A DNA stretch of 64,000 nt from Pseudomonadota bacterium. Its GTDB lineage: Bacteria; Desulfobacterota; Desulfobulbia; Desulfobulbales; SURF-16. This document shows, one piece after another, positions 1 to 64,000 of this stretch (positions within the stretch are counted from its first letter, which is position 1; each line of letters starts with the position of its first letter). The stretch covers positions 5,350 through 69,349 of the forward strand of contig JAZDEG010000038.1 in the NCBI GenBank assembly GCA_043809085.1, read 5' to 3'. Below the pieces are notes generated by a model. That model saw nothing but the letters and a program-made list of their open reading frames with translations. It was not told the origin of the DNA and made no database searches. The position numbers and the translations under genes were made by a program.

Positions 1-168
1 CGTTCCGTGCAGAAAGAAGTCAAACCAGTCCAGCGGACGAACCAGTTGTCCTTTGAAGAGCATCTGCAGTTTTTCCCAGATGTGGGGAGGGTTAAAGGGC
101 GCGAGGCCAAGAGTCAGGCAAGCGATGATCAGCACTCCCCAGGGGATGGCGGCAAAAAGTTTTTCCAT
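1..168 (-). CDS. Small conserved membrane protein (partial, runs off window start)
   Basis: Manual translation from ATG at 168: MEKLFAAIPWGVLIIACLTLGLAPFNPPHIWEKLQMLFKGQLVRPLDWFDFFLHGT...; the LGLAPF-P-PH-EKL-ML pattern resembles a small membrane protein family often labelled 'RND transporter'. Confidence 0.6.
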   Translation of the reverse strand, partial: MEKLFAAIPWGVLIIACLTLGLAPFNPPHIWEKLQMLFKGQLVRPLDWFDFFLHGT

Positions 169-329
169 GGCGTCGGCAGATTGTCTCTATGTGTTTTAAT
201 CGGTTGAAGGGGCTATTGATTTACTACTATGATAAAAAATGAGGAAAAAGTCGACCGTTTTGCAGAGAATGAGGATATTGTTTCCTGGAGACTGGAAATC
301 CATCCCTTATTCATTTTTTGAGAACGAAT

Positions 330-1508
330 ATGTCATTTTTTTTCTGGCTTGCAGCCGTCACACTTGCGGCAATGGTATTTTTCGGGATTGAGGGCATTTT
401 AGGCGCAAGGCGTATCCGCCATCTTGATGATGTTACGCCTTTGGAGCATGAAGTCCTTCCCTCTGTCTCGCTCATTATTCCCGCTCTCAACGAAGAGGAG
501 AAAATAGAGGAAGCCCTGTTGTCGGTTTTATCCCTTGACTATGCCCGACTTGAAATAATCGCCATCAATGACCGGTCAACCGACAGCACCGGCAGCATTC
601 TTGAGGAAATGCACCGCCGTCATCCACGCCTGAAAGTGATGCATATTGACAAGCTTCCCCCGGACTGGCTCGGCAAGAATCATGCGCTGCATTGCGGCGC
701 ACAGCTGGCCACGGGTGAATTTCTGCTTTTCACCGATGCCGATGTGGTAATGGAGCGAACAACCTTAAAGAGGGCCGTCTCCGCAATGATTGCCGGAAAT
801 CTTGATCATCTGACCCTTTTTTTCAAAGCTGTGTTGCCTGCAAGCCTCTTGCGCATGGTGGTGATCGAATTCGGAGTCAGCCTGGTGGGGCTTTTGCGGC
901 CCTGGAAAGTCAGCGATCCCGACTCACCGCGATTTATCGGCATAGGGGCTTTTAATCTGGTAAAAGCGACAAAATATCGCGAGTGTGGCGGACATGAACC
1001 GATCAGGTTGTGTCCCCTCGATGATATCATGCTGGGAAAGCTGTTGAAAATCCACGGCTCCCGACAGGAATGTCTCTACGGTTATCATCATATTCGGGTC
1101 AAGTGGTACGGCTCCATCCGGGAAATGACCGCCGGACTCACGAAAAACACCTTTGCCGCATTAGACTACAGCGTCCTCAGGCTTTGCGTTTTGACCCTTG
1201 CGCAACTCGCAGTCAATGTCTGGCCGTTCTGGGCTCTCTTGTTGACAAGCGGTCCGGATCGATTGGTGAATGGTGTAATCGTTCTGTTACAGGGGATTTT
1301 TTTTGTTGTTGCTGCAAGGTATAGCGATATGGAGGCAAGAGATGTATTCTGGTTTCCGGTCACGCCCTATATCCGGCTTTACATGACATGGAAGGCGGTA
1401 CTTGCCGTCATCATCAAAGGCGGCATTACCTGGCGGGGTACTTTTTATCCTCTCGATAAATTGAAGGCGGGACGGTTGCGACAAAGGAGACAATCCAAAT
1501 GTTTCTGA
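330..1508 (+). CDS. Family 2 glycosyltransferase with C-terminal TM segments (HpnB/CrtQ-like)
   Basis: IIPALNEE, INDRSTD, WLGKNHAL, FTDAD (DxD), DDIMLG and C-terminal ITWRG motifs; ATG at 330. Confidence 0.85.
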   Translation: MSFFFWLAAVTLAAMVFFGIEGILGARRIRHLDDVTPLEHEVLPSVSLIIPALNEEEKIEEALLSVLSLDYARLEIIAINDRSTDSTGSILEEMHRRHPRLKVMHIDKLPPDWLGKNHALHCGAQLATGEFLLFTDADVVMERTTLKRAVSAMIAGNLDHLTLFFKAVLPASLLRMVVIEFGVSLVGLLRPWKVSDPDSPRFIGIGAFNLVKATKYRECGGHEPIRLCPLDDIMLGKLLKIHGSRQECLYGYHHIRVKWYGSIREMTAGLTKNTFAALDYSVLRLCVLTLAQLAVNVWPFWALLLTSGPDRLVNGVIVLLQGIFFVVAARYSDMEARDVFWFPVTPYIRLYMTWKAVLAVIIKGGITWRGTFYPLDKLKAGRLRQRRQSKCF

Positions 1509-1699
1509 TCTTAACAGGCCTGTTTGGCTTCATGGAATTCGCACACAGTTGCCGGTGTAATGAGTGTATCCTGTCTTGCTTTTTTTGAAAAAGCGCTCTT
1601 TACTCCGGGGAACAGGATGTGGTAATTCCGATTTTTAACCGCATCACAATCCTGATACAGGAAGTGTTGTTTGGGTCGCATTTTATCTGGAGGTAAATT

Positions 1700-2236
1700 A
1701 TGGGAAAAAACCGTTTGCAGAGAAATTCCATCGCAGCTCTTGTCATTGCAGGCATAGTTGCAACTTCCGGACCTGCTTTAGCCGACAAACCATCATGGGC
1801 CGGCGGTAAAAAGTCCGAGAAACATGAGCGAAAAGAAAAACATGACCGGCATGAAGAGTACGAACACGGTCGTGAAGACCGAAGTGAGTATGATGGAAGA
1901 GGCATGAGACCGGGAATCAATGTTTATTTTGGCGACCAACACCGGAATGCTGTCCGGGAATATTATCACGAGCAGTATCGCTCCGGACACTGCCCCCCGG
2001 GACTTGCCAAGAAGAAAAACGGCTGTATGCCTCCGGGTCAGGCGAGAAAGTGGGCAATGGGACGACCTCTGCCCCGGGAGGTCATCTATTATGATGTGTC
2101 GCCTGAGATTCTCGTGCGATTGGGACCACCTCCGGAGCATCATCGTTTTGTCCGGGTGGCGGGCGATATCCTCATGATCGCGGTGGGAACCGGTATGGTT
2201 GTCGACGCGATTCAGGATTTGGGTGAAATCAGGTAG
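1700..2236 (+). CDS. Secreted RcnB-like protein
   Basis: Signal peptide, His/Glu/Lys-rich segment, CPPGLAKK..GCMPPGQA and LGPPP..RFVRVAGDILM motifs; GGAGG SD upstream. Confidence 0.7.
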   Translation: MGKNRLQRNSIAALVIAGIVATSGPALADKPSWAGGKKSEKHERKEKHDRHEEYEHGREDRSEYDGRGMRPGINVYFGDQHRNAVREYYHEQYRSGHCPPGLAKKKNGCMPPGQARKWAMGRPLPREVIYYDVSPEILVRLGPPPEHHRFVRVAGDILMIAVGTGMVVDAIQDLGEIR

Positions 2237-2978
2237 CTGATGCAGCAGACATTGCCTGGCGAGGAAAATTGATTTCCGCGTCTGAAGCTCGTACATAAAG
2301 CGGTGTGCAGCCGGCCGGATCGAGAAAGTCCTTGTTTCGCCGGCTTTCCAGGGCAAGAAAGCCGATGTTCGACGCCCTGGCGAAATAAATTTGTTCCGGA
2401 GCCAGAATGGCATTGTCGCCTAGTTCATTTTTAAAGAGCTCTCCGTAGATGGCTGCTCCGTCACCGGTGAAAATGGCGGGCTCGTTGATTTTTGCGCACA
2501 ATTTTTCCGGAGAAATAACAAGATAGTTGCCCTGACGCACCATGGAACCATTTCCGTCAGGACGGTAGCAGGCGGTATAAACTTCCTTTTTGCGGGCATC
2601 AAAAACAGGGAAGACCGGCACGGATGCGAAGCTGAATTGGCTCGCCAGACCATCAAGGGAAGATATGCCGATAAGCGGGATGGAAGTTGCCATGGCAAGT
2701 CCTTTGACCGTGCTGAGGCCGATCCGCAGACCGGTGAAACTTCCCGGTCCGAGGCTGACGGCTATGGCGTCGATCTCATCCCAGCCCACCCGGCATTCCT
2801 CCATGACCCGTTCAATGGAGGAGAGAAGTCTTTTGGAATGGGTCAGCCGGGAAAAGAGGCTCTGTTCGGCAAGGCAGTTGCTCCCGCTCACCAGCGCCAC
2901 ACTGCCGCACATGCCTGAGTTCTCAATTGCCAGGATGAGTGGTGGTAGATGTGTCAAATCTTTTGCTTGAGGGGCCAT
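2229..2978 (-). CDS. tsaB: tRNA threonylcarbamoyladenosine biosynthesis protein TsaB
   Basis: GPGSFTGLRIG, DARKKEVY and PLYVR motifs. Confidence 0.95.
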   Translation of the reverse strand: MAPQAKDLTHLPPLILAIENSGMCGSVALVSGSNCLAEQSLFSRLTHSKRLLSSIERVMEECRVGWDEIDAIAVSLGPGSFTGLRIGLSTVKGLAMATSIPLIGISSLDGLASQFSFASVPVFPVFDARKKEVYTACYRPDGNGSMVRQGNYLVISPEKLCAKINEPAIFTGDGAAIYGELFKNELGDNAILAPEQIYFARASNIGFLALESRRNKDFLDPAGCTPLYVRASDAEINFPRQAMSAASAT

Positions 2979-2984
2979 GATTTA

Positions 2985-4061
2985 TCAGCCCTTGGTGAAG
3001 ATGCGGACAATATCATTGTAAAAGACAAAGATCATCAGGCTGCCGAGCAGCAGCAGGCCGACCTGTTGCAATTTCTCCAGGGTCTGCTGCTCCAGGGGTT
3101 TACGCCTGATTGCCTCGAGGGTATAGAGAACCAGATGCCCGCCGTCGAGGATCGGGATGGGGAAGAGGTTCAGGATGCCGAGATTGACACTGAGGAGCCC
3201 GATGAAATAGGCCAGATTGATCCAGCCCGCCTCCATCTGCTGACCGGCCATCTGGGCAATGAGAATCGGGCCGCCAAGCTCGGAGGCAGGCACCACCCGC
3301 TGGATGATTTTGACGATTCCCACCACGGTGAGATAGATAAAGTTCCAGGTCTGAGTCAATCCGGCAACAAAGGCATCGGTAAGGGATGCCTTTTCATAGA
3401 TCACTTCACTGCTGCGTGAGATGCCGAGCATGAACCGTTCTTCCACTGCCTCGCCGAAGAGGTTTTTCACCTCCTGTTTTTCCGGCGTTCCCATCATGAC
3501 AAGTTCTTCACCTTCCCGGATGATGGCGAGCGTCAGTTCTTTCCCGGCGGAGTCTCGGACCAGGCGGGACACGTCGTTCCAGTCATTTGTTTTCTCGCCA
3601 TTGATGCTGAGAATAATATCCCCTGCCTTGAGGCCGGCCGTTTCAGCCGGAGAATGCTGGGTAATGGCGCCGATTTCCGTGCCTGATTTGGGAACAGGAA
3701 GCCCGGCAACGGCGAAGATGGAAAAAAAGACGACCACCGCAAAAAGCAGATTAAAGGCCGGGCCGGCCAGGACGATGAGAAATCGTTTCCAGATGGATTT
3801 GTGGGCAAATGAATAAGGCTGTTCCTCGTCCTGAACCTGATCCTCCCTGTTTTCACCGGTCATTTTCACATAACCGCCGAGGGGAAAGGCGCTGATCAGG
3901 TATTCGGTGTCGCCGTATTGTTTACCGTAAACCTTGGGGCCGAAACCAAGTGAGAACTTCAATACCCGCACTCCGAAAAGTTTGGCAAAAAGAAAATGTC
4001 CCAATTCGTGGACAAAAATAAGCAATCCGAGAACAATAATAAAGGATAAGACAGAGTTCAT
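2985..4061 (-). CDS. rseP: RIP metalloprotease RseP
   Basis: HELGH, PDZ segment, [11 protein letters not shown]; downstream of dxr. Confidence 0.95.
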
Positions 4062-5293
4062 GATTTCATGGCCAACCCCGGAGGCAGATCAGGGCACTCG
4101 ATCTGCCGGCCGGTTTTTTGTTTGAATTTGATGGAGAGCGCTTCCACAATGGACTCTGCCTGCATTCTGGCGGACAGATCGGCATCAAGCACTGTTTCTA
4201 TGTCTTTGATGTCTTTCCGGTCCAAACGGTTCAAAGTTTCTGCTACAACGAGAGAAATTTCCGGAAAGCGGATTTTCTTGGCAAGGAACGATGCCACCGC
4301 CACTTCGTTGGCGGCATTCAGGATGGCCGGTTTTGTGCCTCCGAGTTTGCAGGCATGATAGGCAAGTTTTAGAGCCGGGAATGTATTGAAATCGGGCGGG
4401 AAAAAATTAAGGTCCATGCACTTGGTGAGATTGAGGCGGGACAGACCTGTTTTTAACCGTTCCGGCCAGGAAAGAGCATAGGTTATCGGAATCCGCATAT
4501 CGGGAATGCCCATCTGGGCGATAACCGAACCGTCGATGTATTCAACCAGGGAGTGGACAATGCTCTGGGGATGAACCAGAACCTCAATGTTCTCCACCTC
4601 GATATCAAAAAGCCAGCGGGCTTCGATCACTTCCAGTCCCTTGTTCATCAGGGTGGCTGAGTCGATTGATATTTTATTGCCCATGTCCCAGTTGGGATGA
4701 TTCAACGCCTCTTCCGGGGTGACGTCCCACAGGTCTCGTTCGTTCTTCTGTCGGAAAGGGCCGCCGGAGGCGGTAAGGATGATTTTATGCACATCTTCCC
4801 TGCGTCCGGCGGTAAGTGCCTGGAAAATTGCGTTGTGCTCACTGTCGATGGGCAGCAGGGTCACCTTGTGACGCCTGGCTTCTTCCATCACCAGGCCGCC
4901 TGCCATGACAAGGGTTTCCTTGTTGGCCAGGGCGATATTCTTTCCGGCCCGGATTGCCGCAAGAGTCGGCATAAGCCCGGCTGCGCCGACAATGGCGGAA
5001 ACCACTGTGTCGGCATTGGAAATAGTGGCAACCCGTTCATTTCCCTCCCGGCCGAAGAATATTTTTTCACTCCACCCGGAGGGAAGGATGGAAGCTAGTT
5101 CGCGGGCGTACTGGAGATTTTCCACGGAAACAACAGAGGGGTTGAAAGCTTCTATCTGATCGCGCAGCAGCTTGATATTCCGTCCTGCGGCAAGGGAAAC
5201 AATACGGAAGCGGCCGGGGAACTGGCGCACCACGTTTAAGACGTTTCGGCCGATGGAGCCTGTGGAGCCTAGGAGAGCGATGTTTTTTTGCAT
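4058..5293 (-). CDS. dxr: 1-deoxy-D-xylulose-5-phosphate reductoisomerase
   Basis: [38 protein letters not shown]. Confidence 0.97.
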
Positions 5294-5299
5294 GGCTGC

Positions 5300-6097
5300 T
5301 TATCCGAAAAAATTGTAGGTGACCAGATAATAAAGAACCGGCGCGGTCAGCAGCAGAGAATCCGCTCGGTCCAGTATCCCGCCGTGGCCAGGCAGTATGG
5401 AGCCGGAATCCTTCACTCCCATGCTTCGTTTCAGAAGAGATTCAACCAGATCCCCCAGGACACCGATGGCGGTCAACACCATGGCTGCGGAGATGAAGCG
5501 GAAAATATCCACCCTGTCAAAAAGAACCAGGGCGACGAGAAAAGAAAAAATGGTTCCGCAAAACATGCCGCCGATAAATCCCTCAACTGTTTTTCCCGGA
5601 CTGATGGATGGACAGAGCTTGTGTTTTCCCAGGGATTTTCCGGTGAAATAAGCGCCTGTGTCCGAGGCTGCAGTGATGGTTGTCAGATAAAGCAGCCACT
5701 TTGCCCCGTCAGGGGTGGCCATGAGGAGAATAATCAGGGCGGGAAACAGCCCGACATATGTGGCGCCGAAAACGGACTTCAGAAGAAAATCAAAAGGGGA
5801 GGACAGTCGCGACGCCATAAAAACGGTGAGACAGGCCAGTAAAAGCAGGGAACCGGTATAGGCGGCAAAAACAATCTCCGCATTTTGAAACCATCCGGCC
5901 AGGACGGGCGGGAACACAAGAAGCAGGAGGAGAGGGCGAAGAGAATATTCTTCGTTTCGCAGGCAGATGGTGTAAAATTCATAGGCGGCGATGAGGCAGA
6001 TAACGGTAATCGTCAGCCAGAAAAGAGGGAATGACCGGCTGTAGAGCAGGGCAAGCCAACCGGAAGCGGCAAGCAACCCTGTGATGATTCGTTTCAT
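5300..6097 (-). CDS. cdsA: Phosphatidate cytidylyltransferase
   Basis: SPGKTVEG and KDSGSILPGHGGILDR motifs; start at MKRIITG. Confidence 0.95.
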   Translation of the reverse strand: MKRIITGLLAASGWLALLYSRSFPLFWLTITVICLIAAYEFYTICLRNEEYSLRPLLLLLVFPPVLAGWFQNAEIVFAAYTGSLLLLACLTVFMASRLSSPFDFLLKSVFGATYVGLFPALIILLMATPDGAKWLLYLTTITAASDTGAYFTGKSLGKHKLCPSISPGKTVEGFIGGMFCGTIFSFLVALVLFDRVDIFRFISAAMVLTAIGVLGDLVESLLKRSMGVKDSGSILPGHGGILDRADSLLLTAPVLYYLVTYNFFG

Positions 6098-6208
6098 AGC
6101 AGTGTCGAGTTGTCGGAGAAATTGTGATGAGCACCGGGGGTAGCCTTCAAACGCCACACACCAGCCGGATTAACCTTTGATTTCTAATATCGATCTATTC
6201 GGTGCTTT

Positions 6209-6952
6209 TCAATTTTTTACCTGGTCCCCTGTTTTGCCGAAGCGTCTCTGGCGCTGCTGAAAAACGGCAATGGCTGCGGTAAAATGATCTTTTGAAAAGT
6301 CCGGCCACTGGGTCTCTGTAAAATAAAGCTCTGCATAGGACGACTGCCAGAGAAGAAAATTGCTCAATCGGAATTCACCGCCGGTACGTATGACAAGGTC
6401 TGGGTCCGGCAATCCGGCGGAATAGAGATGAGCGGCCAAATGTTCTTCCATGAGATCGTCGGGATTCATCGTGCCGTCAACGCAGAGACGGGCCATTTCT
6501 CTTGCCGCTCTGATAATTTCTTCCCTGCCTCCGTAGCTCAAGGCAAGATTCAGAATGAGTCCGGTGTTGCCGGCCGTTTTGGCAATTGATTGGTCGAGAG
6601 TCTGCTGCACCTCGCTGGGCAGGCTCTCCTTGTTTCCTATGCAGCGCAGGGAAACATCATTCTGCAGCATGGAGGAGAGCTCACTTTCCAGGTAGGATTT
6701 CAGAAGGGCCATGAGGCCGGTGACTTCTTGTGGCGGCCTTTTCCAGTTTTCCGAGGAAAAGGCATAAAGGGTAAGGACCCGGATACCCAGTTCCCTGGCG
6801 GCCTTGACGATTTCCTGGACGGTTCGAACGCCGGCTTTATGGCCGATCAGGCGCATGAGACCACGGCTCTGTGCCCAGCGACCGTTGCCGTCCATAATGA
6901 TTGCGATATGGACGGGAAGATTGTCTTTGTCCAGTTCCAAGACGTTTGACAC
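6209..6952 (-). CDS. uppS: Undecaprenyl diphosphate synthase (isoprenyl transferase)
   Basis: HIAIIMDGNGRWA, FSSENWKRP, RTGGEFRLSNFLLWQ. Confidence 0.97.
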   Translation of the reverse strand: MSNVLELDKDNLPVHIAIIMDGNGRWAQSRGLMRLIGHKAGVRTVQEIVKAARELGIRVLTLYAFSSENWKRPPQEVTGLMALLKSYLESELSSMLQNDVSLRCIGNKESLPSEVQQTLDQSIAKTAGNTGLILNLALSYGGREEIIRAAREMARLCVDGTMNPDDLMEEHLAAHLYSAGLPDPDLVIRTGGEFRLSNFLLWQSSYAELYFTETQWPDFSKDHFTAAIAVFQQRQRRFGKTGDQVKN

Positions 6953-6962
6953 TGGCAGGCTG

Positions 6963-7517
6963 TTAAACCTCCATGACCTCTTTTTCTTTTTCTACCAGAA
7001 TCTCGTCGATTTTCTTGATAAAGGTGTCTGTTTCCTTTTGCGCTTCATCCTGATATTTGAAAAGATCGTCTTCGGAAATGTCTTTGTCCTTCTTCTGCTT
7101 CTTGAGGACATCAAGGGCATCTCTGCGGCAGTTCCGGATAGCGACGCGATACTCTTCACCTATCTTCTTCGCCTGCTTAACCATTTCCTTGCGTCGCTCT
7201 TCAGTAAGCTGCGGAATGGAGATCCGGATCAGCTTGCCGTCATTGGCCGGGGTGAGGCCGATATTGGCGGCAAGGATCGCTTTCTCGATTGCGCCAAGCA
7301 CTTGTGGATCCCATGGCTGGATCACGATCATTCTGCTTTCCGGAATGGTCATGGTGGCAACCTGGTTGAGGGGAAGTTTTGATCCATAGGAGTCAACCCT
7401 GATACCTTCCACCAGTGAAAGCGAGGCGCGTCCGGTCCGCACGGTGCTCAGTTCACGGCGATAGGCGTCCAGGCTTTTTTCCATTTTGTCATTCATTTCC
7501 AACAGGACTTCACTCAT
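6963..7517 (-). CDS. frr: Ribosome recycling factor
   Basis: RTGRAS, PQLTEERRKE, RNCRRDA. Confidence 0.97.
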   Translation of the reverse strand: MSEVLLEMNDKMEKSLDAYRRELSTVRTGRASLSLVEGIRVDSYGSKLPLNQVATMTIPESRMIVIQPWDPQVLGAIEKAILAANIGLTPANDGKLIRISIPQLTEERRKEMVKQAKKIGEEYRVAIRNCRRDALDVLKKQKKDKDISEDDLFKYQDEAQKETDTFIKKIDEILVEKEKEVMEV

Positions 7518-8238
7518 TGTCAACTCCAGTGATTAAAGTTCCGATTTTTTTCCCGCAGATGGCTTTTTTTATGTTGCCGGGAACATTCATGTCAAGTACG
7601 AGAATGGTTTTGTTGTTGTCCATGGCCAGGGAAATCGCTGCCGAATCCATCACTTTAAGACGCCGTTTGAGGACTTCACCGTAGTTCAAGACATCAAATT
7701 TCACAGCGTCTGAGTGCTTTAGCGGGTCTTTGTCATAAACACCGGCAACGCGTGTGGCCTTGCATATGACGTCGGCGTTAATTTCCAGCCCGCGCAGCAC
7801 CGCCGCTGTATCGGTGGTGAAATAGGGATTGCCGGTGCCGGCGGCAAAAATCACGACATTCCCCGACTCCAGGTGCTGGAGGGAGCGGCGTCTGGAGTAT
7901 GGTTCACAGACGGTTTCCATGGGAATGGCGGACAAAACCTTGGACCGCACTCCTGCTTTTTCAAGAGAGTCGGCGATAGCAAGCGCATTCATCACGGTGG
8001 CCAACATCCCCATATTGTCTGCGGCAGCCCGGTCCATACCCGCGGAAGCACCGGCAACACCCCGAAAGATGTTGCCGGCTCCGATAACAATGGCGATTTC
8101 GACACCGAGGGCGCGAAGCCCCTTGATTTCATCGGCTACATAGTCAAGAATATCGTTGCTGATGCCGAAAGCGGCGTCGCCCATGAGGGCTTCACCGCTT
8201 AACTTCAGCAGGACACGTCTGTATTTGTATGTTTCCAC
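7510..8238 (-). CDS. pyrH: Uridylate kinase
   Basis: LLKLSGEAL, GNIFRG, GNPYFTTDTAA. Confidence 0.97.
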   Translation of the reverse strand: METYKYRRVLLKLSGEALMGDAAFGISNDILDYVADEIKGLRALGVEIAIVIGAGNIFRGVAGASAGMDRAAADNMGMLATVMNALAIADSLEKAGVRSKVLSAIPMETVCEPYSRRRSLQHLESGNVVIFAAGTGNPYFTTDTAAVLRGLEINADVICKATRVAGVYDKDPLKHSDAVKFDVLNYGEVLKRRLKVMDSAAISLAMDNNKTILVLDMNVPGNIKKAICGKKIGTLITGVDNE

Positions 8239-8253
8239 GGCTGGAAAGGCCCC

Positions 8254-8853
8254 TTAGACTGATGTGCCCACCTGAAAACGGGCAAATCGTTTGATGGCGA
8301 TGTTTTCACCAAGTGATGCGACAATTTCGTTCAGCAGATCCTGAATAGTCAGGTCGGGATTTTTGACATATTGCTGCTCAAGCAGGCAGATTTCCGCATA
8401 GAATTTATCAATCTTGCCGGCGACGATCTTCTCGACGATATTGGCAGGTTTGCCGGAATCAAGAGCCTGATTGACGTATATCTCTTTTTCCCTGGCAAGC
8501 AGCGATTCGGGGACATCTTCCCTTTTAATCGCAACAGGATTGGCTGCAGCAATGTGCATGGCCAGGTTTTTGGCAAATTCGATAAAGGAATCGGTTTTGG
8601 CGACAAAGTCGGTTTCGCAACCAACTTCAATCATGACGCCGAGTTTGGCGCCGGCATGGATATATGTTTCAACGACGCCTTCACTGGTGGCGCGCTCCGC
8701 TCTTTTGGCGGCAACCATCAGGCCTTTCTGGCGAAGAAGGTCGACTGATTTTTCCATGTCTCCCTGGGTTTCCACCAGGGCTTTTTTGCAGTCCATCATA
8801 CCCGCGTTGGTTTTATCGCGGAGTTCTTTTACCATTTGACTGGTTATATTCAT
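8254..8853 (-). CDS. tsf: Elongation factor Ts (short form)
   Basis: VKELRDKTNAGMMDCKKAL, CETDFVA. Confidence 0.97.
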   Translation of the reverse strand: MNITSQMVKELRDKTNAGMMDCKKALVETQGDMEKSVDLLRQKGLMVAAKRAERATSEGVVETYIHAGAKLGVMIEVGCETDFVAKTDSFIEFAKNLAMHIAAANPVAIKREDVPESLLAREKEIYVNQALDSGKPANIVEKIVAGKIDKFYAEICLLEQQYVKNPDLTIQDLLNEIVASLGENIAIKRFARFQVGTSV

Positions 8854-8918
8854 TGTCTTGTGTCCTTACTCTTGGTGGAAAAAATACTTTGTAATCGTAA
8901 TAATATGTTTTGCCGCGC

Positions 8919-9698
8919 TTATTCAGCCGCAGCCTCTTCCTCAATCACGGCGCTTGCCCGGGATGCTGCCGCCATGGCCTCGGCGATGGCGTCGTCAGGT
9001 TCGACTTCTTCACCGCGTTTTGCCTTGCCGGCAAGAATCGCGTCAGCAATTTTTGAGGTAATCAGTTTGATGGAGCGGATAGCGTCATCGTTGCCCGGGA
9101 TAAGATAATCAAGTCCATCGGGGTCACAGTTGGTGTCGGCAATGGCGATTACCGGAATACCGAGACGGTTTGCCTCGTCAATGGCAATATCTTCCCTTTT
9201 CGGATCGACAACAAAGATCGCCGTGGGAAGTCCCTTCATGTTTTTGATGCCGCCAAGGTTGCGCTCAAGTTTGATCAGCTCTTTTTCCATTCCCAGCGCC
9301 TCTTTTTTCTTGTAGCGGCTGATGCTGCCGTCTTCGATCATGGACTGGATCGATTTGAGGCGGTCGATGGATTTTTTGATGGTCTGGAAATTGGTCAGCA
9401 TACCGCCGAGCCAGCGGTGGTTGATATAGTACATGCCTGCACGGAGCGCCTCTTCCTTGACGATGTCCTGGGCCTGACGTTTGGTGCCGACAAAAAGAAC
9501 GGAACCGCCCCGGGCAACGTTACCCATGACATATTCATAGGCCTTGTTGAACAACGGAAGGGTTTTGTCCAGGTTGATGATATAGATTTTGTTGCGGGCG
9601 CCGAAGATATAGGGTTTCATTTTCGGATTCCAGCGGCGGGTCTGGTGGCCGAAGTGAAGACCGGCAACCAGCATTTCTTTCATTGTAATGTAAGCCAT
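8919..9698 (-). CDS. rpsB: 30S ribosomal protein S2
   Basis: [35 protein letters not shown]; start MAYITMK with AGGAG SD. Confidence 0.97.
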
Positions 9699-9716
9699 GA
9701 TAAATCTCCTGTTTTT

Positions 9717-9791
9717 TGGTTGTTCGTCCATCCCATTTCCCCAACCCGTGAAGTCGGGCACCAGAGGGGTTTCTCAGGGATGTGTGATGTG
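9717..9791 (-). promoter_or_regulatory. Putative rpsB (S2) autoregulatory 5' leader
   Basis: Minus strand reads CACACATCCC...GGTGCCCG...CGGG...GGGATGG...AACC with a CATCCC/GGGATG pairing, similar in layout to known S2 leaders; a TTGCAA-17-TAAAAG promoter candidate lies just upstream (about 9803-9831). Confidence 0.55.
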
Positions 9792-9859
9792 AAAATCCAA
9801 TCCTTTTACCACTCCATGACTCTTTTTGCAAGGGCTTGACTCCTTGTCGGATAAAAAAC

Positions 9860-9888
9860 TTGACAGTCCCGTGGAAAATAAGCAAAAT
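9860..9888 (+). promoter_or_regulatory. Putative sigma70 promoter for waaF-gmhB
   Basis: TTGACA-17 bp-CAAAAT, divergent from rpsB. Confidence 0.45.
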
Positions 9889-9967
9889 TACCGATTCACT
9901 TACCCGAAGTTCGAGCACGAGCTTTTTTCTCCCATTCCGGCGCTGTTGCCGGCGAAAATGACATTTG

Positions 9968-11005
9968 ATGAAAATTTCCCTTAAAGATCTGCGTCCTGAA
10001 AAGATTCTGGTTCGTTCCACCAACTGGATCGGTGATGCCATCATGACAACACCGGCGGTGCGGACCATCAGGGAGAATTTTCCCGAAGCCGAGATCACCA
10101 TGCTCGCCCAGCCCTGGATGGCTGATGTGTTTTCCGCCAGCCCCCATGTTGATCACATTTTTTTTTATGAAAAAAAAGGGCAACACAAGGGACTTGGCGG
10201 CATGCTCCGTCTGATCCGTGAATTGCGTGAAAAACGTTTTGACGTGGCGATTCTCCTACAGAATGCCTTTGAGGCCGCTTTGATAACGGCAATGGCCGGT
10301 ATTCCGGTGCGGGCCGGATACCAGCGGGACGGACGCTCTCTGCTCCTGACCCATAGGGTTGCGATTCGTCCTGAGGTGCGCAAAAAGCATCAGGTGTATT
10401 ATTATCAGGCACTGCTGGAAGATCTTGGTCTTGTTTCCGGCAGCAACGAGCTTTTTTTGCGCCTTAAGGAAAAGGATCTGCTTTTTGCCGAAAAGATGAA
10501 AAAGGATATCGGTGCGGAGCTTGTCATCGGAATCAATCCCGGAGCGGCTTACGGGCCTGCCAAGTGCTGGCCGGCGGAGCGGTACGGCCAACTGGCTGCT
10601 TTGCTCAACAAGGAATACGGGGCGAAATTTTTCGTTTTCGGCACCGGGGCGGACAAAGCGACGATTGACACCATCTGTGGATACGGACCGGAATTTATCA
10701 GCGGTCTTGCCGGGCGAACCACCCTGGGGCAGGCCATGGCGCTGATTGGTCTTTGTGACGCCTTTGTCACCAATGATTCCGGGTTGATGCACGTGGGTGC
10801 CGCTACCCGGACCCCACTGGTGGCCATTTTCGGTTCAACCGACGCCGTGGCCACCGGGCCTTTTTCGGACCGGGCGATTGTCGTCCAGAAGGCGCTTGAA
10901 TGCAGCCCGTGCCTGAAGAAAACCTGCAGTTCCGACTTTCGCTGCATGCTGGATATCAGTGTGGATGATGTGGCAATGGAAATGCGAAAATTAGTGGAGA
11001 AATAA
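9968..11005 (+). CDS. waaF: ADP-heptose:LPS heptosyltransferase II (GT9)
   Basis: NWIGDAIM, INPGAAYGPAKCWP, TNDSGLMH. Confidence 0.9.
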   Translation: MKISLKDLRPEKILVRSTNWIGDAIMTTPAVRTIRENFPEAEITMLAQPWMADVFSASPHVDHIFFYEKKGQHKGLGGMLRLIRELREKRFDVAILLQNAFEAALITAMAGIPVRAGYQRDGRSLLLTHRVAIRPEVRKKHQVYYYQALLEDLGLVSGSNELFLRLKEKDLLFAEKMKKDIGAELVIGINPGAAYGPAKCWPAERYGQLAALLNKEYGAKFFVFGTGADKATIDTICGYGPEFISGLAGRTTLGQAMALIGLCDAFVTNDSGLMHVGAATRTPLVAIFGSTDAVATGPFSDRAIVVQKALECSPCLKKTCSSDFRCMLDISVDDVAMEMRKLVEK

Positions 11006-11589
11006 TGAAACCCGCGGTTTTTCTCGATCGTGACGGCACCATCAATGAACAGATGGGCTATATTAACCACATCAGCCGGTTTCATCTTATTCCCGGCGCG
11101 GCTGAGGCCATCAGCCGCTTGAACGGGGAGGGGATTCCGGTGGTGGTTGTCACCAACCAGTCCGGACTTGCCCGTGGCTATTTTCCGGAAAGTTTGCTCG
11201 ATGCGGTGCACCGGAAAATGGAGCAGGAACTGGCGGCAGAAAATGCGCATGTTGATGGAATATATATCTGCCCGCACCATCCCGAGGCCAAGGAGGAAAA
11301 GTTCCGGCTTGCCTGCGATTGCCGCAAGCCCCGAAATGGTCTTTTTCTGCGGGCTGCCATTGATCTGGATATTGACCTTGCCCGTTCCTATGTGGTGGGC
11401 GACCGCTGGTCCGACCTCAAGGCCGCCGCCCGTTGCGGAGCCAAGGGAATCCTGGTGCTCACCGGATATGGCCGGGGCGACCTTGACTATATCGGGCCGC
11501 AGCAGGAGATCCAACCACATTTCGTCGCAGAAGACCTGCAGGAGGCGGTTTCCTGGATTTTGTCCGATCTGCAGGGGATTGCGCGTTAA
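11005..11589 (+). CDS. gmhB: D-glycero-D-manno-heptose 1,7-bisphosphate phosphatase
   Basis: FLDRDGTIN, VTNQSG, CPHHP...CDCRKP, VGDRWSD. Confidence 0.93.
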   Translation: MKPAVFLDRDGTINEQMGYINHISRFHLIPGAAEAISRLNGEGIPVVVVTNQSGLARGYFPESLLDAVHRKMEQELAAENAHVDGIYICPHHPEAKEEKFRLACDCRKPRNGLFLRAAIDLDIDLARSYVVGDRWSDLKAAARCGAKGILVLTGYGRGDLDYIGPQQEIQPHFVAEDLQEAVSWILSDLQGIAR

Positions 11590-11866
11590 TTTTTATCTTC
11601 TGCTTTCTCGTCTCTTTAATATTGATTCAACTCCGTCAACATGTTATGTTAGTCCCGGCGAACCCTGAAATCATCCAGTAACAAAATGGTATAACTGTTT
11701 GATCTGCATTGTTTTCATTTAATGGGTTTTTTATTGGACGAAAATGATAATTTTTTTTAAATGAAAATGGTAAGATGAATATATTGTGTAACGGGTTTCT
11801 TTATCCGGAAAGATATCTTCCGCCTGACAGTGACGACGGCTCTTGTCTTTATCCATCTGAAATCCG

Positions 11867-13588
11867 GTGTCCGGCTTTATTGATGACGCCATCAGTTTTC
11901 AGGGTGAGAAAGTGACAAATTCCATTGCTGGAAAAATAACATCTTTTTTCACTCGGATCTTAGAGGGATATTTGTCTGATACGGTTATGAAGGATAGTAA
12001 CCGTGACGTGTACCTGAAAATTGTCATGACCATCGCCGTCAGCCTTATCGGCAGCATTACCCTTTTCTTTTTCGCTCTTGTTGCCTTTTTTCAGGATCAT
12101 CTCCAGCTTGGCCTAATCGTTTTGGCTGTCTGCCTGTTTCTCACCTTTAATCTGGTTTTGTTTTGCAGAACGGGGCACTACTTGCGTGCAAGTTATCTTG
12201 GTATTGCCAGTATCGGAGCCCTTTTTTTCTATCTTTTTGTGACTGGCGGCGCCAGCAACACGGGGTATCTCTGGATCTATACCTTTCCGTTGGTTGTTTT
12301 TTTTCTCCTCGGATCACGGCAGGGAACCATAGCGACAATTCTGCTGTTCCTGCCTGTCGTGATTTTTCTTTTTTTTGATCACAAAATAGCATTCCTGACA
12401 TCCTACCCTTTTGATTTGAAACTTCGTTTCATCCCATCTTTTCTGGTGGTTTTTGCTTTTGCCTATATTTATGAATATTTACGGGAAAAAACGCATGGTG
12501 AGCTTGAAAGCAGTAATGAGAAATTAGAGAAAAAAATACTTGATCGCACTGCCGATTTGAAAACCGCCTTTGATCTGGCTTCCTGTGAGGTGGATATTCG
12601 AAAACGCGTCGAGAAGAGACTGGAGAAGGCGCACAAAGGCCTGCAGACCATTCTTGAAAGCATGGATGCCGTTGTTTACGCGGCTGATATCAAGACATAT
12701 GAAATATTATTCATGAACCAGTATGCCCGGACAATATTTGGCGACGGTGTCGGGCGGAAATGCTGGCAGATTTTCCAGAAAGACCGGCAGGGGCCCTGCT
12801 CTTTCTGTTCCAACAAGGAGTTGATTGATGAGAAAGGTCACCCCAGAAGTTATTCCTGGGAAATGCAAAATACGATGAACGGTCGCTGGTATGACATGCG
12901 GGACTGCGCCGTGGGCTGGAATCATGGGGAAATAGCGCGTATTCAGATTGCAACGGATATAACCCCGCGCAAAATTGCCGAAGAAAAAGTCCTGAAGGCA
13001 AAAAAAGAGTGGGAGACCACATTCGATGCCCTTATTGAACCGGTTTTCATCCTTGATACGGACTTTACCATCGTGCGGGCCAATATGGCAATGTCTCAAA
13101 GGCTCGGCCTGACCGTAAGCGAGGTTATCGGCAGAAAATGTTATGAATTGATGCATGGCGGCAATGCACCTCATGGGGAATGTCCTTATCTGAAGATGCT
13201 ACAGGACGGGTGCTCCCATTCAGCCGAGATTTTAGAGGGAAAACTCGGCGGCGATTTTTTCGTCTCTGTTTCTCCCATTGTGGATGATCGTGGGGTTCTG
13301 CAGGGCGGGGTCCATGTGGCAATCGATATTACCGAGCGCAAGAAAGCCGAGGCGGAAAAAAGCCGATTGATAGGGGAACTGCAGCAGGCATTGTCGCGGA
13401 TCAGGAAACTCGAGGGAATCATTCCCATCTGTTCCTTTTGTAAGAAAATCCGGGATGACAAGGGATATTGGAACCAGCTTGAAAAATACATCAGCGACCA
13501 TTCTGAAGCCCTTTTCAGCCACAGCATTTGTGAAGAATGCGCGAAAACGAATTATCCGGAATTATTTGATAAAGAGAAAGCTGAATAA
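11867..13588 (+). CDS. Membrane-anchored tandem-PAS sensor with Cys-motif C-terminal domain and no kinase domain
   Basis: About 6 N-terminal TM helices, two PAS/PAC domains ending in DIT, C-terminal PICSFCKKIRDDKGYW...FSHSICEEC; start codon uncertain. Confidence 0.8.
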   Translation: MSGFIDDAISFQGEKVTNSIAGKITSFFTRILEGYLSDTVMKDSNRDVYLKIVMTIAVSLIGSITLFFFALVAFFQDHLQLGLIVLAVCLFLTFNLVLFCRTGHYLRASYLGIASIGALFFYLFVTGGASNTGYLWIYTFPLVVFFLLGSRQGTIATILLFLPVVIFLFFDHKIAFLTSYPFDLKLRFIPSFLVVFAFAYIYEYLREKTHGELESSNEKLEKKILDRTADLKTAFDLASCEVDIRKRVEKRLEKAHKGLQTILESMDAVVYAADIKTYEILFMNQYARTIFGDGVGRKCWQIFQKDRQGPCSFCSNKELIDEKGHPRSYSWEMQNTMNGRWYDMRDCAVGWNHGEIARIQIATDITPRKIAEEKVLKAKKEWETTFDALIEPVFILDTDFTIVRANMAMSQRLGLTVSEVIGRKCYELMHGGNAPHGECPYLKMLQDGCSHSAEILEGKLGGDFFVSVSPIVDDRGVLQGGVHVAIDITERKKAEAEKSRLIGELQQALSRIRKLEGIIPICSFCKKIRDDKGYWNQLEKYISDHSEALFSHSICEECAKTNYPELFDKEKAE

Positions 13589-13619
13589 CGGAAAACCCGA
13601 TTTTTATTTGCAGCTTGGC

Positions 13620-14510
13620 TTACAGAAGATCAGCCAAGGCGTCCTGCAACAGGGGATGGGTAAATGTAAATCCTGAGTTGATTGCTTTTTCCGGCATGAC
13701 CCGCTGTGAGCCGAGAAGCACTTCGCCAAACTCCCCCAGAACAGCTCTCATGACAAATCCGGGAACAGGCACAATGGCAGGCCGGTGCAGCGATGCTGCA
13801 AGTTGCGCGGTGAACTCCCGGTTGGTCACAGGGTTCGGCGCCGCACCGTTCACCGGACCATGGATGTTTTCGTCCTTTGCCGCATGAAGCAAGAGGTTGA
13901 CCAGGTCATCAATATGAATCCATGACATGTACTGTCTGCCGTTGCCAAGTCTGCCGCCAAGACCCAGTTTGAAAGGTGTCAGCATCTGCGGCAGGGCGCC
14001 GCCGTCAGTGCCGAGGACAACGGCAAACCGCACTGAAACAACCCTGGTCCCAAAAATTTCCGCCTTTCGTGCCTCTTCTTCCCAGAGCGTGCAGACCTTT
14101 GCCAGGAAATCATTTCCGGCAGGCGATGATTCGTCGAGTATTTCGTCGCCCCGGGAACCGTAAAACCCTACGGCGGAGGCGCATATCAGCGTGGACGGAG
14201 GATTTTCTGCCTGACCGAGCGCATGGACCAGGTTTTTTGTCCCTTCCACTCGGCTCCTGAGTATCCTGTCTTTTTTCTCAGCATTCCATCTGCCCTTGAA
14301 TATGGATTCCCCTGCGAGATGGAAAACCGTATCCACTTCGGCGAATACTGCCGGATCGAGGGGATGTCCCATATCCCATTTCCGCGCTTTGGCACTTGTG
14401 ATGGTCTGTCGTATCCGCTCGGGATTTCGGCCGAGAACAACAGGATTGTCAAGTCGCGAGACAAGATGTTTTCCGATAAAACCGGTTCCTCCGGTAACGA
14501 GTGCGCGCAT
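13620..14510 (-). CDS. TIGR01777/YfcH-family NAD-dependent epimerase
   Basis: VTGGTGFIG, SAVGFYG, FKLGLGG.LGNGRQYMSWIHIDD. Confidence 0.9.
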   Translation of the reverse strand: MRALVTGGTGFIGKHLVSRLDNPVVLGRNPERIRQTITSAKARKWDMGHPLDPAVFAEVDTVFHLAGESIFKGRWNAEKKDRILRSRVEGTKNLVHALGQAENPPSTLICASAVGFYGSRGDEILDESSPAGNDFLAKVCTLWEEEARKAEIFGTRVVSVRFAVVLGTDGGALPQMLTPFKLGLGGRLGNGRQYMSWIHIDDLVNLLLHAAKDENIHGPVNGAAPNPVTNREFTAQLAASLHRPAIVPVPGFVMRAVLGEFGEVLLGSQRVMPEKAINSGFTFTHPLLQDALADLL

Positions 14511-14731
14511 GATTTTTTTCCTCTTTCAGGAGAATGTTGAATAGTTATCTCTCTTTTCATTATACATAACTTTTTCCACAATGTGATGAATCAGTTTTTC
14601 CCCCTCTGAGCATGCAATGCTCGATGTAATGTTTTGAAAATAGTTATTACTCGGCATTGACATCTGCAGGTTGGTGATTAAAATTTTAATTAAATAATTA
14701 AATATTCCCTCTGAGGCATTTGGAGACCGAC

Positions 14732-15028
14732 ATGAATGTTATTGAATATTGCCAGACCGTTGTTGGGGAGCTTGAAAATTGGCGAAGAAGACTTGCTTTG
14801 CTGGATCATAAAATCGCAGCCCAGGGCAGCAAGGCCCAGGGCAAAACGCTTGATGATTTTGAAGAGCTGCATTTGATCATAGCGGCGCTTGATGCAAGGG
14901 TGCATGCCTTGCGAAATGAGTGCCCGGTTTCAAGGAGAAAGTTGATCAGGAAGGAAACGGTTGGTCCGGTGACAATAAACTGGGATGCGGCCATTAAAGC
15001 CAAAACAGATTCCGGCTGCGGAGGGTGA
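14732..15028 (+). CDS. Hypothetical helical protein
   Basis: GGAGA SD before ATG; coiled-coil-like with YC and ECP motifs. Confidence 0.55.
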   Translation: MNVIEYCQTVVGELENWRRRLALLDHKIAAQGSKAQGKTLDDFEELHLIIAALDARVHALRNECPVSRRKLIRKETVGPVTINWDAAIKAKTDSGCGG

Positions 15029-15044
15029 AGTCCAAAGTCGGGAT

Positions 15045-18000
15045 TTATTTTTTTTCAAGGGCTTTTCGGATGATCTGTGCCATGTGGTCGATCAGCAGAG
15101 GCTTCATGGCGTATTGACGAATACCCATTCGGGCGGCCTGCTCCGGAGTCAACATGTGACTGAAACCGGTGAGAAGAATAATGGGAATATCAGGTCGTAA
15201 TGCTGTTATTTTCTGAGCCAGCTCGGTTCCCGTCAGATGCGGCATCATCTGGTCGGTGATGACAAGATCAAAGTTTTCCGGATTTTTCCGGAAAAGGCGC
15301 AAAGCTTCGCTGCTGCTTGTGGTCATGGTTACCTGATAGCCCAGTTTTTTCAGAAATATCTCATTAAAAACAGCGACCGCTTCTTCGTCGTCGACAAATA
15401 GAACTCTTTCCGTGCCTCCGGGAAAATTGGTCATGGCGGCTGATGTTTCCGCCGACATTTCCGATTCGATGGCGGGGAAGTAAACATCAAAAGTGCATCC
15501 CCTGCCAGGGGCGCTTTTCACATCGATCCCGCCATGCAGGCTCTGGACAATACCATGGACCAGAGCCAGACCCATTCCGGTACCTTCGCCGATTTTCTTC
15601 GTGGTGAAATAGGGTTCAAATATGCGTTCCAGGGTGGCGGAATCCATCCCTTGGCCAGTGTCCGTCACCCGCAGTCGGACATATTTCCCTTCCTCCATGC
15701 CGGGGGAAAATTTTGTTATTTCTTTGGCAACTTCCATTTTCCGGAGTTCAATTTTCAGAGTTCCACCATGATGCTGCATGGCGTGATAGGCGTTGGTGCA
15801 GAGGTTCATGACGATCTGGTGAATTTCCGTCGGGTCAGCCATGATGGTGCCGCATTGTGAGTCAATGTTTTCATTTATCGTGATGGGTGATGGAATCGAA
15901 GCCCTGAGCAGTTTGACTGCTTCCTTGATGACGAGATGGGCATGCAGGGGCTGCCTTTCATGTTCGGTCTGGCGACTGAATGCAAGTATCTGTTTTACCA
16001 GATCCCTTGCGCGTTTGCCCGCCAACAGAATCTGTTCAAGGCATTCCTGGGCGTTGCTGTTATCATGAAGTTCGTATTTGAGCAGGTCGCCAAAGCCGAG
16101 AATGGCGGTCAGGATGTTGTTGAAATCATGGGCGATACCGCCGGCCAAGGTGCCGATGGCCTCCATTTTCTGCATCTGCCGCACCTGTTTCTGCAGTTCT
16201 TCCTTTTCTCTTCCCGCGATTTTCCGGTCAATGTCGATGGCAATTTTATCAGCTACCGATTCAAATGTTTTCAAAACAAAGTCGGATAGGGGATGTCTGG
16301 AAAAAAGAGCCATCACACCTATGAGCCTGTCGCCGATGGTCAGGGGATATCCGGCAAAGGAAACTATTTTTTCCCGTTTGGCCCAATCCTGATCTGCGAT
16401 TTGTGGATTGCCGATGACCTGATTGGTCAGGTGCGGTTTTTTTCGGCCGCCAATCTGCGCTATTTTGTAGCCGCTGTCCATGGCAATCCGTCCATGGGGA
16501 TCGTCAAGGTCAAGATGGGTAGACATACCCGCACTTCCATGCAGAACCAGCATGTTGCCGGGTGGTTGGAGTATCCAGATGCGGGCAACTGCGGCATGGA
16601 GGCGGGAGAAAATTGCTTCACAGCACATCTGCACCATATCATGCAGGTTCCCGGCCGTGGAAACCGCCTGGCCGATATCAGCCCCCAAGGCCCACATGAT
16701 GGCCTGATTGGCCTGGTTCCGTTCATTTTCTTTGCGCAAGGTAATATCGCGGTCAATGCCGCGGTAGCCCTGAAATTCGTCACCGTCATCAAATATCGGC
16801 ACCCCGTTGGTTTCAAGTATTATTTGCCTGCCGTCTTTGTGGAGGTAGGTGCTTTCAAAGCCGATGAAGGGTTGCCGAGCTTCAACAATCGTGCTGAATT
16901 TCGGGGAGACCCGTTCCGCCTCTTCCTTAGGCATCAGATCAAAGGTTCTTTTATCCAGCACTTCTCCCGGATCATAACCCAGCAGCTCTTTTACCTTGGA
17001 GCTGGAATAGGTGAATCTGCCGTCGGAATCTATTTCCCATATCCAGTCACTGGTGTTTTCGACGAGTTGCCGGTAGCGTTCCTGACTTTCGATAAGTTTT
17101 AATTCTGCGGTTTTACGGGCGGATATATCTTTCAGACTTAAGATGGTTCCTATTTTTTCACCACTCTGACCGACAAGGGGAGAGGATCTGATGAGGGCGA
17201 AAAATGAATTCCCTGATTTCCCGGCAATACGGACCTCCGTGCTTGCCGGGGAGCAGAGAAGTTTTCTGGCGAGAGAAACGTAATCGCACTTCCCCTTATC
17301 CGCCGGCGGACAGAGAATGATCTCGGAAATATTTCTGCCGAGGGCTTCTTTTTCCTCATACCCGAGGAGAGTCACGGCTCCGCCGTTCCAGGTGAGGACC
17401 GCGCCTTTGAGATCGGTGGTGATAACGGCTTCCTGGAGCTGGTCGATGATCTGGGCCTGTTTCTTCAGCTCCTCCACCGGTGACAAATCCCGGACGCCCA
17501 TGAGAACACTGACGGGCTCTCCCCGTTCATTTCTGATGATCTTTATCATCGTCTGAATGGGCCGTCTCATGGGGTTGTCGGGATGGTCGGCATCCATGAA
17601 GAGCTGGGCGTCTTTTCTTTCCTTGCGTGCCCGGCAGACGGGGCAGGGTTCAGGTTCTCCATGAGGATGCATGAGGGTGCGGATGTCTTTGCCGATGGTC
17701 ATCTCCGGTGTGAAACCTGTCATTTTGTAAAAGGTTCTGTTGGCCTGGATAACCTTGTCGTCAAGGCCGATGAGATAGACGGCGTCTTCAATGAAATCCA
17801 TGGCGTTGGCCCATTCGGCCGCCCTTTTTTCCAGCTCAGATTCGGTTTTCTTGCGCTCCTCGTGACTTCTCCTGGTGGCGATGCCGTAGCTGATATCAGA
17901 TGCAAGGCCCAGCAGGAGACCCATTTCCTTGTCATCAAAGGCATCCCGTTCAACAGCATAGAGGTTTAAAGTGCCGACGACACTTTCATTGACAAACAGA

Positions 18001-18770
18001 GGGAAAGAGGCCGAAGACGCGTACCCCCTTTTTGTCGCCTCATCGCGCCAGGGGGCAAAAAGAGGATCTGTCAGGATGTTTCTGCAGATGAAGGGTTTCC
18101 CCGTGCGGATGGCCGTCCCGGTCGGCCCTTTTCCCCGTTCGGTGTTGGACCAGGTGATTTTTGCGCTATCAAGATAGTTGTCGTGAAATCCCCAGTAGGC
18201 CACCGGGCATACGGTTTTTTGTGCATCATCAAGAGCAAAGCCGATCCAAGCCATGTGGTAGCCGCCGAGGTCGACAATAACCCGGCAGAGCTGGTGGAGA
18301 AGCTCCAGTTCGTTGAATGGTCTGGAGAGGATTTTGTTGCTTTCATTCAATGTGTTGAGAGCCCGGTTGACCCGTTGCAATTGTTTTTTTGCTTTTTCCT
18401 GGTGAGAGATGTTTCTGGCGGTATATGCTGTTCTGATCATCTCCCCATGATCGTTAAAAACCGGCGCTGCGGTCACCATATAGACACCACCGAGCATTTC
18501 CATCTGCATTGTATTGGATTCGGGGACAAGGGATTGTTGCAGCCGGCTGTGTGGACAATCGAAAGGGGGCAGGCTTTTGCCGTGAAATATTTCGTAACAG
18601 TAGCGGCCGATCAGCTGATTTTCCGAAAGGCCGGTTGCCTTTAAAACGGCAATGTTGGCGCCGACAATTTTTTTGTCAAGATCGAGGATCATGACAATAT
18701 CTTCCACCGCATTGATAGCGGAAAACCAATCCTCGCAGGAGGGAATTATTCGTGGTTCAGAGGGGGGCAT
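15045..18770 (-). CDS. Hybrid sensor histidine kinase (PAS-GAF-PAS-PAS-PAS-GAF-HisKA-HATPase-REC)
   Basis: AGGIAHDFNNIL, MNLCTNA, FEPYFTTK..GEGTGMGL, receiver LVITDQMMP. Confidence 0.93.
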   Translation of the reverse strand: MPPSEPRIIPSCEDWFSAINAVEDIVMILDLDKKIVGANIAVLKATGLSENQLIGRYCYEIFHGKSLPPFDCPHSRLQQSLVPESNTMQMEMLGGVYMVTAAPVFNDHGEMIRTAYTARNISHQEKAKKQLQRVNRALNTLNESNKILSRPFNELELLHQLCRVIVDLGGYHMAWIGFALDDAQKTVCPVAYWGFHDNYLDSAKITWSNTERGKGPTGTAIRTGKPFICRNILTDPLFAPWRDEATKRGYASSASFPLFVNESVVGTLNLYAVERDAFDDKEMGLLLGLASDISYGIATRRSHEERKKTESELEKRAAEWANAMDFIEDAVYLIGLDDKVIQANRTFYKMTGFTPEMTIGKDIRTLMHPHGEPEPCPVCRARKERKDAQLFMDADHPDNPMRRPIQTMIKIIRNERGEPVSVLMGVRDLSPVEELKKQAQIIDQLQEAVITTDLKGAVLTWNGGAVTLLGYEEKEALGRNISEIILCPPADKGKCDYVSLARKLLCSPASTEVRIAGKSGNSFFALIRSSPLVGQSGEKIGTILSLKDISARKTAELKLIESQERYRQLVENTSDWIWEIDSDGRFTYSSSKVKELLGYDPGEVLDKRTFDLMPKEEAERVSPKFSTIVEARQPFIGFESTYLHKDGRQIILETNGVPIFDDGDEFQGYRGIDRDITLRKENERNQANQAIMWALGADIGQAVSTAGNLHDMVQMCCEAIFSRLHAAVARIWILQPPGNMLVLHGSAGMSTHLDLDDPHGRIAMDSGYKIAQIGGRKKPHLTNQVIGNPQIADQDWAKREKIVSFAGYPLTIGDRLIGVMALFSRHPLSDFVLKTFESVADKIAIDIDRKIAGREKEELQKQVRQMQKMEAIGTLAGGIAHDFNNILTAILGFGDLLKYELHDNSNAQECLEQILLAGKRARDLVKQILAFSRQTEHERQPLHAHLVIKEAVKLLRASIPSPITINENIDSQCGTIMADPTEIHQIVMNLCTNAYHAMQHHGGTLKIELRKMEVAKEITKFSPGMEEGKYVRLRVTDTGQGMDSATLERIFEPYFTTKKIGEGTGMGLALVHGIVQSLHGGIDVKSAPGRGCTFDVYFPAIESEMSAETSAAMTNFPGGTERVLFVDDEEAVAVFNEIFLKKLGYQVTMTTSSSEALRLFRKNPENFDLVITDQMMPHLTGTELAQKITALRPDIPIILLTGFSHMLTPEQAARMGIRQYAMKPLLIDHMAQIIRKALEKK

Positions 18771-18915
18771 ACGTTACTCCAGCAAATCGCTTATGGCGAT
18801 GATAAGGCGGCCGACAGGTCAAAAAAATCGGCAATATGAAAAATATTCTAGCAGAAAAGAAGGAAAAGTGAGAAGAGGATATGCAAAAAAAGGTCAGGTT
18901 TTTGGCCGATGCTGC

Positions 18916-19224
18916 TTACTTGAATTCAAAAACCGTTTCGTTTTTCTTGAGGAAATTATGTTCGCTGCGGGCAACTTCCTCAAGATAGGAAGGATCATTC
19001 TTGATTTTGTCCAGAGTTTCCTGGAGAAGGCGGTTCTCTTCCCTGAGTCTGGAGTTTTCCGCCTGAACGCTCTCCATCTGATTTTTTACGGAACGATATG
19101 CGAGCATGCCGTTAGGGGAAAAAGTCAGCCAGGCGGCTACCATGCATAATGCGAAAATACAGAAGAGGACCAGCGTCTTGATTTCTTTTGTGTTGAGTAG
19201 TTTGAAGTTTTTTGCTTGGCGCAT
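18916..19224 (-). CDS. Septum formation initiator (FtsB/DivIC family)
   Basis: Single TM, coiled coil, YLEEVARSE..FLKKNETVF. Confidence 0.8.
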   Translation of the reverse strand: MRQAKNFKLLNTKEIKTLVLFCIFALCMVAAWLTFSPNGMLAYRSVKNQMESVQAENSRLREENRLLQETLDKIKNDPSYLEEVARSEHNFLKKNETVFEFK

Positions 19225-19293
19225 ATATTCAGGGTAGAGTTAATGGAATAATGACAAATCGTAAACCAAAGCGGTGAAAAGGAAAAGACAATT

Positions 19294-19710
19294 TTGAGCG
19301 AAAGACCGAGGATATATATTGTCAGCGCCTGTCTCGTTGGCTTGCGGACACGCTACGACGCCGTATTGAAGCCGTGCGATGCCTGCTGTTCTTTTATAAG
19401 GGATGCAATCTGGATTCCTGTCTGCCCCGAGCAGATGGGCGGTTTACCCACGCCCAGGGTGGCTGCTGATATTGTCGGAGGTGACGGGTATGATGTTTTG
19501 TCCGGCCGGGCTCGGGTCGTAACCGGAAATGGACTGGATGTCACGGAGCAATTCCTGCGGGGTGCCCGGCAGGTGCTGGAAATTGCCAGAGGGCAGCAGG
19601 TTGACGGAATACTGCTCAAATCAAGAAGTCCCTCCTGCGGTATGACTCCGCGATTCGGTGTTACCGCAGCCCTGCTGCAGCAGCATGATTTTGCCCTGAA
19701 GGAATTTTGA
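19294..19710 (+). CDS. DUF523 / thiouracil desulfurase-family Fe-S protein
   Basis: SACLVG..RYD, VCPEQMGGLPTPR, KSRSPSCG. Confidence 0.85.
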   Translation: MSERPRIYIVSACLVGLRTRYDAVLKPCDACCSFIRDAIWIPVCPEQMGGLPTPRVAADIVGGDGYDVLSGRARVVTGNGLDVTEQFLRGARQVLEIARGQQVDGILLKSRSPSCGMTPRFGVTAALLQQHDFALKEF

Positions 19711-19775
19711 CAACGGCTAAATCCCGGGAAAAGATGCCCCATCGGGGAACATGGTTCTCTTCTTCTGTCTCTTTG

Positions 19776-20156
19776 CTATTTCTGATACCAGGAACCATCC
19801 GGTTTCTGCAACCAGGTTCCTCCTGCGGCCTGTCCGGCGATCTGCAGGGCGCGGCGTGAACCAACCAGCCCAGGGTCAACCCCCTGCTGTTTGGCAATGG
19901 CTTCATAGACCTGGCGACGATCGCTGTTTTCGTCATTGACCAGTGCTGCCTGTTTTTTGTTACTACTGCGGAATTCAAGAAAACCGGCGTTGTTTTCTCC
20001 AATCACCCCGCCGACCTTCAAGCTGTTAAGAACAGGCAACCGTTCTTTCATCCGATTTTTAATGTCATTGCCTGCCCCCAGGCAGGAAGAGGAAAAAGAA
20101 AAAGACACAGCAAGGAGAAGAAGAAGAATAAAACGAATATTGGTTTGGGTCTTCAT
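19776..20156 (-). CDS. YdbL (DUF1318) family protein
   Basis: IGENNAGFL, VNDENSDRRQVYEAIA, WLQ..DGSW; follows ydbH-ynbE. Confidence 0.85.
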   Translation of the reverse strand: MKTQTNIRFILLLLLAVSFSFSSSCLGAGNDIKNRMKERLPVLNSLKVGGVIGENNAGFLEFRSSNKKQAALVNDENSDRRQVYEAIAKQQGVDPGLVGSRRALQIAGQAAGGTWLQKPDGSWYQK

Positions 20157-20171
20157 GTTTATATCCTTTTG

Positions 20172-20369
20172 TTATTGCTGAACATTGTCAATGTCATCGA
20201 AAAAGTTATCCAGGGCCTTGTCGACTTTGATGTTGATATCAATGGTGATGTGAATAGGTTTTATTTCCACCGGTGCAACCTGGACTTCATGGCGTGAATC
20301 AATTTCATGCTTCGTGCAGGCGCACATGAGAAGCAGAGGCAGGAAAAACAGTATCATTTTGGGTCGCAT
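20172..20369 (-). CDS. YnbE-like lipoprotein
   Basis: Lipobox-like MCAC, PIHITIDINIKVD motif; sits between ydbH and ydbL homologues. Confidence 0.75.
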   Translation of the reverse strand: MRPKMILFFLPLLLMCACTKHEIDSRHEVQVAPVEIKPIHITIDINIKVDKALDNFFDDIDNVQQ

Positions 20370-20411
20370 CCGGTTTACTCCTCGCGCAAAGGGCAATTTT
20401 CAAGGCATCCT

Positions 20412-22823
20412 TTAGTCGGTCTTCTGGCGGAAAAATTCCTTAATTGATTTATCATAACCGAGAAATGTGTTCAAAGGGAAACGAAAATTGACGTCCAGGA
20501 CAATTGGGTGGGAGATTCCAGCGGTCCGGCCGTCTTTTCCCGCAAGCCGCCTGAAACCGCCGGTCCTGCTGTCGTAGGAGAAAGGCACCGGAGAGGCGGG
20601 TTTTCCGTCAAGGTTTAATTGCATCACCAGGGTTTCGTTTTCGCTGAAAAGATGCAGTTTGGCCCAGTTGTAGGAAAAGTTCCTCAATGCTTCCTGGGCA
20701 AAGTCGAGTTGCCCGAACTGGGGGTTGGTTAAAGGGATGGCCTGGGTAAGGAAATCACCGCCGCCGATACGGATGACACCCCCCTCTCCCGGAGTGGAGT
20801 ATAGAAAACTCTGTTCAAAGGTAATTGTTTTGTCCGTGAAAAAAATGGGGATCCTGCCGTTTACCGTGCCCTCTCCCTCGACATTTTTGATGCCGGCCTG
20901 GGCAAGTATGGCGGCGAGTTTCAGCTTGCTGCAGTAAAAGACCATTTCCGGCTGCAGGTGCTGCTCTGAAAAACGCATGGCGTAGGTTGAGATCGTTCCG
21001 TCGGCCCAGTTGAAGGTCGCCTTTTCCAGAAAAAACGATTCAGGTGATTCAATGCCAAAGTTGAGCATTCCTCCGTCAACTTGCAGATCAGCTAAATTTG
21101 CCCTGCTGAAGCTGAGTTTCTGATTCGGCGCACTTCGAAGAAGGGGCAGGTTGGGAAAGTTGATTTCTGTTTCAATGCCCGTGATTGCTGTTTTCTGTTT
21201 TGCAAGTTCGACAGCCCCGTCTTTGACGGCTATTTGTCCTTTTCCCGTTAGTTCGTTGTTTTCAAAAGTCACATTTGCACTTCCGCCAAGCTGTCCGCTT
21301 ACGACTATCCCTTCTGCGGCCGGAAACAGGTTTTTAGGAGAAAAGTTTTTCAGTCGGGTAAGGGGCAAATCGACTGTGAGCGCGATTTTTGCAGCCTCAT
21401 TGGCAAAGTCGGCGGACAATTTTGTTGTTGCCTTTAAACCTTTGAGAAAATCCGCCTGAAAGCCGCCGGTCATGGTGACGTTTTTTTCCTGTTGCCCGAT
21501 TTGACCATTGAAACGGCCAATGGTTTTGTCCTGCCAGAGGATGGCGTCACATGCAACTTTTCCTTTTTTTGTCTCGATGGAATAGGGCCAGCTGAAAGGG
21601 AAAAAAAGATGACTGTTTCTGATCTGCATATTGTTTGACGGGAGGGTCATTGACGCTCCGTCGATGACAAGGTCCCCCTGGCTGTGGAACTCTTCCTCTG
21701 GTTTTTTTGTTGTCTCAATGTTTACGGCAAATTGCGGAATTTTTATCTGGTAGGCATCGTGCTTCACTGAAAGTGACAGGCTGCAGCGTGAAGTAATGTC
21801 GATACGTTCAGGCTCCAGGGACCCTTTTACGGAAAAGGATGGTGACGCAATATGAAATTCCGTTCCATCTTTTTGGATGGTAAGCTCATAAGGTGAACCG
21901 GTCAGTGCAACCTGCAAGGGTTGCTTTGCCCCAGGTTGCACAGCCTTAAAGTAGAGGGCAAGTGAGGCTTCCTTAGGGGTCAGGCTGAAGTCTCGGTGCT
22001 CAATTTGCGGAATGTTGAAGATGGCGCTGCCCTGTAATTCCGCCAGGGAAAAAGGATTCATTCCTGCGGCTCCGGTTCCGTTCAGGTCAAGAGTTATTTT
22101 GGCCGGAAGTTGGGCAAGGAAGGGGGCAAAATCGGCAAAAAGGCGTGGATTCAAGTCGTGCGCGGCAAAAGTGAATTGAAGCAGACGGGCGTTCAAGTCG
22201 TACTCGCCGGCAAGATGTATCTCCTGTTCGCGGGGAAAAAGTTTCATGACAAAGGAAAGCTTTTTGATCTGTGCCGAAAGATTCCGTAAGTCAATATCCA
22301 CGGCAAAGGGCAGGCGGAGTATTTGCGTATCTGTCCGGCAGATCAGGGTGGCCTGTTGGATGGATATCTGCTTCACCGGAATAGGGAGCATTTGTTGGGA
22401 ATCTTTTTCTGCCGCTGCCGGTTTCTGTTGCAGGGCGACAAGGATCAGCTGCAATTCCGCATCATCGACCAGCAGTCTGTTGCCTGAGAATCTGCAACGT
22501 ATTTCCACTCCGCTCAGGGATATTTTCTCAATCTCCTGTCTGGTGACGAGAGCGCCGAGTGAGTAGTCGACGTCAACGGATGAAACATGCAGAACAGGGG
22601 ACTCTTGGGAGCCCAGGGAAAATCCGCCATGTATTCCCGTGCGTCCGACAAGGACCGGCCGGGCCTGCAAGGTGCTGATTCCGTGATTCGCGGCAAGCGA
22701 AGGCAGGAGGCGGGCGGCAACATACCACGGCACAATGATGGTAAAAGCCGCCCAGAGCAGAAAGGGAACAGCGGCAAGAAGAAAGGCAACCAGAAGCAGG
22801 AAACGTTTGGTCGTTGCTGTCAT
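20412..22823 (-). CDS. YdbH-domain (AsmA-like) protein
   Basis: N-terminal TM, beta-rich body, GEGTVNGRIP..GGVIRI..ALRNFSYN C-terminus; operon context. Confidence 0.8.
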   Translation of the reverse strand: MTATTKRFLLLVAFLLAAVPFLLWAAFTIIVPWYVAARLLPSLAANHGISTLQARPVLVGRTGIHGGFSLGSQESPVLHVSSVDVDYSLGALVTRQEIEKISLSGVEIRCRFSGNRLLVDDAELQLILVALQQKPAAAEKDSQQMLPIPVKQISIQQATLICRTDTQILRLPFAVDIDLRNLSAQIKKLSFVMKLFPREQEIHLAGEYDLNARLLQFTFAAHDLNPRLFADFAPFLAQLPAKITLDLNGTGAAGMNPFSLAELQGSAIFNIPQIEHRDFSLTPKEASLALYFKAVQPGAKQPLQVALTGSPYELTIQKDGTEFHIASPSFSVKGSLEPERIDITSRCSLSLSVKHDAYQIKIPQFAVNIETTKKPEEEFHSQGDLVIDGASMTLPSNNMQIRNSHLFFPFSWPYSIETKKGKVACDAILWQDKTIGRFNGQIGQQEKNVTMTGGFQADFLKGLKATTKLSADFANEAAKIALTVDLPLTRLKNFSPKNLFPAAEGIVVSGQLGGSANVTFENNELTGKGQIAVKDGAVELAKQKTAITGIETEINFPNLPLLRSAPNQKLSFSRANLADLQVDGGMLNFGIESPESFFLEKATFNWADGTISTYAMRFSEQHLQPEMVFYCSKLKLAAILAQAGIKNVEGEGTVNGRIPIFFTDKTITFEQSFLYSTPGEGGVIRIGGGDFLTQAIPLTNPQFGQLDFAQEALRNFSYNWAKLHLFSENETLVMQLNLDGKPASPVPFSYDSRTGGFRRLAGKDGRTAGISHPIVLDVNFRFPLNTFLGYDKSIKEFFRQKTD

Positions 22824-22891
22824 GGTGAAAACACAAATAAGTTATTGTATTGCCTTGCGGCGGAGAAACAAAGAGACGGTATGAACCTATT

Positions 22892-23647
22892 CTATCGTAC
22901 TTTCATCAATTTCAGAATGATAATTCCGGTTTCATAGAGAAGATACAGGGGGCCGCCCATGAGCAGCATGTTAACCACGTCCGGAGTCGGGGTGAGGAGA
23001 GCGGCAACAATGCTGATGGCCAGCACGGCATAGCGGCGGTTTTTTTCAAAAGTTGAACGGGGGCAGACACCGGTGCGGGCAAAAAAAACCATGAAGATCG
23101 GCAGTTCGAAGATAAGCCCGAAGGCAAGGACGAACACCGTGACAAAGGAAACGAATTTGCCAACGGAAATAATTGATTTCAGTTGTTCTGACTCAAAACC
23201 CAGGAGAAATTTGACCCCGAAAGGCAAGGTGACAAAATAACAGAACAGGGTGCCGCAGTAAAAAAGGATACAGGTGAAGAAAATAAAGGCTGTCAAAGCT
23301 TTGCGGGATAAGCCGAAAGGGCGTACCATGGCTCTCCAGAAACAGGTGGCAATCCATGGCATGAAGAGAAAGAGGGTGGTGAAGAGAGCCAGTTTTACAT
23401 GGGCGAGAAACGGTTCCGCCACAGTGAAAAAAGCGAGTTTCTGATGAAGATGATCTTGAATGGCGGCAAAAATAGCGGGAGACAGGAAATAAAAACCCAG
23501 GGTGCCAAGCCCGATACCGATGGAGAGCGAAAGAATGGTCTTGCGGATTTCCAGGAGAAAACCAAGCAGTTTTCTGCCCGGTGGTTCACTCTGGGTCTCG
23601 GCGTGATCACTGCTGGGGAGTGGTTGTGGGTTCAAGTGTTCATTCAT
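22892..23647 (-). CDS. tatC: Twin-arginine translocase TatC
   Basis: EPFLAHVKL, FGLIFELP, RRYAVL, LTPTPD. Confidence 0.88.
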   Translation of the reverse strand: MNEHLNPQPLPSSDHAETQSEPPGRKLLGFLLEIRKTILSLSIGIGLGTLGFYFLSPAIFAAIQDHLHQKLAFFTVAEPFLAHVKLALFTTLFLFMPWIATCFWRAMVRPFGLSRKALTAFIFFTCILFYCGTLFCYFVTLPFGVKFLLGFESEQLKSIISVGKFVSFVTVFVLAFGLIFELPIFMVFFARTGVCPRSTFEKNRRYAVLAISIVAALLTPTPDVVNMLLMGGPLYLLYETGIIILKLMKVR

Positions 23648-23687
23648 TCACCACAGGGCGCTCAGAGGAAAAAGAGTGTTCCTGTGG

Positions 23688-24407
23688 TTAAACCGAGGTT
23701 GTCTGTTTGTTGAAATATTTTTCTGTCAGCCATGCAACTGCGGATTTCAGCAATTCCAGATCCGTCATGGCGGTGCTGTCGGTCCCGCTTGTTTTGCCGA
23801 ACTCTTCAAGGTTATAGAGCACAGCGAGAAAAAGATCACGCTGCTCGGCTGAGGGACGGAAACCCTGTTTGATTTTTTCATGCTGCAGCAGGGAAATCAA
23901 TAAATCATTTGCCGAGTAATAGTCAGCCAGCCCCTGGTCGTTGATCCAGAGTTCCAGGGTTATTTCGGACGGCGCGACAAAGCCCTGGCAGTGGGGTTCC
24001 TTGATCAGCACGAAAAAAGCATGGTCTCGGCCATTCCCGTCCTGCCAGGCTCCGCGCCCCAGGGGATAGGTGCGGCAGGCGGCGGGACGGCCCGGATAAA
24101 TCAGGCATCCCCGCTCCGAGACAAAGGGGCAGCTTGCCTTACCGTCATCAATCATGCCGAGATAAACATGAGGAAAAATGTCTCCTTCCTGATGTTCAAT
24201 GACGGCGTAGCGGTGGAGAAAATCCTTGCCTGAAATCTTTAATTCACGGGCCAGACGCAGAACATCGTAGGGAGAAAGGGCCAGGTCGAGCTGATGGCAG
24301 CATTCGGTGAAGCATGGCACTCCCGGATGGCAGGCAAAGGTGAAATTTTCCCCCTCCCGCAGGCGGGATACATGCTCCGGCAGATGCAGGTCCGGCGTTT
24401 GGGTCAT
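23688..24407 (-). CDS. YkgJ-family cysteine cluster protein
   Basis: FACHPGVPCFTECC, CPFV...GCLIY..RP.ACRTYP, EPHCQG. Confidence 0.88.
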   Translation of the reverse strand: MTQTPDLHLPEHVSRLREGENFTFACHPGVPCFTECCHQLDLALSPYDVLRLARELKISGKDFLHRYAVIEHQEGDIFPHVYLGMIDDGKASCPFVSERGCLIYPGRPAACRTYPLGRGAWQDGNGRDHAFFVLIKEPHCQGFVAPSEITLELWINDQGLADYYSANDLLISLLQHEKIKQGFRPSAEQRDLFLAVLYNLEEFGKTSGTDSTAMTDLELLKSAVAWLTEKYFNKQTTSV

Positions 24408-24410
24408 ACC

Positions 24411-26987
24411 TTATATCCGCTCATCGGTATCTTTGCGCCAGAGATGAAGAATGGGGCTGGCGACAAAAATTGAAGAATAGGTTCCCACCGCAAGTCCGGC
24501 AAGCAGGGCAAAAGAAAAATCATGGATGACCGTTCCCCCGAAGAAAAAGAGGGCTACCAGAACCAGGGCAGTTGTAAATGTGGTGACGATGGACCGGCTC
24601 ATGACCTCATTGACACTGGTATTGATAATGCTGGGAAAATCAAGATTCAGGTTCTGCTTGCGCATGTTTTCCCTGATGCGGTCGAAAATGATAACCGTAT
24701 CATTCAGCGAATAACCTCCCAGAGTAAGCAGTGCGGTGATGATGAGCAGGGTTATTTCAATGTCAAGCAGCCAGCAGATGCCGATCACCACGACAACGTC
24801 ATGGAATGTGGCGATGGCCGCCGCTACGCCGAAACGCAGGTCAAAGCGGAGAGCCAGGTAGATGATGACCCCGGCCAAGGATATGAGAACTGCCTGCAGG
24901 GCCTTGTCTCGCAGCATTTCGCTCACCGATGACCCGATTTCCGATTGACTTTCCAGGTTGAATTGATAGTCGGAAAGCTTTTCATGCAGCAGGGCGGTGA
25001 TTTTTTCCGTGTCCTTGCCGACGATTTCTTCGGATTTTTTGATTTTGACGATTAAGCGGTTTTCGCTGGTCACAGGTTGCAGGTCAACACCCGGCAGACT
25101 GCTTTCTGAGAAGATTTTGCGCACTTTTTCAAGCTCATACGGTTTTGCCGACTGATACTGAAGAAGAGTTCCGCCGGCAAAATCAATCCCGATGTTGCCC
25201 TGGCCTCGAAAGAGCTGGACCGTCGCGAAAAGTCCGGCAAGGACAAGAACAGCGGAAATGGTAAAGGTGATATTGCGAATCTTCATGTAGTCCAGATTGG
25301 GACGTTTGATGAATTCACGGAAGGAGAGCTTGTTCAGCATCTTTTTGCTGTACAAGGTGTCATAAACCAGTCTTGTGCAGAAAAGGGTGGTGAAAAGGTT
25401 GAACGCGACACCGAGAGTAAGGGTAACTGCAAAACCCTTGATCGGCCCGGTACCGAAAAGGAAAAGAGCCAGTGAAGTGATCAGGGTGGTTACATGGGAG
25501 TCGATGATGGTGGAAAGGGCTTTGTCAAAGCCTGCCTCCACTCCGGAGCGCACTGACTTGCCGATGGAAAATTCCTCACGCATGCGTTCAAAGATAAGGA
25601 CGTTTGAGTCCACCGCCATGCCGATTGCCAGGATGATACCGGCGATGCCGGGCAGTGTGAGCGTTGCCTGCATGGCGGACAGGCCGCCGAGGAGAAAGAG
25701 AATGTTCAGGACCAGAGCGCCATTGGCGATGATGCCGGACAATCGGTAATAAATGATCATAAAGACAACGACCAATAGGGTGCCGATCAGGCCGGAGGAA
25801 ACTCCCTTGCTGATTGAGTCATGGCCGAGAGAGGCGCCGACGGTGAGATTCTGGATGATGGAAACCGGGGCGGGCAGGGCACCTACCCGGAGGATAATGG
25901 CAAGGTCCGTTGCCTCTTCATAGGTGAAGCTGCCGGAAATCTGGGCACTGCCGCCCAGGATTTTTTCACGGATTACCGGGGCGGAGCGCACCACCTCATC
26001 AAGGACGATGGCCAGTCTGCGGTTGACGTTTTTTTCGGTGATCTGCCCGAAAACCTTGCCGCCGCGTCCTGTCAGGTCAAGACTGACATAAGGCTCATTA
26101 AAGTTGCCCCCCACCCTCACCTGGGCGTCTTTCACCATCTCTCCGGTCATCAGCACCTGGTTTTCAATCAGAATAGGGGTTTTGATTTCGCGGCCGGTCT
26201 GCTGGTCAATTTCTTTTTCAAAATAGATCTGGGTCTCATTGGGCAGAAAACGTTTAACCGCCTCGTTGAGTTTGGCACGGCTCTCTCCTTCACGCCACTG
26301 GCCGGAAGCTACTGCCTGATTGATCAGTCCGGGAAGATCGACGCCGCTGCTGTCCACTACCTTAAATTCCAGCTGGGCCGTCTGTCCGATAAGGGTCAAA
26401 GCCCGCTCCGGGTCTTTGACGCCGGGGAGCTGGACAATAATTTCGTCTTTTCCCTGGCGGACAATAACCGGCTCGGCGACACCAAACTGGTCTATGCGGT
26501 TACGGATGATCTCAAGTGACTGGTTGACTGCGTTTTTGTTGATGAATTCAACCTGGTCGTCACTTAAACTCAGTGTGATGCGAGGGAAAGAGCCTTCAAC
26601 CGTCTGAACGTCGATATTGAGGTTGGGGAAATCTTCCTGCACCAGTTTCTGTACCGTGTTGGCCGAATCGGCATTGGGCAGAACGAAGACGACTTTGTCC
26701 TTTTCTTTTGAGGCGCTTTGGACAACCGATATTTGCTGGTCCTTCAGGTTGCTTTTCAGGTCCTGGGCGGAGAATTCAAGGGAGTTTTCAATTGCCTTGT
26801 CAAGGTCAACCTTGAGGACGAGATGCATTCCGCCCTGCAGATCGAGGCCCAGATTCAGCCCTTGGGGCGACATGTATTTTTTCCACCAGTCCGGCATGTT
26901 GCCGTAAAAGGTGGGAAGAAGGGTCAATCCCGAAAAGGCGATCAGAACGAAGAGGAGAAGAAATTTCCATTTCAATGATTTATTCAT
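24411..26987 (-). CDS. secDF: Fused protein translocase subunit SecDF
   Basis: SecD motifs LGLDLQGG and GMAVDSNVLIFER, then SecF motifs GIDFAGG and GYSLNDTVIIFDRIRE in one ORF. Confidence 0.95.
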   Translation of the reverse strand: MNKSLKWKFLLLFVLIAFSGLTLLPTFYGNMPDWWKKYMSPQGLNLGLDLQGGMHLVLKVDLDKAIENSLEFSAQDLKSNLKDQQISVVQSASKEKDKVVFVLPNADSANTVQKLVQEDFPNLNIDVQTVEGSFPRITLSLSDDQVEFINKNAVNQSLEIIRNRIDQFGVAEPVIVRQGKDEIIVQLPGVKDPERALTLIGQTAQLEFKVVDSSGVDLPGLINQAVASGQWREGESRAKLNEAVKRFLPNETQIYFEKEIDQQTGREIKTPILIENQVLMTGEMVKDAQVRVGGNFNEPYVSLDLTGRGGKVFGQITEKNVNRRLAIVLDEVVRSAPVIREKILGGSAQISGSFTYEEATDLAIILRVGALPAPVSIIQNLTVGASLGHDSISKGVSSGLIGTLLVVVFMIIYYRLSGIIANGALVLNILFLLGGLSAMQATLTLPGIAGIILAIGMAVDSNVLIFERMREEFSIGKSVRSGVEAGFDKALSTIIDSHVTTLITSLALFLFGTGPIKGFAVTLTLGVAFNLFTTLFCTRLVYDTLYSKKMLNKLSFREFIKRPNLDYMKIRNITFTISAVLVLAGLFATVQLFRGQGNIGIDFAGGTLLQYQSAKPYELEKVRKIFSESSLPGVDLQPVTSENRLIVKIKKSEEIVGKDTEKITALLHEKLSDYQFNLESQSEIGSSVSEMLRDKALQAVLISLAGVIIYLALRFDLRFGVAAAIATFHDVVVVIGICWLLDIEITLLIITALLTLGGYSLNDTVIIFDRIRENMRKQNLNLDFPSIINTSVNEVMSRSIVTTFTTALVLVALFFFGGTVIHDFSFALLAGLAVGTYSSIFVASPILHLWRKDTDERI

Positions 26988-27181
26988 TCACAGTGCTCCT
27001 TTGTCAGCCTGTTGCAATGATTTATTATGGATTTATACGCTGCGAGATTATACTCCAGATGCCACAGAAGTCAATCGGATGAATGTGCAATTGAGGATTT
27101 AAGTTTTTGCCATAATCGTTTATGGTGTGTCTTTGAACTGTTGAGCTGATACCAAAAATGGTCGGCATGGAGGAGTGAATA

Positions 27182-27781
27182 ATGACGGAATTCGTTGATT
27201 GCACCGAAACTTTCGGTCCCTGCCAACTTCATTATATAGAGGGAGGAATTTCCAGCGGCAAAGATATCGTTCTGCTGCACGGCATGAAATTTCAGGCACA
27301 AACCTGGAAAGATCTTGGTACATTGCGTATCCTGGGTGAATCTGCCAGGCATCCGATGGCCCTTGATCTTCCGGGTTTCGGCGATTCACCGTCGTGTGCC
27401 GGGAAACCTGCCGAGGTGCTGGTTGATTTCATCAGCCGGAAGAAACTCGAAAAACCTCTCCTTGTCGGCCCTTCCATGGGAGGGAGGGTCGCACTCGAGT
27501 TCTGTCTTGATCATCCTGATCAGGTCGGAGGGCTTGTGCTTGTCGGCGCGGTGGGGGTACAGGAAAACAGGGAACGCCTGTCCCTGATCAATGTTCCCTC
27601 ACTCATAATATGGGGTGGGGAGGATGCAATCTCTCCCCTGGAAAATGGCCGGTTGCTTGCCCGGGAGATCAGCGGCGCCTCTTTTTTTGTCATTGACGGC
27701 GCTCCCCATCCCTGTTATCTGCATCAGCCTGAAATATGGCATCGTGAACTGCTGTCCTTTCTGGATAAAACATGGCCCTGA
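27182..27781 (+). CDS. Alpha/beta hydrolase (ABHD14-like)
   Basis: LLHG, DLPGFG, GPSMGG nucleophile elbow, WGGED, HPCY. Confidence 0.88.
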   Translation: MTEFVDCTETFGPCQLHYIEGGISSGKDIVLLHGMKFQAQTWKDLGTLRILGESARHPMALDLPGFGDSPSCAGKPAEVLVDFISRKKLEKPLLVGPSMGGRVALEFCLDHPDQVGGLVLVGAVGVQENRERLSLINVPSLIIWGGEDAISPLENGRLLAREISGASFFVIDGAPHPCYLHQPEIWHRELLSFLDKTWP

Positions 27782-27841
27782 CGGACAATCAGGGAAAATA
27801 ACGGTAGTGCGGAAAACCTACCATTGAATACGGATTAAAGA

Positions 27842-28216
27842 ATGAAGAAAACTCCGAAAAAATATAAGGAACTGTCGAGTCTTGAGCTTGCCCGCAGTAT
27901 CAGCGTGGCGGCTCTCGATAAAAAAGCCGAGGATCTGATTATCCTCGATGTGCATAAGCTCTCTTCGTTCACCGATTATTTTGTCATCATGAGCGGTCGT
28001 TCCACCCGGCATGTTCAGGGTTTGGCTGATGCGATCGAAAGTGAACTGCGCTTGAAAAAATTGAAGGAGGGCACCACCGAAGGGTTGTCGGAAGGTTATT
28101 GGGTGCTCCTGGATTACGGTGATGTTGTTGTGCATATTTTTTACCATGACGAACGGGACTTCTACGACCTTGAAGGGTTGTGGCATGATGCTCCCAGAAT
28201 CAGCGTTGAGGAATAA
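27842..28216 (+). CDS. rsfS: Ribosome silencing factor
   Basis: DKKAED, DYFVI, WVLLDYGDVVVHIF, FYDLEGLW. Confidence 0.95.
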   Translation: MKKTPKKYKELSSLELARSISVAALDKKAEDLIILDVHKLSSFTDYFVIMSGRSTRHVQGLADAIESELRLKKLKEGTTEGLSEGYWVLLDYGDVVVHIFYHDERDFYDLEGLWHDAPRISVEE

Positions 28217-28234
28217 AGGCAGGGAGATCCTACT

Positions 28235-29620
28235 ATGAAATATATCAGTACCAGGGGAGGAATCTCCCCCATATCTTTCAAGCAGGCGGTGATGATGGGG
28301 CTTGCCACGGACGGAGGTCTGCTCCTGCCGCAGTCCATCCCTCAGATAGCGGAAGAGACGGTTGCCGTCTGGCGCGGTCTTTCCTATCCTGATCTTGCCC
28401 ATGGGGTACTTTCCCTTTTTATTGATGATATGCCGCCGGAGGATCTCAAGGAACTGATCGATCGTTCTTATGCCACTTTTGCCCATCCTGAAATCACTCC
28501 TCTGGTGGCAAAAGGTGATGTGCATATCCTTGAATTGTTCCACGGCCCTACGCTTGCTTTCAAGGACGTTGCCCTGCAGTTTCTCGGCAATGTCTTTGAA
28601 TATCTGCTGGAGGAGAGCGGGGAAAAGATGAATATCCTCGGCGCCACTTCCGGCGATACGGGGAGTGCTGCCATTTACGGAGTACGGGGCAAGGAGCGGA
28701 TCAATATTTTTATCATCCACCCCCATAAAAGGGTCAGCGCTATTCAGGAATTGCAGATGACCACGGTGATCGACGCCAATGTCTTCAATCTGGCGATCCG
28801 CGGCACCTTTGACGACGGCCAGGCCATCGTCAAGACCCTGTTCAGTGACATCCCCTTCAAGGAGAAGTATCATCTGGGCGCGGTAAACTCCATCAACTGG
28901 GCCCGCATTCTTGCCCAAGTGGTCTACTATGTTTTTGCGGCCCTCAAGCTGAGCGGAAAGGGTGGGAAGGTTGATTTTTCCGTTCCCACCGGTAATTTTG
29001 GCGATATTTTTGCGGGATTTGTGGCGCGTGAAATGCTGCCCGGTCAGATCCGTCATCTGGTGCTGGCCACCAATGAAAACAATCTGCTCACCCGTTTTGT
29101 TCAGAATGGCGACTATTCCCTGGGCAATGTGGTGCAGACCTCAAGTCCTTCCATGGATATTCAGGTTGCCAGCAATTTTGAACGCTACCTTTATTTTCTT
29201 TATGACCAGGATGCCGACCGCACCAGGGAAGCCATGGCGGTTTTTGCCAAAAGTGGAAGCCTGCAGTTCACCGCTACTGAGCAGGAAAAAATCCATGCAA
29301 CCTTTCTCACGACAAGCGTGAACCAGAAGCAGACACTTGAGGTGATCAGTGATTTTTATCGGCAGAACGACTATGTGCTTGACCCGCATACCGCAGTTGG
29401 CGTGCGCGCGGGGATCCAGCATCGTGACCCGTCCGTTCCCATGGTCTGCTTGGCCACCGCCCATCCCGCCAAATTCGGGGATGCGGTGATTGGAGCCATC
29501 GGCCGTCCACCGGAGATGCCGGAAAGTTTCCGTGACCTGAGAGGTCGGGAAACCCGTTGCCGGGTTCTTGATGCCGATGCCGATCAGATCAGGAAATTTG
29601 TCGAACAGAACGCCATTTGA
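28235..29620 (+). CDS. thrC: Threonine synthase
   Basis: YISTRG, ELFHGPTLAFKD, ATSGDTG, NSINWARI, TAHPAKF. Confidence 0.96.
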   Translation: MKYISTRGGISPISFKQAVMMGLATDGGLLLPQSIPQIAEETVAVWRGLSYPDLAHGVLSLFIDDMPPEDLKELIDRSYATFAHPEITPLVAKGDVHILELFHGPTLAFKDVALQFLGNVFEYLLEESGEKMNILGATSGDTGSAAIYGVRGKERINIFIIHPHKRVSAIQELQMTTVIDANVFNLAIRGTFDDGQAIVKTLFSDIPFKEKYHLGAVNSINWARILAQVVYYVFAALKLSGKGGKVDFSVPTGNFGDIFAGFVAREMLPGQIRHLVLATNENNLLTRFVQNGDYSLGNVVQTSSPSMDIQVASNFERYLYFLYDQDADRTREAMAVFAKSGSLQFTATEQEKIHATFLTTSVNQKQTLEVISDFYRQNDYVLDPHTAVGVRAGIQHRDPSVPMVCLATAHPAKFGDAVIGAIGRPPEMPESFRDLRGRETRCRVLDADADQIRKFVEQNAI

Positions 29621-29709
29621 GTGTCTCAGCGGCTGAAGGAGTTTTTGCCTGGGACACACACCGGGAAAATGAGCCCTTCGTCTGTTGCTGAATAGTATTA
29701 GTTTTTTCG

Positions 29710-30105
29710 TTATTGCTCCGTTTCTCCTGGGGGATTTTCAGCGGATTGACTGCTTTTTCGGGCCAGTTGCTTGCGCAGGGGTATATTGCCTTCTATTTCA
29801 ATTGCCAGCGTAAAGCTGAGAAATGCCCTGATGACGACAATCAGGGCAAGAACAGCAACGCTTGAAATGGTATGGGAAACGATGACCGTCCGAATGACGT
29901 CGCCTGCGATCAGGAATTCCAGACCAAGTATGATGGCCCGACCGACAGTCTGCCGGTATTCCTGATATGCCAAGGTTAAACAAGAATGCCGTAGACAGAG
30001 GAGAAAGCGGATTGTGGAAACGGTGCTGCCTATGAGAATCACCAGTACCCCAAAGGTCTCCAATCCGTATGCTATTAGGCCTATCAGGTTTTTGAATTCA
30101 TCCAT
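29710..30105 (-). CDS. DUF1622 family membrane protein
   Basis: GRAIILGLEFLIAGDVIRT...LALIVVIR motif. Confidence 0.85.
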   Translation of the reverse strand: MDEFKNLIGLIAYGLETFGVLVILIGSTVSTIRFLLCLRHSCLTLAYQEYRQTVGRAIILGLEFLIAGDVIRTVIVSHTISSVAVLALIVVIRAFLSFTLAIEIEGNIPLRKQLARKSSQSAENPPGETEQ

Positions 30106-30215
30106 GATATGACTCGTCGGGAAGGAGTTATCATTTTTTAATCAGTTGCCGCGGGACTCTTCCATTTTTTTTGTCGGAGAACCTGTCGCTTTGATCTGAT
30201 TGTAAAATGCTTTCG

Positions 30216-30710
30216 CTACTCGGCGCCGATGGTCACCGTAATATGCGTTTCACCCTCCAGGGGCATGACGGCAATGGTGGCGGTCCGATTTTCTTTTTCA
30301 TAAACAAGCATGGTCTGACCGCCCATGTTCATGGAGGCCTGTTCGGTCCATCCTTTGGAAACCATCTGTTCTTTGTAGCTTGATGCTACCTTTTCTACCC
30401 CGTCGGGCGTAGCCAGTGAAACGGAGTACCCGCCGGTCACCTCGACGGCCTGCACCGGTTTGGATGGCTGGTAGAGATGGACGTCGGCTGGGAAGTTCTG
30501 TGGAATCTCGGTTGCTGCACCTGTTGTGACGGAATATTTCTCTCCCTCGCTTTCACCGGTGATCTTCATCCCCTTGTCGGAAAGATCAACATCTGCCTTT
30601 CCACCGGTCTCCTTTTCGATCTGTTTTTCAACAACTTTTTCTTCCGTTGAATTTCCGCATCCGTTGGTAAGGAGCAGGAAACAGCATAGAGCCAAGTAAA
30701 TTTTTTTCAT
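30216..30710 (-). CDS. Hypothetical lipoprotein
   Basis: Lipobox-like LTNGC after hydrophobic stretch; IPQNFPADVHLY and YKEQM..KGW motifs; AGGAGG SD. Confidence 0.7.
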   Translation of the reverse strand: MKKIYLALCCFLLLTNGCGNSTEEKVVEKQIEKETGGKADVDLSDKGMKITGESEGEKYSVTTGAATEIPQNFPADVHLYQPSKPVQAVEVTGGYSVSLATPDGVEKVASSYKEQMVSKGWTEQASMNMGGQTMLVYEKENRTATIAVMPLEGETHITVTIGAE

Positions 30711-30883
30711 TTTCAGCCTCCTGTAAAAGTTATTACGTTAACTTTAATTTGAAAGGCTTAAAAAATTCAAGCTGTTATTGTATCACGACTCAAATTGATT
30801 GTTCTGCGCTGCAGTGTCGGGGGCAAGGTGGGCAAGAGGCTGGACGAGCGGTTCAGAGGCATCTCCGGCGGCAGGGAAATAAA

Positions 30884-30916
30884 AGAAAGGCCGGGATGGA
30901 GGTTCCCGGCCTTTCT
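30884..30916 (-). terminator. Intrinsic terminator downstream of the 30954-32147 gene
   Basis: 13-bp stem AGAAAGGCCGGGA/TCCCGGCCTTTCT followed by a U-rich tract on the minus strand. Confidence 0.8.
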
Positions 30917-30953
30917 GAGGAAAAAAACAGTTTATTGTCAATTATGGAGGAAA

Positions 30954-32147
30954 TTACTGGGCAACAACCGGTGTGTAGCGGATGACGATATTGTCGCCTG
31001 CGAATGTATCGGCAACGGTGATCCAGAAATTGAGCCCCAGATTTGCTGCATCTTCAATATAATCCATGTACATGGGGTTGGTGGCTTCACCGGCTGCAAC
31101 GGCTGCGATGGCCTCGGTAATGCTTGCGTATACAGGCTGCCCGAAAGCGGCTTCCAGATCACCAAGTACCTCGGGTGTGCCGGGGGTGTTGCCGCGGAAG
31201 GTTACCCAGGTGCCGTTGCAGGAGAGACCGTCAATGTCGTCTCCGGTGTGGGTGCCGACATGTGCAGGATTAGCGGAGTCGGCGCAGTTGCCCATCAGAT
31301 GGTTGTCGGTGTTGATGTCGCCGTCATCATCCCAGAAGATGGCGATAGGAGCTCCAGCGCTGTTTACCCATGGGCCGAAAACATTCGAGTAGGTTGAGGA
31401 GACACCGGCACTGGTGATGGTGTTTTCGTCAGCCACCATGGTAAAAATCATCCGCTCGACGGGATTGAAGTAGCCCGGTTCAGGGTGATATTTGTCAGCA
31501 GGTCCGGCCAGGCCTTGGGCAAAATTGGCGGAAAAAACAAGGTCTTTTTGCGTGGCGGTGGAGACCAGGGAGGTCCAGATTTTGCCTTTGTTGTCGGAAA
31601 ATCCCAGACCGTCGCTTGTCGTTGAAGGAACAAAATTACCGCTTGCGTCTCTGGTGCCCAGTTGAATAGTGAATCCGGACCACAGATCAGCGGCTGTGGC
31701 GTTGGTTAGTTTCTGCTCCATCCGGTAGGTGGTGGTGGGGCCGGCAATGACATGAAGATCTACATCCAACGGAGCGCTGACGGTATTTTTTACTTTGGCG
31801 CGCTTGCTGGACTGCAGAGGGTCGGAACACTGTTTGTCACTGAGGTCATAGGGGTTGTAACCGGTGGTCATGATGCAGTTGGAGCCGTCGACATCATCGT
31901 TGTTGACAACTTTGAGGCCATCCGGTTGGACGTCGCCATGTTTCCAGACAACCCGACCGTTGGTGGTTGTCATGGTGTCATCGAGATAGATGATACTATT
32001 ATAGGTGGTGAAATCCACATAGCCGCCAACGGGTTCAGGATCGGTAACAACAAGGGTTTTGTCCCACTCTGTGATGATTCCTGCGTTAGCTGAAGCTGAT
32101 ACCAGAAGTCCGAATGCCGCACTGATAAAGATTGTTTTTTTCATCAT
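30954..32147 (-). CDS. Secreted acidic protein resembling the choice-of-anchor F family
   Basis: Signal peptide (ASANA), CIMTTG...CSDPLQSSKR motif, GFTIQLG, YIEDAANL; family assignment is from memory. Confidence 0.55.
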   Translation of the reverse strand: MMKKTIFISAAFGLLVSASANAGIITEWDKTLVVTDPEPVGGYVDFTTYNSIIYLDDTMTTTNGRVVWKHGDVQPDGLKVVNNDDVDGSNCIMTTGYNPYDLSDKQCSDPLQSSKRAKVKNTVSAPLDVDLHVIAGPTTTYRMEQKLTNATAADLWSGFTIQLGTRDASGNFVPSTTSDGLGFSDNKGKIWTSLVSTATQKDLVFSANFAQGLAGPADKYHPEPGYFNPVERMIFTMVADENTITSAGVSSTYSNVFGPWVNSAGAPIAIFWDDDGDINTDNHLMGNCADSANPAHVGTHTGDDIDGLSCNGTWVTFRGNTPGTPEVLGDLEAAFGQPVYASITEAIAAVAAGEATNPMYMDYIEDAANLGLNFWITVADTFAGDNIVIRYTPVVAQ

Positions 32148-32298
32148 CGTTTCTCCATTCATAAAGTTGTGTTTCAGTTACGTTTTGAGGGTAACGTTAA
32201 AAGCAAAAGCGATTCAGTCGATGGATCAAGGAGTTTCTTTTAAAAAGGCCATTTTTAAATTTTTTTCACAGCTGCACTTCTCTTGGCCGTGCTAATTC

Positions 32299-32314
32299 AG
32301 CAATGTTGATGCCA
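32299..32314 (-). promoter_or_regulatory. Sigma54 (-24/-12) promoter
   Basis: Minus strand TGGCAT-CAACA-TTGCT matches TGGCAC-N5-TTGCW; about 150 bp upstream of the secreted protein gene, with an AT-rich tract upstream. Confidence 0.7.
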
Positions 32315-33037
32315 AAAGTTGCTTTTTGTAGTTATGTTTGGTGATTTTTTTATTTAACTAATTGTTTTAATTGTATTGATTTTTCAAAAAATTAATTAAA
32401 ATATTTTTTCCCTTTGTGTGGAAAGGGGAGTGGCCTCATCAGTTTCTGGTGGGTCGGTGGTCAGGAGTTGGCTTGATTGCAGCAGAAAAAAAGTTATGTA
32501 ACCATTTGAATTTGTCCCACATTGCAAATTGCCACTCGGTGGTGTTCGGGCGGATTGTCGGTATGCTGAATTGGTGGTCTGTGAGGGTGTTTTTTTTTGG
32601 AAAGCAGGATGGCTAAAAAAAATTATATTTTTCCGCAGTTTTTATTGTTCAGGAACGACAAAGTTGTTCCTCTCTCCCTGAGGCTTTTGGGGTCGATGAA
32701 GAAAAGATACAAAATATTCAGGTGGTATGATCTGCTTGCAAAAAATAATGATATTGAGGTACATTCGCCAGACTGGCGTCAAGACGATGTTCACTCTCCT
32801 GTGTCACCAAACTGGTCAACTGAATGGGGTGAAACTCACTTGTGCTAAAAAGCCAAGTATCTTCAGGGATTATTTAAGGGCTTGGTAAGTGTCTCTCCTG
32901 ATACCATGTTTTTTGCCATACCAATAAAAGGGCTCCGGTCGGGGGGAAATATCAATTTTATCGGCTTGGAGAAATGGATCGCGGGGCCCGTGGAAACCGT
33001 ATCTTGAAATTCCTGATGCTTTCTACAGGAGAACAGC

Positions 33038-34114
33038 ATGAAAACAATCCTTGTCACCGGCGGGGCGGGTTTTATCGGCACCAATCTGGTGCGTTATCTC
33101 CTAGAGTTCCGGCCGGATTTTCACATAGTCAATCTTGATGCGGTGACCTATGCCGGCAGACCCGGCAATATGGATGACCTGCCGGATAACAAGAAAAAGC
33201 GATACACCTTTGTTCATGGCGACATCCGGGATGCGCAGCTTCTTGATCGTCTTTTTTCTGACCACCGTTTTGCCGGTGTCATGCATCTGGCCGCCGAGTC
33301 CCATGTGGACCGGTCCATCACCGGCCCTGAAGCTTTTGTCGACAGCAACGTTGGCGGTACATTCCGCCTGCTTGAGGCGAGCCTGCGCTACTGGAAATCA
33401 GGAATTTGCCCGGATTTCCGCTTTCTCCATGTCTCAACGGACGAGGTCTACGGCAGTCTCGGCGTAACCGGTTTTTTCACCGAAAAGACCCCGTATGACC
33501 CATCCAGTCCCTACTCCGCATCCAAAGCGGCATCGGATCATTTTGTCAAAGCCTATCACCGCACTTACGGGTTGCCGGCTTTCATCACCAACTGCTCAAA
33601 TAATTATGGCCCTTATCAGTTCCCTGAGAAATTGATTCCTCTGATGCTCCTCAACATTGTTGAGGAAAAACCGCTTCCCGTTTATGGTGACGGCAGGAAC
33701 ATTCGTGATTGGCTCTATGTGGTTGATCACTGCGAAGCCCTGCTCACGGCTTTTGAAAAGGGGCGGCCCGGCGAGACCTACAATGTCGGTGGCGGCGCGG
33801 AGCGGACCAATATAGAGATCGTAACATCATTGTGCGAGATGATGGACGAGCGGCTCGGAAGATTTCCGGGGACATCGGCAAAACTCATCACCTATGTTGC
33901 TGACCGTCCGGGGCACGACCGTCGTTATGCCATCGATGCCGGTAAAATAAAAGAGGAACTGGGCTGGGCGCCGCAACATGCTTTTACAGTGGCCCTTGCC
34001 GAGACGGTGGACTGGTATCTGGAAAATATGGACTGGGTTGATTCCGTCCGTTCCGGAGAGTACCGGAACTGGCTTGAAAAGAATTACGCCAATCGAGGAA
34101 AGGTCTACGTATGA
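33038..34114 (+). CDS. rmlB: dTDP-glucose 4,6-dehydratase
   Basis: [41 protein letters not shown]. Confidence 0.96.
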
Positions 34115-34977
34115 AGGGAATTATCCTTGCGGGAGGATCCGGGACCAGGCTCTATCCGGTTACCATGGTGGTCAGCAAGCAGCTTCTGCCTATTTATGAC
34201 AAGCCCATGATCTATTATCCCCTTTCCGTGCTCATGCTGGGAGGGATTCGTGATATCCTGATCATCTCAACCCCGCATGATCTGCCCCTTTTTCAAAAGT
34301 TGCTGGGAGACGGCAGTCAATGGGGGCTTAATTTTTCGTATGCACTTCAGCCCAAGCCTGAAGGACTGGCCCAAGCCTTTATCTTGGGCCGGGATTTTAT
34401 CGGCAAAGAAAACGTCTGCATGATTCTCGGCGATAATATCTTTTACGGCCACGGACTGCCCGAGCAGCTTCACCGTGCCGTTTCCCGTCAGACCGGGGCG
34501 ACGATCTTCGGTTATCGGGTTGCAAACCCGAAACGGTATGGAGTGGCAAGTTTTGATGACACGGGGCGGGTTATCGATATTGAGGAAAAACCGGAAAACC
34601 CCAAATCAAATTATGCGGTGACCGGGCTTTATTTTTATGATAACCGGGTCTCTGATATCGCCGCCGGGGTCACGCCATCCGCCCGGGGAGAGCTTGAGAT
34701 CACTTCAGTGAACCGTGCGTATCTCGAAATGGGAGAATTGCACATGGAATTCCTGGGCCGCGGTTTTGCCTGGCTTGATACCGGAACCCATGAATCCATG
34801 CTTGAGGCGTCAAGGTATATTGAGGTCATTGAAAAGCGTCAGGGTTTGAAAATCTCCTGCGTCGAGGAGATCGCCTATCGAAAGGGCTATATTTCCGCCG
34901 AACAGATGGAAAAACTTGCCGAGCCGATGGCGAAAAACGGTTACGGACAATACCTTCTTGATGTGTTGAAGGAGTAA
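34111..34977 (+). CDS. rmlA: Glucose-1-phosphate thymidylyltransferase
   Basis: [36 protein letters not shown]. Confidence 0.97.
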
Positions 34978-34983
34978 TGCTGC

Positions 34984-35547
34984 ATGAAGATTGTTGAAAC
35001 AGAACTTCCTGGTGTATTGATCATTGAACCCCGGGTGTTCCGGGATGAGAGAGGGTTTTTTCTCGAAACCTTTCAGGCTGGCCGTTATGCCGAATCCGGC
35101 GTTGACCGGATTTTTGTTCAAGATAATCTTTCTTATTCCTGCAAGGGCACCCTGCGTGGCCTCCACTATCAGCTGAAAAGACCGCAGGCCAAACTTGTGC
35201 AGGCTATTACCGGATCAATTTTTGATGTAGCCGTTGATATTCGGCGAGGCTCGCCCACATTCGGCCATTGGGTCGGAGTTGAGCTTTCAGGGGAAAACTG
35301 TCGTCAGTTTTTTATCCCGGAAGGCTTTGCCCACGGATTTTGCGTGCTCAGCGAAACTGCTTATTTTTCCTATAAATGTTCCGATTTTTACGCCCCGGAT
35401 GATGAAGGGGGAATTCTCTATTCCGACCCCGCAATAGGTGTTGCCTGGCCGGTGGCGGAGCCTTTGCTTTCACCAAAGGATAAAAATCTCTCCCGCCTTG
35501 CGGATATTAATCCTGACAGGCTTCCCGTATACCAGGGGAAATCATGA
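34984..35547 (+). CDS. rmlC: dTDP-4-dehydrorhamnose 3,5-epimerase
   Basis: DERGFF, LRGLHYQ, PEGFAHGF. Confidence 0.96.
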   Translation: MKIVETELPGVLIIEPRVFRDERGFFLETFQAGRYAESGVDRIFVQDNLSYSCKGTLRGLHYQLKRPQAKLVQAITGSIFDVAVDIRRGSPTFGHWVGVELSGENCRQFFIPEGFAHGFCVLSETAYFSYKCSDFYAPDDEGGILYSDPAIGVAWPVAEPLLSPKDKNLSRLADINPDRLPVYQGKS

Positions 35548-36425
35548 AACTCCTTGTCACGGGAGCAAATGGGCAGGTGGGTTGGGAGCTGGTTCGTCGC
35601 GGTGAAGCGTATGGCTTTTCTGTTGACGGTTTTGATCGTGCCCGTTTGGATATCACCGATGAAAATTCGGTGAGCCATGCTCTTGCCGCAACTCTTCCTG
35701 ATCTGGTGATTAACGCCGCCGCCTATACCGCGGTAGACAAGGCGGAAAGTGATGCGGACGCCGCTTTTCGCGTCAACTGTGATGGCCCGGCAATTGTCGC
35801 CGCTGCCTGTGCCGGAGCCAATCTCCCCCTCATCCATCTTTCCACGGATTATGTTTTCGACGGCAGCGCCGTCCGGCCGTATCGGGAGGACGATCCGGTT
35901 GCTCCCCTGGGGGTATATGGCAGGAGCAAGGAGGCTGGTGAGGTCGAGGTGCGGAGACAGCTGCGGGAGCATATCATTCTTCGCACCGCCTGGGTTTATG
36001 GAGTGCATGGGCAAAATTTCGTTAAAACCATGGTGCGTCTGGGGCGGGAGCGCGAGGAGCTTGCCGTTGTCGCCGATCAGATCGGTTGCCCTACATGTGC
36101 CGCGGATCTCGCGGAGGCCATTCTTGTCGTTGCGGGGAAAGTTCTGCGCGAGGGAGAAAAACATTGGGGCACATATCATTGCTGCGGCAAGGGTGAGGCG
36201 AGTTGGTACCGGTTTGCCCGGGAAATTTTCGAGCTAGCCCGGGCTCATCAGGTAAACGTCAAGCTGAAGCACCTGAAACCGATCACCACAGCCGATTACC
36301 CGACGCCGGCAAGACGACCAATCAACTCACGCCTGGACTGTTCCCGCCTGCAACAGGTTTTTGGAATAGAGATGCCGGACTGGCGTGTCGGTTTGTCTTC
36401 CATGCTGAATGAGTTCTGCTTTTAG
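35544..36425 (+). CDS. rmlD: dTDP-4-dehydrorhamnose reductase
   Basis: TGANGQVG, NAAAYTAVDKAE, STDYVFDG, YGRSK. Confidence 0.96.
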   Translation: MKLLVTGANGQVGWELVRRGEAYGFSVDGFDRARLDITDENSVSHALAATLPDLVINAAAYTAVDKAESDADAAFRVNCDGPAIVAAACAGANLPLIHLSTDYVFDGSAVRPYREDDPVAPLGVYGRSKEAGEVEVRRQLREHIILRTAWVYGVHGQNFVKTMVRLGREREELAVVADQIGCPTCAADLAEAILVVAGKVLREGEKHWGTYHCCGKGEASWYRFAREIFELARAHQVNVKLKHLKPITTADYPTPARRPINSRLDCSRLQQVFGIEMPDWRVGLSSMLNEFCF

Positions 36426-36546
36426 CGTATATCCATTACGAAGAGTAACGGGCGCTTCTGATTTTGCGTTTTTAAAGCGTTCCGCAACCTTTTCCGGAGG
36501 CTGAATCTGTCAGCACGTGTTCTGTAGGATCATTGGGGCGGTTGTC

Positions 36547-37470
36547 CTAGCTTCCCTTGACTTCCTTCACGGTTGACATTGCCGTGGCGATAATTCCGGC
36601 GACGTCGGCCACATTGCTCGGCATGATGATTGTATTGTTTGTTTTGGCCAGATTGCCGAACTGGCTGATGTATTGTTCGGCCAACCGCATGTTGAGCGCC
36701 TCGATGCCGCCTTTTCCCTTGATGGCCTCGGCTACCTTATTGATGCCCTCGGCCGTGGCCATGGCGATGAGTTCGATCCGCTTCGCATCCGCTTCGGCGA
36801 TCAGCTTAACCTGCGAGGCCTTGCCTGCCGCCTCATTGATCTGCTTCTGCTTTTCCCCCTCGGACTGGTTGATCATGCTCTGCCGTAAACCCTCGGAAGT
36901 GGCTATATTCGCCCGCTTCTGGCGTTCGGCTGTCATCTGGGCCTCCATGGCCTCCTTCACCGATACGGGCGGCGTGATGTCCTTGATCTCGTAACGCAGC
37001 ACCTTCACCCCCCATGACATGGCAGCCTGGTCAATGGCGTCGATCACTTCGGTGTTGATTTTCTCACGTTCTTCGAAGGTTTTATCAAGGTCGATCTTGC
37101 CGATGGCGGAACGCAGGGTCGTCTGGGCGAGCTGGGACGCAGCGCGGAGATAGTTGTCGATGCCGTAGGCCGCCTTGTGGGCGTCTTGGATTTCCAGGTA
37201 GATAATGCCGTCCACCTCCACGCTGACGTTGTCCTTGGTGATACAGATTTGTGCCGGGATATCAACGACCTGTTCCTTGAGGCTGAAGGTGTACGCAGCC
37301 CGATCTACAAAGGGGATCAGAATGTGAAACCCCGCTTCGAGTGAGCGGTTGAATTTGCCGAGACGTTCGATGATGACTGCGCTCCTTTGGGGAACGATGA
37401 CTGCGCCCTTGATGAGCGTGACGATGAGCAGGACTGCGACTGCAATGAGGGCAATGAGTGTCGGAGTCAT
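36547..37470 (-). CDS. SPFH/stomatin-like protein (QmcA/SLP-2 type)
   Basis: IERLGKF, CITKDNV, LAQTTLRS, QMTAERQKRA. Confidence 0.93.
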   Translation of the reverse strand: MTPTLIALIAVAVLLIVTLIKGAVIVPQRSAVIIERLGKFNRSLEAGFHILIPFVDRAAYTFSLKEQVVDIPAQICITKDNVSVEVDGIIYLEIQDAHKAAYGIDNYLRAASQLAQTTLRSAIGKIDLDKTFEEREKINTEVIDAIDQAAMSWGVKVLRYEIKDITPPVSVKEAMEAQMTAERQKRANIATSEGLRQSMINQSEGEKQKQINEAAGKASQVKLIAEADAKRIELIAMATAEGINKVAEAIKGKGGIEALNMRLAEQYISQFGNLAKTNNTIIMPSNVADVAGIIATAMSTVKEVKGS

Positions 37471-37594
37471 AACAACGAATTCTCCTTTATGGTTTTCGTG
37501 ATCTGGAAAGTGATGATGTCAATGGACGCTGGAACACGACCGGGCAACCGGACAGGAGAACAAGATTCATAAATCCAGGGTCCGGATGTCTGTT

Positions 37595-38059
37595 TCAAAG
37601 AAGTTTGACACCCTTGAGTCTGAGGCAGGATCTGTTGGACTTGTCGACTCCAATAATTTCGGCCTCTGATCCGGCAGGGATATTCTCCTCCGAAACAGCG
37701 GTCCACATGGTGCCACGATAATGAACCCGTGCCTCTCGTCCCGGCTCCATGTCCTGGTCTATTTTGATCCGCGAGCCGACCGCCACGTTCCCCGTATCAT
37801 CGTTTGTCGACCCCTCGCTGTGCCCCACAAAGATACGCATGGCCATCTTGCGCAGGGTCACAAGCGAGGTCAGCGACACGATGAGAAAGGCGAATAGCTG
37901 GCTGGAGTAAGCGTCAGGAGCGATGGCCGCCACCAGCGCAGCGCCCAGACAGCCAAGCCCGAAAAAGACGATCACAAAGCCCGGGATGGCAAGTTCGGCG
38001 AGGATGATGGCGATACCGGCCAAAAACCAGATCAGCCATGGCGAGAAATCGATGGTCAT
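37595..38059 (-). CDS. NfeD-family membrane protein
   Basis: Three TM helices then OB-fold with RGTMWTA; upstream of SPFH gene. Confidence 0.88.
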   Translation of the reverse strand: MTIDFSPWLIWFLAGIAIILAELAIPGFVIVFFGLGCLGAALVAAIAPDAYSSQLFAFLIVSLTSLVTLRKMAMRIFVGHSEGSTNDDTGNVAVGSRIKIDQDMEPGREARVHYRGTMWTAVSEENIPAGSEAEIIGVDKSNRSCLRLKGVKLL

Positions 38060-38292
38060 GTATTGGCTCCTTGTCGGGACAGGCCGGGTATACTGTTCCG
38101 GGGTATTTGTTTAGAATGGCAGCGCAGCCGCCATATCTGTTTTTCCCTGTTTGTAATGCCGTTTAATGTCAAGAAATTGTAGCGAAAATGCGAGCCAATG
38201 GCAAGGGCGATCTCACGATGCTCGTCCGAAGGAAGCTGGAGCGCAAAACTATGAGCCGACGAACTAGAAAAGAAACAAGAAAAGGGGATTAG

Positions 38293-38982
38293 TTATTCTT
38301 TTTTTGGTCGCCCGGGACCCCGTAATTCAATCCTGCGACCTAACTTTTTTGAAACTTCTTTCTCAAATTTTTTATTGGCAGTTAACTGCCCTCGCTGGGT
38401 TGCCTCTCTGATCAACTTCAACTCCTCTTCCGGGACAGTATCACAAAGCCATTTTTTATATTTCCCAGCTCTTTCAACAGTTGTATTACCCAGATTCATG
38501 TAAAAAGGGTCCAAGTCGAGCCAAGGTAGTTCCTGGATACCGGTTTTTGCGGGACAACTGGACCAACGGTATTGAGTGGGCTCTTGCACCATTCCCGCAC
38601 GCACAGGATTAAGCTCAACATATCTGCAACAGGCAAGAAGGTATTCATTGGCGTTGATAGGGCTGGATTTGTAGCGTCCCTCCCAGAGAGAACCGGTTCG
38701 TTTTTCCATTTTATTGATATAACGAGTCTGCCGACCGGCAATGCGCTTCATCAGCATACCAAGGTTTTCAGTATTGTCTCCAGGATCAATCACCAGGTGC
38801 ACATGATTTGTCATGAGGCAAAAGGCGTATACTTTACATTGCAATCTGGTTTTCCATTCCCGAAGATTTTCAAGATAATAGAGATAGTCCTCTTCAGCAG
38901 CAAATATAACCTGTCGGTTATGCCCCCTCTGGATGATGTGATGTGGACAATTCGGCAGAACTATGCGTGATTGACGTGGCAT
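38293..38982 (-). CDS. REP-associated tyrosine transposase (Y1 HUH family)
   Basis: MPR..R start, HHIIQRGHNR, LMTNHVHL (HUH), WEGRYKS, YVELNPVRAG, YRWSS, C-terminal GRPKK. Confidence 0.92.
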   Translation of the reverse strand: MPRQSRIVLPNCPHHIIQRGHNRQVIFAAEEDYLYYLENLREWKTRLQCKVYAFCLMTNHVHLVIDPGDNTENLGMLMKRIAGRQTRYINKMEKRTGSLWEGRYKSSPINANEYLLACCRYVELNPVRAGMVQEPTQYRWSSCPAKTGIQELPWLDLDPFYMNLGNTTVERAGKYKKWLCDTVPEEELKLIREATQRGQLTANKKFEKEVSKKLGRRIELRGPGRPKKE

Positions 38983-38989
38983 GTAATAG

Positions 38990-39019
38990 AACGTAACACA
39001 GTGTACCCAGATATGTCAA
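38990..39019 (-). promoter_or_regulatory. Putative sigma70 promoter of the RAYT gene (likely leaderless)
   Basis: TTGACA-18 bp-TACGTT with TG extension; ATG only 7 nt after the -10 and no SD. Confidence 0.5.
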
Positions 39020-40293
39020 AAAAATAAATCTGTCCCCTTTTTTTCTTTTTGAAATTTAAAGAGTAATGGTAATCCAACAGCAATGAATACTGACCATGTT
39101 GAATAAACAGGTAGATAGCCTGCTACAATTCGATTCAGACTTTCTTGGTTGTATGTGGTTCTAAGTTGATTTATATATTCTTTTAGAATCAAAACTAAAT
39201 GAACAAAGATTAAAATATTTGCACCTGTAACCGATATTCTATTGGGAGTAATACCATATTCTGTAAGCCGGAATAATATTGCTGACAAAGCAATGATATT
39301 TATTATCAATGTAGTTGATACAAGTAAAGTGTTTATTGTATCAAAAAGTTTGGATGTTTTGGAATTTGATCGCCCAGAAATCGAAAAAATTGTGATTGCT
39401 AACACAATTATCAATAAGCCATTGAACATTATCAAAAAATTCCGATCTGTGTATGGACTTTTACCTTGATGCAAAATGGCCAACAAATATGAAATTACTG
39501 TGATTAAAAATAAAGGTGAAAATACATTAGCAATCAATGTAGCTAATTTACTGTCTCGACCTAGTACAGAGTCGTATATGTAAGTTGAAACTATTGGTGA
39601 TGCAACTAGCCCAAAAACTACAATGTAGCTCATATACCAATTTTCTATGGATAATCCTATTAACCCAAACAATCCAAATGTTAGAAATGTTAAAACAATT
39701 CCTCCTAGTAAAAGGATAGTACCGTAAATAAAAATTTCTCCAATATAACGAACAAAAAGTAACCTTGCATCTTGATCCATCCATTTTTCTCCCATGAATG
39801 AAAATGCAAGTAATGAAATCAATACCATTGGGATATGAATCTGAGACATAATTATGGACGCAGATTTTAAATCATGGGGGAGTAAAAACAATACAAAAGC
39901 ACACAAAGTAACACCAGTTAGTACCTTTATTCTTACTTGAATAGATTTTGTTGCTGTTCCAAGAAAATAGAAAATAAGTGCAGTTAGGATAACTAATGGA
40001 ACAAAACGAGGATAATACCAGTTCTCCATTATTGGGAAAAAATTGGGTAATTTTACAAGAATCCCGGATATCAAAGACAGTACAACAATAATTAGAATTG
40101 GTACTTTTTTCTTTTGATCTGAAATAGGTTGAACATAGTTTAAACGGACACTCCAGACTTTTAGAATATCTGATTCTGGATACTCATTTAGAGCTTCATT
40201 AAGCCAAACACGAAATTGTTTACGATTGTTCCGATATAGCTTTTCCAAGGTAGAAGGGCTATCAATCGAATTTATTATTAAATTTTTATTCAT
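39016..40293 (-). CDS. Cassette 9: polytopic membrane protein (DUF4153-like), 3' end fused to RAYT end motif
   Basis: About 11 TM helices, PYTDRNFLIMFN, YGITPNR..V.G.N; last residues KKKGTDLFF are encoded by the RAYT terminal motif; no attC follows. Confidence 0.75.
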   Translation of the reverse strand: MNKNLIINSIDSPSTLEKLYRNNRKQFRVWLNEALNEYPESDILKVWSVRLNYVQPISDQKKKVPILIIVVLSLISGILVKLPNFFPIMENWYYPRFVPLVILTALIFYFLGTATKSIQVRIKVLTGVTLCAFVLFLLPHDLKSASIIMSQIHIPMVLISLLAFSFMGEKWMDQDARLLFVRYIGEIFIYGTILLLGGIVLTFLTFGLFGLIGLSIENWYMSYIVVFGLVASPIVSTYIYDSVLGRDSKLATLIANVFSPLFLITVISYLLAILHQGKSPYTDRNFLIMFNGLLIIVLAITIFSISGRSNSKTSKLFDTINTLLVSTTLIINIIALSAILFRLTEYGITPNRISVTGANILIFVHLVLILKEYINQLRTTYNQESLNRIVAGYLPVYSTWSVFIAVGLPLLFKFQKEKKGTDLFF

Positions 40294-40300
40294 AGTAGAT

Positions 40301-40384
40301 GTCTAACGGTTGGCATCACCAGCCAGCCAATGTGATGGATCGGGAAACAATGCTCTTCTGGTCTGGTGGATGTGTTGGTTCTGT
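40301..40384 (-). repeat. attC site (3' of cassette 8)
   Basis: R'' ACAGAAC ... R' GTTAGAC on the minus strand with inner palindromic arms; 84 bp. Confidence 0.88.
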
Positions 40385-40408
40385 AATTTTATTACCATGG
40401 AGGATTAT

Positions 40409-40615
40409 ATGGAAAATTTTTTGCTTTTTAGAGTTCATTACGAGGATGGTCATGAATACAAAATATACCTGAACGGAAGAATTGAAGGATTCCCTGATGG
40501 AGCGATGATAACGAATTATGCCGCTCCTATGTTTGATAAATTAACCGCTCTTGCCAATAGGCCAGATACTCAAACAAGAGCCAGGCCCAGCGATAAACCT
40601 GAGACTGTCTCTTGA
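40409..40615 (+). CDS. Cassette 8: small antisense-oriented hypothetical protein (68 aa)
   Basis: GGAGG SD 5 nt before ATG; MENFLLFRVHYEDGHEYKIYLNG...; overlaps 3' end of the minus-strand ORF. Confidence 0.45.
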   Translation: MENFLLFRVHYEDGHEYKIYLNGRIEGFPDGAMITNYAAPMFDKLTALANRPDTQTRARPSDKPETVS

Positions 40616-40840
40616 TGGCTGTTCGCACTGGTTTGCCCCAAACATATCAGCAAGTGGTTTAGCTGAAGGCGTAAAATATGCGGTTACAATGTCTGTTTCT
40701 GGATCATATTTGGAATAAGCGCCCATGTCTTTAGGTGATCCGCAGGCAATATGAGTTGGCCAAAATAATTCTTGTATTTTTGTTGTCATGCTAAAAGATT
40801 CTACTCTATCGCCAAGTTCTAGTGAGTACCATTTGTCCAT
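40541..40840 (-). CDS. Cassette 8: hypothetical protein (99 aa)
   Basis: ATG with GGAGA SD, starting about 35 bp after the cassette R' box. Confidence 0.65.
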   Translation of the reverse strand: MDKWYSLELGDRVESFSMTTKIQELFWPTHIACGSPKDMGAYSKYDPETDIVTAYFTPSAKPLADMFGANQCEQPSRDSLRFIAGPGSCLSIWPIGKSG

Positions 40841-40874
40841 TTAGGGTTCTCCGGTCGGTAGTGATTATTTAAAT

Positions 40875-40965
40875 ACAGAACGCTTAGTATAACCAGGCCG
40901 CGCCTATGAGCTTACCGCGTAGCGCCGCCACCGTTCACGCGGTCTGGTTAATACTTTTGTTATGC
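40875..40965 (-). repeat. attC site (3' of cassette 7)
   Basis: R'' GCATAAC ... R' GTTCTGT; 91 bp; near-identical arms to attC at 41989. Confidence 0.9.
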
Positions 40966-41540
40966 CTCGATGATTTGAGTGCTTTGACAAGACGGTTCAT
41001 CCCCTCATCGAATGAGTTAGAGAAGTCAGCGTATAAAATATTCTTAATTATATCTGGAGGTAGAGAATCATCTGTCACGACTGGCAATATTTTCTTTTTT
41101 AACTCCAATGCTTTTTTTATCTCAGCGGTTGCCCAGTCAGAGTTAAAGCTGTTTTGGGAATTAACAAATAATAAATAATCGCTGTCTTTAAGAAACTCAT
41201 CCACCTTTTTCCTTATATCATCACCCACCTGGATATCTTGTTGGTCCCACCAGATAACAAAAGGAAGCTCTTGTAATTCACGGTGTAGTTTTTTGACAAA
41301 TTCTTTGTCTTCGTGCGCGTAGGATATAAAAATCTTCGGTGCATTTGTGGCGTCTTTTAATTTGGCCGCCAGATAAGCGACAGCAACACCCATAAACGCA
41401 CCCAAAATACCAATAAGTATTTCTAGGCTTGCAAACGTCCTAAATTCGACAAGGAATATTAACATTGAAAATATGCTCGCCAATGAAGCAAGCAAAAGTG
41501 GGATCATTCGCTTTATAATTTTTCTTTGTATATCGTTCAT
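40935..41540 (-). CDS. Cassette 7: 2TM-TIR domain protein
   Basis: Two TM helices, then IFISYAHED, WWDQQDIQVGD, SDWATAEI (candidate catalytic Glu), ILPV, YADF; ORF ends inside attC. Confidence 0.88.
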   Translation of the reverse strand: MNDIQRKIIKRMIPLLLASLASIFSMLIFLVEFRTFASLEILIGILGAFMGVAVAYLAAKLKDATNAPKIFISYAHEDKEFVKKLHRELQELPFVIWWDQQDIQVGDDIRKKVDEFLKDSDYLLFVNSQNSFNSDWATAEIKKALELKKKILPVVTDDSLPPDIIKNILYADFSNSFDEGMNRLVKALKSSRHNKSINQTA

Positions 41541-41541
41541 A

Positions 41542-41955
41542 TTATTTGATCCAGTTTACGGCAAAAAGAAGAGTCAACAGCCCAAAAAGGCCTGGGACAA
41601 TTATTCCCCAAAACACCTTTAATTTGTCGTCGTCTTCCCAACCTAGCTTTCTTACTAATGTTGATATGCCCCACATGCCAATGACAAAACCCATTAAAAC
41701 CCACGGGACTGATGTTAATTTTTCAACGACATCGGGTGGAGGATTGTTGGCGGGCAAAGAACTCGCTATTCCAGCACTTCCCGTAATAAAGATAAGTAAT
41801 GCCGTTACGGACATATCTAAACCAACGGCAAGATCTTCTTTTCGGAATCCAGAGTGGCGGTCATTTCTGGACACATATTTGACGAATATCGTCAACGTTA
41901 CCGTGATCAGTGGCACGCCAAATTGTAAAAAATATTCGTCTCCTAAAACGATCAA
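41542..41955 (-). CDS. Cassette 7: four-TM membrane protein
   Basis: Four hydrophobic helices; TTG start with GAGGT SD; stop 1 nt before TIR gene ATG. Confidence 0.75.
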   Translation of the reverse strand: MIVLGDEYFLQFGVPLITVTLTIFVKYVSRNDRHSGFRKEDLAVGLDMSVTALLIFITGSAGIASSLPANNPPPDVVEKLTSVPWVLMGFVIGMWGISTLVRKLGWEDDDKLKVFWGIIVPGLFGLLTLLFAVNWIK

Positions 41956-41988
41956 AACAGTTACCTCATGAGTTCTTCAATATTTTTG

Positions 41989-42079
41989 GCATAACGGCTA
42001 GTATAACCAGACCGCGCCAATGCACTGGACGCTTAGCGCCGCCAACGTTCTCGCGGTCTGGTTAATACTTTTGTTGTGC
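41989..42079 (-). repeat. attC site (3' of cassette 6)
   Basis: R'' GCACAAC ... R' GTTATGC; 91 bp. Confidence 0.9.
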
Positions 42080-42085
42080 AATCTT

Positions 42086-43006
42086 TTATTCATATGGTTT
42101 TATTGGCTTTATATTAATTCTGCTCGGGACTGCAGCCAATGCCTCAATATCTATCAAATAGTTGTTAAGCAATTGAGCTTCTGCCGCCGCTGAGGCCAAC
42201 ATTTCGTCTGCATCAGGATCGCTTGATACGGGATTATCTTCAGCAAATTCCTTGCAGATAAAATTGTGATACCTTGCTGCCCACTCGTACTTTGACCGTA
42301 CTCCAGGACTTCCTTTGTATGTTTTCAAACCGTCTGTAATAGTGTTTTTGTGACTTTCGATGACCTCAAAAAACACGCCACCGTCTGGATATGCTAAAAA
42401 TGCTTCATCAAGGTAATTTAAAAAGATAGTTCCATCAGAGTCTGATAATGTGTCTCGAAATTGTGGAGCCCAATTTGCTTCACCATAAAACCCAATATGT
42501 CGCTGGAGCATTTTGACTGCCGACGGTGCTAAAGAGATACGAGGGGGGCCGCCCCCTTTGTCTTGCGCAACTGCTTCAATTAGTGCGTCCCCAAAAACGA
42601 TTTCATCATCCATGTAATGATTGCCAAATGCAATTCCACCTCTAATTAAAAAACCTTCCATCGCAAGACCAACTTGGAATTCAGCAAAAATGCTAAAAAT
42701 TTCTCCAAGCTCTGACTCTCCGTAGTCTCCGCTTTTTTTATATAAAGGGATTGGATATCCAACTACGATATTGTCCGTAAAGACCTTGATTGAAAAATAC
42801 TCGTCTCCCCCCCAACCATTTGCCCGCTTTCTCATGCGTTCATAAGCCTTCGATAAAGCATCTCTTAGTTTTGCAAGAAATTGCTCCCCCTGGCCTGATT
42901 TGTTAGCCTCTATGCTTAGCTGGGAGTATCCCAAAATATCTGCATAGCAGACCAATGACGGGATCATATTTGAGGAAGATTCAGAAAAATTATATGGCTT
43001 ATTCAT
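42086..43006 (-). CDS. Cassette 6: class III nucleotide cyclase-like protein
   Basis: YADILGY (first Asp), FTDNIVV (second Asp), IRGGIAFG, VFGDALIEA, PRI. Confidence 0.6.
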   Translation of the reverse strand: MNKPYNFSESSSNMIPSLVCYADILGYSQLSIEANKSGQGEQFLAKLRDALSKAYERMRKRANGWGGDEYFSIKVFTDNIVVGYPIPLYKKSGDYGESELGEIFSIFAEFQVGLAMEGFLIRGGIAFGNHYMDDEIVFGDALIEAVAQDKGGGPPRISLAPSAVKMLQRHIGFYGEANWAPQFRDTLSDSDGTIFLNYLDEAFLAYPDGGVFFEVIESHKNTITDGLKTYKGSPGVRSKYEWAARYHNFICKEFAEDNPVSSDPDADEMLASAAAEAQLLNNYLIDIEALAAVPSRINIKPIKPYE

Positions 43007-43017
43007 AGTTTATTACT

Positions 43018-43109
43018 GCACAACTCGTACATCACCTGCCAGCCACCGAAGTAAATTCCACGAAGTGGCCGGAAAACCTCTACTGGTCAGGTGAATGTGT
43101 TGGTTAGCC
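43018..43109 (-). repeat. attC site (3' of cassette 5)
   Basis: R'' GGCTAAC ... R' GTTGTGC; 92 bp; arms related to attC at 40301. Confidence 0.88.
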
Positions 43110-43122
43110 TATTTATCTGTTT

Positions 43123-43554
43123 TTATTGATAGTATTGCGTCACGCTTTTCTTAAAATAGAGATACCAAGCGGGAAGACTGCAAATAATTATTCCTGGAAG
43201 AATGGTATTCAATTCTATTGTCACGGGCACAGTTACTAACTCCCAAATGCAAGATGCTATAAAGAAAATAATTATAATGTGCCTAGACCAGTTTTTCCTT
43301 TTGTATATGCCAAGGGAAAGTACCGTTATTACAATACTAATTGCAAGAACGGGCATTGCTGCCCCATATTGCCAAAACTCCCTAAATGTAACCTCTGTAC
43401 CATTAATACTATAGTTTCCAATTGGGATTATTGTGCCAATTACAGATATTGGTCCTAAGATGCCAAACACGACCGTGGAAATCCGTAGGATATAAGGCAT
43501 TTCCTTTAGTGTTAAATAAATTGAGAGAAGATGATTATATATTGCGTCTTTCAT
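43123..43554 (-). CDS. Cassette 5: four-TM hypothetical membrane protein
   Basis: Hydrophobic profile; GIYKRKNWSR and WYLYFKKSVTQYY motifs; fills cassette. Confidence 0.75.
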   Translation of the reverse strand: MKDAIYNHLLSIYLTLKEMPYILRISTVVFGILGPISVIGTIIPIGNYSINGTEVTFREFWQYGAAMPVLAISIVITVLSLGIYKRKNWSRHIIIIFFIASCIWELVTVPVTIELNTILPGIIICSLPAWYLYFKKSVTQYYQ

Positions 43555-43566
43555 TTATTTTTCGGA

Positions 43567-43630
43567 GGCTAACGTTCAAATTGAGGGGCTGCGCGCTTTT
43601 GCGCAGTCCCTCTCGAATGCAGTGTTAGGG
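43567..43630 (-). repeat. attC site (3' of cassette 4), short type
   Basis: R'' CCCTAAC ... R' GTTAGCC; 64 bp; GAGGGACTGCGC/GCGCAGCCCCTC arms. Confidence 0.9.
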
Positions 43631-44301
43631 CTGTTATGGCACTTAGTCTGCCAAATCAATACAACTCCATATCCAACCAAGATCAGGGCATACAGTGGCC
43701 AGAACATAAACCACCAAAGAAAGCCGTAGCCCGGAGCCACCGTTTTGAACGTGATGGGTGACCCAATAATCAAAGTCGCTTGCTCGTTAACTAATTGCGG
43801 CCCAACCTCAAGGACGGAGATGTTGAATGTTGAGTAACCCGAGGGGAGGCTTGGTCTCAATGCCAAATTGGGTGGCCATTGAAAGCGGTTGGGGTTTCCA
43901 TCATCAACAAAGGGAACTAGATCGCGACCTATCGTTGCCGCCCCATAAGCGCTCGCAGGTAATGCCTCATAAACGACTTCTTTGCCCTCGCCACGGACCA
44001 GCAGCTTTATAGGGGCACCTGGTTTCGGAAATTCAAGAAAACCCGATTTTCTCCAATCCCTTCCTGTCCTTGCATAATCTCCAAGTTCTGGCCTTTTTTG
44101 ACCTTCGGTACTGTTGAATCTGAGCGAGAGACGCAGCACATCCGGAAGAGGTCGAAATACCGAAACGTCTATTGATGCCTTCGGACGCAACTCAAAAGTG
44201 ACAAGCTTCGCCGAGGACAAATCATCAGCGAGAACCCCAGCCGCTACTAAAACTACCAAGATAGACCAGAGCGCCCAATGAATTTTCAGCCTGCGAGACA
44301 T
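43576..44301 (-). CDS. Cassette 4: hypothetical protein with N- and C-terminal TM helices
   Basis: 241 aa; GC higher than neighbours; ORF reads through most of its attC. Confidence 0.75.
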   Translation of the reverse strand: MSRRLKIHWALWSILVVLVAAGVLADDLSSAKLVTFELRPKASIDVSVFRPLPDVLRLSLRFNSTEGQKRPELGDYARTGRDWRKSGFLEFPKPGAPIKLLVRGEGKEVVYEALPASAYGAATIGRDLVPFVDDGNPNRFQWPPNLALRPSLPSGYSTFNISVLEVGPQLVNEQATLIIGSPITFKTVAPGYGFLWWFMFWPLYALILVGYGVVLIWQTKCHNSPNTAFERDCAKARSPSI

Positions 44302-44312
44302 AGGTGATAAAG

Positions 44313-44436
44313 CCCTAACGCAAAGCTAAGACGCGCGCCCAGCTTGGGTTAAAGTAAGTTCGTATTGCACTAAAGATTGACGAAGCCGTGAAAGAAAAGG
44401 CGAGTTAGCGCGTCGTGCTTGAGCGAATTGTTATAT
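44313..44436 (-). repeat. attC site (3' of cassette 3), long type
   Basis: R'' ATATAAC ... R' GTTAGGG; 124 bp; GCTCAAGCACGACGCGC/GCGCGTCTTAGC arms. Confidence 0.88.
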
Positions 44437-45450
44437 TTATTTTATGTATTGATATCGGCAAGTTTTTGAATAGCCCCAGTTTGTCTTTTTCATCAAGTAA
44501 ACATCACTCATTTCATGATCTAATTCTTTCCAGTTTTCATCATATAAATGGTTGCTAAACCCATAAAACAATATGTTGTTTTGGTGTATAAGCAATTCAG
44601 CAGAAGCAACAGGTGGATTGTTTGTTTTTATTTCTCCTGTTGGAGATTCTATGAAATACCTATTGTCATCAAGATAAGTACGTTCAATCCATTCATCGCC
44701 AGTTTCAGTACATATTTTATTTATTGATAGTTCATATATGATACTATTGTTGTCATATCCTTCAACATTTTTTAAAATTGTTGATTTGACAGCAAATTCA
44801 CCTTTTTCATAAATGCTCTTATAATATTCAGGCAATACATTACTTTCATATAAAGTTTTAAAAATCCTATTTATTGTTATTTTGTCATTTGCATTATCTA
44901 ATCTATTCCATTTTGCTCTTACGAAAAAATCGCTTTGGCTTTTTATGGAGCATCTATATGGTTGTTTTGTAGGTATTTTATTTAGAAAATCTTCAAAAGA
45001 TTCACATAATTCTTTATCGTCCGGGCTCATATGGATTATGTGAGTTTTTATTCCTGTAGGCCACCAATTAAGTATCTCATAGCGGCCAAACCCTTTTTCT
45101 GGATAGTCAGTTTTCTTAACTATAATTCCTAACTCTTTGTTACGTTCCCCATAAATGTTTTTTAAGCACCAATTCAGAGAGGCATCGTCTTGGTATTTAG
45201 AGCATTCATTCCTTTGTTTAAACCACTGTTTTTGGTCACTTTTTATATTCGCAACTCCTCTTGAAAGAATTTTTTTGTAATTTTTTGTCATATTTAAATC
45301 TAGCCAAGATAGATAACTGTCTCTGCAGATAGCTTTTTCAATCTTGGTTTGGGCACGACCACAGTCAAAGCCAGCTTTTTGTTCTCCTGCAAAAACTAAA
45401 AAGGGTAGAATGCAACTAAATATTATTATTGTTAAAAGATAAATTTTCAT
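44437..45450 (-). CDS. Cassette 3: secreted LprI (DUF1311)-domain protein
   Basis: Signal peptide from MKIYLL (ATG 45450), FDCGRAQTKIEKAICRD..LS.LD, QKQWFKQRNEC, CLKNIY..R. Confidence 0.8.
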   Translation of the reverse strand: MKIYLLTIIIFSCILPFLVFAGEQKAGFDCGRAQTKIEKAICRDSYLSWLDLNMTKNYKKILSRGVANIKSDQKQWFKQRNECSKYQDDASLNWCLKNIYGERNKELGIIVKKTDYPEKGFGRYEILNWWPTGIKTHIIHMSPDDKELCESFEDFLNKIPTKQPYRCSIKSQSDFFVRAKWNRLDNANDKITINRIFKTLYESNVLPEYYKSIYEKGEFAVKSTILKNVEGYDNNSIIYELSINKICTETGDEWIERTYLDDNRYFIESPTGEIKTNNPPVASAELLIHQNNILFYGFSNHLYDENWKELDHEMSDVYLMKKTNWGYSKTCRYQYIK

Positions 45451-45461
45451 GAGTAGATTAA

Positions 45462-45583
45462 ATATAACGTTGGCGATCACCGGCCCGCCTGCCCTTGGCA
45501 ACCAGTTTTCCGGAAAGGAAAGAGTTGAATTGCCACCGTAAAAACGGCAGTGTTCGCGGGTCGGGTGAATTGCATGGTTCTGT
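45462..45583 (-). repeat. attC site (3' of cassette 2)
   Basis: R'' ACAGAAC ... R' GTTATAT; 122 bp; TCACCCGACCCGC/GCGGGCCGGTGA arms. Confidence 0.88.
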
Positions 45584-45718
45584 TGAGGTTTTATTAAAAT
45601 GAATAAAATTTTTGTTGTTAGAATATTATTTTTCCTTTCGTTGGTCCCTTTGGCTGGGAAGGTAATGTTTGGGCTTGATAAAGATATTATGGATGCCGCT
45701 TCCTATTTTCTGTTGTGT

Positions 45719-46525
45719 TCATCCAGCTTTCTCGCTTGCATCGGTAGTTAGCGAGACAAACTCAGCATCAATTATGTCAGCATCGATTGTTTTGTTGCCG
45801 TCATGCCTCATTTCAAGATATGGCTGTATTTTGGGCATAATTGACAAGACCTGATCGGTCATGTTGGTGGCCCATGTAATAATGGCAACAACAAGTAAAA
45901 GAGTTCTACCAAATTTTGATTTTATTATTTTTTCAAAAAATGTCAGGTCGTTGTTGGTGCTTGCAGCAAAAACAAGTAATTCTTTTTCAACCAGCTTTGT
46001 GCCTAAAATTTTGTGTTTTTCAAGTGATAATTTAATGTCAACTAGCGATTTAAGAATAAATGTTTTTAGCTCTAAATCTAATTCTTCAGATGAAGATTCT
46101 TCTATTGCCTCGTCAATTTTTTTAATGATTTTATCAATTACTGATGATTCTATAACTTTTTCAGGATTAGAACGAGAAAGGCTATTTGAGCAATATTCAA
46201 GACCCAATAAGGTGTCATTGCCTATGTTGTTAATAAATGTGCTCCAATGTGTGTCTAAGTTGACAATTTTAAAAGCTCTTTCAATATTTGGAAAAACTTT
46301 AAAATGAGTTTGGGAATATTCTTGATCGAATATTTCAATTTGTTTTTTTATCTCTTTTGGTAGGCCATAAATCAGAGACAAATGGTTTAATAATTTTGAA
46401 ACATCATTGTTTTCGATTTTTAATATATTGCACCATGCATTTTTGATAGGTTCACTTTTAGATAAAGTAAGCCCGCTTTTTAACAAATTGTGCAACCTTG
46501 CTGCTGGGTTATTTTCTATAAGCAT
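45719..46525 (-). CDS. Cassette 2: hypothetical helical protein with a C-terminal hydrophobic helix
   Basis: 268 aa AT-rich ORF starting NNPAARLHNLL; fills most of the cassette. Confidence 0.75.
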   Translation of the reverse strand: MLIENNPAARLHNLLKSGLTLSKSEPIKNAWCNILKIENNDVSKLLNHLSLIYGLPKEIKKQIEIFDQEYSQTHFKVFPNIERAFKIVNLDTHWSTFINNIGNDTLLGLEYCSNSLSRSNPEKVIESSVIDKIIKKIDEAIEESSSEELDLELKTFILKSLVDIKLSLEKHKILGTKLVEKELLVFAASTNNDLTFFEKIIKSKFGRTLLLVVAIITWATNMTDQVLSIMPKIQPYLEMRHDGNKTIDADIIDAEFVSLTTDASEKAG

Positions 46526-46559
46526 AATAAATGAACCTTGTTTCGATTGGCCTTAAAAA

Positions 46560-46650
46560 ACAGAACGATTAGGTCACTTGCGCCGCCACCCAAACCTTGC
46601 CGCGTCAGCGCCGCGTACGTCACGGCGTCAAGTGAACCGCCTGGTTGAGC
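46560..46650 (-). repeat. attC site (3' of cassette 1)
   Basis: R'' GCTCAAC ... R' GTTCTGT; 91 bp; GGTTCACTTGACGCCG/CGGCGCAAGTGACC arms with extrahelical bases. Confidence 0.9.
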
Positions 46651-46654
46651 AAAA

Positions 46655-49600
46655 TTAGTTCTTCTTACTGGCTTTATTAAAAACAGCCTTCAAATTCTTA
46701 TCCCTTGGGTAATCTTTCAATCCTTTTTTGAGGAGAGAAACCGCCTCTTCCTTGAGATTTGCAGCCATTAACAGCTCCCCACATAGCTGATAAAGTGAAA
46801 CAAGATTCCCAATCTTTGGGCCAATAATCGCTTTCTTGAGCAACCTAATCGCATCTTGTCGTCGCCCTGTCTTTGACATTAGTTGTGCGCATGTTTGGTA
46901 TAGGTGGACCATGCCAGGCAACCCAGGTATACGCATAGCGTTCTCAAGCAACTTTATCCCTTCATCTGTACGGCCTGCTTTGGCTAGCAACTTTGCGCAA
47001 GTTTGGTAAAGAACAGCTTTATTGGATTGGGCCGGGGAGTTAATTCCCCTCTTCATCAAGGCAATAGCGTCTTCAAGGCGTCCGGCTTTGACCATCAACT
47101 CTGAACATAATTTATAAAGTGAGAACTGTGTATACTGGTCTTTATCACCAATACCTTTTTCCAGGACCTGAATAGCGTCATCCAAACGGCCTTGTCTCGC
47201 TGTTAAATCAGCAAGCATCTGATATAGATGATTCTTGTCCTTCATTTTTGGAACTGACACGCCTTGAATTAATACTTCAATGGCGTCATCAATTTTCCTG
47301 GCATGAAATAGAAGTTTTGCACATGCAAGATAAATCGAAGGTTCGATCGACATCCGCGTGGTGGATAAGGCCCTTTTTAGGAATTTTACAGCCTCGTCTG
47401 ACTTATTGGACTCCTCCATGATTTTTGCAAATGAATGGTAAATCGGCACTGGATCGCCAACAGCTTTTGAAGCGCACCCCTTTTCTAAAATCTCCACGGC
47501 TTCGTCGAATTGTTGGATTTTCACCAACAGTTCTGCACAAGCACGATAAATATTCTTTGGATCTATTACTCGTGAATCGGCTATCCCTTCTTTAAGCCAA
47601 TATATAGCCTCCTCGTCTTTTCCAGCTTTTACCAGAAAATCAGCTAAGTTAAGGTAAAAAGAGTAACGCTTTGTAATATTGTCTATTTTTATGCCACGTT
47701 TGAGTAATTCAATCGCATCGCTGGTACGACTGGTTTTTGCTAGTAGGTCTGCACAACGTAGATACAATGTCCCCAACTCTGGTATATCAGGAGTATCAAT
47801 ACCCTTTTTCAAAATCCTTATGGCATCATCAAATTTCTCTGCTTCTTCCATATATTGTGAACACCGACTAATAAGTGATGAAAGACAGGTGACGCCGGGT
47901 GTATTTATTCCATCCTCAAGGACTTCAATCGCATCTTGCAGCCTGCTATCTTTTACAAGGAGTTGTGCGCAACGAAGATAGACCGAAAAAGAATTGCTCC
48001 CTCCTCCAAGAAATTTGAGTGCCCTTTTCTGAGCGTTCAGCATGGCCTCAATGCCATTGATAGTATATTCAAGCTCTATAAGAAGCAGCCAGACAGCATA
48101 GTAGGCTTTCTGGCCTACGGCTTTACGAACATGGCCCAAGGCGTTCCTGTAATCATCGCCGATATTGCGATGTTTTAAGCATAAAGCGAGGTGGTATTCC
48201 AGCCCTTTTGGCCTATCTTTGTCTGGAAGCGCTGAAATAAGTGCTATGCGCTCTTCAAGTATTTCGACATTCTCAGGAACTTTGGATTGAATGGGCTTCG
48301 TAATTAGAGACAGAGCAAATCTTGTAAGTTTCTCACTTGCGAGATGAAGCTCAGAAATACGATTGGCTTCGAAAAGATGATGCCGCAACTCTGCATAAGA
48401 AGCGGCCATTCTCCGTGCACCGCCTTGGCGAGTGGCCTTAAAAAAACGAAAATGGTAGTTAGCAGCAAGACTGTGGGCCTCTCTCCACTCTTCCTTTTCA
48501 GCACGAAGTCGGGAAACACTGATTTCTCTTGCGAGTGGATGAATGGAATCATAGCCGAAAGAAAAGTCCCACAGGAATCTATCGATTAGCTGCCTTCGCA
48601 ATTCTTTCGGGGGAATAGTACTCTTGTTAAATTCAGCAAAAGCCTCTTTTGTAAATGGGCGACGATGGACCGCCATGAAGCGCATAAATGACAATAAATC
48701 ATTATCCATATCTGGAAGAGCTCGTTCAATCAGCGCACGTTCAAAGTCTTCGACCAAATGAGGGTCGAGATTCACATCCCCCGGTATAAAGAGATCTGGA
48801 GCTAAAGAAAGCAGATTATCGAGAGTCTCATACTTGAGGCTACCAACTAGTGTTTTAAGCGCCCGAGGATTCCCTCCCAAACGGTGGCCAATCTCTTCCA
48901 ATCGTTCTGATTCAATTTCCTCGGTTAAATCAGCTGACCCAAGAAGTTCCAAAAGAAATGCTGCCGCCTCGGTATCCGTAAGTCCGCTGAGTTTTCGTAA
49001 AGCGCAACTTTCACTCCAGCGAGCTGTCATGACTGCACGATTACTTAGGATCAACAGTCTACCATTGGTGTTTGGGTTGTTATTGAGCCTCTCGATAAAA
49101 GTCTGCCATTTTTTTTGGGGGTATGTTTTAGTCGCAGGAAAAAACCGCTGGAACTCATCAATTATTACGAATATCTTCTCACGACGAAGAACCGTAAATA
49201 GTAGGTTGAAGAGGTCGGCATCTGGCCCCCTGTCCATACCCTGTTTAAGATCAAGGATGCCGTAGTCGCTGAGAGCTTCTGCCAGCTCGGTGAATAATTC
49301 AGTAACAGGGTCAGGTGAATCGGCCTGTGGCAAAACAAAGATTGGTCTGAGATCAGAATTTTGTGCTACATCCCGCGCTAATTGGGTTTTTCCGCACCCT
49401 GGCACACCCTGCAATATTGCAACAGCAGGGCCGTTCTTGAGCCACTCTGATAAAAAGAAATTGAAATGTTTTTTGCGCAGTTCGCCATAAAAATGGCTTG
49501 GCTGTTTTTCCCCTTTATCGGGACTCAAATTGCTATGCAAATCCTCAGTATTGCCAGGCGGCAATACATCTGATTCTGGGACTCCTTGAGAAGTTTGAAG

Positions 49601-50044
49601 ATTATAACGTTGGAGAATTAGTTCTGCGATCTCATTTGGTTTTCTTGAGCGAATGCTAATATAGCCGTCACCTGGGAGAATACCGAGATCAGTAAAGTCG
49701 ACAGAATCGTCAAAATTCAAGAGCATAATCCTGCCTTGATCTCTAGTCGCTATAAATTGCTTTATATGTCGCCACTCCAGTTTACACCATTGTTTTTCTT
49801 TGTATTTTTCACACAGAAAGATAACGATTAATTCCGATTGAGTACGATAGAGTCCAGGAAGATAGACATCAAGGTCTAGAAGGGCAAATTCACTTTCATG
49901 GAAATCGTCATAAAGTATTCTGTTTTTAGAGAACTTTTCAGAGAGACATTCTGCTACTTTCTCGACAAAACCACGTTTGTCACCTGGGAAAGATAGCGCT
50001 ATGGCAAATCTTCTTGGTGTTGATTTATCCATATTTACCGCCAT
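46655..50044 (-). CDS. Cassette 1: TIR-STAND NTPase-TPR protein (NLR/Avs-like)
   Basis: N-terminal TIR (FAIALSFPG, WCKLEW), Walker A GVPGCGKT, Walker B FVIIDEFQ, GGNP motif, IHPL, long C-terminal helical repeats (e.g. DAI..L.KGI). Confidence 0.85.
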   Translation of the reverse strand: MAVNMDKSTPRRFAIALSFPGDKRGFVEKVAECLSEKFSKNRILYDDFHESEFALLDLDVYLPGLYRTQSELIVIFLCEKYKEKQWCKLEWRHIKQFIATRDQGRIMLLNFDDSVDFTDLGILPGDGYISIRSRKPNEIAELILQRYNLQTSQGVPESDVLPPGNTEDLHSNLSPDKGEKQPSHFYGELRKKHFNFFLSEWLKNGPAVAILQGVPGCGKTQLARDVAQNSDLRPIFVLPQADSPDPVTELFTELAEALSDYGILDLKQGMDRGPDADLFNLLFTVLRREKIFVIIDEFQRFFPATKTYPQKKWQTFIERLNNNPNTNGRLLILSNRAVMTARWSESCALRKLSGLTDTEAAAFLLELLGSADLTEEIESERLEEIGHRLGGNPRALKTLVGSLKYETLDNLLSLAPDLFIPGDVNLDPHLVEDFERALIERALPDMDNDLLSFMRFMAVHRRPFTKEAFAEFNKSTIPPKELRRQLIDRFLWDFSFGYDSIHPLAREISVSRLRAEKEEWREAHSLAANYHFRFFKATRQGGARRMAASYAELRHHLFEANRISELHLASEKLTRFALSLITKPIQSKVPENVEILEERIALISALPDKDRPKGLEYHLALCLKHRNIGDDYRNALGHVRKAVGQKAYYAVWLLLIELEYTINGIEAMLNAQKRALKFLGGGSNSFSVYLRCAQLLVKDSRLQDAIEVLEDGINTPGVTCLSSLISRCSQYMEEAEKFDDAIRILKKGIDTPDIPELGTLYLRCADLLAKTSRTSDAIELLKRGIKIDNITKRYSFYLNLADFLVKAGKDEEAIYWLKEGIADSRVIDPKNIYRACAELLVKIQQFDEAVEILEKGCASKAVGDPVPIYHSFAKIMEESNKSDEAVKFLKRALSTTRMSIEPSIYLACAKLLFHARKIDDAIEVLIQGVSVPKMKDKNHLYQMLADLTARQGRLDDAIQVLEKGIGDKDQYTQFSLYKLCSELMVKAGRLEDAIALMKRGINSPAQSNKAVLYQTCAKLLAKAGRTDEGIKLLENAMRIPGLPGMVHLYQTCAQLMSKTGRRQDAIRLLKKAIIGPKIGNLVSLYQLCGELLMAANLKEEAVSLLKKGLKDYPRDKNLKAVFNKASKKN

Positions 50045-50086
50045 TCTTTCACTCTATAATTATGCTTTGAGGTTTATTCCTGGCAT

Positions 50087-50156
50087 GCTCAACCAAGTGT
50101 AGACTCCCGAAAAGACGCAGAGTTTTACGTCTCTTCGGGAGCATAAAAAGTTATTA
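50087..50156 (-). other. Integrase-proximal recombination site (attI position)
   Basis: Core GTTGAGC (50087-50093) is the exact complement of the cassette 1 R'' GCTCAAC; adjacent 14-bp inverted repeat CTCCCGAAAAGACG/CGTCTCTTCGGGAG. Confidence 0.75.
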
Positions 50157-50202
50157 TACCGCGAATCTAACACATAATACCGCCATATCCGGTTTTATCC
50201 AG
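50153..50202 (-). promoter_or_regulatory. Candidate cassette promoter(s) Pc
   Basis: Minus strand has TGGATA-16-TATTAT and a second GCGG-TATAAT just downstream, both pointing into the array. Confidence 0.4.
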
Positions 50203-50250
50203 CTTTTTAGCTTGATAAAAATATTTTTTTTAGTAGTTTGATAAACAGGT

Positions 50251-50262
50251 GAACAGATGTTC
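50251..50262 (+). promoter_or_regulatory. Putative LexA operator (GAAC-N4-GTTC)
   Basis: GGT-GAACAGATGTTC-GCC palindrome 56 bp upstream of intI ATG; matches the Gram-positive-type SOS box. Confidence 0.6.
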
Positions 50263-50318
50263 GCCTTATGGCGGTATTTGATTGTTTGTTTGTGTCAGGA
50301 AACGAGAGGGAAAAAACC

Positions 50319-51308
50319 ATGCAGAAGCCAAAGTTGTTGGATCAGATGAAAGATGCCATCCGTCTCAAGCATTATAGTATGCGAACAGAAGAGTGTTATA
50401 TTTATTGGGTTAAGAAGTATATTTTTTTTCATAATAAAAAGCATCCGGCGGAAATGGGCGCTGAGGAGGTCAGCCGTTTTCTGACGCATCTTGCCGTACA
50501 TGATAAAGTGGCATCTTCAACCCAGAATCAGGCGTTCAGCGCTATTCTTTTTCTTTATCGCCATGTATTGAAGTTGGAACTCGGGTTGCTCCAAAATGTG
50601 ACCAGGGCTAAGAAGCCGGTGAAGCTTCCGGTTGTTTTCACGCGGGAGGAGGTTCGATCTCTCCTGATGCAATTCGATGGCAGCAAGTGGTTGATGGCGA
50701 ATTTACTGTATGGCGCCGGACTGCGGCTGAATGAATGCCTCAGTCTGCGGGTGAAAGATATTGATTTTGGTTACAAACAGATTGTGGTCAGGGATGGAAA
50801 GGGGAATAAAGACCGGATAACCATGTTGCCGGTTTTTCTGATTGATCCCTTGAAACGGCATCTGGAGAAGGTGAAATCCCTGCATGAAGGGGATTTGAAA
50901 AAGGGGTTCGGTTCGGTGTATCTGCCTTACGCTCTGGAGAGAAAGTACAGAAATGCAGGCAAGGAATGGGGCTGGCAGTATGTTTTTCCGGCAACTGCAA
51001 TTTCAACCGACCCGCGGAGCATGCAAAGACGCCGGCATCACCTGTCGGAGAGCGTCCTGCAAAGAGCAATGAAGCAGGCATTACGGAATGCGGGAATCAA
51101 TAAACACGGCAGCTGTCACACCCTGCGACATTCATTTGCCACGCATCTGCTGGAGTCGGGGTACGACATCCGCACTGTGCAGGATTTGCTTGGGCACAAG
51201 GATGTCAGCACAACGATGATATATACCCATGTCCTCAACCGGGGCGGCAGGGGAGTGCGAAGTCCGGCAGACATGCTTTTTGCCGCAGCCGACGGGGGAA
51301 GCCTTTGA
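50319..51308 (+). CDS. intI: Integron integrase (tyrosine recombinase)
   Basis: HYSMRTE..Y..W, HPAEMG, STQNQA, LYGAGLR, integron-specific insert [45 protein letters not shown]. Confidence 0.97.
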
Positions 51309-51928
51309 TAACGGGCAAACTGACGGATCGTCAGAAAAACGTCCTGGACTACCTCGGGTCATACCAGCAGCAGCATGGGATGTCGCCGACAGTCCGGGAG
51401 ATTTGCGTTCACTTCGGGTTGAGTTCACCGGCCGGAGTGCATAAAATTCTGCGACGTCTTATTGAGAAAAATGTCTTGCGTTCTCTGGCTGGGAAAAATC
51501 GTTCCTGGCAGTTGGTGGGCGGACCGACCGGGAAATCTCTTCCTGTTTTCGGTTCTATAGCCGCCGGGGCGCCGGTTGAGGCGATTGGCGAATGTCAGGA
51601 TGAACTGCCTTTGGATCCTGGGTTTTTCGGCAGCGAGTCTTGTTTCGCTTTGCTGGTCAAGGGGGATTCCATGATCGATGCACATATCATGGATGGAGAT
51701 CTGGCGATTATTCAACCTCAGCCGACAGTTATAAGCGGGCAGATAGCCGCGGTGCTGGTTGATGATCTTCTGGTGGAGGCGACACTCAAGATATTCCGCA
51801 GGAAGAAAAATGGGGTGGAGCTGCACGCAGCCAATAATTCCTATGACCCTCTGGTGTTTGAGGGGAGTGACGCGGCGCGGGTCAGTATAGTCGGCAAATT
51901 CGTCGGCGTGATCAGAAGATCGGGGTAG
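51305..51928 (+). CDS. lexA: LexA-family SOS repressor
   Basis: LTDRQ..VL, PTVREI winged HTH, AAG cleavage site, GDSM Ser, TLK Lys; TTG start overlaps intI TGA. Confidence 0.9.
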
Positions 51929-51935
51929 AATGAAA

Positions 51936-51951
51936 GTCCTGCGCCGGCAGG
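51936..51951. terminator. Short GC hairpin between convergent lexA and ABC genes
   Basis: TCCTGC-GCCG-GCAGGA with T-rich sequence following on both strands. Confidence 0.45.
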
Positions 51952-51996
51952 AGTTTCTTAAGGAGTTTTTTGTTTGCATCCCGGTGTTTCCGAAGG

Positions 51997-53820
51997 TTAA
52001 CCGGATACTGCCGCCTCGCCGTTTGAGCCGTTTCCGCTCAGCTGCAGATCATGCAGGCGGCGGTAGAGGCCGCCGTTTATCATCAGCTCATCATGGCTGC
52101 CCTGCTCGATGATGCGGCCATGCTCCATCACCAGGATGTTGTCGGCTTTTCTGATGGTGGAAAGCCGGTGGGCGATGACGATGCTGGTGCGGCCCGCCAG
52201 GGTCGAGGCAATGGCGCGGTCGATGAGGATCTCCGTTTCCGAGTCAACGCTTGAGGTGGCTTCGTCAAGGATCAGCACCTCCGGGTCGCGGGCAAGAACC
52301 CTGGCAAAGGCGAGCAACTGTTTCTGGCCGGCGGAAAGCCCCATGCCTCCTTCACCTATTATGGAGTTCACTCCTTCCGGCAGCCTGCTCACCATGCCGG
52401 TGAGCTGCGCCCGTTCAATGATATCCATAAGCCCCTCATCGTCTATTTCCCGGTCAAGCAGGATGTTGTCCCTGATGCTGCCGGGAATAATGAAAACCTC
52501 CTGCATCACCAGACCCATTCTGCTTCTCAGCCACTTGCTGTCAAGGTCGCGCAGGTCGCGGTCGTCCAGAAGGATTTGCCCTTGGTCAGGGTCATAGAAA
52601 CGTTCAAGCAGATTGACGATGGTTGATTTGCCCGAGCCGGTGGCGCCGACAATGGCCAGGGTTTTTCCCGGTGGAACGGTAAAAGACAGGTCATGAAGAA
52701 TGGGTGATCCCTGGTTATAGGAAAAGGAAACATGGCGGAATGCCAAAGAGCCACGGGCGGACGGTTCTTTTGTGCGGAATGATCCTGATGGCAGATCAGG
52801 AGCGGTGTCCAGCAGCTCGAAGATGCGTTCCGCCGAGGCCAGGGCTGACTGGACAATGGAATATTTCTGGGAAAGATCGCGAATGGGCTGGAAAAAGAGG
52901 CGCATGTAGGCAATGAAGGCGGAGAGCTCGCCGAGTGTCATCTGCTGCTGGATAACCTTGCCGCCGCCATACCAGATGATCACACCAATTGCGATGGAGG
53001 AAAAGAGTTCGATGGCCGGCATGAAAATGCCGAAAATTTTGATCTGGTACATGTTTTTTTCCAGGTATGCCTGGCTCAGTTCGACGAATTTCTGGTAGGT
53101 GTCTTTTTCCCGGAGAAAGGTCTGGATCACCGCGATACCGGAAAGAGACTCCTGGAGAAAGGAATTGATGCGGGCAAGCTGGGTGCGGATAATCCGGAAG
53201 GCGTCCCTGGCAAGGCGACTGAACCAGATGGTGTTGCCGATGATGAGTGGGACAAGGAATGTCAGGATAAGAGCCAGCCGCCAGTTCATCCAGTAAAGGA
53301 TGACCATGATGCCGGCCAGCTGGATGAAATCGTTGAACAGGGTAACGATGACCGAGGTGAACATCTCATGCATGTTCTGGATGTCATTGGTAAGCCGGGT
53401 CACCAGTTTGCCGCCGGGGTTGTTGTTGAAAAAGGGAAGGTCCAGGTCGAGCATGTGCCGGAAAAGCTGCTGGCGCAGCCGGTGCATGATGGTCTGGCCG
53501 ATCCATTCAAGGATGAGTACCTGGCAGAAATTGGCGGCAAAGCCGCTGATAATGACGCCGATAAAGAGGGTGGCCAGCCGGGCCAGTCCGGCAATACGGG
53601 CGGATTGGTCAAGATCGGTGTTGGTGATAAAACGGTCGATGCCGATGCGCACCATATAGGGCAGAGCAAGACCTGCGCCGATGACGATGAAGGAAAGCAG
53701 AATGGCCAGCGCCATTTTTTTCCAGTGCGGCCGTGAATAGGCGATGATGCGCCGCCAGATTCCGGTGTCGCCCACACGCCCGAGCTGATCCTCCTCAAAG
53801 TAGCCGAATCCGTAGCGCAT
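51997..53820 (-). CDS. ABC exporter subunit (MdlB/YheH-like, TMD-NBD)
   Basis: GATGSGKS, LSAGQKQ, LILDEATSSVD, IAHRLST. Confidence 0.93.
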   Translation of the reverse strand: MRYGFGYFEEDQLGRVGDTGIWRRIIAYSRPHWKKMALAILLSFIVIGAGLALPYMVRIGIDRFITNTDLDQSARIAGLARLATLFIGVIISGFAANFCQVLILEWIGQTIMHRLRQQLFRHMLDLDLPFFNNNPGGKLVTRLTNDIQNMHEMFTSVIVTLFNDFIQLAGIMVILYWMNWRLALILTFLVPLIIGNTIWFSRLARDAFRIIRTQLARINSFLQESLSGIAVIQTFLREKDTYQKFVELSQAYLEKNMYQIKIFGIFMPAIELFSSIAIGVIIWYGGGKVIQQQMTLGELSAFIAYMRLFFQPIRDLSQKYSIVQSALASAERIFELLDTAPDLPSGSFRTKEPSARGSLAFRHVSFSYNQGSPILHDLSFTVPPGKTLAIVGATGSGKSTIVNLLERFYDPDQGQILLDDRDLRDLDSKWLRSRMGLVMQEVFIIPGSIRDNILLDREIDDEGLMDIIERAQLTGMVSRLPEGVNSIIGEGGMGLSAGQKQLLAFARVLARDPEVLILDEATSSVDSETEILIDRAIASTLAGRTSIVIAHRLSTIRKADNILVMEHGRIIEQGSHDELMINGGLYRRLHDLQLSGNGSNGEAAVSG

Positions 53821-53821
53821 A

Positions 53822-55597
53822 TCAGGAAGGCCCCCCCTGGGCGATGGTCTGGTGCTGGTAAATTGTCCGGTAAAAGGAATTTTCGGTAATCAGGGATTCG
53901 TGGCTGCCCCGGGCTGCGATGCGCCCATCCTCAAGCACGAGTATTTCCGTGGCATCAGCCAGAGGCGCCACCCGGTGAGAAACGATGATGCAGATTTTCC
54001 CCTGGAGTGACGATGCCATGCGGCGGATGATGGCATGTTCGGTTTCCATATCCACAGCCGACAGGCCGTCGTCGATAATGACGATGGGCCGGTCGAGCAG
54101 AAGGGCCCGGGCCAGGGCGATGCGCTGCCGCTGGCCTCCGGAGATCTTGACGCCGCGCTCACCGACCCGGGACTGATAACCGTCTGGCATTTCCAGAATT
54201 TCATCATGGACAGCCGCCATCCGGGCCGCTTCGTGGATCTGCTCAATGTCCGCGTCTGCCCGGCCCATGGCGATGTTGAACTGAATGGTCTCGGAAAAAA
54301 GAGTAGCCTGCTGGGGCACATAGGCGATATTGGAGCGCACCGTGGCAAGCGACAGGGTATTGACATCAAGGCCGTCGATGAGATAGGTGTTGTCGGCCAC
54401 CTGATAGAGGCGGGAAAGAATGGTGCACAGAGCGCTTTTTCCGGATCCGGTTTTGCCCACCACGCCGACAATGCCCTGCTGGAGGGTCAAGGTCACATCC
54501 CGCAGGGCGGGCTCATTTTGTCCGTCATAAGTGAAGGTAAGGTGGTTCAAGGTGATTTCCCGGGGCCGGTGCAGGAGTTCTCCCCCGCCGGGAGGGTCAG
54601 TGAGCTTCGGCCTTTCCGCAAAAACAGCTTGGATGCGGGCCATGGAGGTTGCCCCCCGCTGAAAGAGGTTGGCCACCCAGCCGATGGCCATCATCGGCCA
54701 GGTGAGCATGAACAGGTACGAGATAAAGGCGACAAAATCACCGATTGTGATGGCGCCGCGGATGGTGAACCGTCCCCCGAAAAAAAGAACCAGCAGCAGG
54801 CAGCAGTTGGCGACAAGGCCTGAAAGTGGAAAGAGGATACCCTGCACAGCGGCGACTTTGAGATTGCCCTGCACGTATTTTTGTCCCAGCAGGCCGAAGC
54901 GGTCTCCCTGGCTCTTTTCCTGGGTGTAGGCCTTGATCAGATGGATGTTTTTCAGTGTGTTCCCGGCAAATTCCGTGAGAGAGGCAAACAGTTCCTGTAC
55001 CTTTTCAAATCGTTTGTGAAGCTGGGAAGAGAGCAGGCGGGTGGAGAGCGCCAGCACCGGCATGGGAGTGACCGCGATCAGAGTGAGCATAGGATGAATA
55101 TACGCCATGAAGCAGAGTGCGGCCACGGTCATCACCACTGCGTCCACGGCTGCAATGAGACCCATGCCGCAGGCCAGCTGGACGGCTGTGAGGTCGTTGC
55201 CGGTAAGGGCCATGATATTGCCTGTGGGGTAACGCTGGAAAAACTGGCTGTCCAGGGTCAGTATGTGTGCCAGCAGGCGGTCGCGCAGATCCCGTTCCAC
55301 CAGCCGGGAAAAGCCGAGGACGAAATAGCGCCAGAGAAAGCGGCAGAGGGCAATGCCGAGCGCGGGAAGAAGGATGAGCCCCGCATATTTGAGAAGAAGA
55401 GGGTCTGTGGCCGTGCCTTTTTCCAGGGCATCGACAGCTTTTTTGATGAAACGCGGAATCAAAAGCTGAAGAAAATCCACCCCAAGCAGGGCAACAAAAC
55501 CGACAATCAGGCGCAGCCGGTATTTGCGGAAGAAGGGGCCAAGCAGGGAAACGGCATGGAGGAAGCGGGGCTGTATTTTTTCCTGAACATCGGCCAA
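53822..55597 (-). CDS. ABC exporter subunit (MdlA/YheI-like, TMD-NBD)
   Basis: GKTGSGKS, ISGGQRQR, degenerate IIDDGLSAVD, VSHR; likely heterodimer with downstream gene. Confidence 0.93.
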   Translation of the reverse strand: MADVQEKIQPRFLHAVSLLGPFFRKYRLRLIVGFVALLGVDFLQLLIPRFIKKAVDALEKGTATDPLLLKYAGLILLPALGIALCRFLWRYFVLGFSRLVERDLRDRLLAHILTLDSQFFQRYPTGNIMALTGNDLTAVQLACGMGLIAAVDAVVMTVAALCFMAYIHPMLTLIAVTPMPVLALSTRLLSSQLHKRFEKVQELFASLTEFAGNTLKNIHLIKAYTQEKSQGDRFGLLGQKYVQGNLKVAAVQGILFPLSGLVANCCLLLVLFFGGRFTIRGAITIGDFVAFISYLFMLTWPMMAIGWVANLFQRGATSMARIQAVFAERPKLTDPPGGGELLHRPREITLNHLTFTYDGQNEPALRDVTLTLQQGIVGVVGKTGSGKSALCTILSRLYQVADNTYLIDGLDVNTLSLATVRSNIAYVPQQATLFSETIQFNIAMGRADADIEQIHEAARMAAVHDEILEMPDGYQSRVGERGVKISGGQRQRIALARALLLDRPIVIIDDGLSAVDMETEHAIIRRMASSLQGKICIIVSHRVAPLADATEILVLEDGRIAARGSHESLITENSFYRTIYQHQTIAQGGPS

Positions 55598-55722
55598 ATG
55601 GGGTGTGCTCCTGTTGGATAGGGTTTGGTGAGAGGGGGTACGTTACGCTTCTTTAAGAATATGTTTCAGGTAGAATGTCAAGCAATGAGTAGGGAACAAG
55701 CTGGATCGGAAGGGAGGCGGAA

Positions 55723-56940
55723 TCAGGGAAGCAGACCGATGTTTGCCGCGATATTGGAGATGTCACGGGCCATTTTGCCGTTTGGGTTCTGGGCGACCAG
55801 AGGAGCGAGATTGCGGAGGTTGTCCTCGATTTCCGGAAATTTTCTGATGGAACCGGCGCTTTCAATGTGAATGGAAAGGGTTTTTTCGGCGAGCGAGGTG
55901 ATGGTTTGCGTTACCTGCTGTGATTGAGTGGCGTTTTTTGCCCGGTTGACAACGAGATAGGGGTTGAAGTCGATGATCGGCTGCAGGGCAAGGGGCAGGT
56001 CGAGGGGGTCATGGTCAGTGACCTTTTGCAGCAGCTCGGAAATAGTCCGGACAGCTGGATGATCGGATGACTGGGTGGAATTTTGAAGGAGGTCGGCCAG
56101 AGCTTTATCGTCGATCCTGTCGTTTTCCGCTTCCTGCCCGGAAACTCTGTTTAGTTTACGGAATAGGGCGGTTTTGAGAAACTGGTAAGCGCCTATATAG
56201 GATGCCGAATCAGGGGTGGTGAGAACCAGTCCGTAGTCGCCGAGAAGAAAGAAGTCAAGCATGTTGAAAGAAGTGTCGCCGCCAAGGTCAAGGACGATGT
56301 AATCCGCTTCAAGATCCCTGATGGCTTTTATCAGTTTCATCTTCTTTGCATAATGAATATTGGCCGCGCCGAGATCAGAACTGTCCCCGCCAATCATCAT
56401 CGGGCCGTAACGGCTGGGGATCATGATGGCGGAGAGGGAAGGGACTTTTTTGTCCAGAAAATCATTGATCGTTCGATCAAGAATATATTTGTCGCCAAGA
56501 TATAGGGTCAGGTTGGCGCCGCCGAGATCAAGATCCATCGCCACCGTTCTGTACCCTTTCCGGGCGAGAAAAACACTGAGATTGGCGGAAAACATGCTTT
56601 TGCCGATGCCGCCCTTGGCGCCGCCCACTGCGATAATTTTTCCCTTTGGACGCACCACGTTGTTCGTGGTTTCCGTTTTCAGGCGGGCAACAAGGAAATC
56701 AAAGGCCGCCCTCGCTTTTTGAAGGTAAAGGAGCTTTTTGTCAAGCCGGCTCTGCGGATCGCCAACAGAGGCGGCGGGATGACAGTATCTGATCTGTTTC
56801 AGGTAGGACTGTTTCAGGATGAATTCGTTGATCTGTTTCAGGAATTTCAGATCAAAAATCTTCTCCGGCGGGAAAAGATAGGAGCAGGCCCGCTGGATCT
56901 CTTTGATTTCCTGTTTATGATAGGTCTTTATCGGCAGCAT
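55723..56940 (-). CDS. MinD/FlhG-like P-loop ATPase with N-terminal extension
   Basis: Deviant Walker A GAKGGIGKS, DLDLGGANL, LDLGG, VVNR. Confidence 0.85.
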   Translation of the reverse strand: MLPIKTYHKQEIKEIQRACSYLFPPEKIFDLKFLKQINEFILKQSYLKQIRYCHPAASVGDPQSRLDKKLLYLQKARAAFDFLVARLKTETTNNVVRPKGKIIAVGGAKGGIGKSMFSANLSVFLARKGYRTVAMDLDLGGANLTLYLGDKYILDRTINDFLDKKVPSLSAIMIPSRYGPMMIGGDSSDLGAANIHYAKKMKLIKAIRDLEADYIVLDLGGDTSFNMLDFFLLGDYGLVLTTPDSASYIGAYQFLKTALFRKLNRVSGQEAENDRIDDKALADLLQNSTQSSDHPAVRTISELLQKVTDHDPLDLPLALQPIIDFNPYLVVNRAKNATQSQQVTQTITSLAEKTLSIHIESAGSIRKFPEIEDNLRNLAPLVAQNPNGKMARDISNIAANIGLLP

Positions 56941-57457
56941 ACAGTTACTTCGTCAGAAAAGAGAAAAAACTTAAATAAATATTAATTCTAATAAGATAGG
57001 ACTTTTTTTCCCATTAAAACAAATGAATATGAGAAGAATGCCGGCATACCCGAGGCAGAATCTGGCAAGGCGGAAAAACGTCCAGATGTGAACGAACCTC
57101 GAACGTATTAATGTTTTTTGATGTTAGACAGGGAAATGAGCTCAAAGTCCACAAAAAAGCGTCAAGGGGTAGGTGTCTCACTCACATTGACACAGAGGGG
57201 TAATGGTTGGCTGACTAGTGAAGAATTTGCCTGTCGTATTAATGAGGCCAAAAGTCAATGCATCCCCTTTTGGCAAGGGTCATCATAAGTTCTCTAGCTC
57301 GAAGGGAGGCTGACGATTTGGAATCATTAAGCTCTCATTAGACAAGGGCAATATCCGACGAGATTCCTGCTTGAAAAGTCCACCTATCCCAATCCCCAAT
57401 AGGTCAACCTAAGTCTTGATCCACGTAACAAAATAGACGCAATCTCTCTTCCCGCCC

Positions 57458-57543
57458 AGTATAAAATATTGGACGTCTAACAATTTCCCGCCATCTAAAA
57501 AGTTAACATATCCCATTTCACGAAAAGTGAAGAAGTTTCCAAA
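57458..57543 (+). repeat. Dispersed repeat copy A (3' part)
   Basis: AGTATAAAAT..GGACGTCTAACAATTT..GAAAAGTGAAGAAGTTTCCAAA shared with copies at 60347 and 62602. Confidence 0.85.
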
Positions 57544-57619
57544 GAGGCCAATGGCGGGCACACTTCCATCTCAACTCTATTTCACAATCAATATAATAAT
57601 AAAAGGAAATCACCAACGG

Positions 57620-58094
57620 TCATGGCGATTTCCTTTTTAAATTACAATTTACCTCAGCTAAATCCTGCTCCACCCTCTCTTTCAGCGCTTTGTTCATGGA
57701 GTCAAATCCTCTGCGAGATAACGGAGATATCACCGACCAAGCCGGCGTAAGCATGAAACCACTAAACTCCTCATATTGCACGAATCTGACCTTTTTAGGC
57801 GACAGTTCATGAATCTCAAAGTAGTGATGCCCATCCAGCAAACCCGGCCTAATGGTTTGCCCAAGCCAGCGCATACCACGGTTTTCGATTATATTGTCCA
57901 CTTTAAGCTGGAAATTAAGCAGTATGCCAAATAGAGAGGCGGTTGTAACACTTAACTCCCCGCCATCAATACATTTACCGGAAACGCTGCGGATAAACGG
58001 ATTCCACTCCGGATAAAGCGTAAAATTCGTCAACACCCCGCCATACGCTGGTGGCGGGAGCGTTTATATCGATCTCGGTTCTGACCTCTCTCAT
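57620..58094 (-). pseudogene. SRPBCC/polyketide cyclase-like gene with +1 frameshift
   Basis: MREVRTEIDINAPATSVWR (ATG 58094) continues as VLTNF..YPEWNPFI only after skipping one G in the G-run at 58036-58039; LDGHHYF and EEFSG motifs. Confidence 0.75.
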
Positions 58095-58186
58095 TCGAGC
58101 TCCTATATACCATTAGGGCGACGTGTTAAATTGCAACAATTTGAAATGTTCAATTTTTAACACGTTGTTATCGATTTTTTTGATAT

Positions 58187-59938
58187 CTACTCCAGACCGG
58201 CTCTACTCTTGTCGCATGGCAGGGCGATAGTAAACGTCGATCCCCTGCCTTCTTCGCTCGACACCCATATTTTCCCACGATTATTCACAACTATCTGATG
58301 GCAGGCAGCCAATCCAATCCCAGTACCTTCGCCCTGCATCTTCGTCGTAAAGAAAGGGTCAAAGATCTTGCCCAGATCACGTTTTCTAATCCCTTCTCCG
58401 GTATCGCTTATGGCAGTAGTGACAAAATCTTTACAATCTTCTACCTTGATTAGCAGAGTGCCACCAGCCGGCATTGCTTGGCAAGCATTTAATAATATTG
58501 ACTTAAAAGCCTTTTCAATCTGCTCTCTGTCAACTATTATCTTCTGAAGATTCTCCGGGAAATCATCGATAAAGTTAATATCGGCTAATGATTCTCTCTC
58601 CTCTAAATGCACCAGTGCATTCTTCACCACCTCAACAATATCAACAACGCTGAATTTTGGTTCCGCTGGCTGGGCAAAGGACATTACATTGTCAATTACG
58701 TCAACCATGCGTTTTTCCTGTTGTGCAATAACCTGATGCCGCTTTTCAAGTTCTGCTTTATTCACTTCATCACTGTCTAATATTCGCTTCAAAATTTGCA
58801 GGTTCATTGAAATAATAGTCAGCGGATTATTGATTTCGAAGGCAAGCCCGGCGGCAAAATGCCCCATAGAGGCAAGACGGCGGGCCGTGAAAAGTTGTCT
58901 GTTGTAGTTCTCATAGGTTCTTGCCTCTCTCGCAAGCTTGCCTGCCGTATCAAGGTCAATGCGATTAGGAATTTCTCCGTCATGGCCTGTCACAGGCGCG
59001 AACTGATAGGCATCAACCTCATCCCCCGCATCTTTCTTATCATGTTTTCTTTCTTTACTGTCTTCAAAAAACTGCTCTAGTTGATTTGTTTTTTTGATCA
59101 CGGAATCCATGAGGTCAACGATATTTTCATAACTGAAAGAATAAAGGTGCTGCAGCTCTTCCAGCACGTAATGATAGCTTTCGTGACAGACATCATTTTG
59201 AGAGAGGAAATAGCTTGAACCGACATGGTGAGTGGTGCACAGGACATCTGCAAAACGAACGAGTTGAGGGAAATGGTCATTGGTGATCAAAACGGGCTCA
59301 CATACTGGTTGATGATGCAGCCACATTGCTTCAATGAGTTGACGCGGCAACTTGCCGAGCTCACCCAGCTCGCGGCCCATTTCAACATGGCTAAACCCGA
59401 GCTTCCTTTCTTCAGATAACAGAGGATAATCCCCATAAATATTTAATAATCCCTGTTCGCCGATTTCTTTACAAATTGTCTCAAATGTTTCTTGGGATTG
59501 CAAAAATAAAACGAACTTCCCCAGGTCATGTAAAAGCCCTGCGACATAAGTCTCATTAACATAATCAGGGGCAAAGCGGTTTGACAACTCGTTAACCGTA
59601 CAGGCAACACCAAAAGAGTGAATCCAGAATTTCTTACATAGGTGAGACTTCTTTGCGGATATCTGGGGAAAATTCTCAAGCACAGGCATGGAAAGGAGAA
59701 TCTCTTTTGACTTTTCCGGGCCGAGAACGGAGAGGGCTGTCTCCACGGTACCCACATTATCGGCTACCGAGCCGGCATAACATAGAAGATTAAATGACAT
59801 GACCGGATCAAGACGGACTAGCTCTTCTATTGATTGAAAAGAGGACTTTTTCCCCTCTACTATTTTTCTTATTTCATTTTTTATACAAAGCAGAGTGGGC
59901 AGGGGATAAACGCTTAAAGCGGAGTGACTGTTCTTCAT
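58187..59938 (-). CDS. HDOD-domain protein fused to a histidine kinase-like module
   Basis: DPVMS, FWIHS, GLLHDLGK, HVEMG, HHQP; then AFEINNPL (His replaced by Phe), NACQAM, FDPFFTTK, GTGIGL. Confidence 0.88.
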   Translation of the reverse strand: MKNSHSALSVYPLPTLLCIKNEIRKIVEGKKSSFQSIEELVRLDPVMSFNLLCYAGSVADNVGTVETALSVLGPEKSKEILLSMPVLENFPQISAKKSHLCKKFWIHSFGVACTVNELSNRFAPDYVNETYVAGLLHDLGKFVLFLQSQETFETICKEIGEQGLLNIYGDYPLLSEERKLGFSHVEMGRELGELGKLPRQLIEAMWLHHQPVCEPVLITNDHFPQLVRFADVLCTTHHVGSSYFLSQNDVCHESYHYVLEELQHLYSFSYENIVDLMDSVIKKTNQLEQFFEDSKERKHDKKDAGDEVDAYQFAPVTGHDGEIPNRIDLDTAGKLAREARTYENYNRQLFTARRLASMGHFAAGLAFEINNPLTIISMNLQILKRILDSDEVNKAELEKRHQVIAQQEKRMVDVIDNVMSFAQPAEPKFSVVDIVEVVKNALVHLEERESLADINFIDDFPENLQKIIVDREQIEKAFKSILLNACQAMPAGGTLLIKVEDCKDFVTTAISDTGEGIRKRDLGKIFDPFFTTKMQGEGTGIGLAACHQIVVNNRGKIWVSSEEGRGSTFTIALPCDKSRAGLE

Positions 59939-60346
59939 TTATTCGTCTCATTTATTCAGTGTGTGATTGGGTGGCCTCCTTATTTGATTAAATCGCAAAA
60001 ATTCCGATTTAATCGGGGTTAAGAGGTGGTTCCCCTAAGTTCGGACAGCGTAATAAGGTGGATAGCCACACCCTGACGAAGGGGCCCCCCTCCATTAGGG
60101 CGACCATTGACACTCCAGCCATATTTTTCAAAAATGAATGACTGTTCAGAAAAAACTGAACTCTAATTTATAAATTTTGCAAGGAAAAACTACAAGAAAC
60201 TGGCAGGTGGAGATGGTTTTTTCATGTCCATTTTGGGGAAATCGCAGGTATGAGTGAAAACACGCTTCGACTTGACAGAAAAGCATTTTTATCGATCTTG
60301 GATGTGGCCATCTTAACCGCTCCAGCAATGCCGCAACTTTATATTA

Positions 60347-60509
60347 TTTCCTGCTCGATATATATCAAAAAATAGCAGTACAAAGACCTCTCAAGAGTAT
60401 AAAATCTTGGCCATCTAACAATTTCACACCATCAGAAAAGTCACCCTATCCCATTTCATGAAAAGTGAAGAAGTTTTCCAAAATCCAGGACAGAGGGAGT
60501 CGAGAAACA
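60347..60509 (+). repeat. Dispersed repeat copy B (full length)
   Basis: TTTCCTGCTCGAT.TATATCAAAAAA.AGCAGTACAAAGAC...GAAAAGTGAAGAAGTTT...GGGAG.CGAGA.ACA, colinear with copy D. Confidence 0.9.
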
Positions 60510-60567
60510 GTAAGTGTATTTTCCATGAATTGAATGCATCGAATTTATTTTAAATCAGAATTAATAC

Positions 60568-60604
60568 ATTAACGGTTGACGTTAATATTGTCGTGCGTTA
60601 TTGT
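60568..60604 (+). promoter_or_regulatory. higBA promoter with palindromic operator
   Basis: TTGACG-17-TATTGT, ATG 6 nt later; ATTAACG-N5-CGTTAAT palindrome overlaps the -35. Confidence 0.7.
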
Positions 60605-60610
60605 TTGTGT

Positions 60611-60892
60611 ATGATAAAGTCATTCAAATGCAAGGAGACTCAGAGGATATTCAGCCGGAAATTTTCAAAGAAAATGCCGCAAGATATTCAGCCAAAAGCG
60701 AGACAAAAACTTGTTTTGCTCGATGTCGCCTCTGACCTGCAGGATTTGCGAATTCCACCGGGAAACAGACTTGAAGAATTACAGGATGACAGGAAAGGAC
60801 AACACAGCATCCGCATAAACGACCAATGGCGGATATGTTTCGTGTGGCAGAACGGCGATGCCTTCCAGGTCGAATTAGTTGATTATCATTGA
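60611..60892 (+). CDS. higB: HigB toxin (RelE/ParE family)
   Basis: MIKSF, LRIPPGNRLEEL..DRKGQHSIRINDQWRICF, VDYH. Confidence 0.95.
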   Translation: MIKSFKCKETQRIFSRKFSKKMPQDIQPKARQKLVLLDVASDLQDLRIPPGNRLEELQDDRKGQHSIRINDQWRICFVWQNGDAFQVELVDYH

Positions 60893-60910
60893 GGCAAAGG
60901 AGTTTCGAAA

Positions 60911-61222
60911 ATGGAAAAGAAAGATATGCAACCCATTCACCCCGGCATTATACTACTGGAAGAATTTTTACAGCCCATGGGAATTAGCCAATACCGTCTT
61001 GCAAAAGATACGAATGTGTCACCCCGGAGAATCAATGAAATCGTTCATTGCAAAAGGGCTATTACTGCTGATACCGCATTACGGCTTGGAAAATTTTTTA
61101 ATATGACTCCACAGTTTTGGATGAACATCCAAAGCCGCTATGATCTTGAGATCGCCGAGGACAATTTAAAAGATCGGATTGAAAAAGAAGTTCATACGTA
61201 CCAACCGGCGCATGCCGCATAA
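60911..61222 (+). CDS. higA: HigA antitoxin (XRE HTH)
   Basis: PIHPG..L.EEFL.P.GISQYRLA, RINEIV, ITADTALRL, FWMN.Q..YDL. Confidence 0.95.
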   Translation: MEKKDMQPIHPGIILLEEFLQPMGISQYRLAKDTNVSPRRINEIVHCKRAITADTALRLGKFFNMTPQFWMNIQSRYDLEIAEDNLKDRIEKEVHTYQPAHAA

Positions 61223-61297
61223 AGAAAAAACCAATCTGGTCCTTGAATTCGGAGCATGTCATCCGCTAAATTGGTTTCTCATGTATCTGGCCCCGTG

Positions 61298-61356
61298 TAT
61301 CAAAAAATAGCAGTAGAAGAATTCTCAAAAAGCAAATATCCACTTTTGTGAAAGAG
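61298..61356 (+). repeat. Dispersed repeat copy C (internally deleted/degenerate)
   Basis: TATCAAAAAATAGCAGTA is identical to copy B (60363-60380), followed by a degenerate AAAAG..ATCC..TTT..TGAAA segment. Confidence 0.6.
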
Positions 61357-61372
61357 TTCTCGCCTTCATCCG

Positions 61373-62299
61373 CTACCAACTCCCTGAAGCGCCGCCACCG
61401 CCGAAGCTGCCGCCTCCAAAACCGCCGGAGCCGCCAGACACGTCCGAGTCTCCGAAACCGCCTCCCTCATAAAATCCAAACACCAGACAGACAAACCCGA
61501 AGGTAAGCCCGATCGGCACAAACAGAAGCAGGGGAACTAAGCCGATGGAGGGCGGCAGGGCTGTGTAGGCCTGACGGCCGAAGAAAAACAGAAGCGGAAG
61601 CAGCAAGACCCCGACCGCGACACCAAGCTTTCGGGAAATGCTTCCCAGAAAACCAACCAGGGACATACCGAGGCATAGGCATCCGATGAAGCGAGGAATC
61701 GGCCCCTCGCTTCGAGCCGCTGACCTTGGTCGCGGCTCTGCCCCGTATTCTCCCTTGGTGGTCTGTATGATGGCATTAATACCAGCCTCAAAACCTTCAT
61801 CAAATTGGCCGTCCTTGAAGCGCGGGGCCACTACCGAATCGATGATCCGGCCGGCAGCCAGGTCGGTGAGTACATGCTCCAGACCCCGGCCCACCTCAAT
61901 GCGCAGCTTGCGGTCTTTTTTGACCGCAAGGAAGAGTACGCCGTTGTCCTTTCCCTTCTGGCCGATTTTCCATTGCTCCACAACACGTATGGAGAAATCT
62001 TCCAGGGCATTGCCGGCCAGCGTATCGATGGTGAGGATTGCGATCTGGGTGGAGTCGCGAAGATCAAAGGACTGCAGGGCTCGCTCAATCTTTAGCTCAA
62101 GAGCAGGTGAAATCATGGCCCCGTAGTCGTTAACATAACCTCGGTAGGGTGGGACATCAAGTGCCGCAGCCAACTCCGGAAGGATTCCGCCCGCAAGCAG
62201 GAGAGCCAATAGAGCAAGGCAGCAGTGAACAAGGCCTTGGGACCGCATTTTGGGAAGCCATGCCATGTGAGCCTTGATATGGGAAAATGTGTTGCGCAT
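61373..62299 (-). CDS. TPM-domain protein (YgcG-like)
   Basis: GYVND.G, WKIGQKGKDNGVL, RIEVGRGLE..LTD, C-terminal GFGGGSFGGGGASGSW; start uncertain. Confidence 0.9.
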   Translation of the reverse strand: MRNTFSHIKAHMAWLPKMRSQGLVHCCLALLALLLAGGILPELAAALDVPPYRGYVNDYGAMISPALELKIERALQSFDLRDSTQIAILTIDTLAGNALEDFSIRVVEQWKIGQKGKDNGVLFLAVKKDRKLRIEVGRGLEHVLTDLAAGRIIDSVVAPRFKDGQFDEGFEAGINAIIQTTKGEYGAEPRPRSAARSEGPIPRFIGCLCLGMSLVGFLGSISRKLGVAVGVLLLPLLFFFGRQAYTALPPSIGLVPLLLFVPIGLTFGFVCLVFGFYEGGGFGDSDVSGGSGGFGGGSFGGGGASGSW

Positions 62300-62601
62300 T
62301 TTTTTTCAGGCACCTGCTTTGAACTTGACAGCCGGGACTGTTCTTGCCTCAAAAAAAAGGAGTCTGATTTACGCTGCTTTTCTATATTTAGCATTCAACT
62401 CATAAAAAAACTGGCACCTAACCCATCCTATGGATGCTTCGCATGAAATGTCAATTCGAATATTCAGCCGGAAAAGAGATCCATCCCGCAAACTATGGAC
62501 ACTTTCCGGGTCATTTCCACATTTAAAAAGTTGGGAGTTTGGCCGGGAAAGATATCCTCTGGCGATATCAAGTTTCGGCAAATAATGAGAACTTGAGATG
62601 T

Positions 62602-62762
62602 TTTCCTGCTCGATCTATATCAAAAAACAGCAGTACAAAGACTCTTGCGAGAGTATAAAATACTGGACGTCTAACAATTTTCCGCCACCAGAAAAGTCAA
62701 ACAATCCCTTTTCATGAAAAGTGAAGAAGTTTCCAAACGGCAGGGCGGGGAGCCGAGAGACA
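62602..62762 (+). repeat. Dispersed repeat copy D (full length)
   Basis: Colinear with copies A and B. Confidence 0.9.
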
Positions 62763-62838
62763 AGCCGTTTGTTGGGTGAAAGTAGAAACACCTGCTGTTA
62801 TGAAGACAGAAAAAAACAAGGGTTGGCAGGAGACGAAG

Positions 62839-64000
62839 TTATAACTGCGTTTGATACTGATTCGATCGGCTGTTTAACGTCTCCTTAACTGCTCGACCAA
62901 GCTGATCTTTTGAGTAAGGTTTCTTTATAAATGCACCAGCTCCAAGTTGGAGAGTGGCCTTGACATCCTCACTTTCAGCAAAACCGCTGACAACGACGGC
63001 TTTTTGATCTGGGTACAGCTTTGTTATCTCTTCATATGTCTGACGCCCGGTCATACCCGGTTCCATCAACATATCAATCAATAGTAAATCAACAGGCGTT
63101 TTCTTTACAAATTCAATCGCGGATTCACCGGATTTGACTACATCAACACGGTAGCCAAAGCTTGCCAACATCCGACTGGCAATATCCCGCAGTTGCGATT
63201 CATCATCCACAACTAGAATATGCGCATCTCCACCAGTGATTTTTCCGTCATGTTTATCATCCGTTTTCGAGACTCTGTCCCCTTTGTTCACAGGGAAATA
63301 GAGTTGAAAACAAGCTCCCTTTTCATTGCTATCGACAAAAACTTTACCACCATGATCCTCCATGGTATTCCAGACCACAGAAAGACCAAGACCAGATCCA
63401 CTTTTACCCATCATTTTTTTGGTATAAAACGGTTCAAAAATATGCTCTATATCTTTCTTTGAAATTCCAGGTCCTGTATCTTGAATACTCAAAACAACAT
63501 ATTCGCCAGCTTTAATTTCCTGTTTGGGAGTTGTCTTTTCATCAATATATTGATTATAAGTGGATACAGAAATTGTTCCAGCACCAGCGATGGCTTCACA
63601 TCCATTTGTTACCAGATTCATAAGACATTTCTGAATATGCACTGGTGAACAGGAAACGAATTTCGTAGATTCAGATCGTTGCTGAAATATAACATTTGGA
63701 TGCAATGATTTGAGCTTTTGATATTCGGGGGAGCGCAGGTATTTTTCAATCAAGCTGTTGATGTCATGATCCTCCCGAATAGTGGCAGCACCTCTTGCGA
63801 CAGTAAGCAAATCAGCTACCACCGTTGCAGCTCTTTGACCCGCTTCATGGATAGCCTCAATCGGTTTCCTTAAATCACTGTCTTCGGGTAACGTTTGCAA
63901 CAACACCTCTGGATAGCCAACGATCCCAGAGAGTATATTGTTCAGGTCGTGGGCCACTCCTCCTGCCATCAGACCCATGGATTCCATTTTTTGTGCCTGA
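62839..64000 (-). CDS. Hybrid histidine kinase (HisKA-HATPase-REC), partial; 5' part beyond window end
   Basis: QAQKMESMG..AGGVAHDLNNIL, MNLVTNG, FEPFYTKK, receiver VVDDE..IDMLM..KP. Confidence 0.92.
   Translation of the reverse strand, partial: QAQKMESMGLMAGGVAHDLNNILSGIVGYPEVLLQTLPEDSDLRKPIEAIHEAGQRAATVVADLLTVARGAATIREDHDINSLIEKYLRSPEYQKLKSLHPNVIFQQRSESTKFVSCSPVHIQKCLMNLVTNGCEAIAGAGTISVSTYNQYIDEKTTPKQEIKAGEYVVLSIQDTGPGISKKDIEHIFEPFYTKKMMGKSGSGLGLSVVWNTMEDHGGKVFVDSNEKGACFQLYFPVNKGDRVSKTDDKHDGKITGGDAHILVVDDESQLRDIASRMLASFGYRVDVVKSGESAIEFVKKTPVDLLLIDMLMEPGMTGRQTYEEITKLYPDQKAVVVSGFAESEDVKATLQLGAGAFIKKPYSKDQLGRAVKETLNSRSNQYQTQL

Follow-up and report, generated by a model that had tools for sequence, protein, structure and literature searches.

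A conserved intI-lexA module with a putative LexA operator in a chromosomal integron of a Desulfobulbales-like bacterium

Introduction

Is an integron integrase gene (intI) that is directly followed by lexA controlled by the repressor that its neighbour encodes? This question is raised by a locus in a DNA stretch of 64,000 nucleotides, the whole of which is termed the window. The host is a sulfate-reducer-like bacterium with a chromosomal integron. SOS control is central to the 'adaptation on demand' of integrons, and LexA has so far been treated as a host factor. The present analysis suggests, with a probability of roughly 0.7, that intI and the only lexA gene of the cell form one operon, which is repressed at its own operator and acts as a self-limiting integron switch.

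Results

The intI and lexA genes

The intI ORF spans positions 50268-51308 on the plus strand. Its product of 329 residues, counted from ATG 50319 (gene 50319-51308), matches TIGR02249 with 482.9 bits (cut-off 265) in a single uninterrupted alignment over model positions 1-314 of 315, and contains the Phage_integrase and Phage_int_SAM_4 domains. By this match it is an integron-type tyrosine recombinase with the IntI-specific extra domain. The motifs GLRLNE, HTLRHSF, LLGH and IYTHV are present in the translation, and we take them to represent the R-H-R-Y catalytic set. Translation likely starts at ATG 50319, which is preceded by GAGAGGG at 50304-50310 and opens the N-terminus MQKPKLL common to orthologues. 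ATG 50268 was rejected as a start codon, because it lacks a ribosome-binding site and conservation, and a metagenome contig that is 97% identical has GTG in its place. The IntI proteins that adjoin a lexA gene of the clade represented in the window (clade A) are 67-78% identical to the window IntI, and the other IntI proteins of the order, among those examined, are at most 61% identical to it.

The lexA gene (51305-51928, plus strand) encodes 207 residues. As described in the initial annotation, its TTG start codon overlaps the TGA stop codon of intI within TTGA at 51305-51308. Both ORFs are intact. A purine-rich sequence, GGGGGAAG, is located at 51294-51301, ahead of the TTG. LexA scores 158.4 bits against the equivalog model TIGR00498 (cut-off 110.95) and contains the LexA_DNA_bind (PF01726, residues 5-66) and Peptidase_S24 (PF00717, residues 80-200) domains. 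An alignment with LexA chains of E. coli (7b5g and others) places AAG, GDSM and TLK opposite VAAGEP, GMSM and TVK, such that the Ala-Gly site (IAAGAP), the serine (GDSM) and the lysine (TLKIF) match the cleavage and catalytic positions of the E. coli protein, for which we assume the usual residue numbering. These results bear out the earlier proposal that this lexA keeps the HTH, the Ala-Gly site and the Ser/Lys dyad, and RecA-stimulated self-cleavage of the protein is predicted. A terminator-like hairpin, which the consensus scan lists on both strands, is located at 51937-51952 between lexA and a convergent ABC-transporter gene, and is kept in a sister species (G010).

The integron platform and its cassettes

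Judged by its anatomy, the locus is a true chromosomal integron. The cassette array occupies 40301-50090 on the minus strand and contains at least eight cassettes with GC contents of 0.31-0.46. All ORFs in this region are on the minus strand and divergent from intI, which is the orientation of an integron. Nine of the 11 cassette-region proteins scanned against Pfam (38293-50044) match no family, and the other two contain TIR domains. The attC site of cassette 1 is located at 46560-46650 on the minus strand (R'' GCTCAAC, R' GTTCTGT; fold of -39.5 kcal/mol), and those of the following cassettes are at approximately 45577 and at 44313-44420, 43018-43109, 41989-42079, 40875-40965 and 40301-40384. 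The attI crossover G/TTGAGC at 50087-50093 (minus strand; plus-strand sequence GCTCAAC) shows exact complementarity to the first R'', GCTCAAC at 46644-46650, which is what the insertion of a cassette at attI should produce. The R' of cassette 1 in turn matches ACAGAAC, the R'' of the attC that follows (45577-45583). In total, R' and R'' are complementary at five consecutive boundaries of the array (attI GTTGAGC/GCTCAAC; GTTCTGT/ACAGAAC, twice; GTTGTGC/GCACAAC; GTTATGC/GCATAAC), which constitutes the chain of paired R''/R' attC sites of an integron. These sites were found via repeats, intergenic folds and R'/R'' matching. The strict RYYYAAC...GTTRRRY pattern combined with a fold filter detected no attC, and the R' boxes of the array often deviate from GTTRRRY. 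GTTAGAT (ATCTAAC on the plus strand, around 50166-50172) was considered as the attI crossover and dropped, because GTTGAGC at 50087-50093 alone matches the first attC. The attI region also contains an imperfect inverted repeat at 50104-50141. This feature is conserved, because the related platforms of loci L116, L117, L119, L128, L004 and L005 have similar hairpins at the same position (AGACG...CGTCT, flanked by CCC-AAAAG).

Promoter region and palindrome

A palindrome, GAAC-AGAT-GTTC, had been noticed in the initial annotation 56 bp upstream of the intI start codon and interpreted as an operator of the GAAC-N4-GTTC type, not of the CTGT-N8-ACAG type. Its position and type are as described. 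The core, GAACAGATGTTC, occupies 50251-50262 within the 18-mer GGTGAACAGATGTTCGCC at 50248-50265 (hereafter the box), between attI and intI and 56 nt from ATG 50319, and the promoter region of intI in the window contains no CTGT-N8-ACAG box of the described beta/gamma type. A putative intI promoter is located at 50212-50239 on the plus strand, with TTGATA at 50212-50217 as the -35 hexamer, a 16-nt spacer, and TAGTTT at 50234-50239 as the -10 hexamer. The consensus promoter scan does not list this site, and its -10 hexamer is weak. GCTTGATAAAA of this promoter is conserved in five of the eight aligned loci, and L117 carries TTGATA-17-TATAAT at the same position. The box begins 8 nt past the predicted -10 hexamer in the window, L117, L119 and L122.

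GAAC-N4-GTTC is found 47 times in the genome versus about 59 times expected. Because the bare motif occurs at chance frequency, its count is no evidence, and the case rests on conservation across loci. In an alignment of eight loci (the window and seven others), which come from at least four families plus one MAG, the box columns are invariant as GTGAACA.A.GTTC, while the mean column identity is 46%; the 18-nt box is the invariant island upstream of intI in the seven other loci. It is present in all nine clade-A loci for which upstream DNA is available (the window, L117, L119, L122, L128, L123, L004, L005 and L136). In the 97%-identical metagenome contig, the substitutions G50256A and G50263A make the box fully symmetric (GGTGAACAAATGTTCACC).

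Recurrence of the intI-lexA arrangement

The survey covered 122 lexA loci from 301 genomes of the order, and in 14 of them lexA directly follows intI, or a remnant of intI, on the same strand. These 14 loci cover six families, and all of them fall within the 35 loci of the smaller families, with none among the 87 loci of the two large families. Two further cases were found outside this sample. The adjacency is thus not unique to this genome, the possibility that would have spoken against the initial annotation. Linked loci occur in at least two LexA clades, and the label 'linked' requires at least 5-7 changes on the tree. A further linked locus, L220, combines a LexA of the E. coli type (239 bits) with an operator-like box of that type, TACTGTATGATTATACAGTA, in front of intI; this box type is seen only in L220. 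As far as sequence comparison can tell, intI-lexA is a real, conserved module, and it would be a new variant of SOS-controlled integrons.

Search for a LexA regulon

LexA of the window might be a general SOS repressor of the host that lies beside the integron by chance and controls its regulon via degenerate sites missed by our matrix, in which case the linkage would bring no benefit. In favour of this explanation, the gene is the sole full-length lexA of a genome that is 96% complete, its product passes the LexA equivalog model, and recA (565 bits) and two umuD loci are present, the umuD genes accounting for the two remaining S24 matches. In addition, the PWM was built from 6-9 orthologous and closely related sites, including that of the window, and may be too strict for a wider degenerate regulon. 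In this matrix the box scores 24.2 bits, which is the best score in the genome, and the runner-up scores 17.7. Against the explanation, the best score is 1.6 upstream of recA, and 3.5 and 0.6 at the two umuD loci, such that no site above 3.5 bits precedes recA or umuDC; this check of SOS operators covered recA and the two umuD loci. The sites scoring 12-17.7 bits were rejected as a wider regulon, because they are located inside genes or before unrelated genes, namely those of an ArsR-like regulator (together with an unknown ORF), of MsrAB and of a transglutaminase-like protein. None of the 11 ORFs translated next to top secondary sites is a repair gene. Hence, the operators at recA, umuDC and other damage-response genes that mark a global SOS regulon were not found in this search.

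In nine other clade-A genomes, the counts of GTGAAC-N4-GTTC are mostly near the reversed-pattern control, and no match other than the operator was seen before a gene. A 14-mer common to three genomes, GTGAACAACGGTTC, was discarded as a regulon site, because it encodes the SEQRFR motif of sensor proteins. Furthermore, 31 of the family's 40 genomes lack lexA, and two of these belong to the same genus and are 99% complete; lexA therefore is not a stable core regulator in this family. The linkage also arose several times. A general repressor placed beside the integron by chance is therefore improbable. LexA appears to have one strong operator, its own, which suggests that it is a dedicated integron switch rather than a global SOS regulator.

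The checks proposed in the initial annotation, as far as they can be made on sequence, favour its reading: the genome has no second lexA, the box does not precede recA (nor umuDC), and the adjacency recurs elsewhere. It described an integrase with 'its own' LexA. The contrast that it drew with an unlinked host LexA does not arise, because the linked lexA is the only lexA of the cell.

The intI-lexA junction

The two genes overlap by 4 nt in the window and in L220 (ATGA in the latter), and are separated by 1 nt (TAA-T-ATG) in L117, L119 and L122. An overlap or a 1-nt gap is therefore seen in five loci from three lineages. The gap is 7-17 nt in L137 and L131, approximately 130 nt in L112 and approximately 207 nt in L128. 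In L005 and L004, it measures 300-1300 nt and contains inserted repeats. The tight junctions are operon-like in their geometry.

Such spacing might also result from genome compaction, or from insertion of an integron platform beside lexA, with lexA being expressed from a promoter at the junction or within the 3' region of intI, and intI being transcribed separately. The 130-300-nt spacers of L112, L128 and L005 have room for promoters. In the sister species G010, lexA remains intact and under purifying selection (pN/pS 0.12) with approximately 340 bp of intI left and the box deleted, and the same is true of lexA in G033, in which codons 93-135 are all that remains of intI and the box is likewise deleted. 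Retention of lexA in these two genomes without a complete intI and without the box indicates that expression and selection are possible without the promoter at 50212-50239, and lexA may have an internal or read-through promoter as well as other functions. However, the deletion in G033 joins the upstream promoter region to the intI remnant and lexA, so that lexA is still read from the same upstream side. Recurrence of overlaps or 1-nt gaps in three lineages also argues against separate transcription, as does the position of the box, which in the linked clade-A loci always lies ahead of intI, with no case at the junction, and directly precedes lexA only where intI is missing (L136). Moreover, the consensus scan finds no promoter-like site on the plus strand between the box and the lexA start, the 3' half of intI included. 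Contigs of the metatranscriptome run X20 are short and none spans the junction; one of 164 nt is identical over 50822-50958 inside intI and others are located at 50100-50206, with DNA carry-over possible. Adjacency without an operon is thus unlikely, marginally more so than a general repressor, and a shared transcript of intI and lexA is the preferred reading.

Specificity of the box

In G052, the lone clade-A lexA (L136) is preceded by the box, which is located between TTGACA and the lexA ATG without intI between them, and which is the sole GTGAAC-N4-GTTC in this genome of 4.5 Mb. Because the box directly precedes a clade-A lexA that stands alone, it is probably the operator of clade-A LexA, as the initial annotation had supposed from the window palindrome. 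The box is absent upstream of all 22 intI genes in lexA-less loci (best PWM score at most 8.6 within 600 bp or within all upstream DNA at hand) and from five intI loci linked to the other LexA clade; no palindrome common to L112, L131, L137 and L139, in which intI is linked to that clade, was found upstream of intI. That the palindrome is instead bound by IntI or another regulator, or forms a hairpin, as RNA or as DNA, in the leader of intI, is very improbable: it is indeed close to attI, where integrase-binding repeats are expected, and a weak terminator-like hairpin at 50261-50274 overlaps its right arm, but this hairpin is not kept in L117, L119 and L122, the box precedes the lone lexA of L136, which has neither intI nor attI nearby, it is absent from the intI loci listed above, and GAAC-N4-GTTC is the LexA motif type of Gram-positive bacteria.

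Discussion

According to the reading preferred here, the operon would consist of the promoter, the operator, intI, lexA and the terminator in this order. In unstressed cells, a LexA dimer would bind GGTGAAC-N4-GTTCRCC, which would overlap the transcription start, and both genes would be off. Single-stranded DNA would activate RecA, LexA would cleave itself at the Ala-Gly bond, and the operon would be derepressed. IntI would then be made, and by recombination at attI and attC it could remove cassettes, change their order or take up new ones, while new LexA, made from the same message and coupled by the TTGA overlap, would shut the promoter once the signal fades, such that induction would give a pulse.

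This operon may further represent a portable module (operator, intI and lexA) of integrons in lineages that often lack lexA, with a private LexA that has no strong target but its own promoter, and that originated several times independently with an operator type matched to LexA. The odds of this extension are somewhat short of even. The pairing of GTGAAC-N4-GTTCAC with clade-A LexA and of CTGT-N8-ACAG with E. coli-type LexA is part of it and is proposed just as tentatively. If it is correct, the integron carries its own damage sensor and brake without relying on a host factor, and repeated origins with matched operators would suggest that an integrase without regulation is strongly selected against.

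A conserved intI-lexA operon with another operator type would extend LexA control of integrons beyond the beta/gamma group, and would show a genetic answer to the cost of an unregulated integrase in lexA-less hosts. With two genes behind a single promoter and a single operator, it would also be a minimal system for measuring how recombinase and repressor feed back on each other, and it could be transferred to model hosts. The box is a candidate LexA-binding motif for one Thermodesulfobacteriota clade, for which we know of no experimentally defined LexA motif.

The box can be compared with that of Bacillus-type LexA (DinR), which is GAAC-N4-GTTC. The core half-sites and their spacing are the same, whereas in the window the arms are GGTGAAC/GTTCACC, the host is a Desulfobulbales-like member of the Thermodesulfobacteriota, and no regulon past the own operon is detected. 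Autoregulation has parallels in E. coli lexA-dinF and in Geobacter lexA-dinB, the latter reportedly described by Jara et al. in 2003, in which LexA represses its own promoter in negative feedback. Geobacter LexA is said not to bind the recA promoter, and this appears to be the case for the window LexA as well. In those operons lexA comes first and is paired with a gene for repair or for a polymerase, whereas in the window it is distal and apparently coupled in translation to a site-specific recombinase gene. The lexA2-imuA-imuB-dnaE2 cassette, which Erill et al. are said to have described in 2006 as an adaptive mutagenesis cassette, similarly places LexA in cis with the stress-induced, variation-generating genes under its control and is patchily distributed, but lexA leads and the cargo is error-prone polymerases rather than an integron integrase.

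The closest systems in function are the SOS-controlled integron integrases, class 1 IntI1 and Vibrio cholerae IntIA, reportedly described by Guerin et al. in 2009. In these, which are treated in the large survey of Cambray et al. (2011; PMC3108266) and in a review (PMC8946536), a LexA box lies in the intI promoter between attI and intI; the putative box of the window is likewise located between attI and intI, beside the predicted promoter. In both cases, the recombinase would be released from repression upon DNA damage or entry of single-stranded DNA. However, LexA of the IntI1 and IntIA systems is an unlinked host factor that acts at a CTGT-N8-ACAG box of the beta/gamma-proteobacterial type. 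In the window, the box has the sequence GTGAAC-N4-GTTCAC, the predicted operon continues with lexA directly after intI, and no other strong LexA site was detected in the genome. According to the survey, no LexA motif type beyond the beta/gamma-proteobacterial one had been found to regulate intI, and the missing boxes elsewhere are explained by an absent or incompatible host LexA and by integrase decay (PMC3108266). No description of lexA beside intI was found in the full-text literature searched.

Lambda CI and SetR of SXT (the latter mentioned in PMC3108266), which are RecA-sensitive repressors on mobile elements, share with the predicted system a self-cleaving S24 repressor encoded by the element itself, such that induction follows the SOS signal of the host whatever the host LexA does. 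Both are members of the CI family and differ in their DNA-binding domains, whereas the repressor gene here encodes a bona fide LexA and is attached to a sedentary chromosomal integron.

The intI and lexA genes

The window covers positions 5350-69349 of contig C38, and its host genome (G000; 3.85 Mb, 42 contigs) is 96% complete. The intI reading frame (50268-51308, plus strand) matches the integron integrase model TIGR02249 with 482.9 bits (cut-off 265) over positions 1-314 of 315. Its translation probably starts at the ATG at 50319, because GAGAGGG precedes this codon (50304-50310), the N-terminus MQKPKLL is common to the orthologues, and a metagenome contig with 97% identity has GTG in place of the upstream ATG at 50268, which is rejected as the start. 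The lexA gene (51305-51928, plus strand) matches TIGR00498 with 158.4 bits (cut-off 110.95) and encodes LexA DNA-binding and S24 peptidase domains, and the Ala-Gly, Ser and Lys of its product line up with the same positions in the E. coli LexA chains. The TTG start codon of lexA and the TGA stop codon of intI are combined in TTGA at 51305-51308, and GGGGGAAG is located 3 nt 5' of the TTG. The palindrome GAACAGATGTTC (50251-50262) is part of the 18-mer GGTGAACAGATGTTCGCC (50248-50265). The initial annotation had described intI, the TTG/TGA overlap, the intact lexA gene and the palindrome, and is right in every particular.

Integron platform and cassette array

Upstream of intI, from ~40.3 to 50.1 kb, the GC content drops to 0.31-0.46 and all ORFs are on the minus strand. 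The attI crossover sequence GTTGAGC (50087-50093, minus strand; crossover after the first G) is the exact complement of the R'' box GCTCAAC of a 91-nt attC hairpin site (46560-46650), and the GTTCTGT end of this site pairs with ACAGAAC in the following intergenic region. R'/R'' pairing goes on along the array (GTTGTGC/GCACAAC, GTTATGC/GCATAAC and GTTCTGT/ACAGAAC). The attI site and this matching chain are the signature of successive cassette insertion at attI, and the integron of the window is, as far as its sequence tells, a real one.

The array contains at least eight cassettes, and for nine of the 11 proteins scanned in the cassette region (38293-50044) there is no Pfam family. At ~3.5 kb, the first cassette (46560-50090) is unusually large. 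The product of its gene (46655-50044, minus strand) is 1129 aa long and combines a TIR domain at the N-terminus with a STAND-like NTPase and TPR repeats. Defence or NLR-like proteins have this layout; the PADLOC matches are no more than weak (TIR-NLR, E = 4.6e-4). Another cassette gene (40935-41540, minus strand) encodes a 201-aa TIR-domain protein (TIR_2, 96.6 bits; PADLOC ThsB-like and PDC-S66 models), and two TIR proteins are therefore present in one small array. An IS200-like (Y1) transposase gene (38293-38982, minus strand) is located at the distal array end, just past the last recognised attC. A second integron-integrase fragment is present on contig C34 of the same genome (215062-215499; 181 bits, model positions 87-232). 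The region from the attI crossover to the intI promoter contains an imperfect inverted repeat (50104-50141; AGACG...CGTCT, flanked by CCC-AAAAG), which is retained in the related loci L116, L117, L119, L128, L004 and L005 despite their differing first cassettes. This repeat may belong to attI and bind the integrase, or it may be a structured element.

Putative operator upstream of intI

GAAC-N4-GTTC occurs 47 times in the genome versus ~59 expected. Because this count is not above expectation, the motif by itself means little and the case depends on comparison. An 18-nt box, (G/T/A)GTGAACA-N3-GTTC(A/G)(Y)(N), is located upstream of intI in every locus with upstream DNA in clade A, the LexA clade that holds the window's LexA (the window, L117, L119, L122, L128, L123, L005 and L004). 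The columns GTGAACA.A.GTTC are invariant in an upstream alignment with a mean column identity of 46%, and the conserved GCTTGATAAAA precedes the box in five loci. The layout is TTGATA-17-TATAAT-8-box in L117 and TTGATA-16-TAGTTT-8-box in the window, and this predicted window promoter would place the box at about +1 to +18. Speaking against this promoter, the -10 hexamer of the window is weak, and the promoter is missed by a consensus scan. In genome G052, whose clade A lexA lacks an adjoining intI, the stretch from TTGACA to the lexA start contains a perfect palindrome, GGTGAACAAATGTTCACC, which is the sole GTGAAC-N4-GTTC in the 4.5-Mb genome. Two box changes in a 97%-identical strain from a bioreactor metagenome make the palindrome fully symmetric. 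Real boxes score 19.7-28.3 bits, and none of the 22 lexA-less intI loci has a site above 8.6 bits in the upstream 600 bp or all DNA available. The box is also absent at the five intI loci linked to the other LexA clade. These results indicate that the palindrome is the putative operator of clade A LexA. A weak terminator-like hairpin in the intI leader (CGCC-TTAT-GGCG followed by a T-rich run; 50261-50274, plus strand) overlaps the right arm of this operator and is not conserved in the orthologous loci.

Regulon and copy number of lexA

A bit-score matrix was trained on six orthologous sites, including that of the window. The window site scores 24.2 bits, a value that is partly circular because this site is among the six. 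The box is a singleton in the genome: the second-best site in 3.85 Mb scores 17.7 bits, on the background tail, and the top secondary sites are not followed by a repair gene. Upstream of the two umuD loci, scores reach no more than 3.5 and 0.6. A box before recA, the possibility of which the initial annotation had raised, is absent (best upstream score of 1.6 bits versus 24.2 at intI). In nine other clade A genomes, the GTGAAC-N4-GTTC counts are mostly close to those of a reversed-pattern control, and besides the operator no match is seen preceding a gene. Judged from few training sites, these results suggest that LexA is a dedicated integron switch and not a global regulator; a degenerate wider LexA regulon is a possible alternative, because so small a training set might miss it.

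The intI-linked copy is the one full-length lexA gene in G000. The remaining two S24 matches are umuD genes, one in an SRAP-umuD-umuC cluster (contig C24, ~42160-45639), which has no LexA-like box upstream, and the other beside a transposase. Because the only other S24 matches are umuD, the cell has no LexA apart from the one linked to the integron. Thus, the integron has a linked LexA, as the initial annotation proposed, but there is no separate host LexA to contrast with it, and the second lexA that the annotation left open is not found as a full-length copy. The gene is above cut-off in nine of the 40 genomes of the family, and intI (438 bits) occurs without lexA in two genomes of this genus that are 99% complete. 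Among the 301 genomes of the order sample, lexA is present in 110 and intI is above cut-off in 170. The host organism is apparently Desulfobulbales-like, because the best RecA matches (79-82%) are to MAGs labelled Desulfurivibrionaceae or Desulfobulbaceae.

Recurrence and origins of the intI-lexA linkage

The window IntI was used to search each of the 122 lexA loci in the order sample. An intI gene or remnant is located immediately upstream of lexA on the same strand (linked) at 14 of them, in genomes spread over six families; the linked loci account for 14 of 35 in the smaller families versus none of 87 in two large ones. The intI gene is full-length at ten of these loci and truncated by the end of the contig at one; at the other three (in G010, G033 and G046) it is a deletion remnant. 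Outside the order sample, intI is upstream at two of 76 public-genome loci found with the window LexA (L004 and L005, from one Desulfobacterales-labelled MAG; L004 has an intI fragment only, ~1.3 kb upstream), and lexA is downstream at one of 80 loci found with the window IntI, 76 of which have at least 700 bp of downstream sequence. The adjacency, which might have been peculiar to this genome, therefore extends beyond it. The genes overlap by 4 nt in the window and also overlap in L135, are joined as TAA-T-ATG in L117, L119 and L122, and are separated by 7 nt in L137, ~17 nt in L131 and ~130-300 nt in L112, L128 and L005. These junctions are operon-like in arrangement. The L004/L005 spacer (300-1300 nt) is packed with repeat copies (GCGGAGACGCAGTGACGC... 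and inverted partners); L004 has an extra small ORF in it, and its intI is reduced to the first half.

In a tree of 110 LexA proteins (quick IQ-TREE search, LG+G4, SH-aLRT support), the window LexA belongs to clade A, which has 13 rows (support 99), 10 of them intI-linked. The other three are a contig-edge locus, a locus where inserted repeats separate lexA from an intI fragment 1.3 kb upstream, and G052, which is without intI. Another clade (20 rows, support 100; 30-35% identity to the window LexA) includes a linked subclade of four and one further linked row. The linked label requires at least seven changes on the tree, five of them forced by well-supported branches, and the linkage appears to have several origins. 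IntI beside clade A lexA is 67-78% identical to the window IntI, and the other IntI examined in the order at most 61%; this split indicates that integrase and repressor co-vary as a module.

A different integron platform is present at three loci of the other LexA clade (L112 in G020, L137 in G053 and L139 in G128), where IntI is extended at its N-terminus by roughly 120 aa, open frames of ~450-500 aa being common in the order, and the upstream DNA contains a direct repeat of ~25 nt (GGCGGAATCCGTACCTATTGGAATA) in three to four copies. In L112, from another genus, intI-lexA adjoins the same two ABC-transporter genes as window positions 51997-55597 (66-74% identity), but in opposite orientation, with a LexA of the other clade and an IntI only 57% identical. 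A shared hotspot, inversion with replacement, or something else could account for this neighbourhood.

In L220, a contig from a MAG with the label Candidatus Methylomirabilis, intI (2164-3231) and lexA (3228-3848) overlap in ATGA. Compared with E. coli LexA, its LexA reaches 239 bits and the window LexA 94, and the box upstream of its intI, TACTGTATGATTATACAGTA, is of the E. coli type. L220 thus appears to be an independent parallel, with the same architecture but a different operator-repressor pair. The bin belongs to a distant phylum, which may be explained either by horizontal transfer of the module as a unit or by incorrect binning.

Proposed mechanism and comparison with known systems

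LexA bound to the operator at the transcription start would repress intI-lexA. RecA on single-stranded DNA would promote LexA self-cleavage, IntI and fresh LexA would be made from one message, and LexA would shut the promoter again when the signal is over. The operon would end at the hairpin at 51937-51952. According to two papers (PMC8946536; PMC3681742), an integrase that escapes regulation imposes a cost, and hosts that have no lexA lose it. Because of this cost, and because lexA is missing from most genomes of the lineage, an integron carrying its repressor likely keeps a brake.

Some observations point the other way. Beside lexA, intI has decayed by deletion with lexA intact in L109 (G010), L116 (G033) and L123 (G046). 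In G010, ~340 bp of intI is left and the box is gone, and lexA is 97% identical with a pN/pS of 0.12. In G033, two deletions remove the operator, and intI codons 93-135 remain between the promoter region and lexA. Since lexA outlives intI and the box, it can be expressed without the operator, and its role may extend beyond intI.

LexA control of intI and autoregulation of lexA are both textbook knowledge. A full-text search of openly available papers, main text only, finds no report of lexA beside intI, in agreement with the initial annotation, which knew of none. According to Cambray et al. 2011 (PMC3108266), no LexA motif beyond the beta/gamma type was known to regulate integrases, and two 2022 reviews handle LexA purely as a host factor. 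Compared with these systems, the new features are the distal position of lexA in a predicted intI operon, a putative operator of non-beta/gamma type at the intI promoter, and the recurrence of the module.
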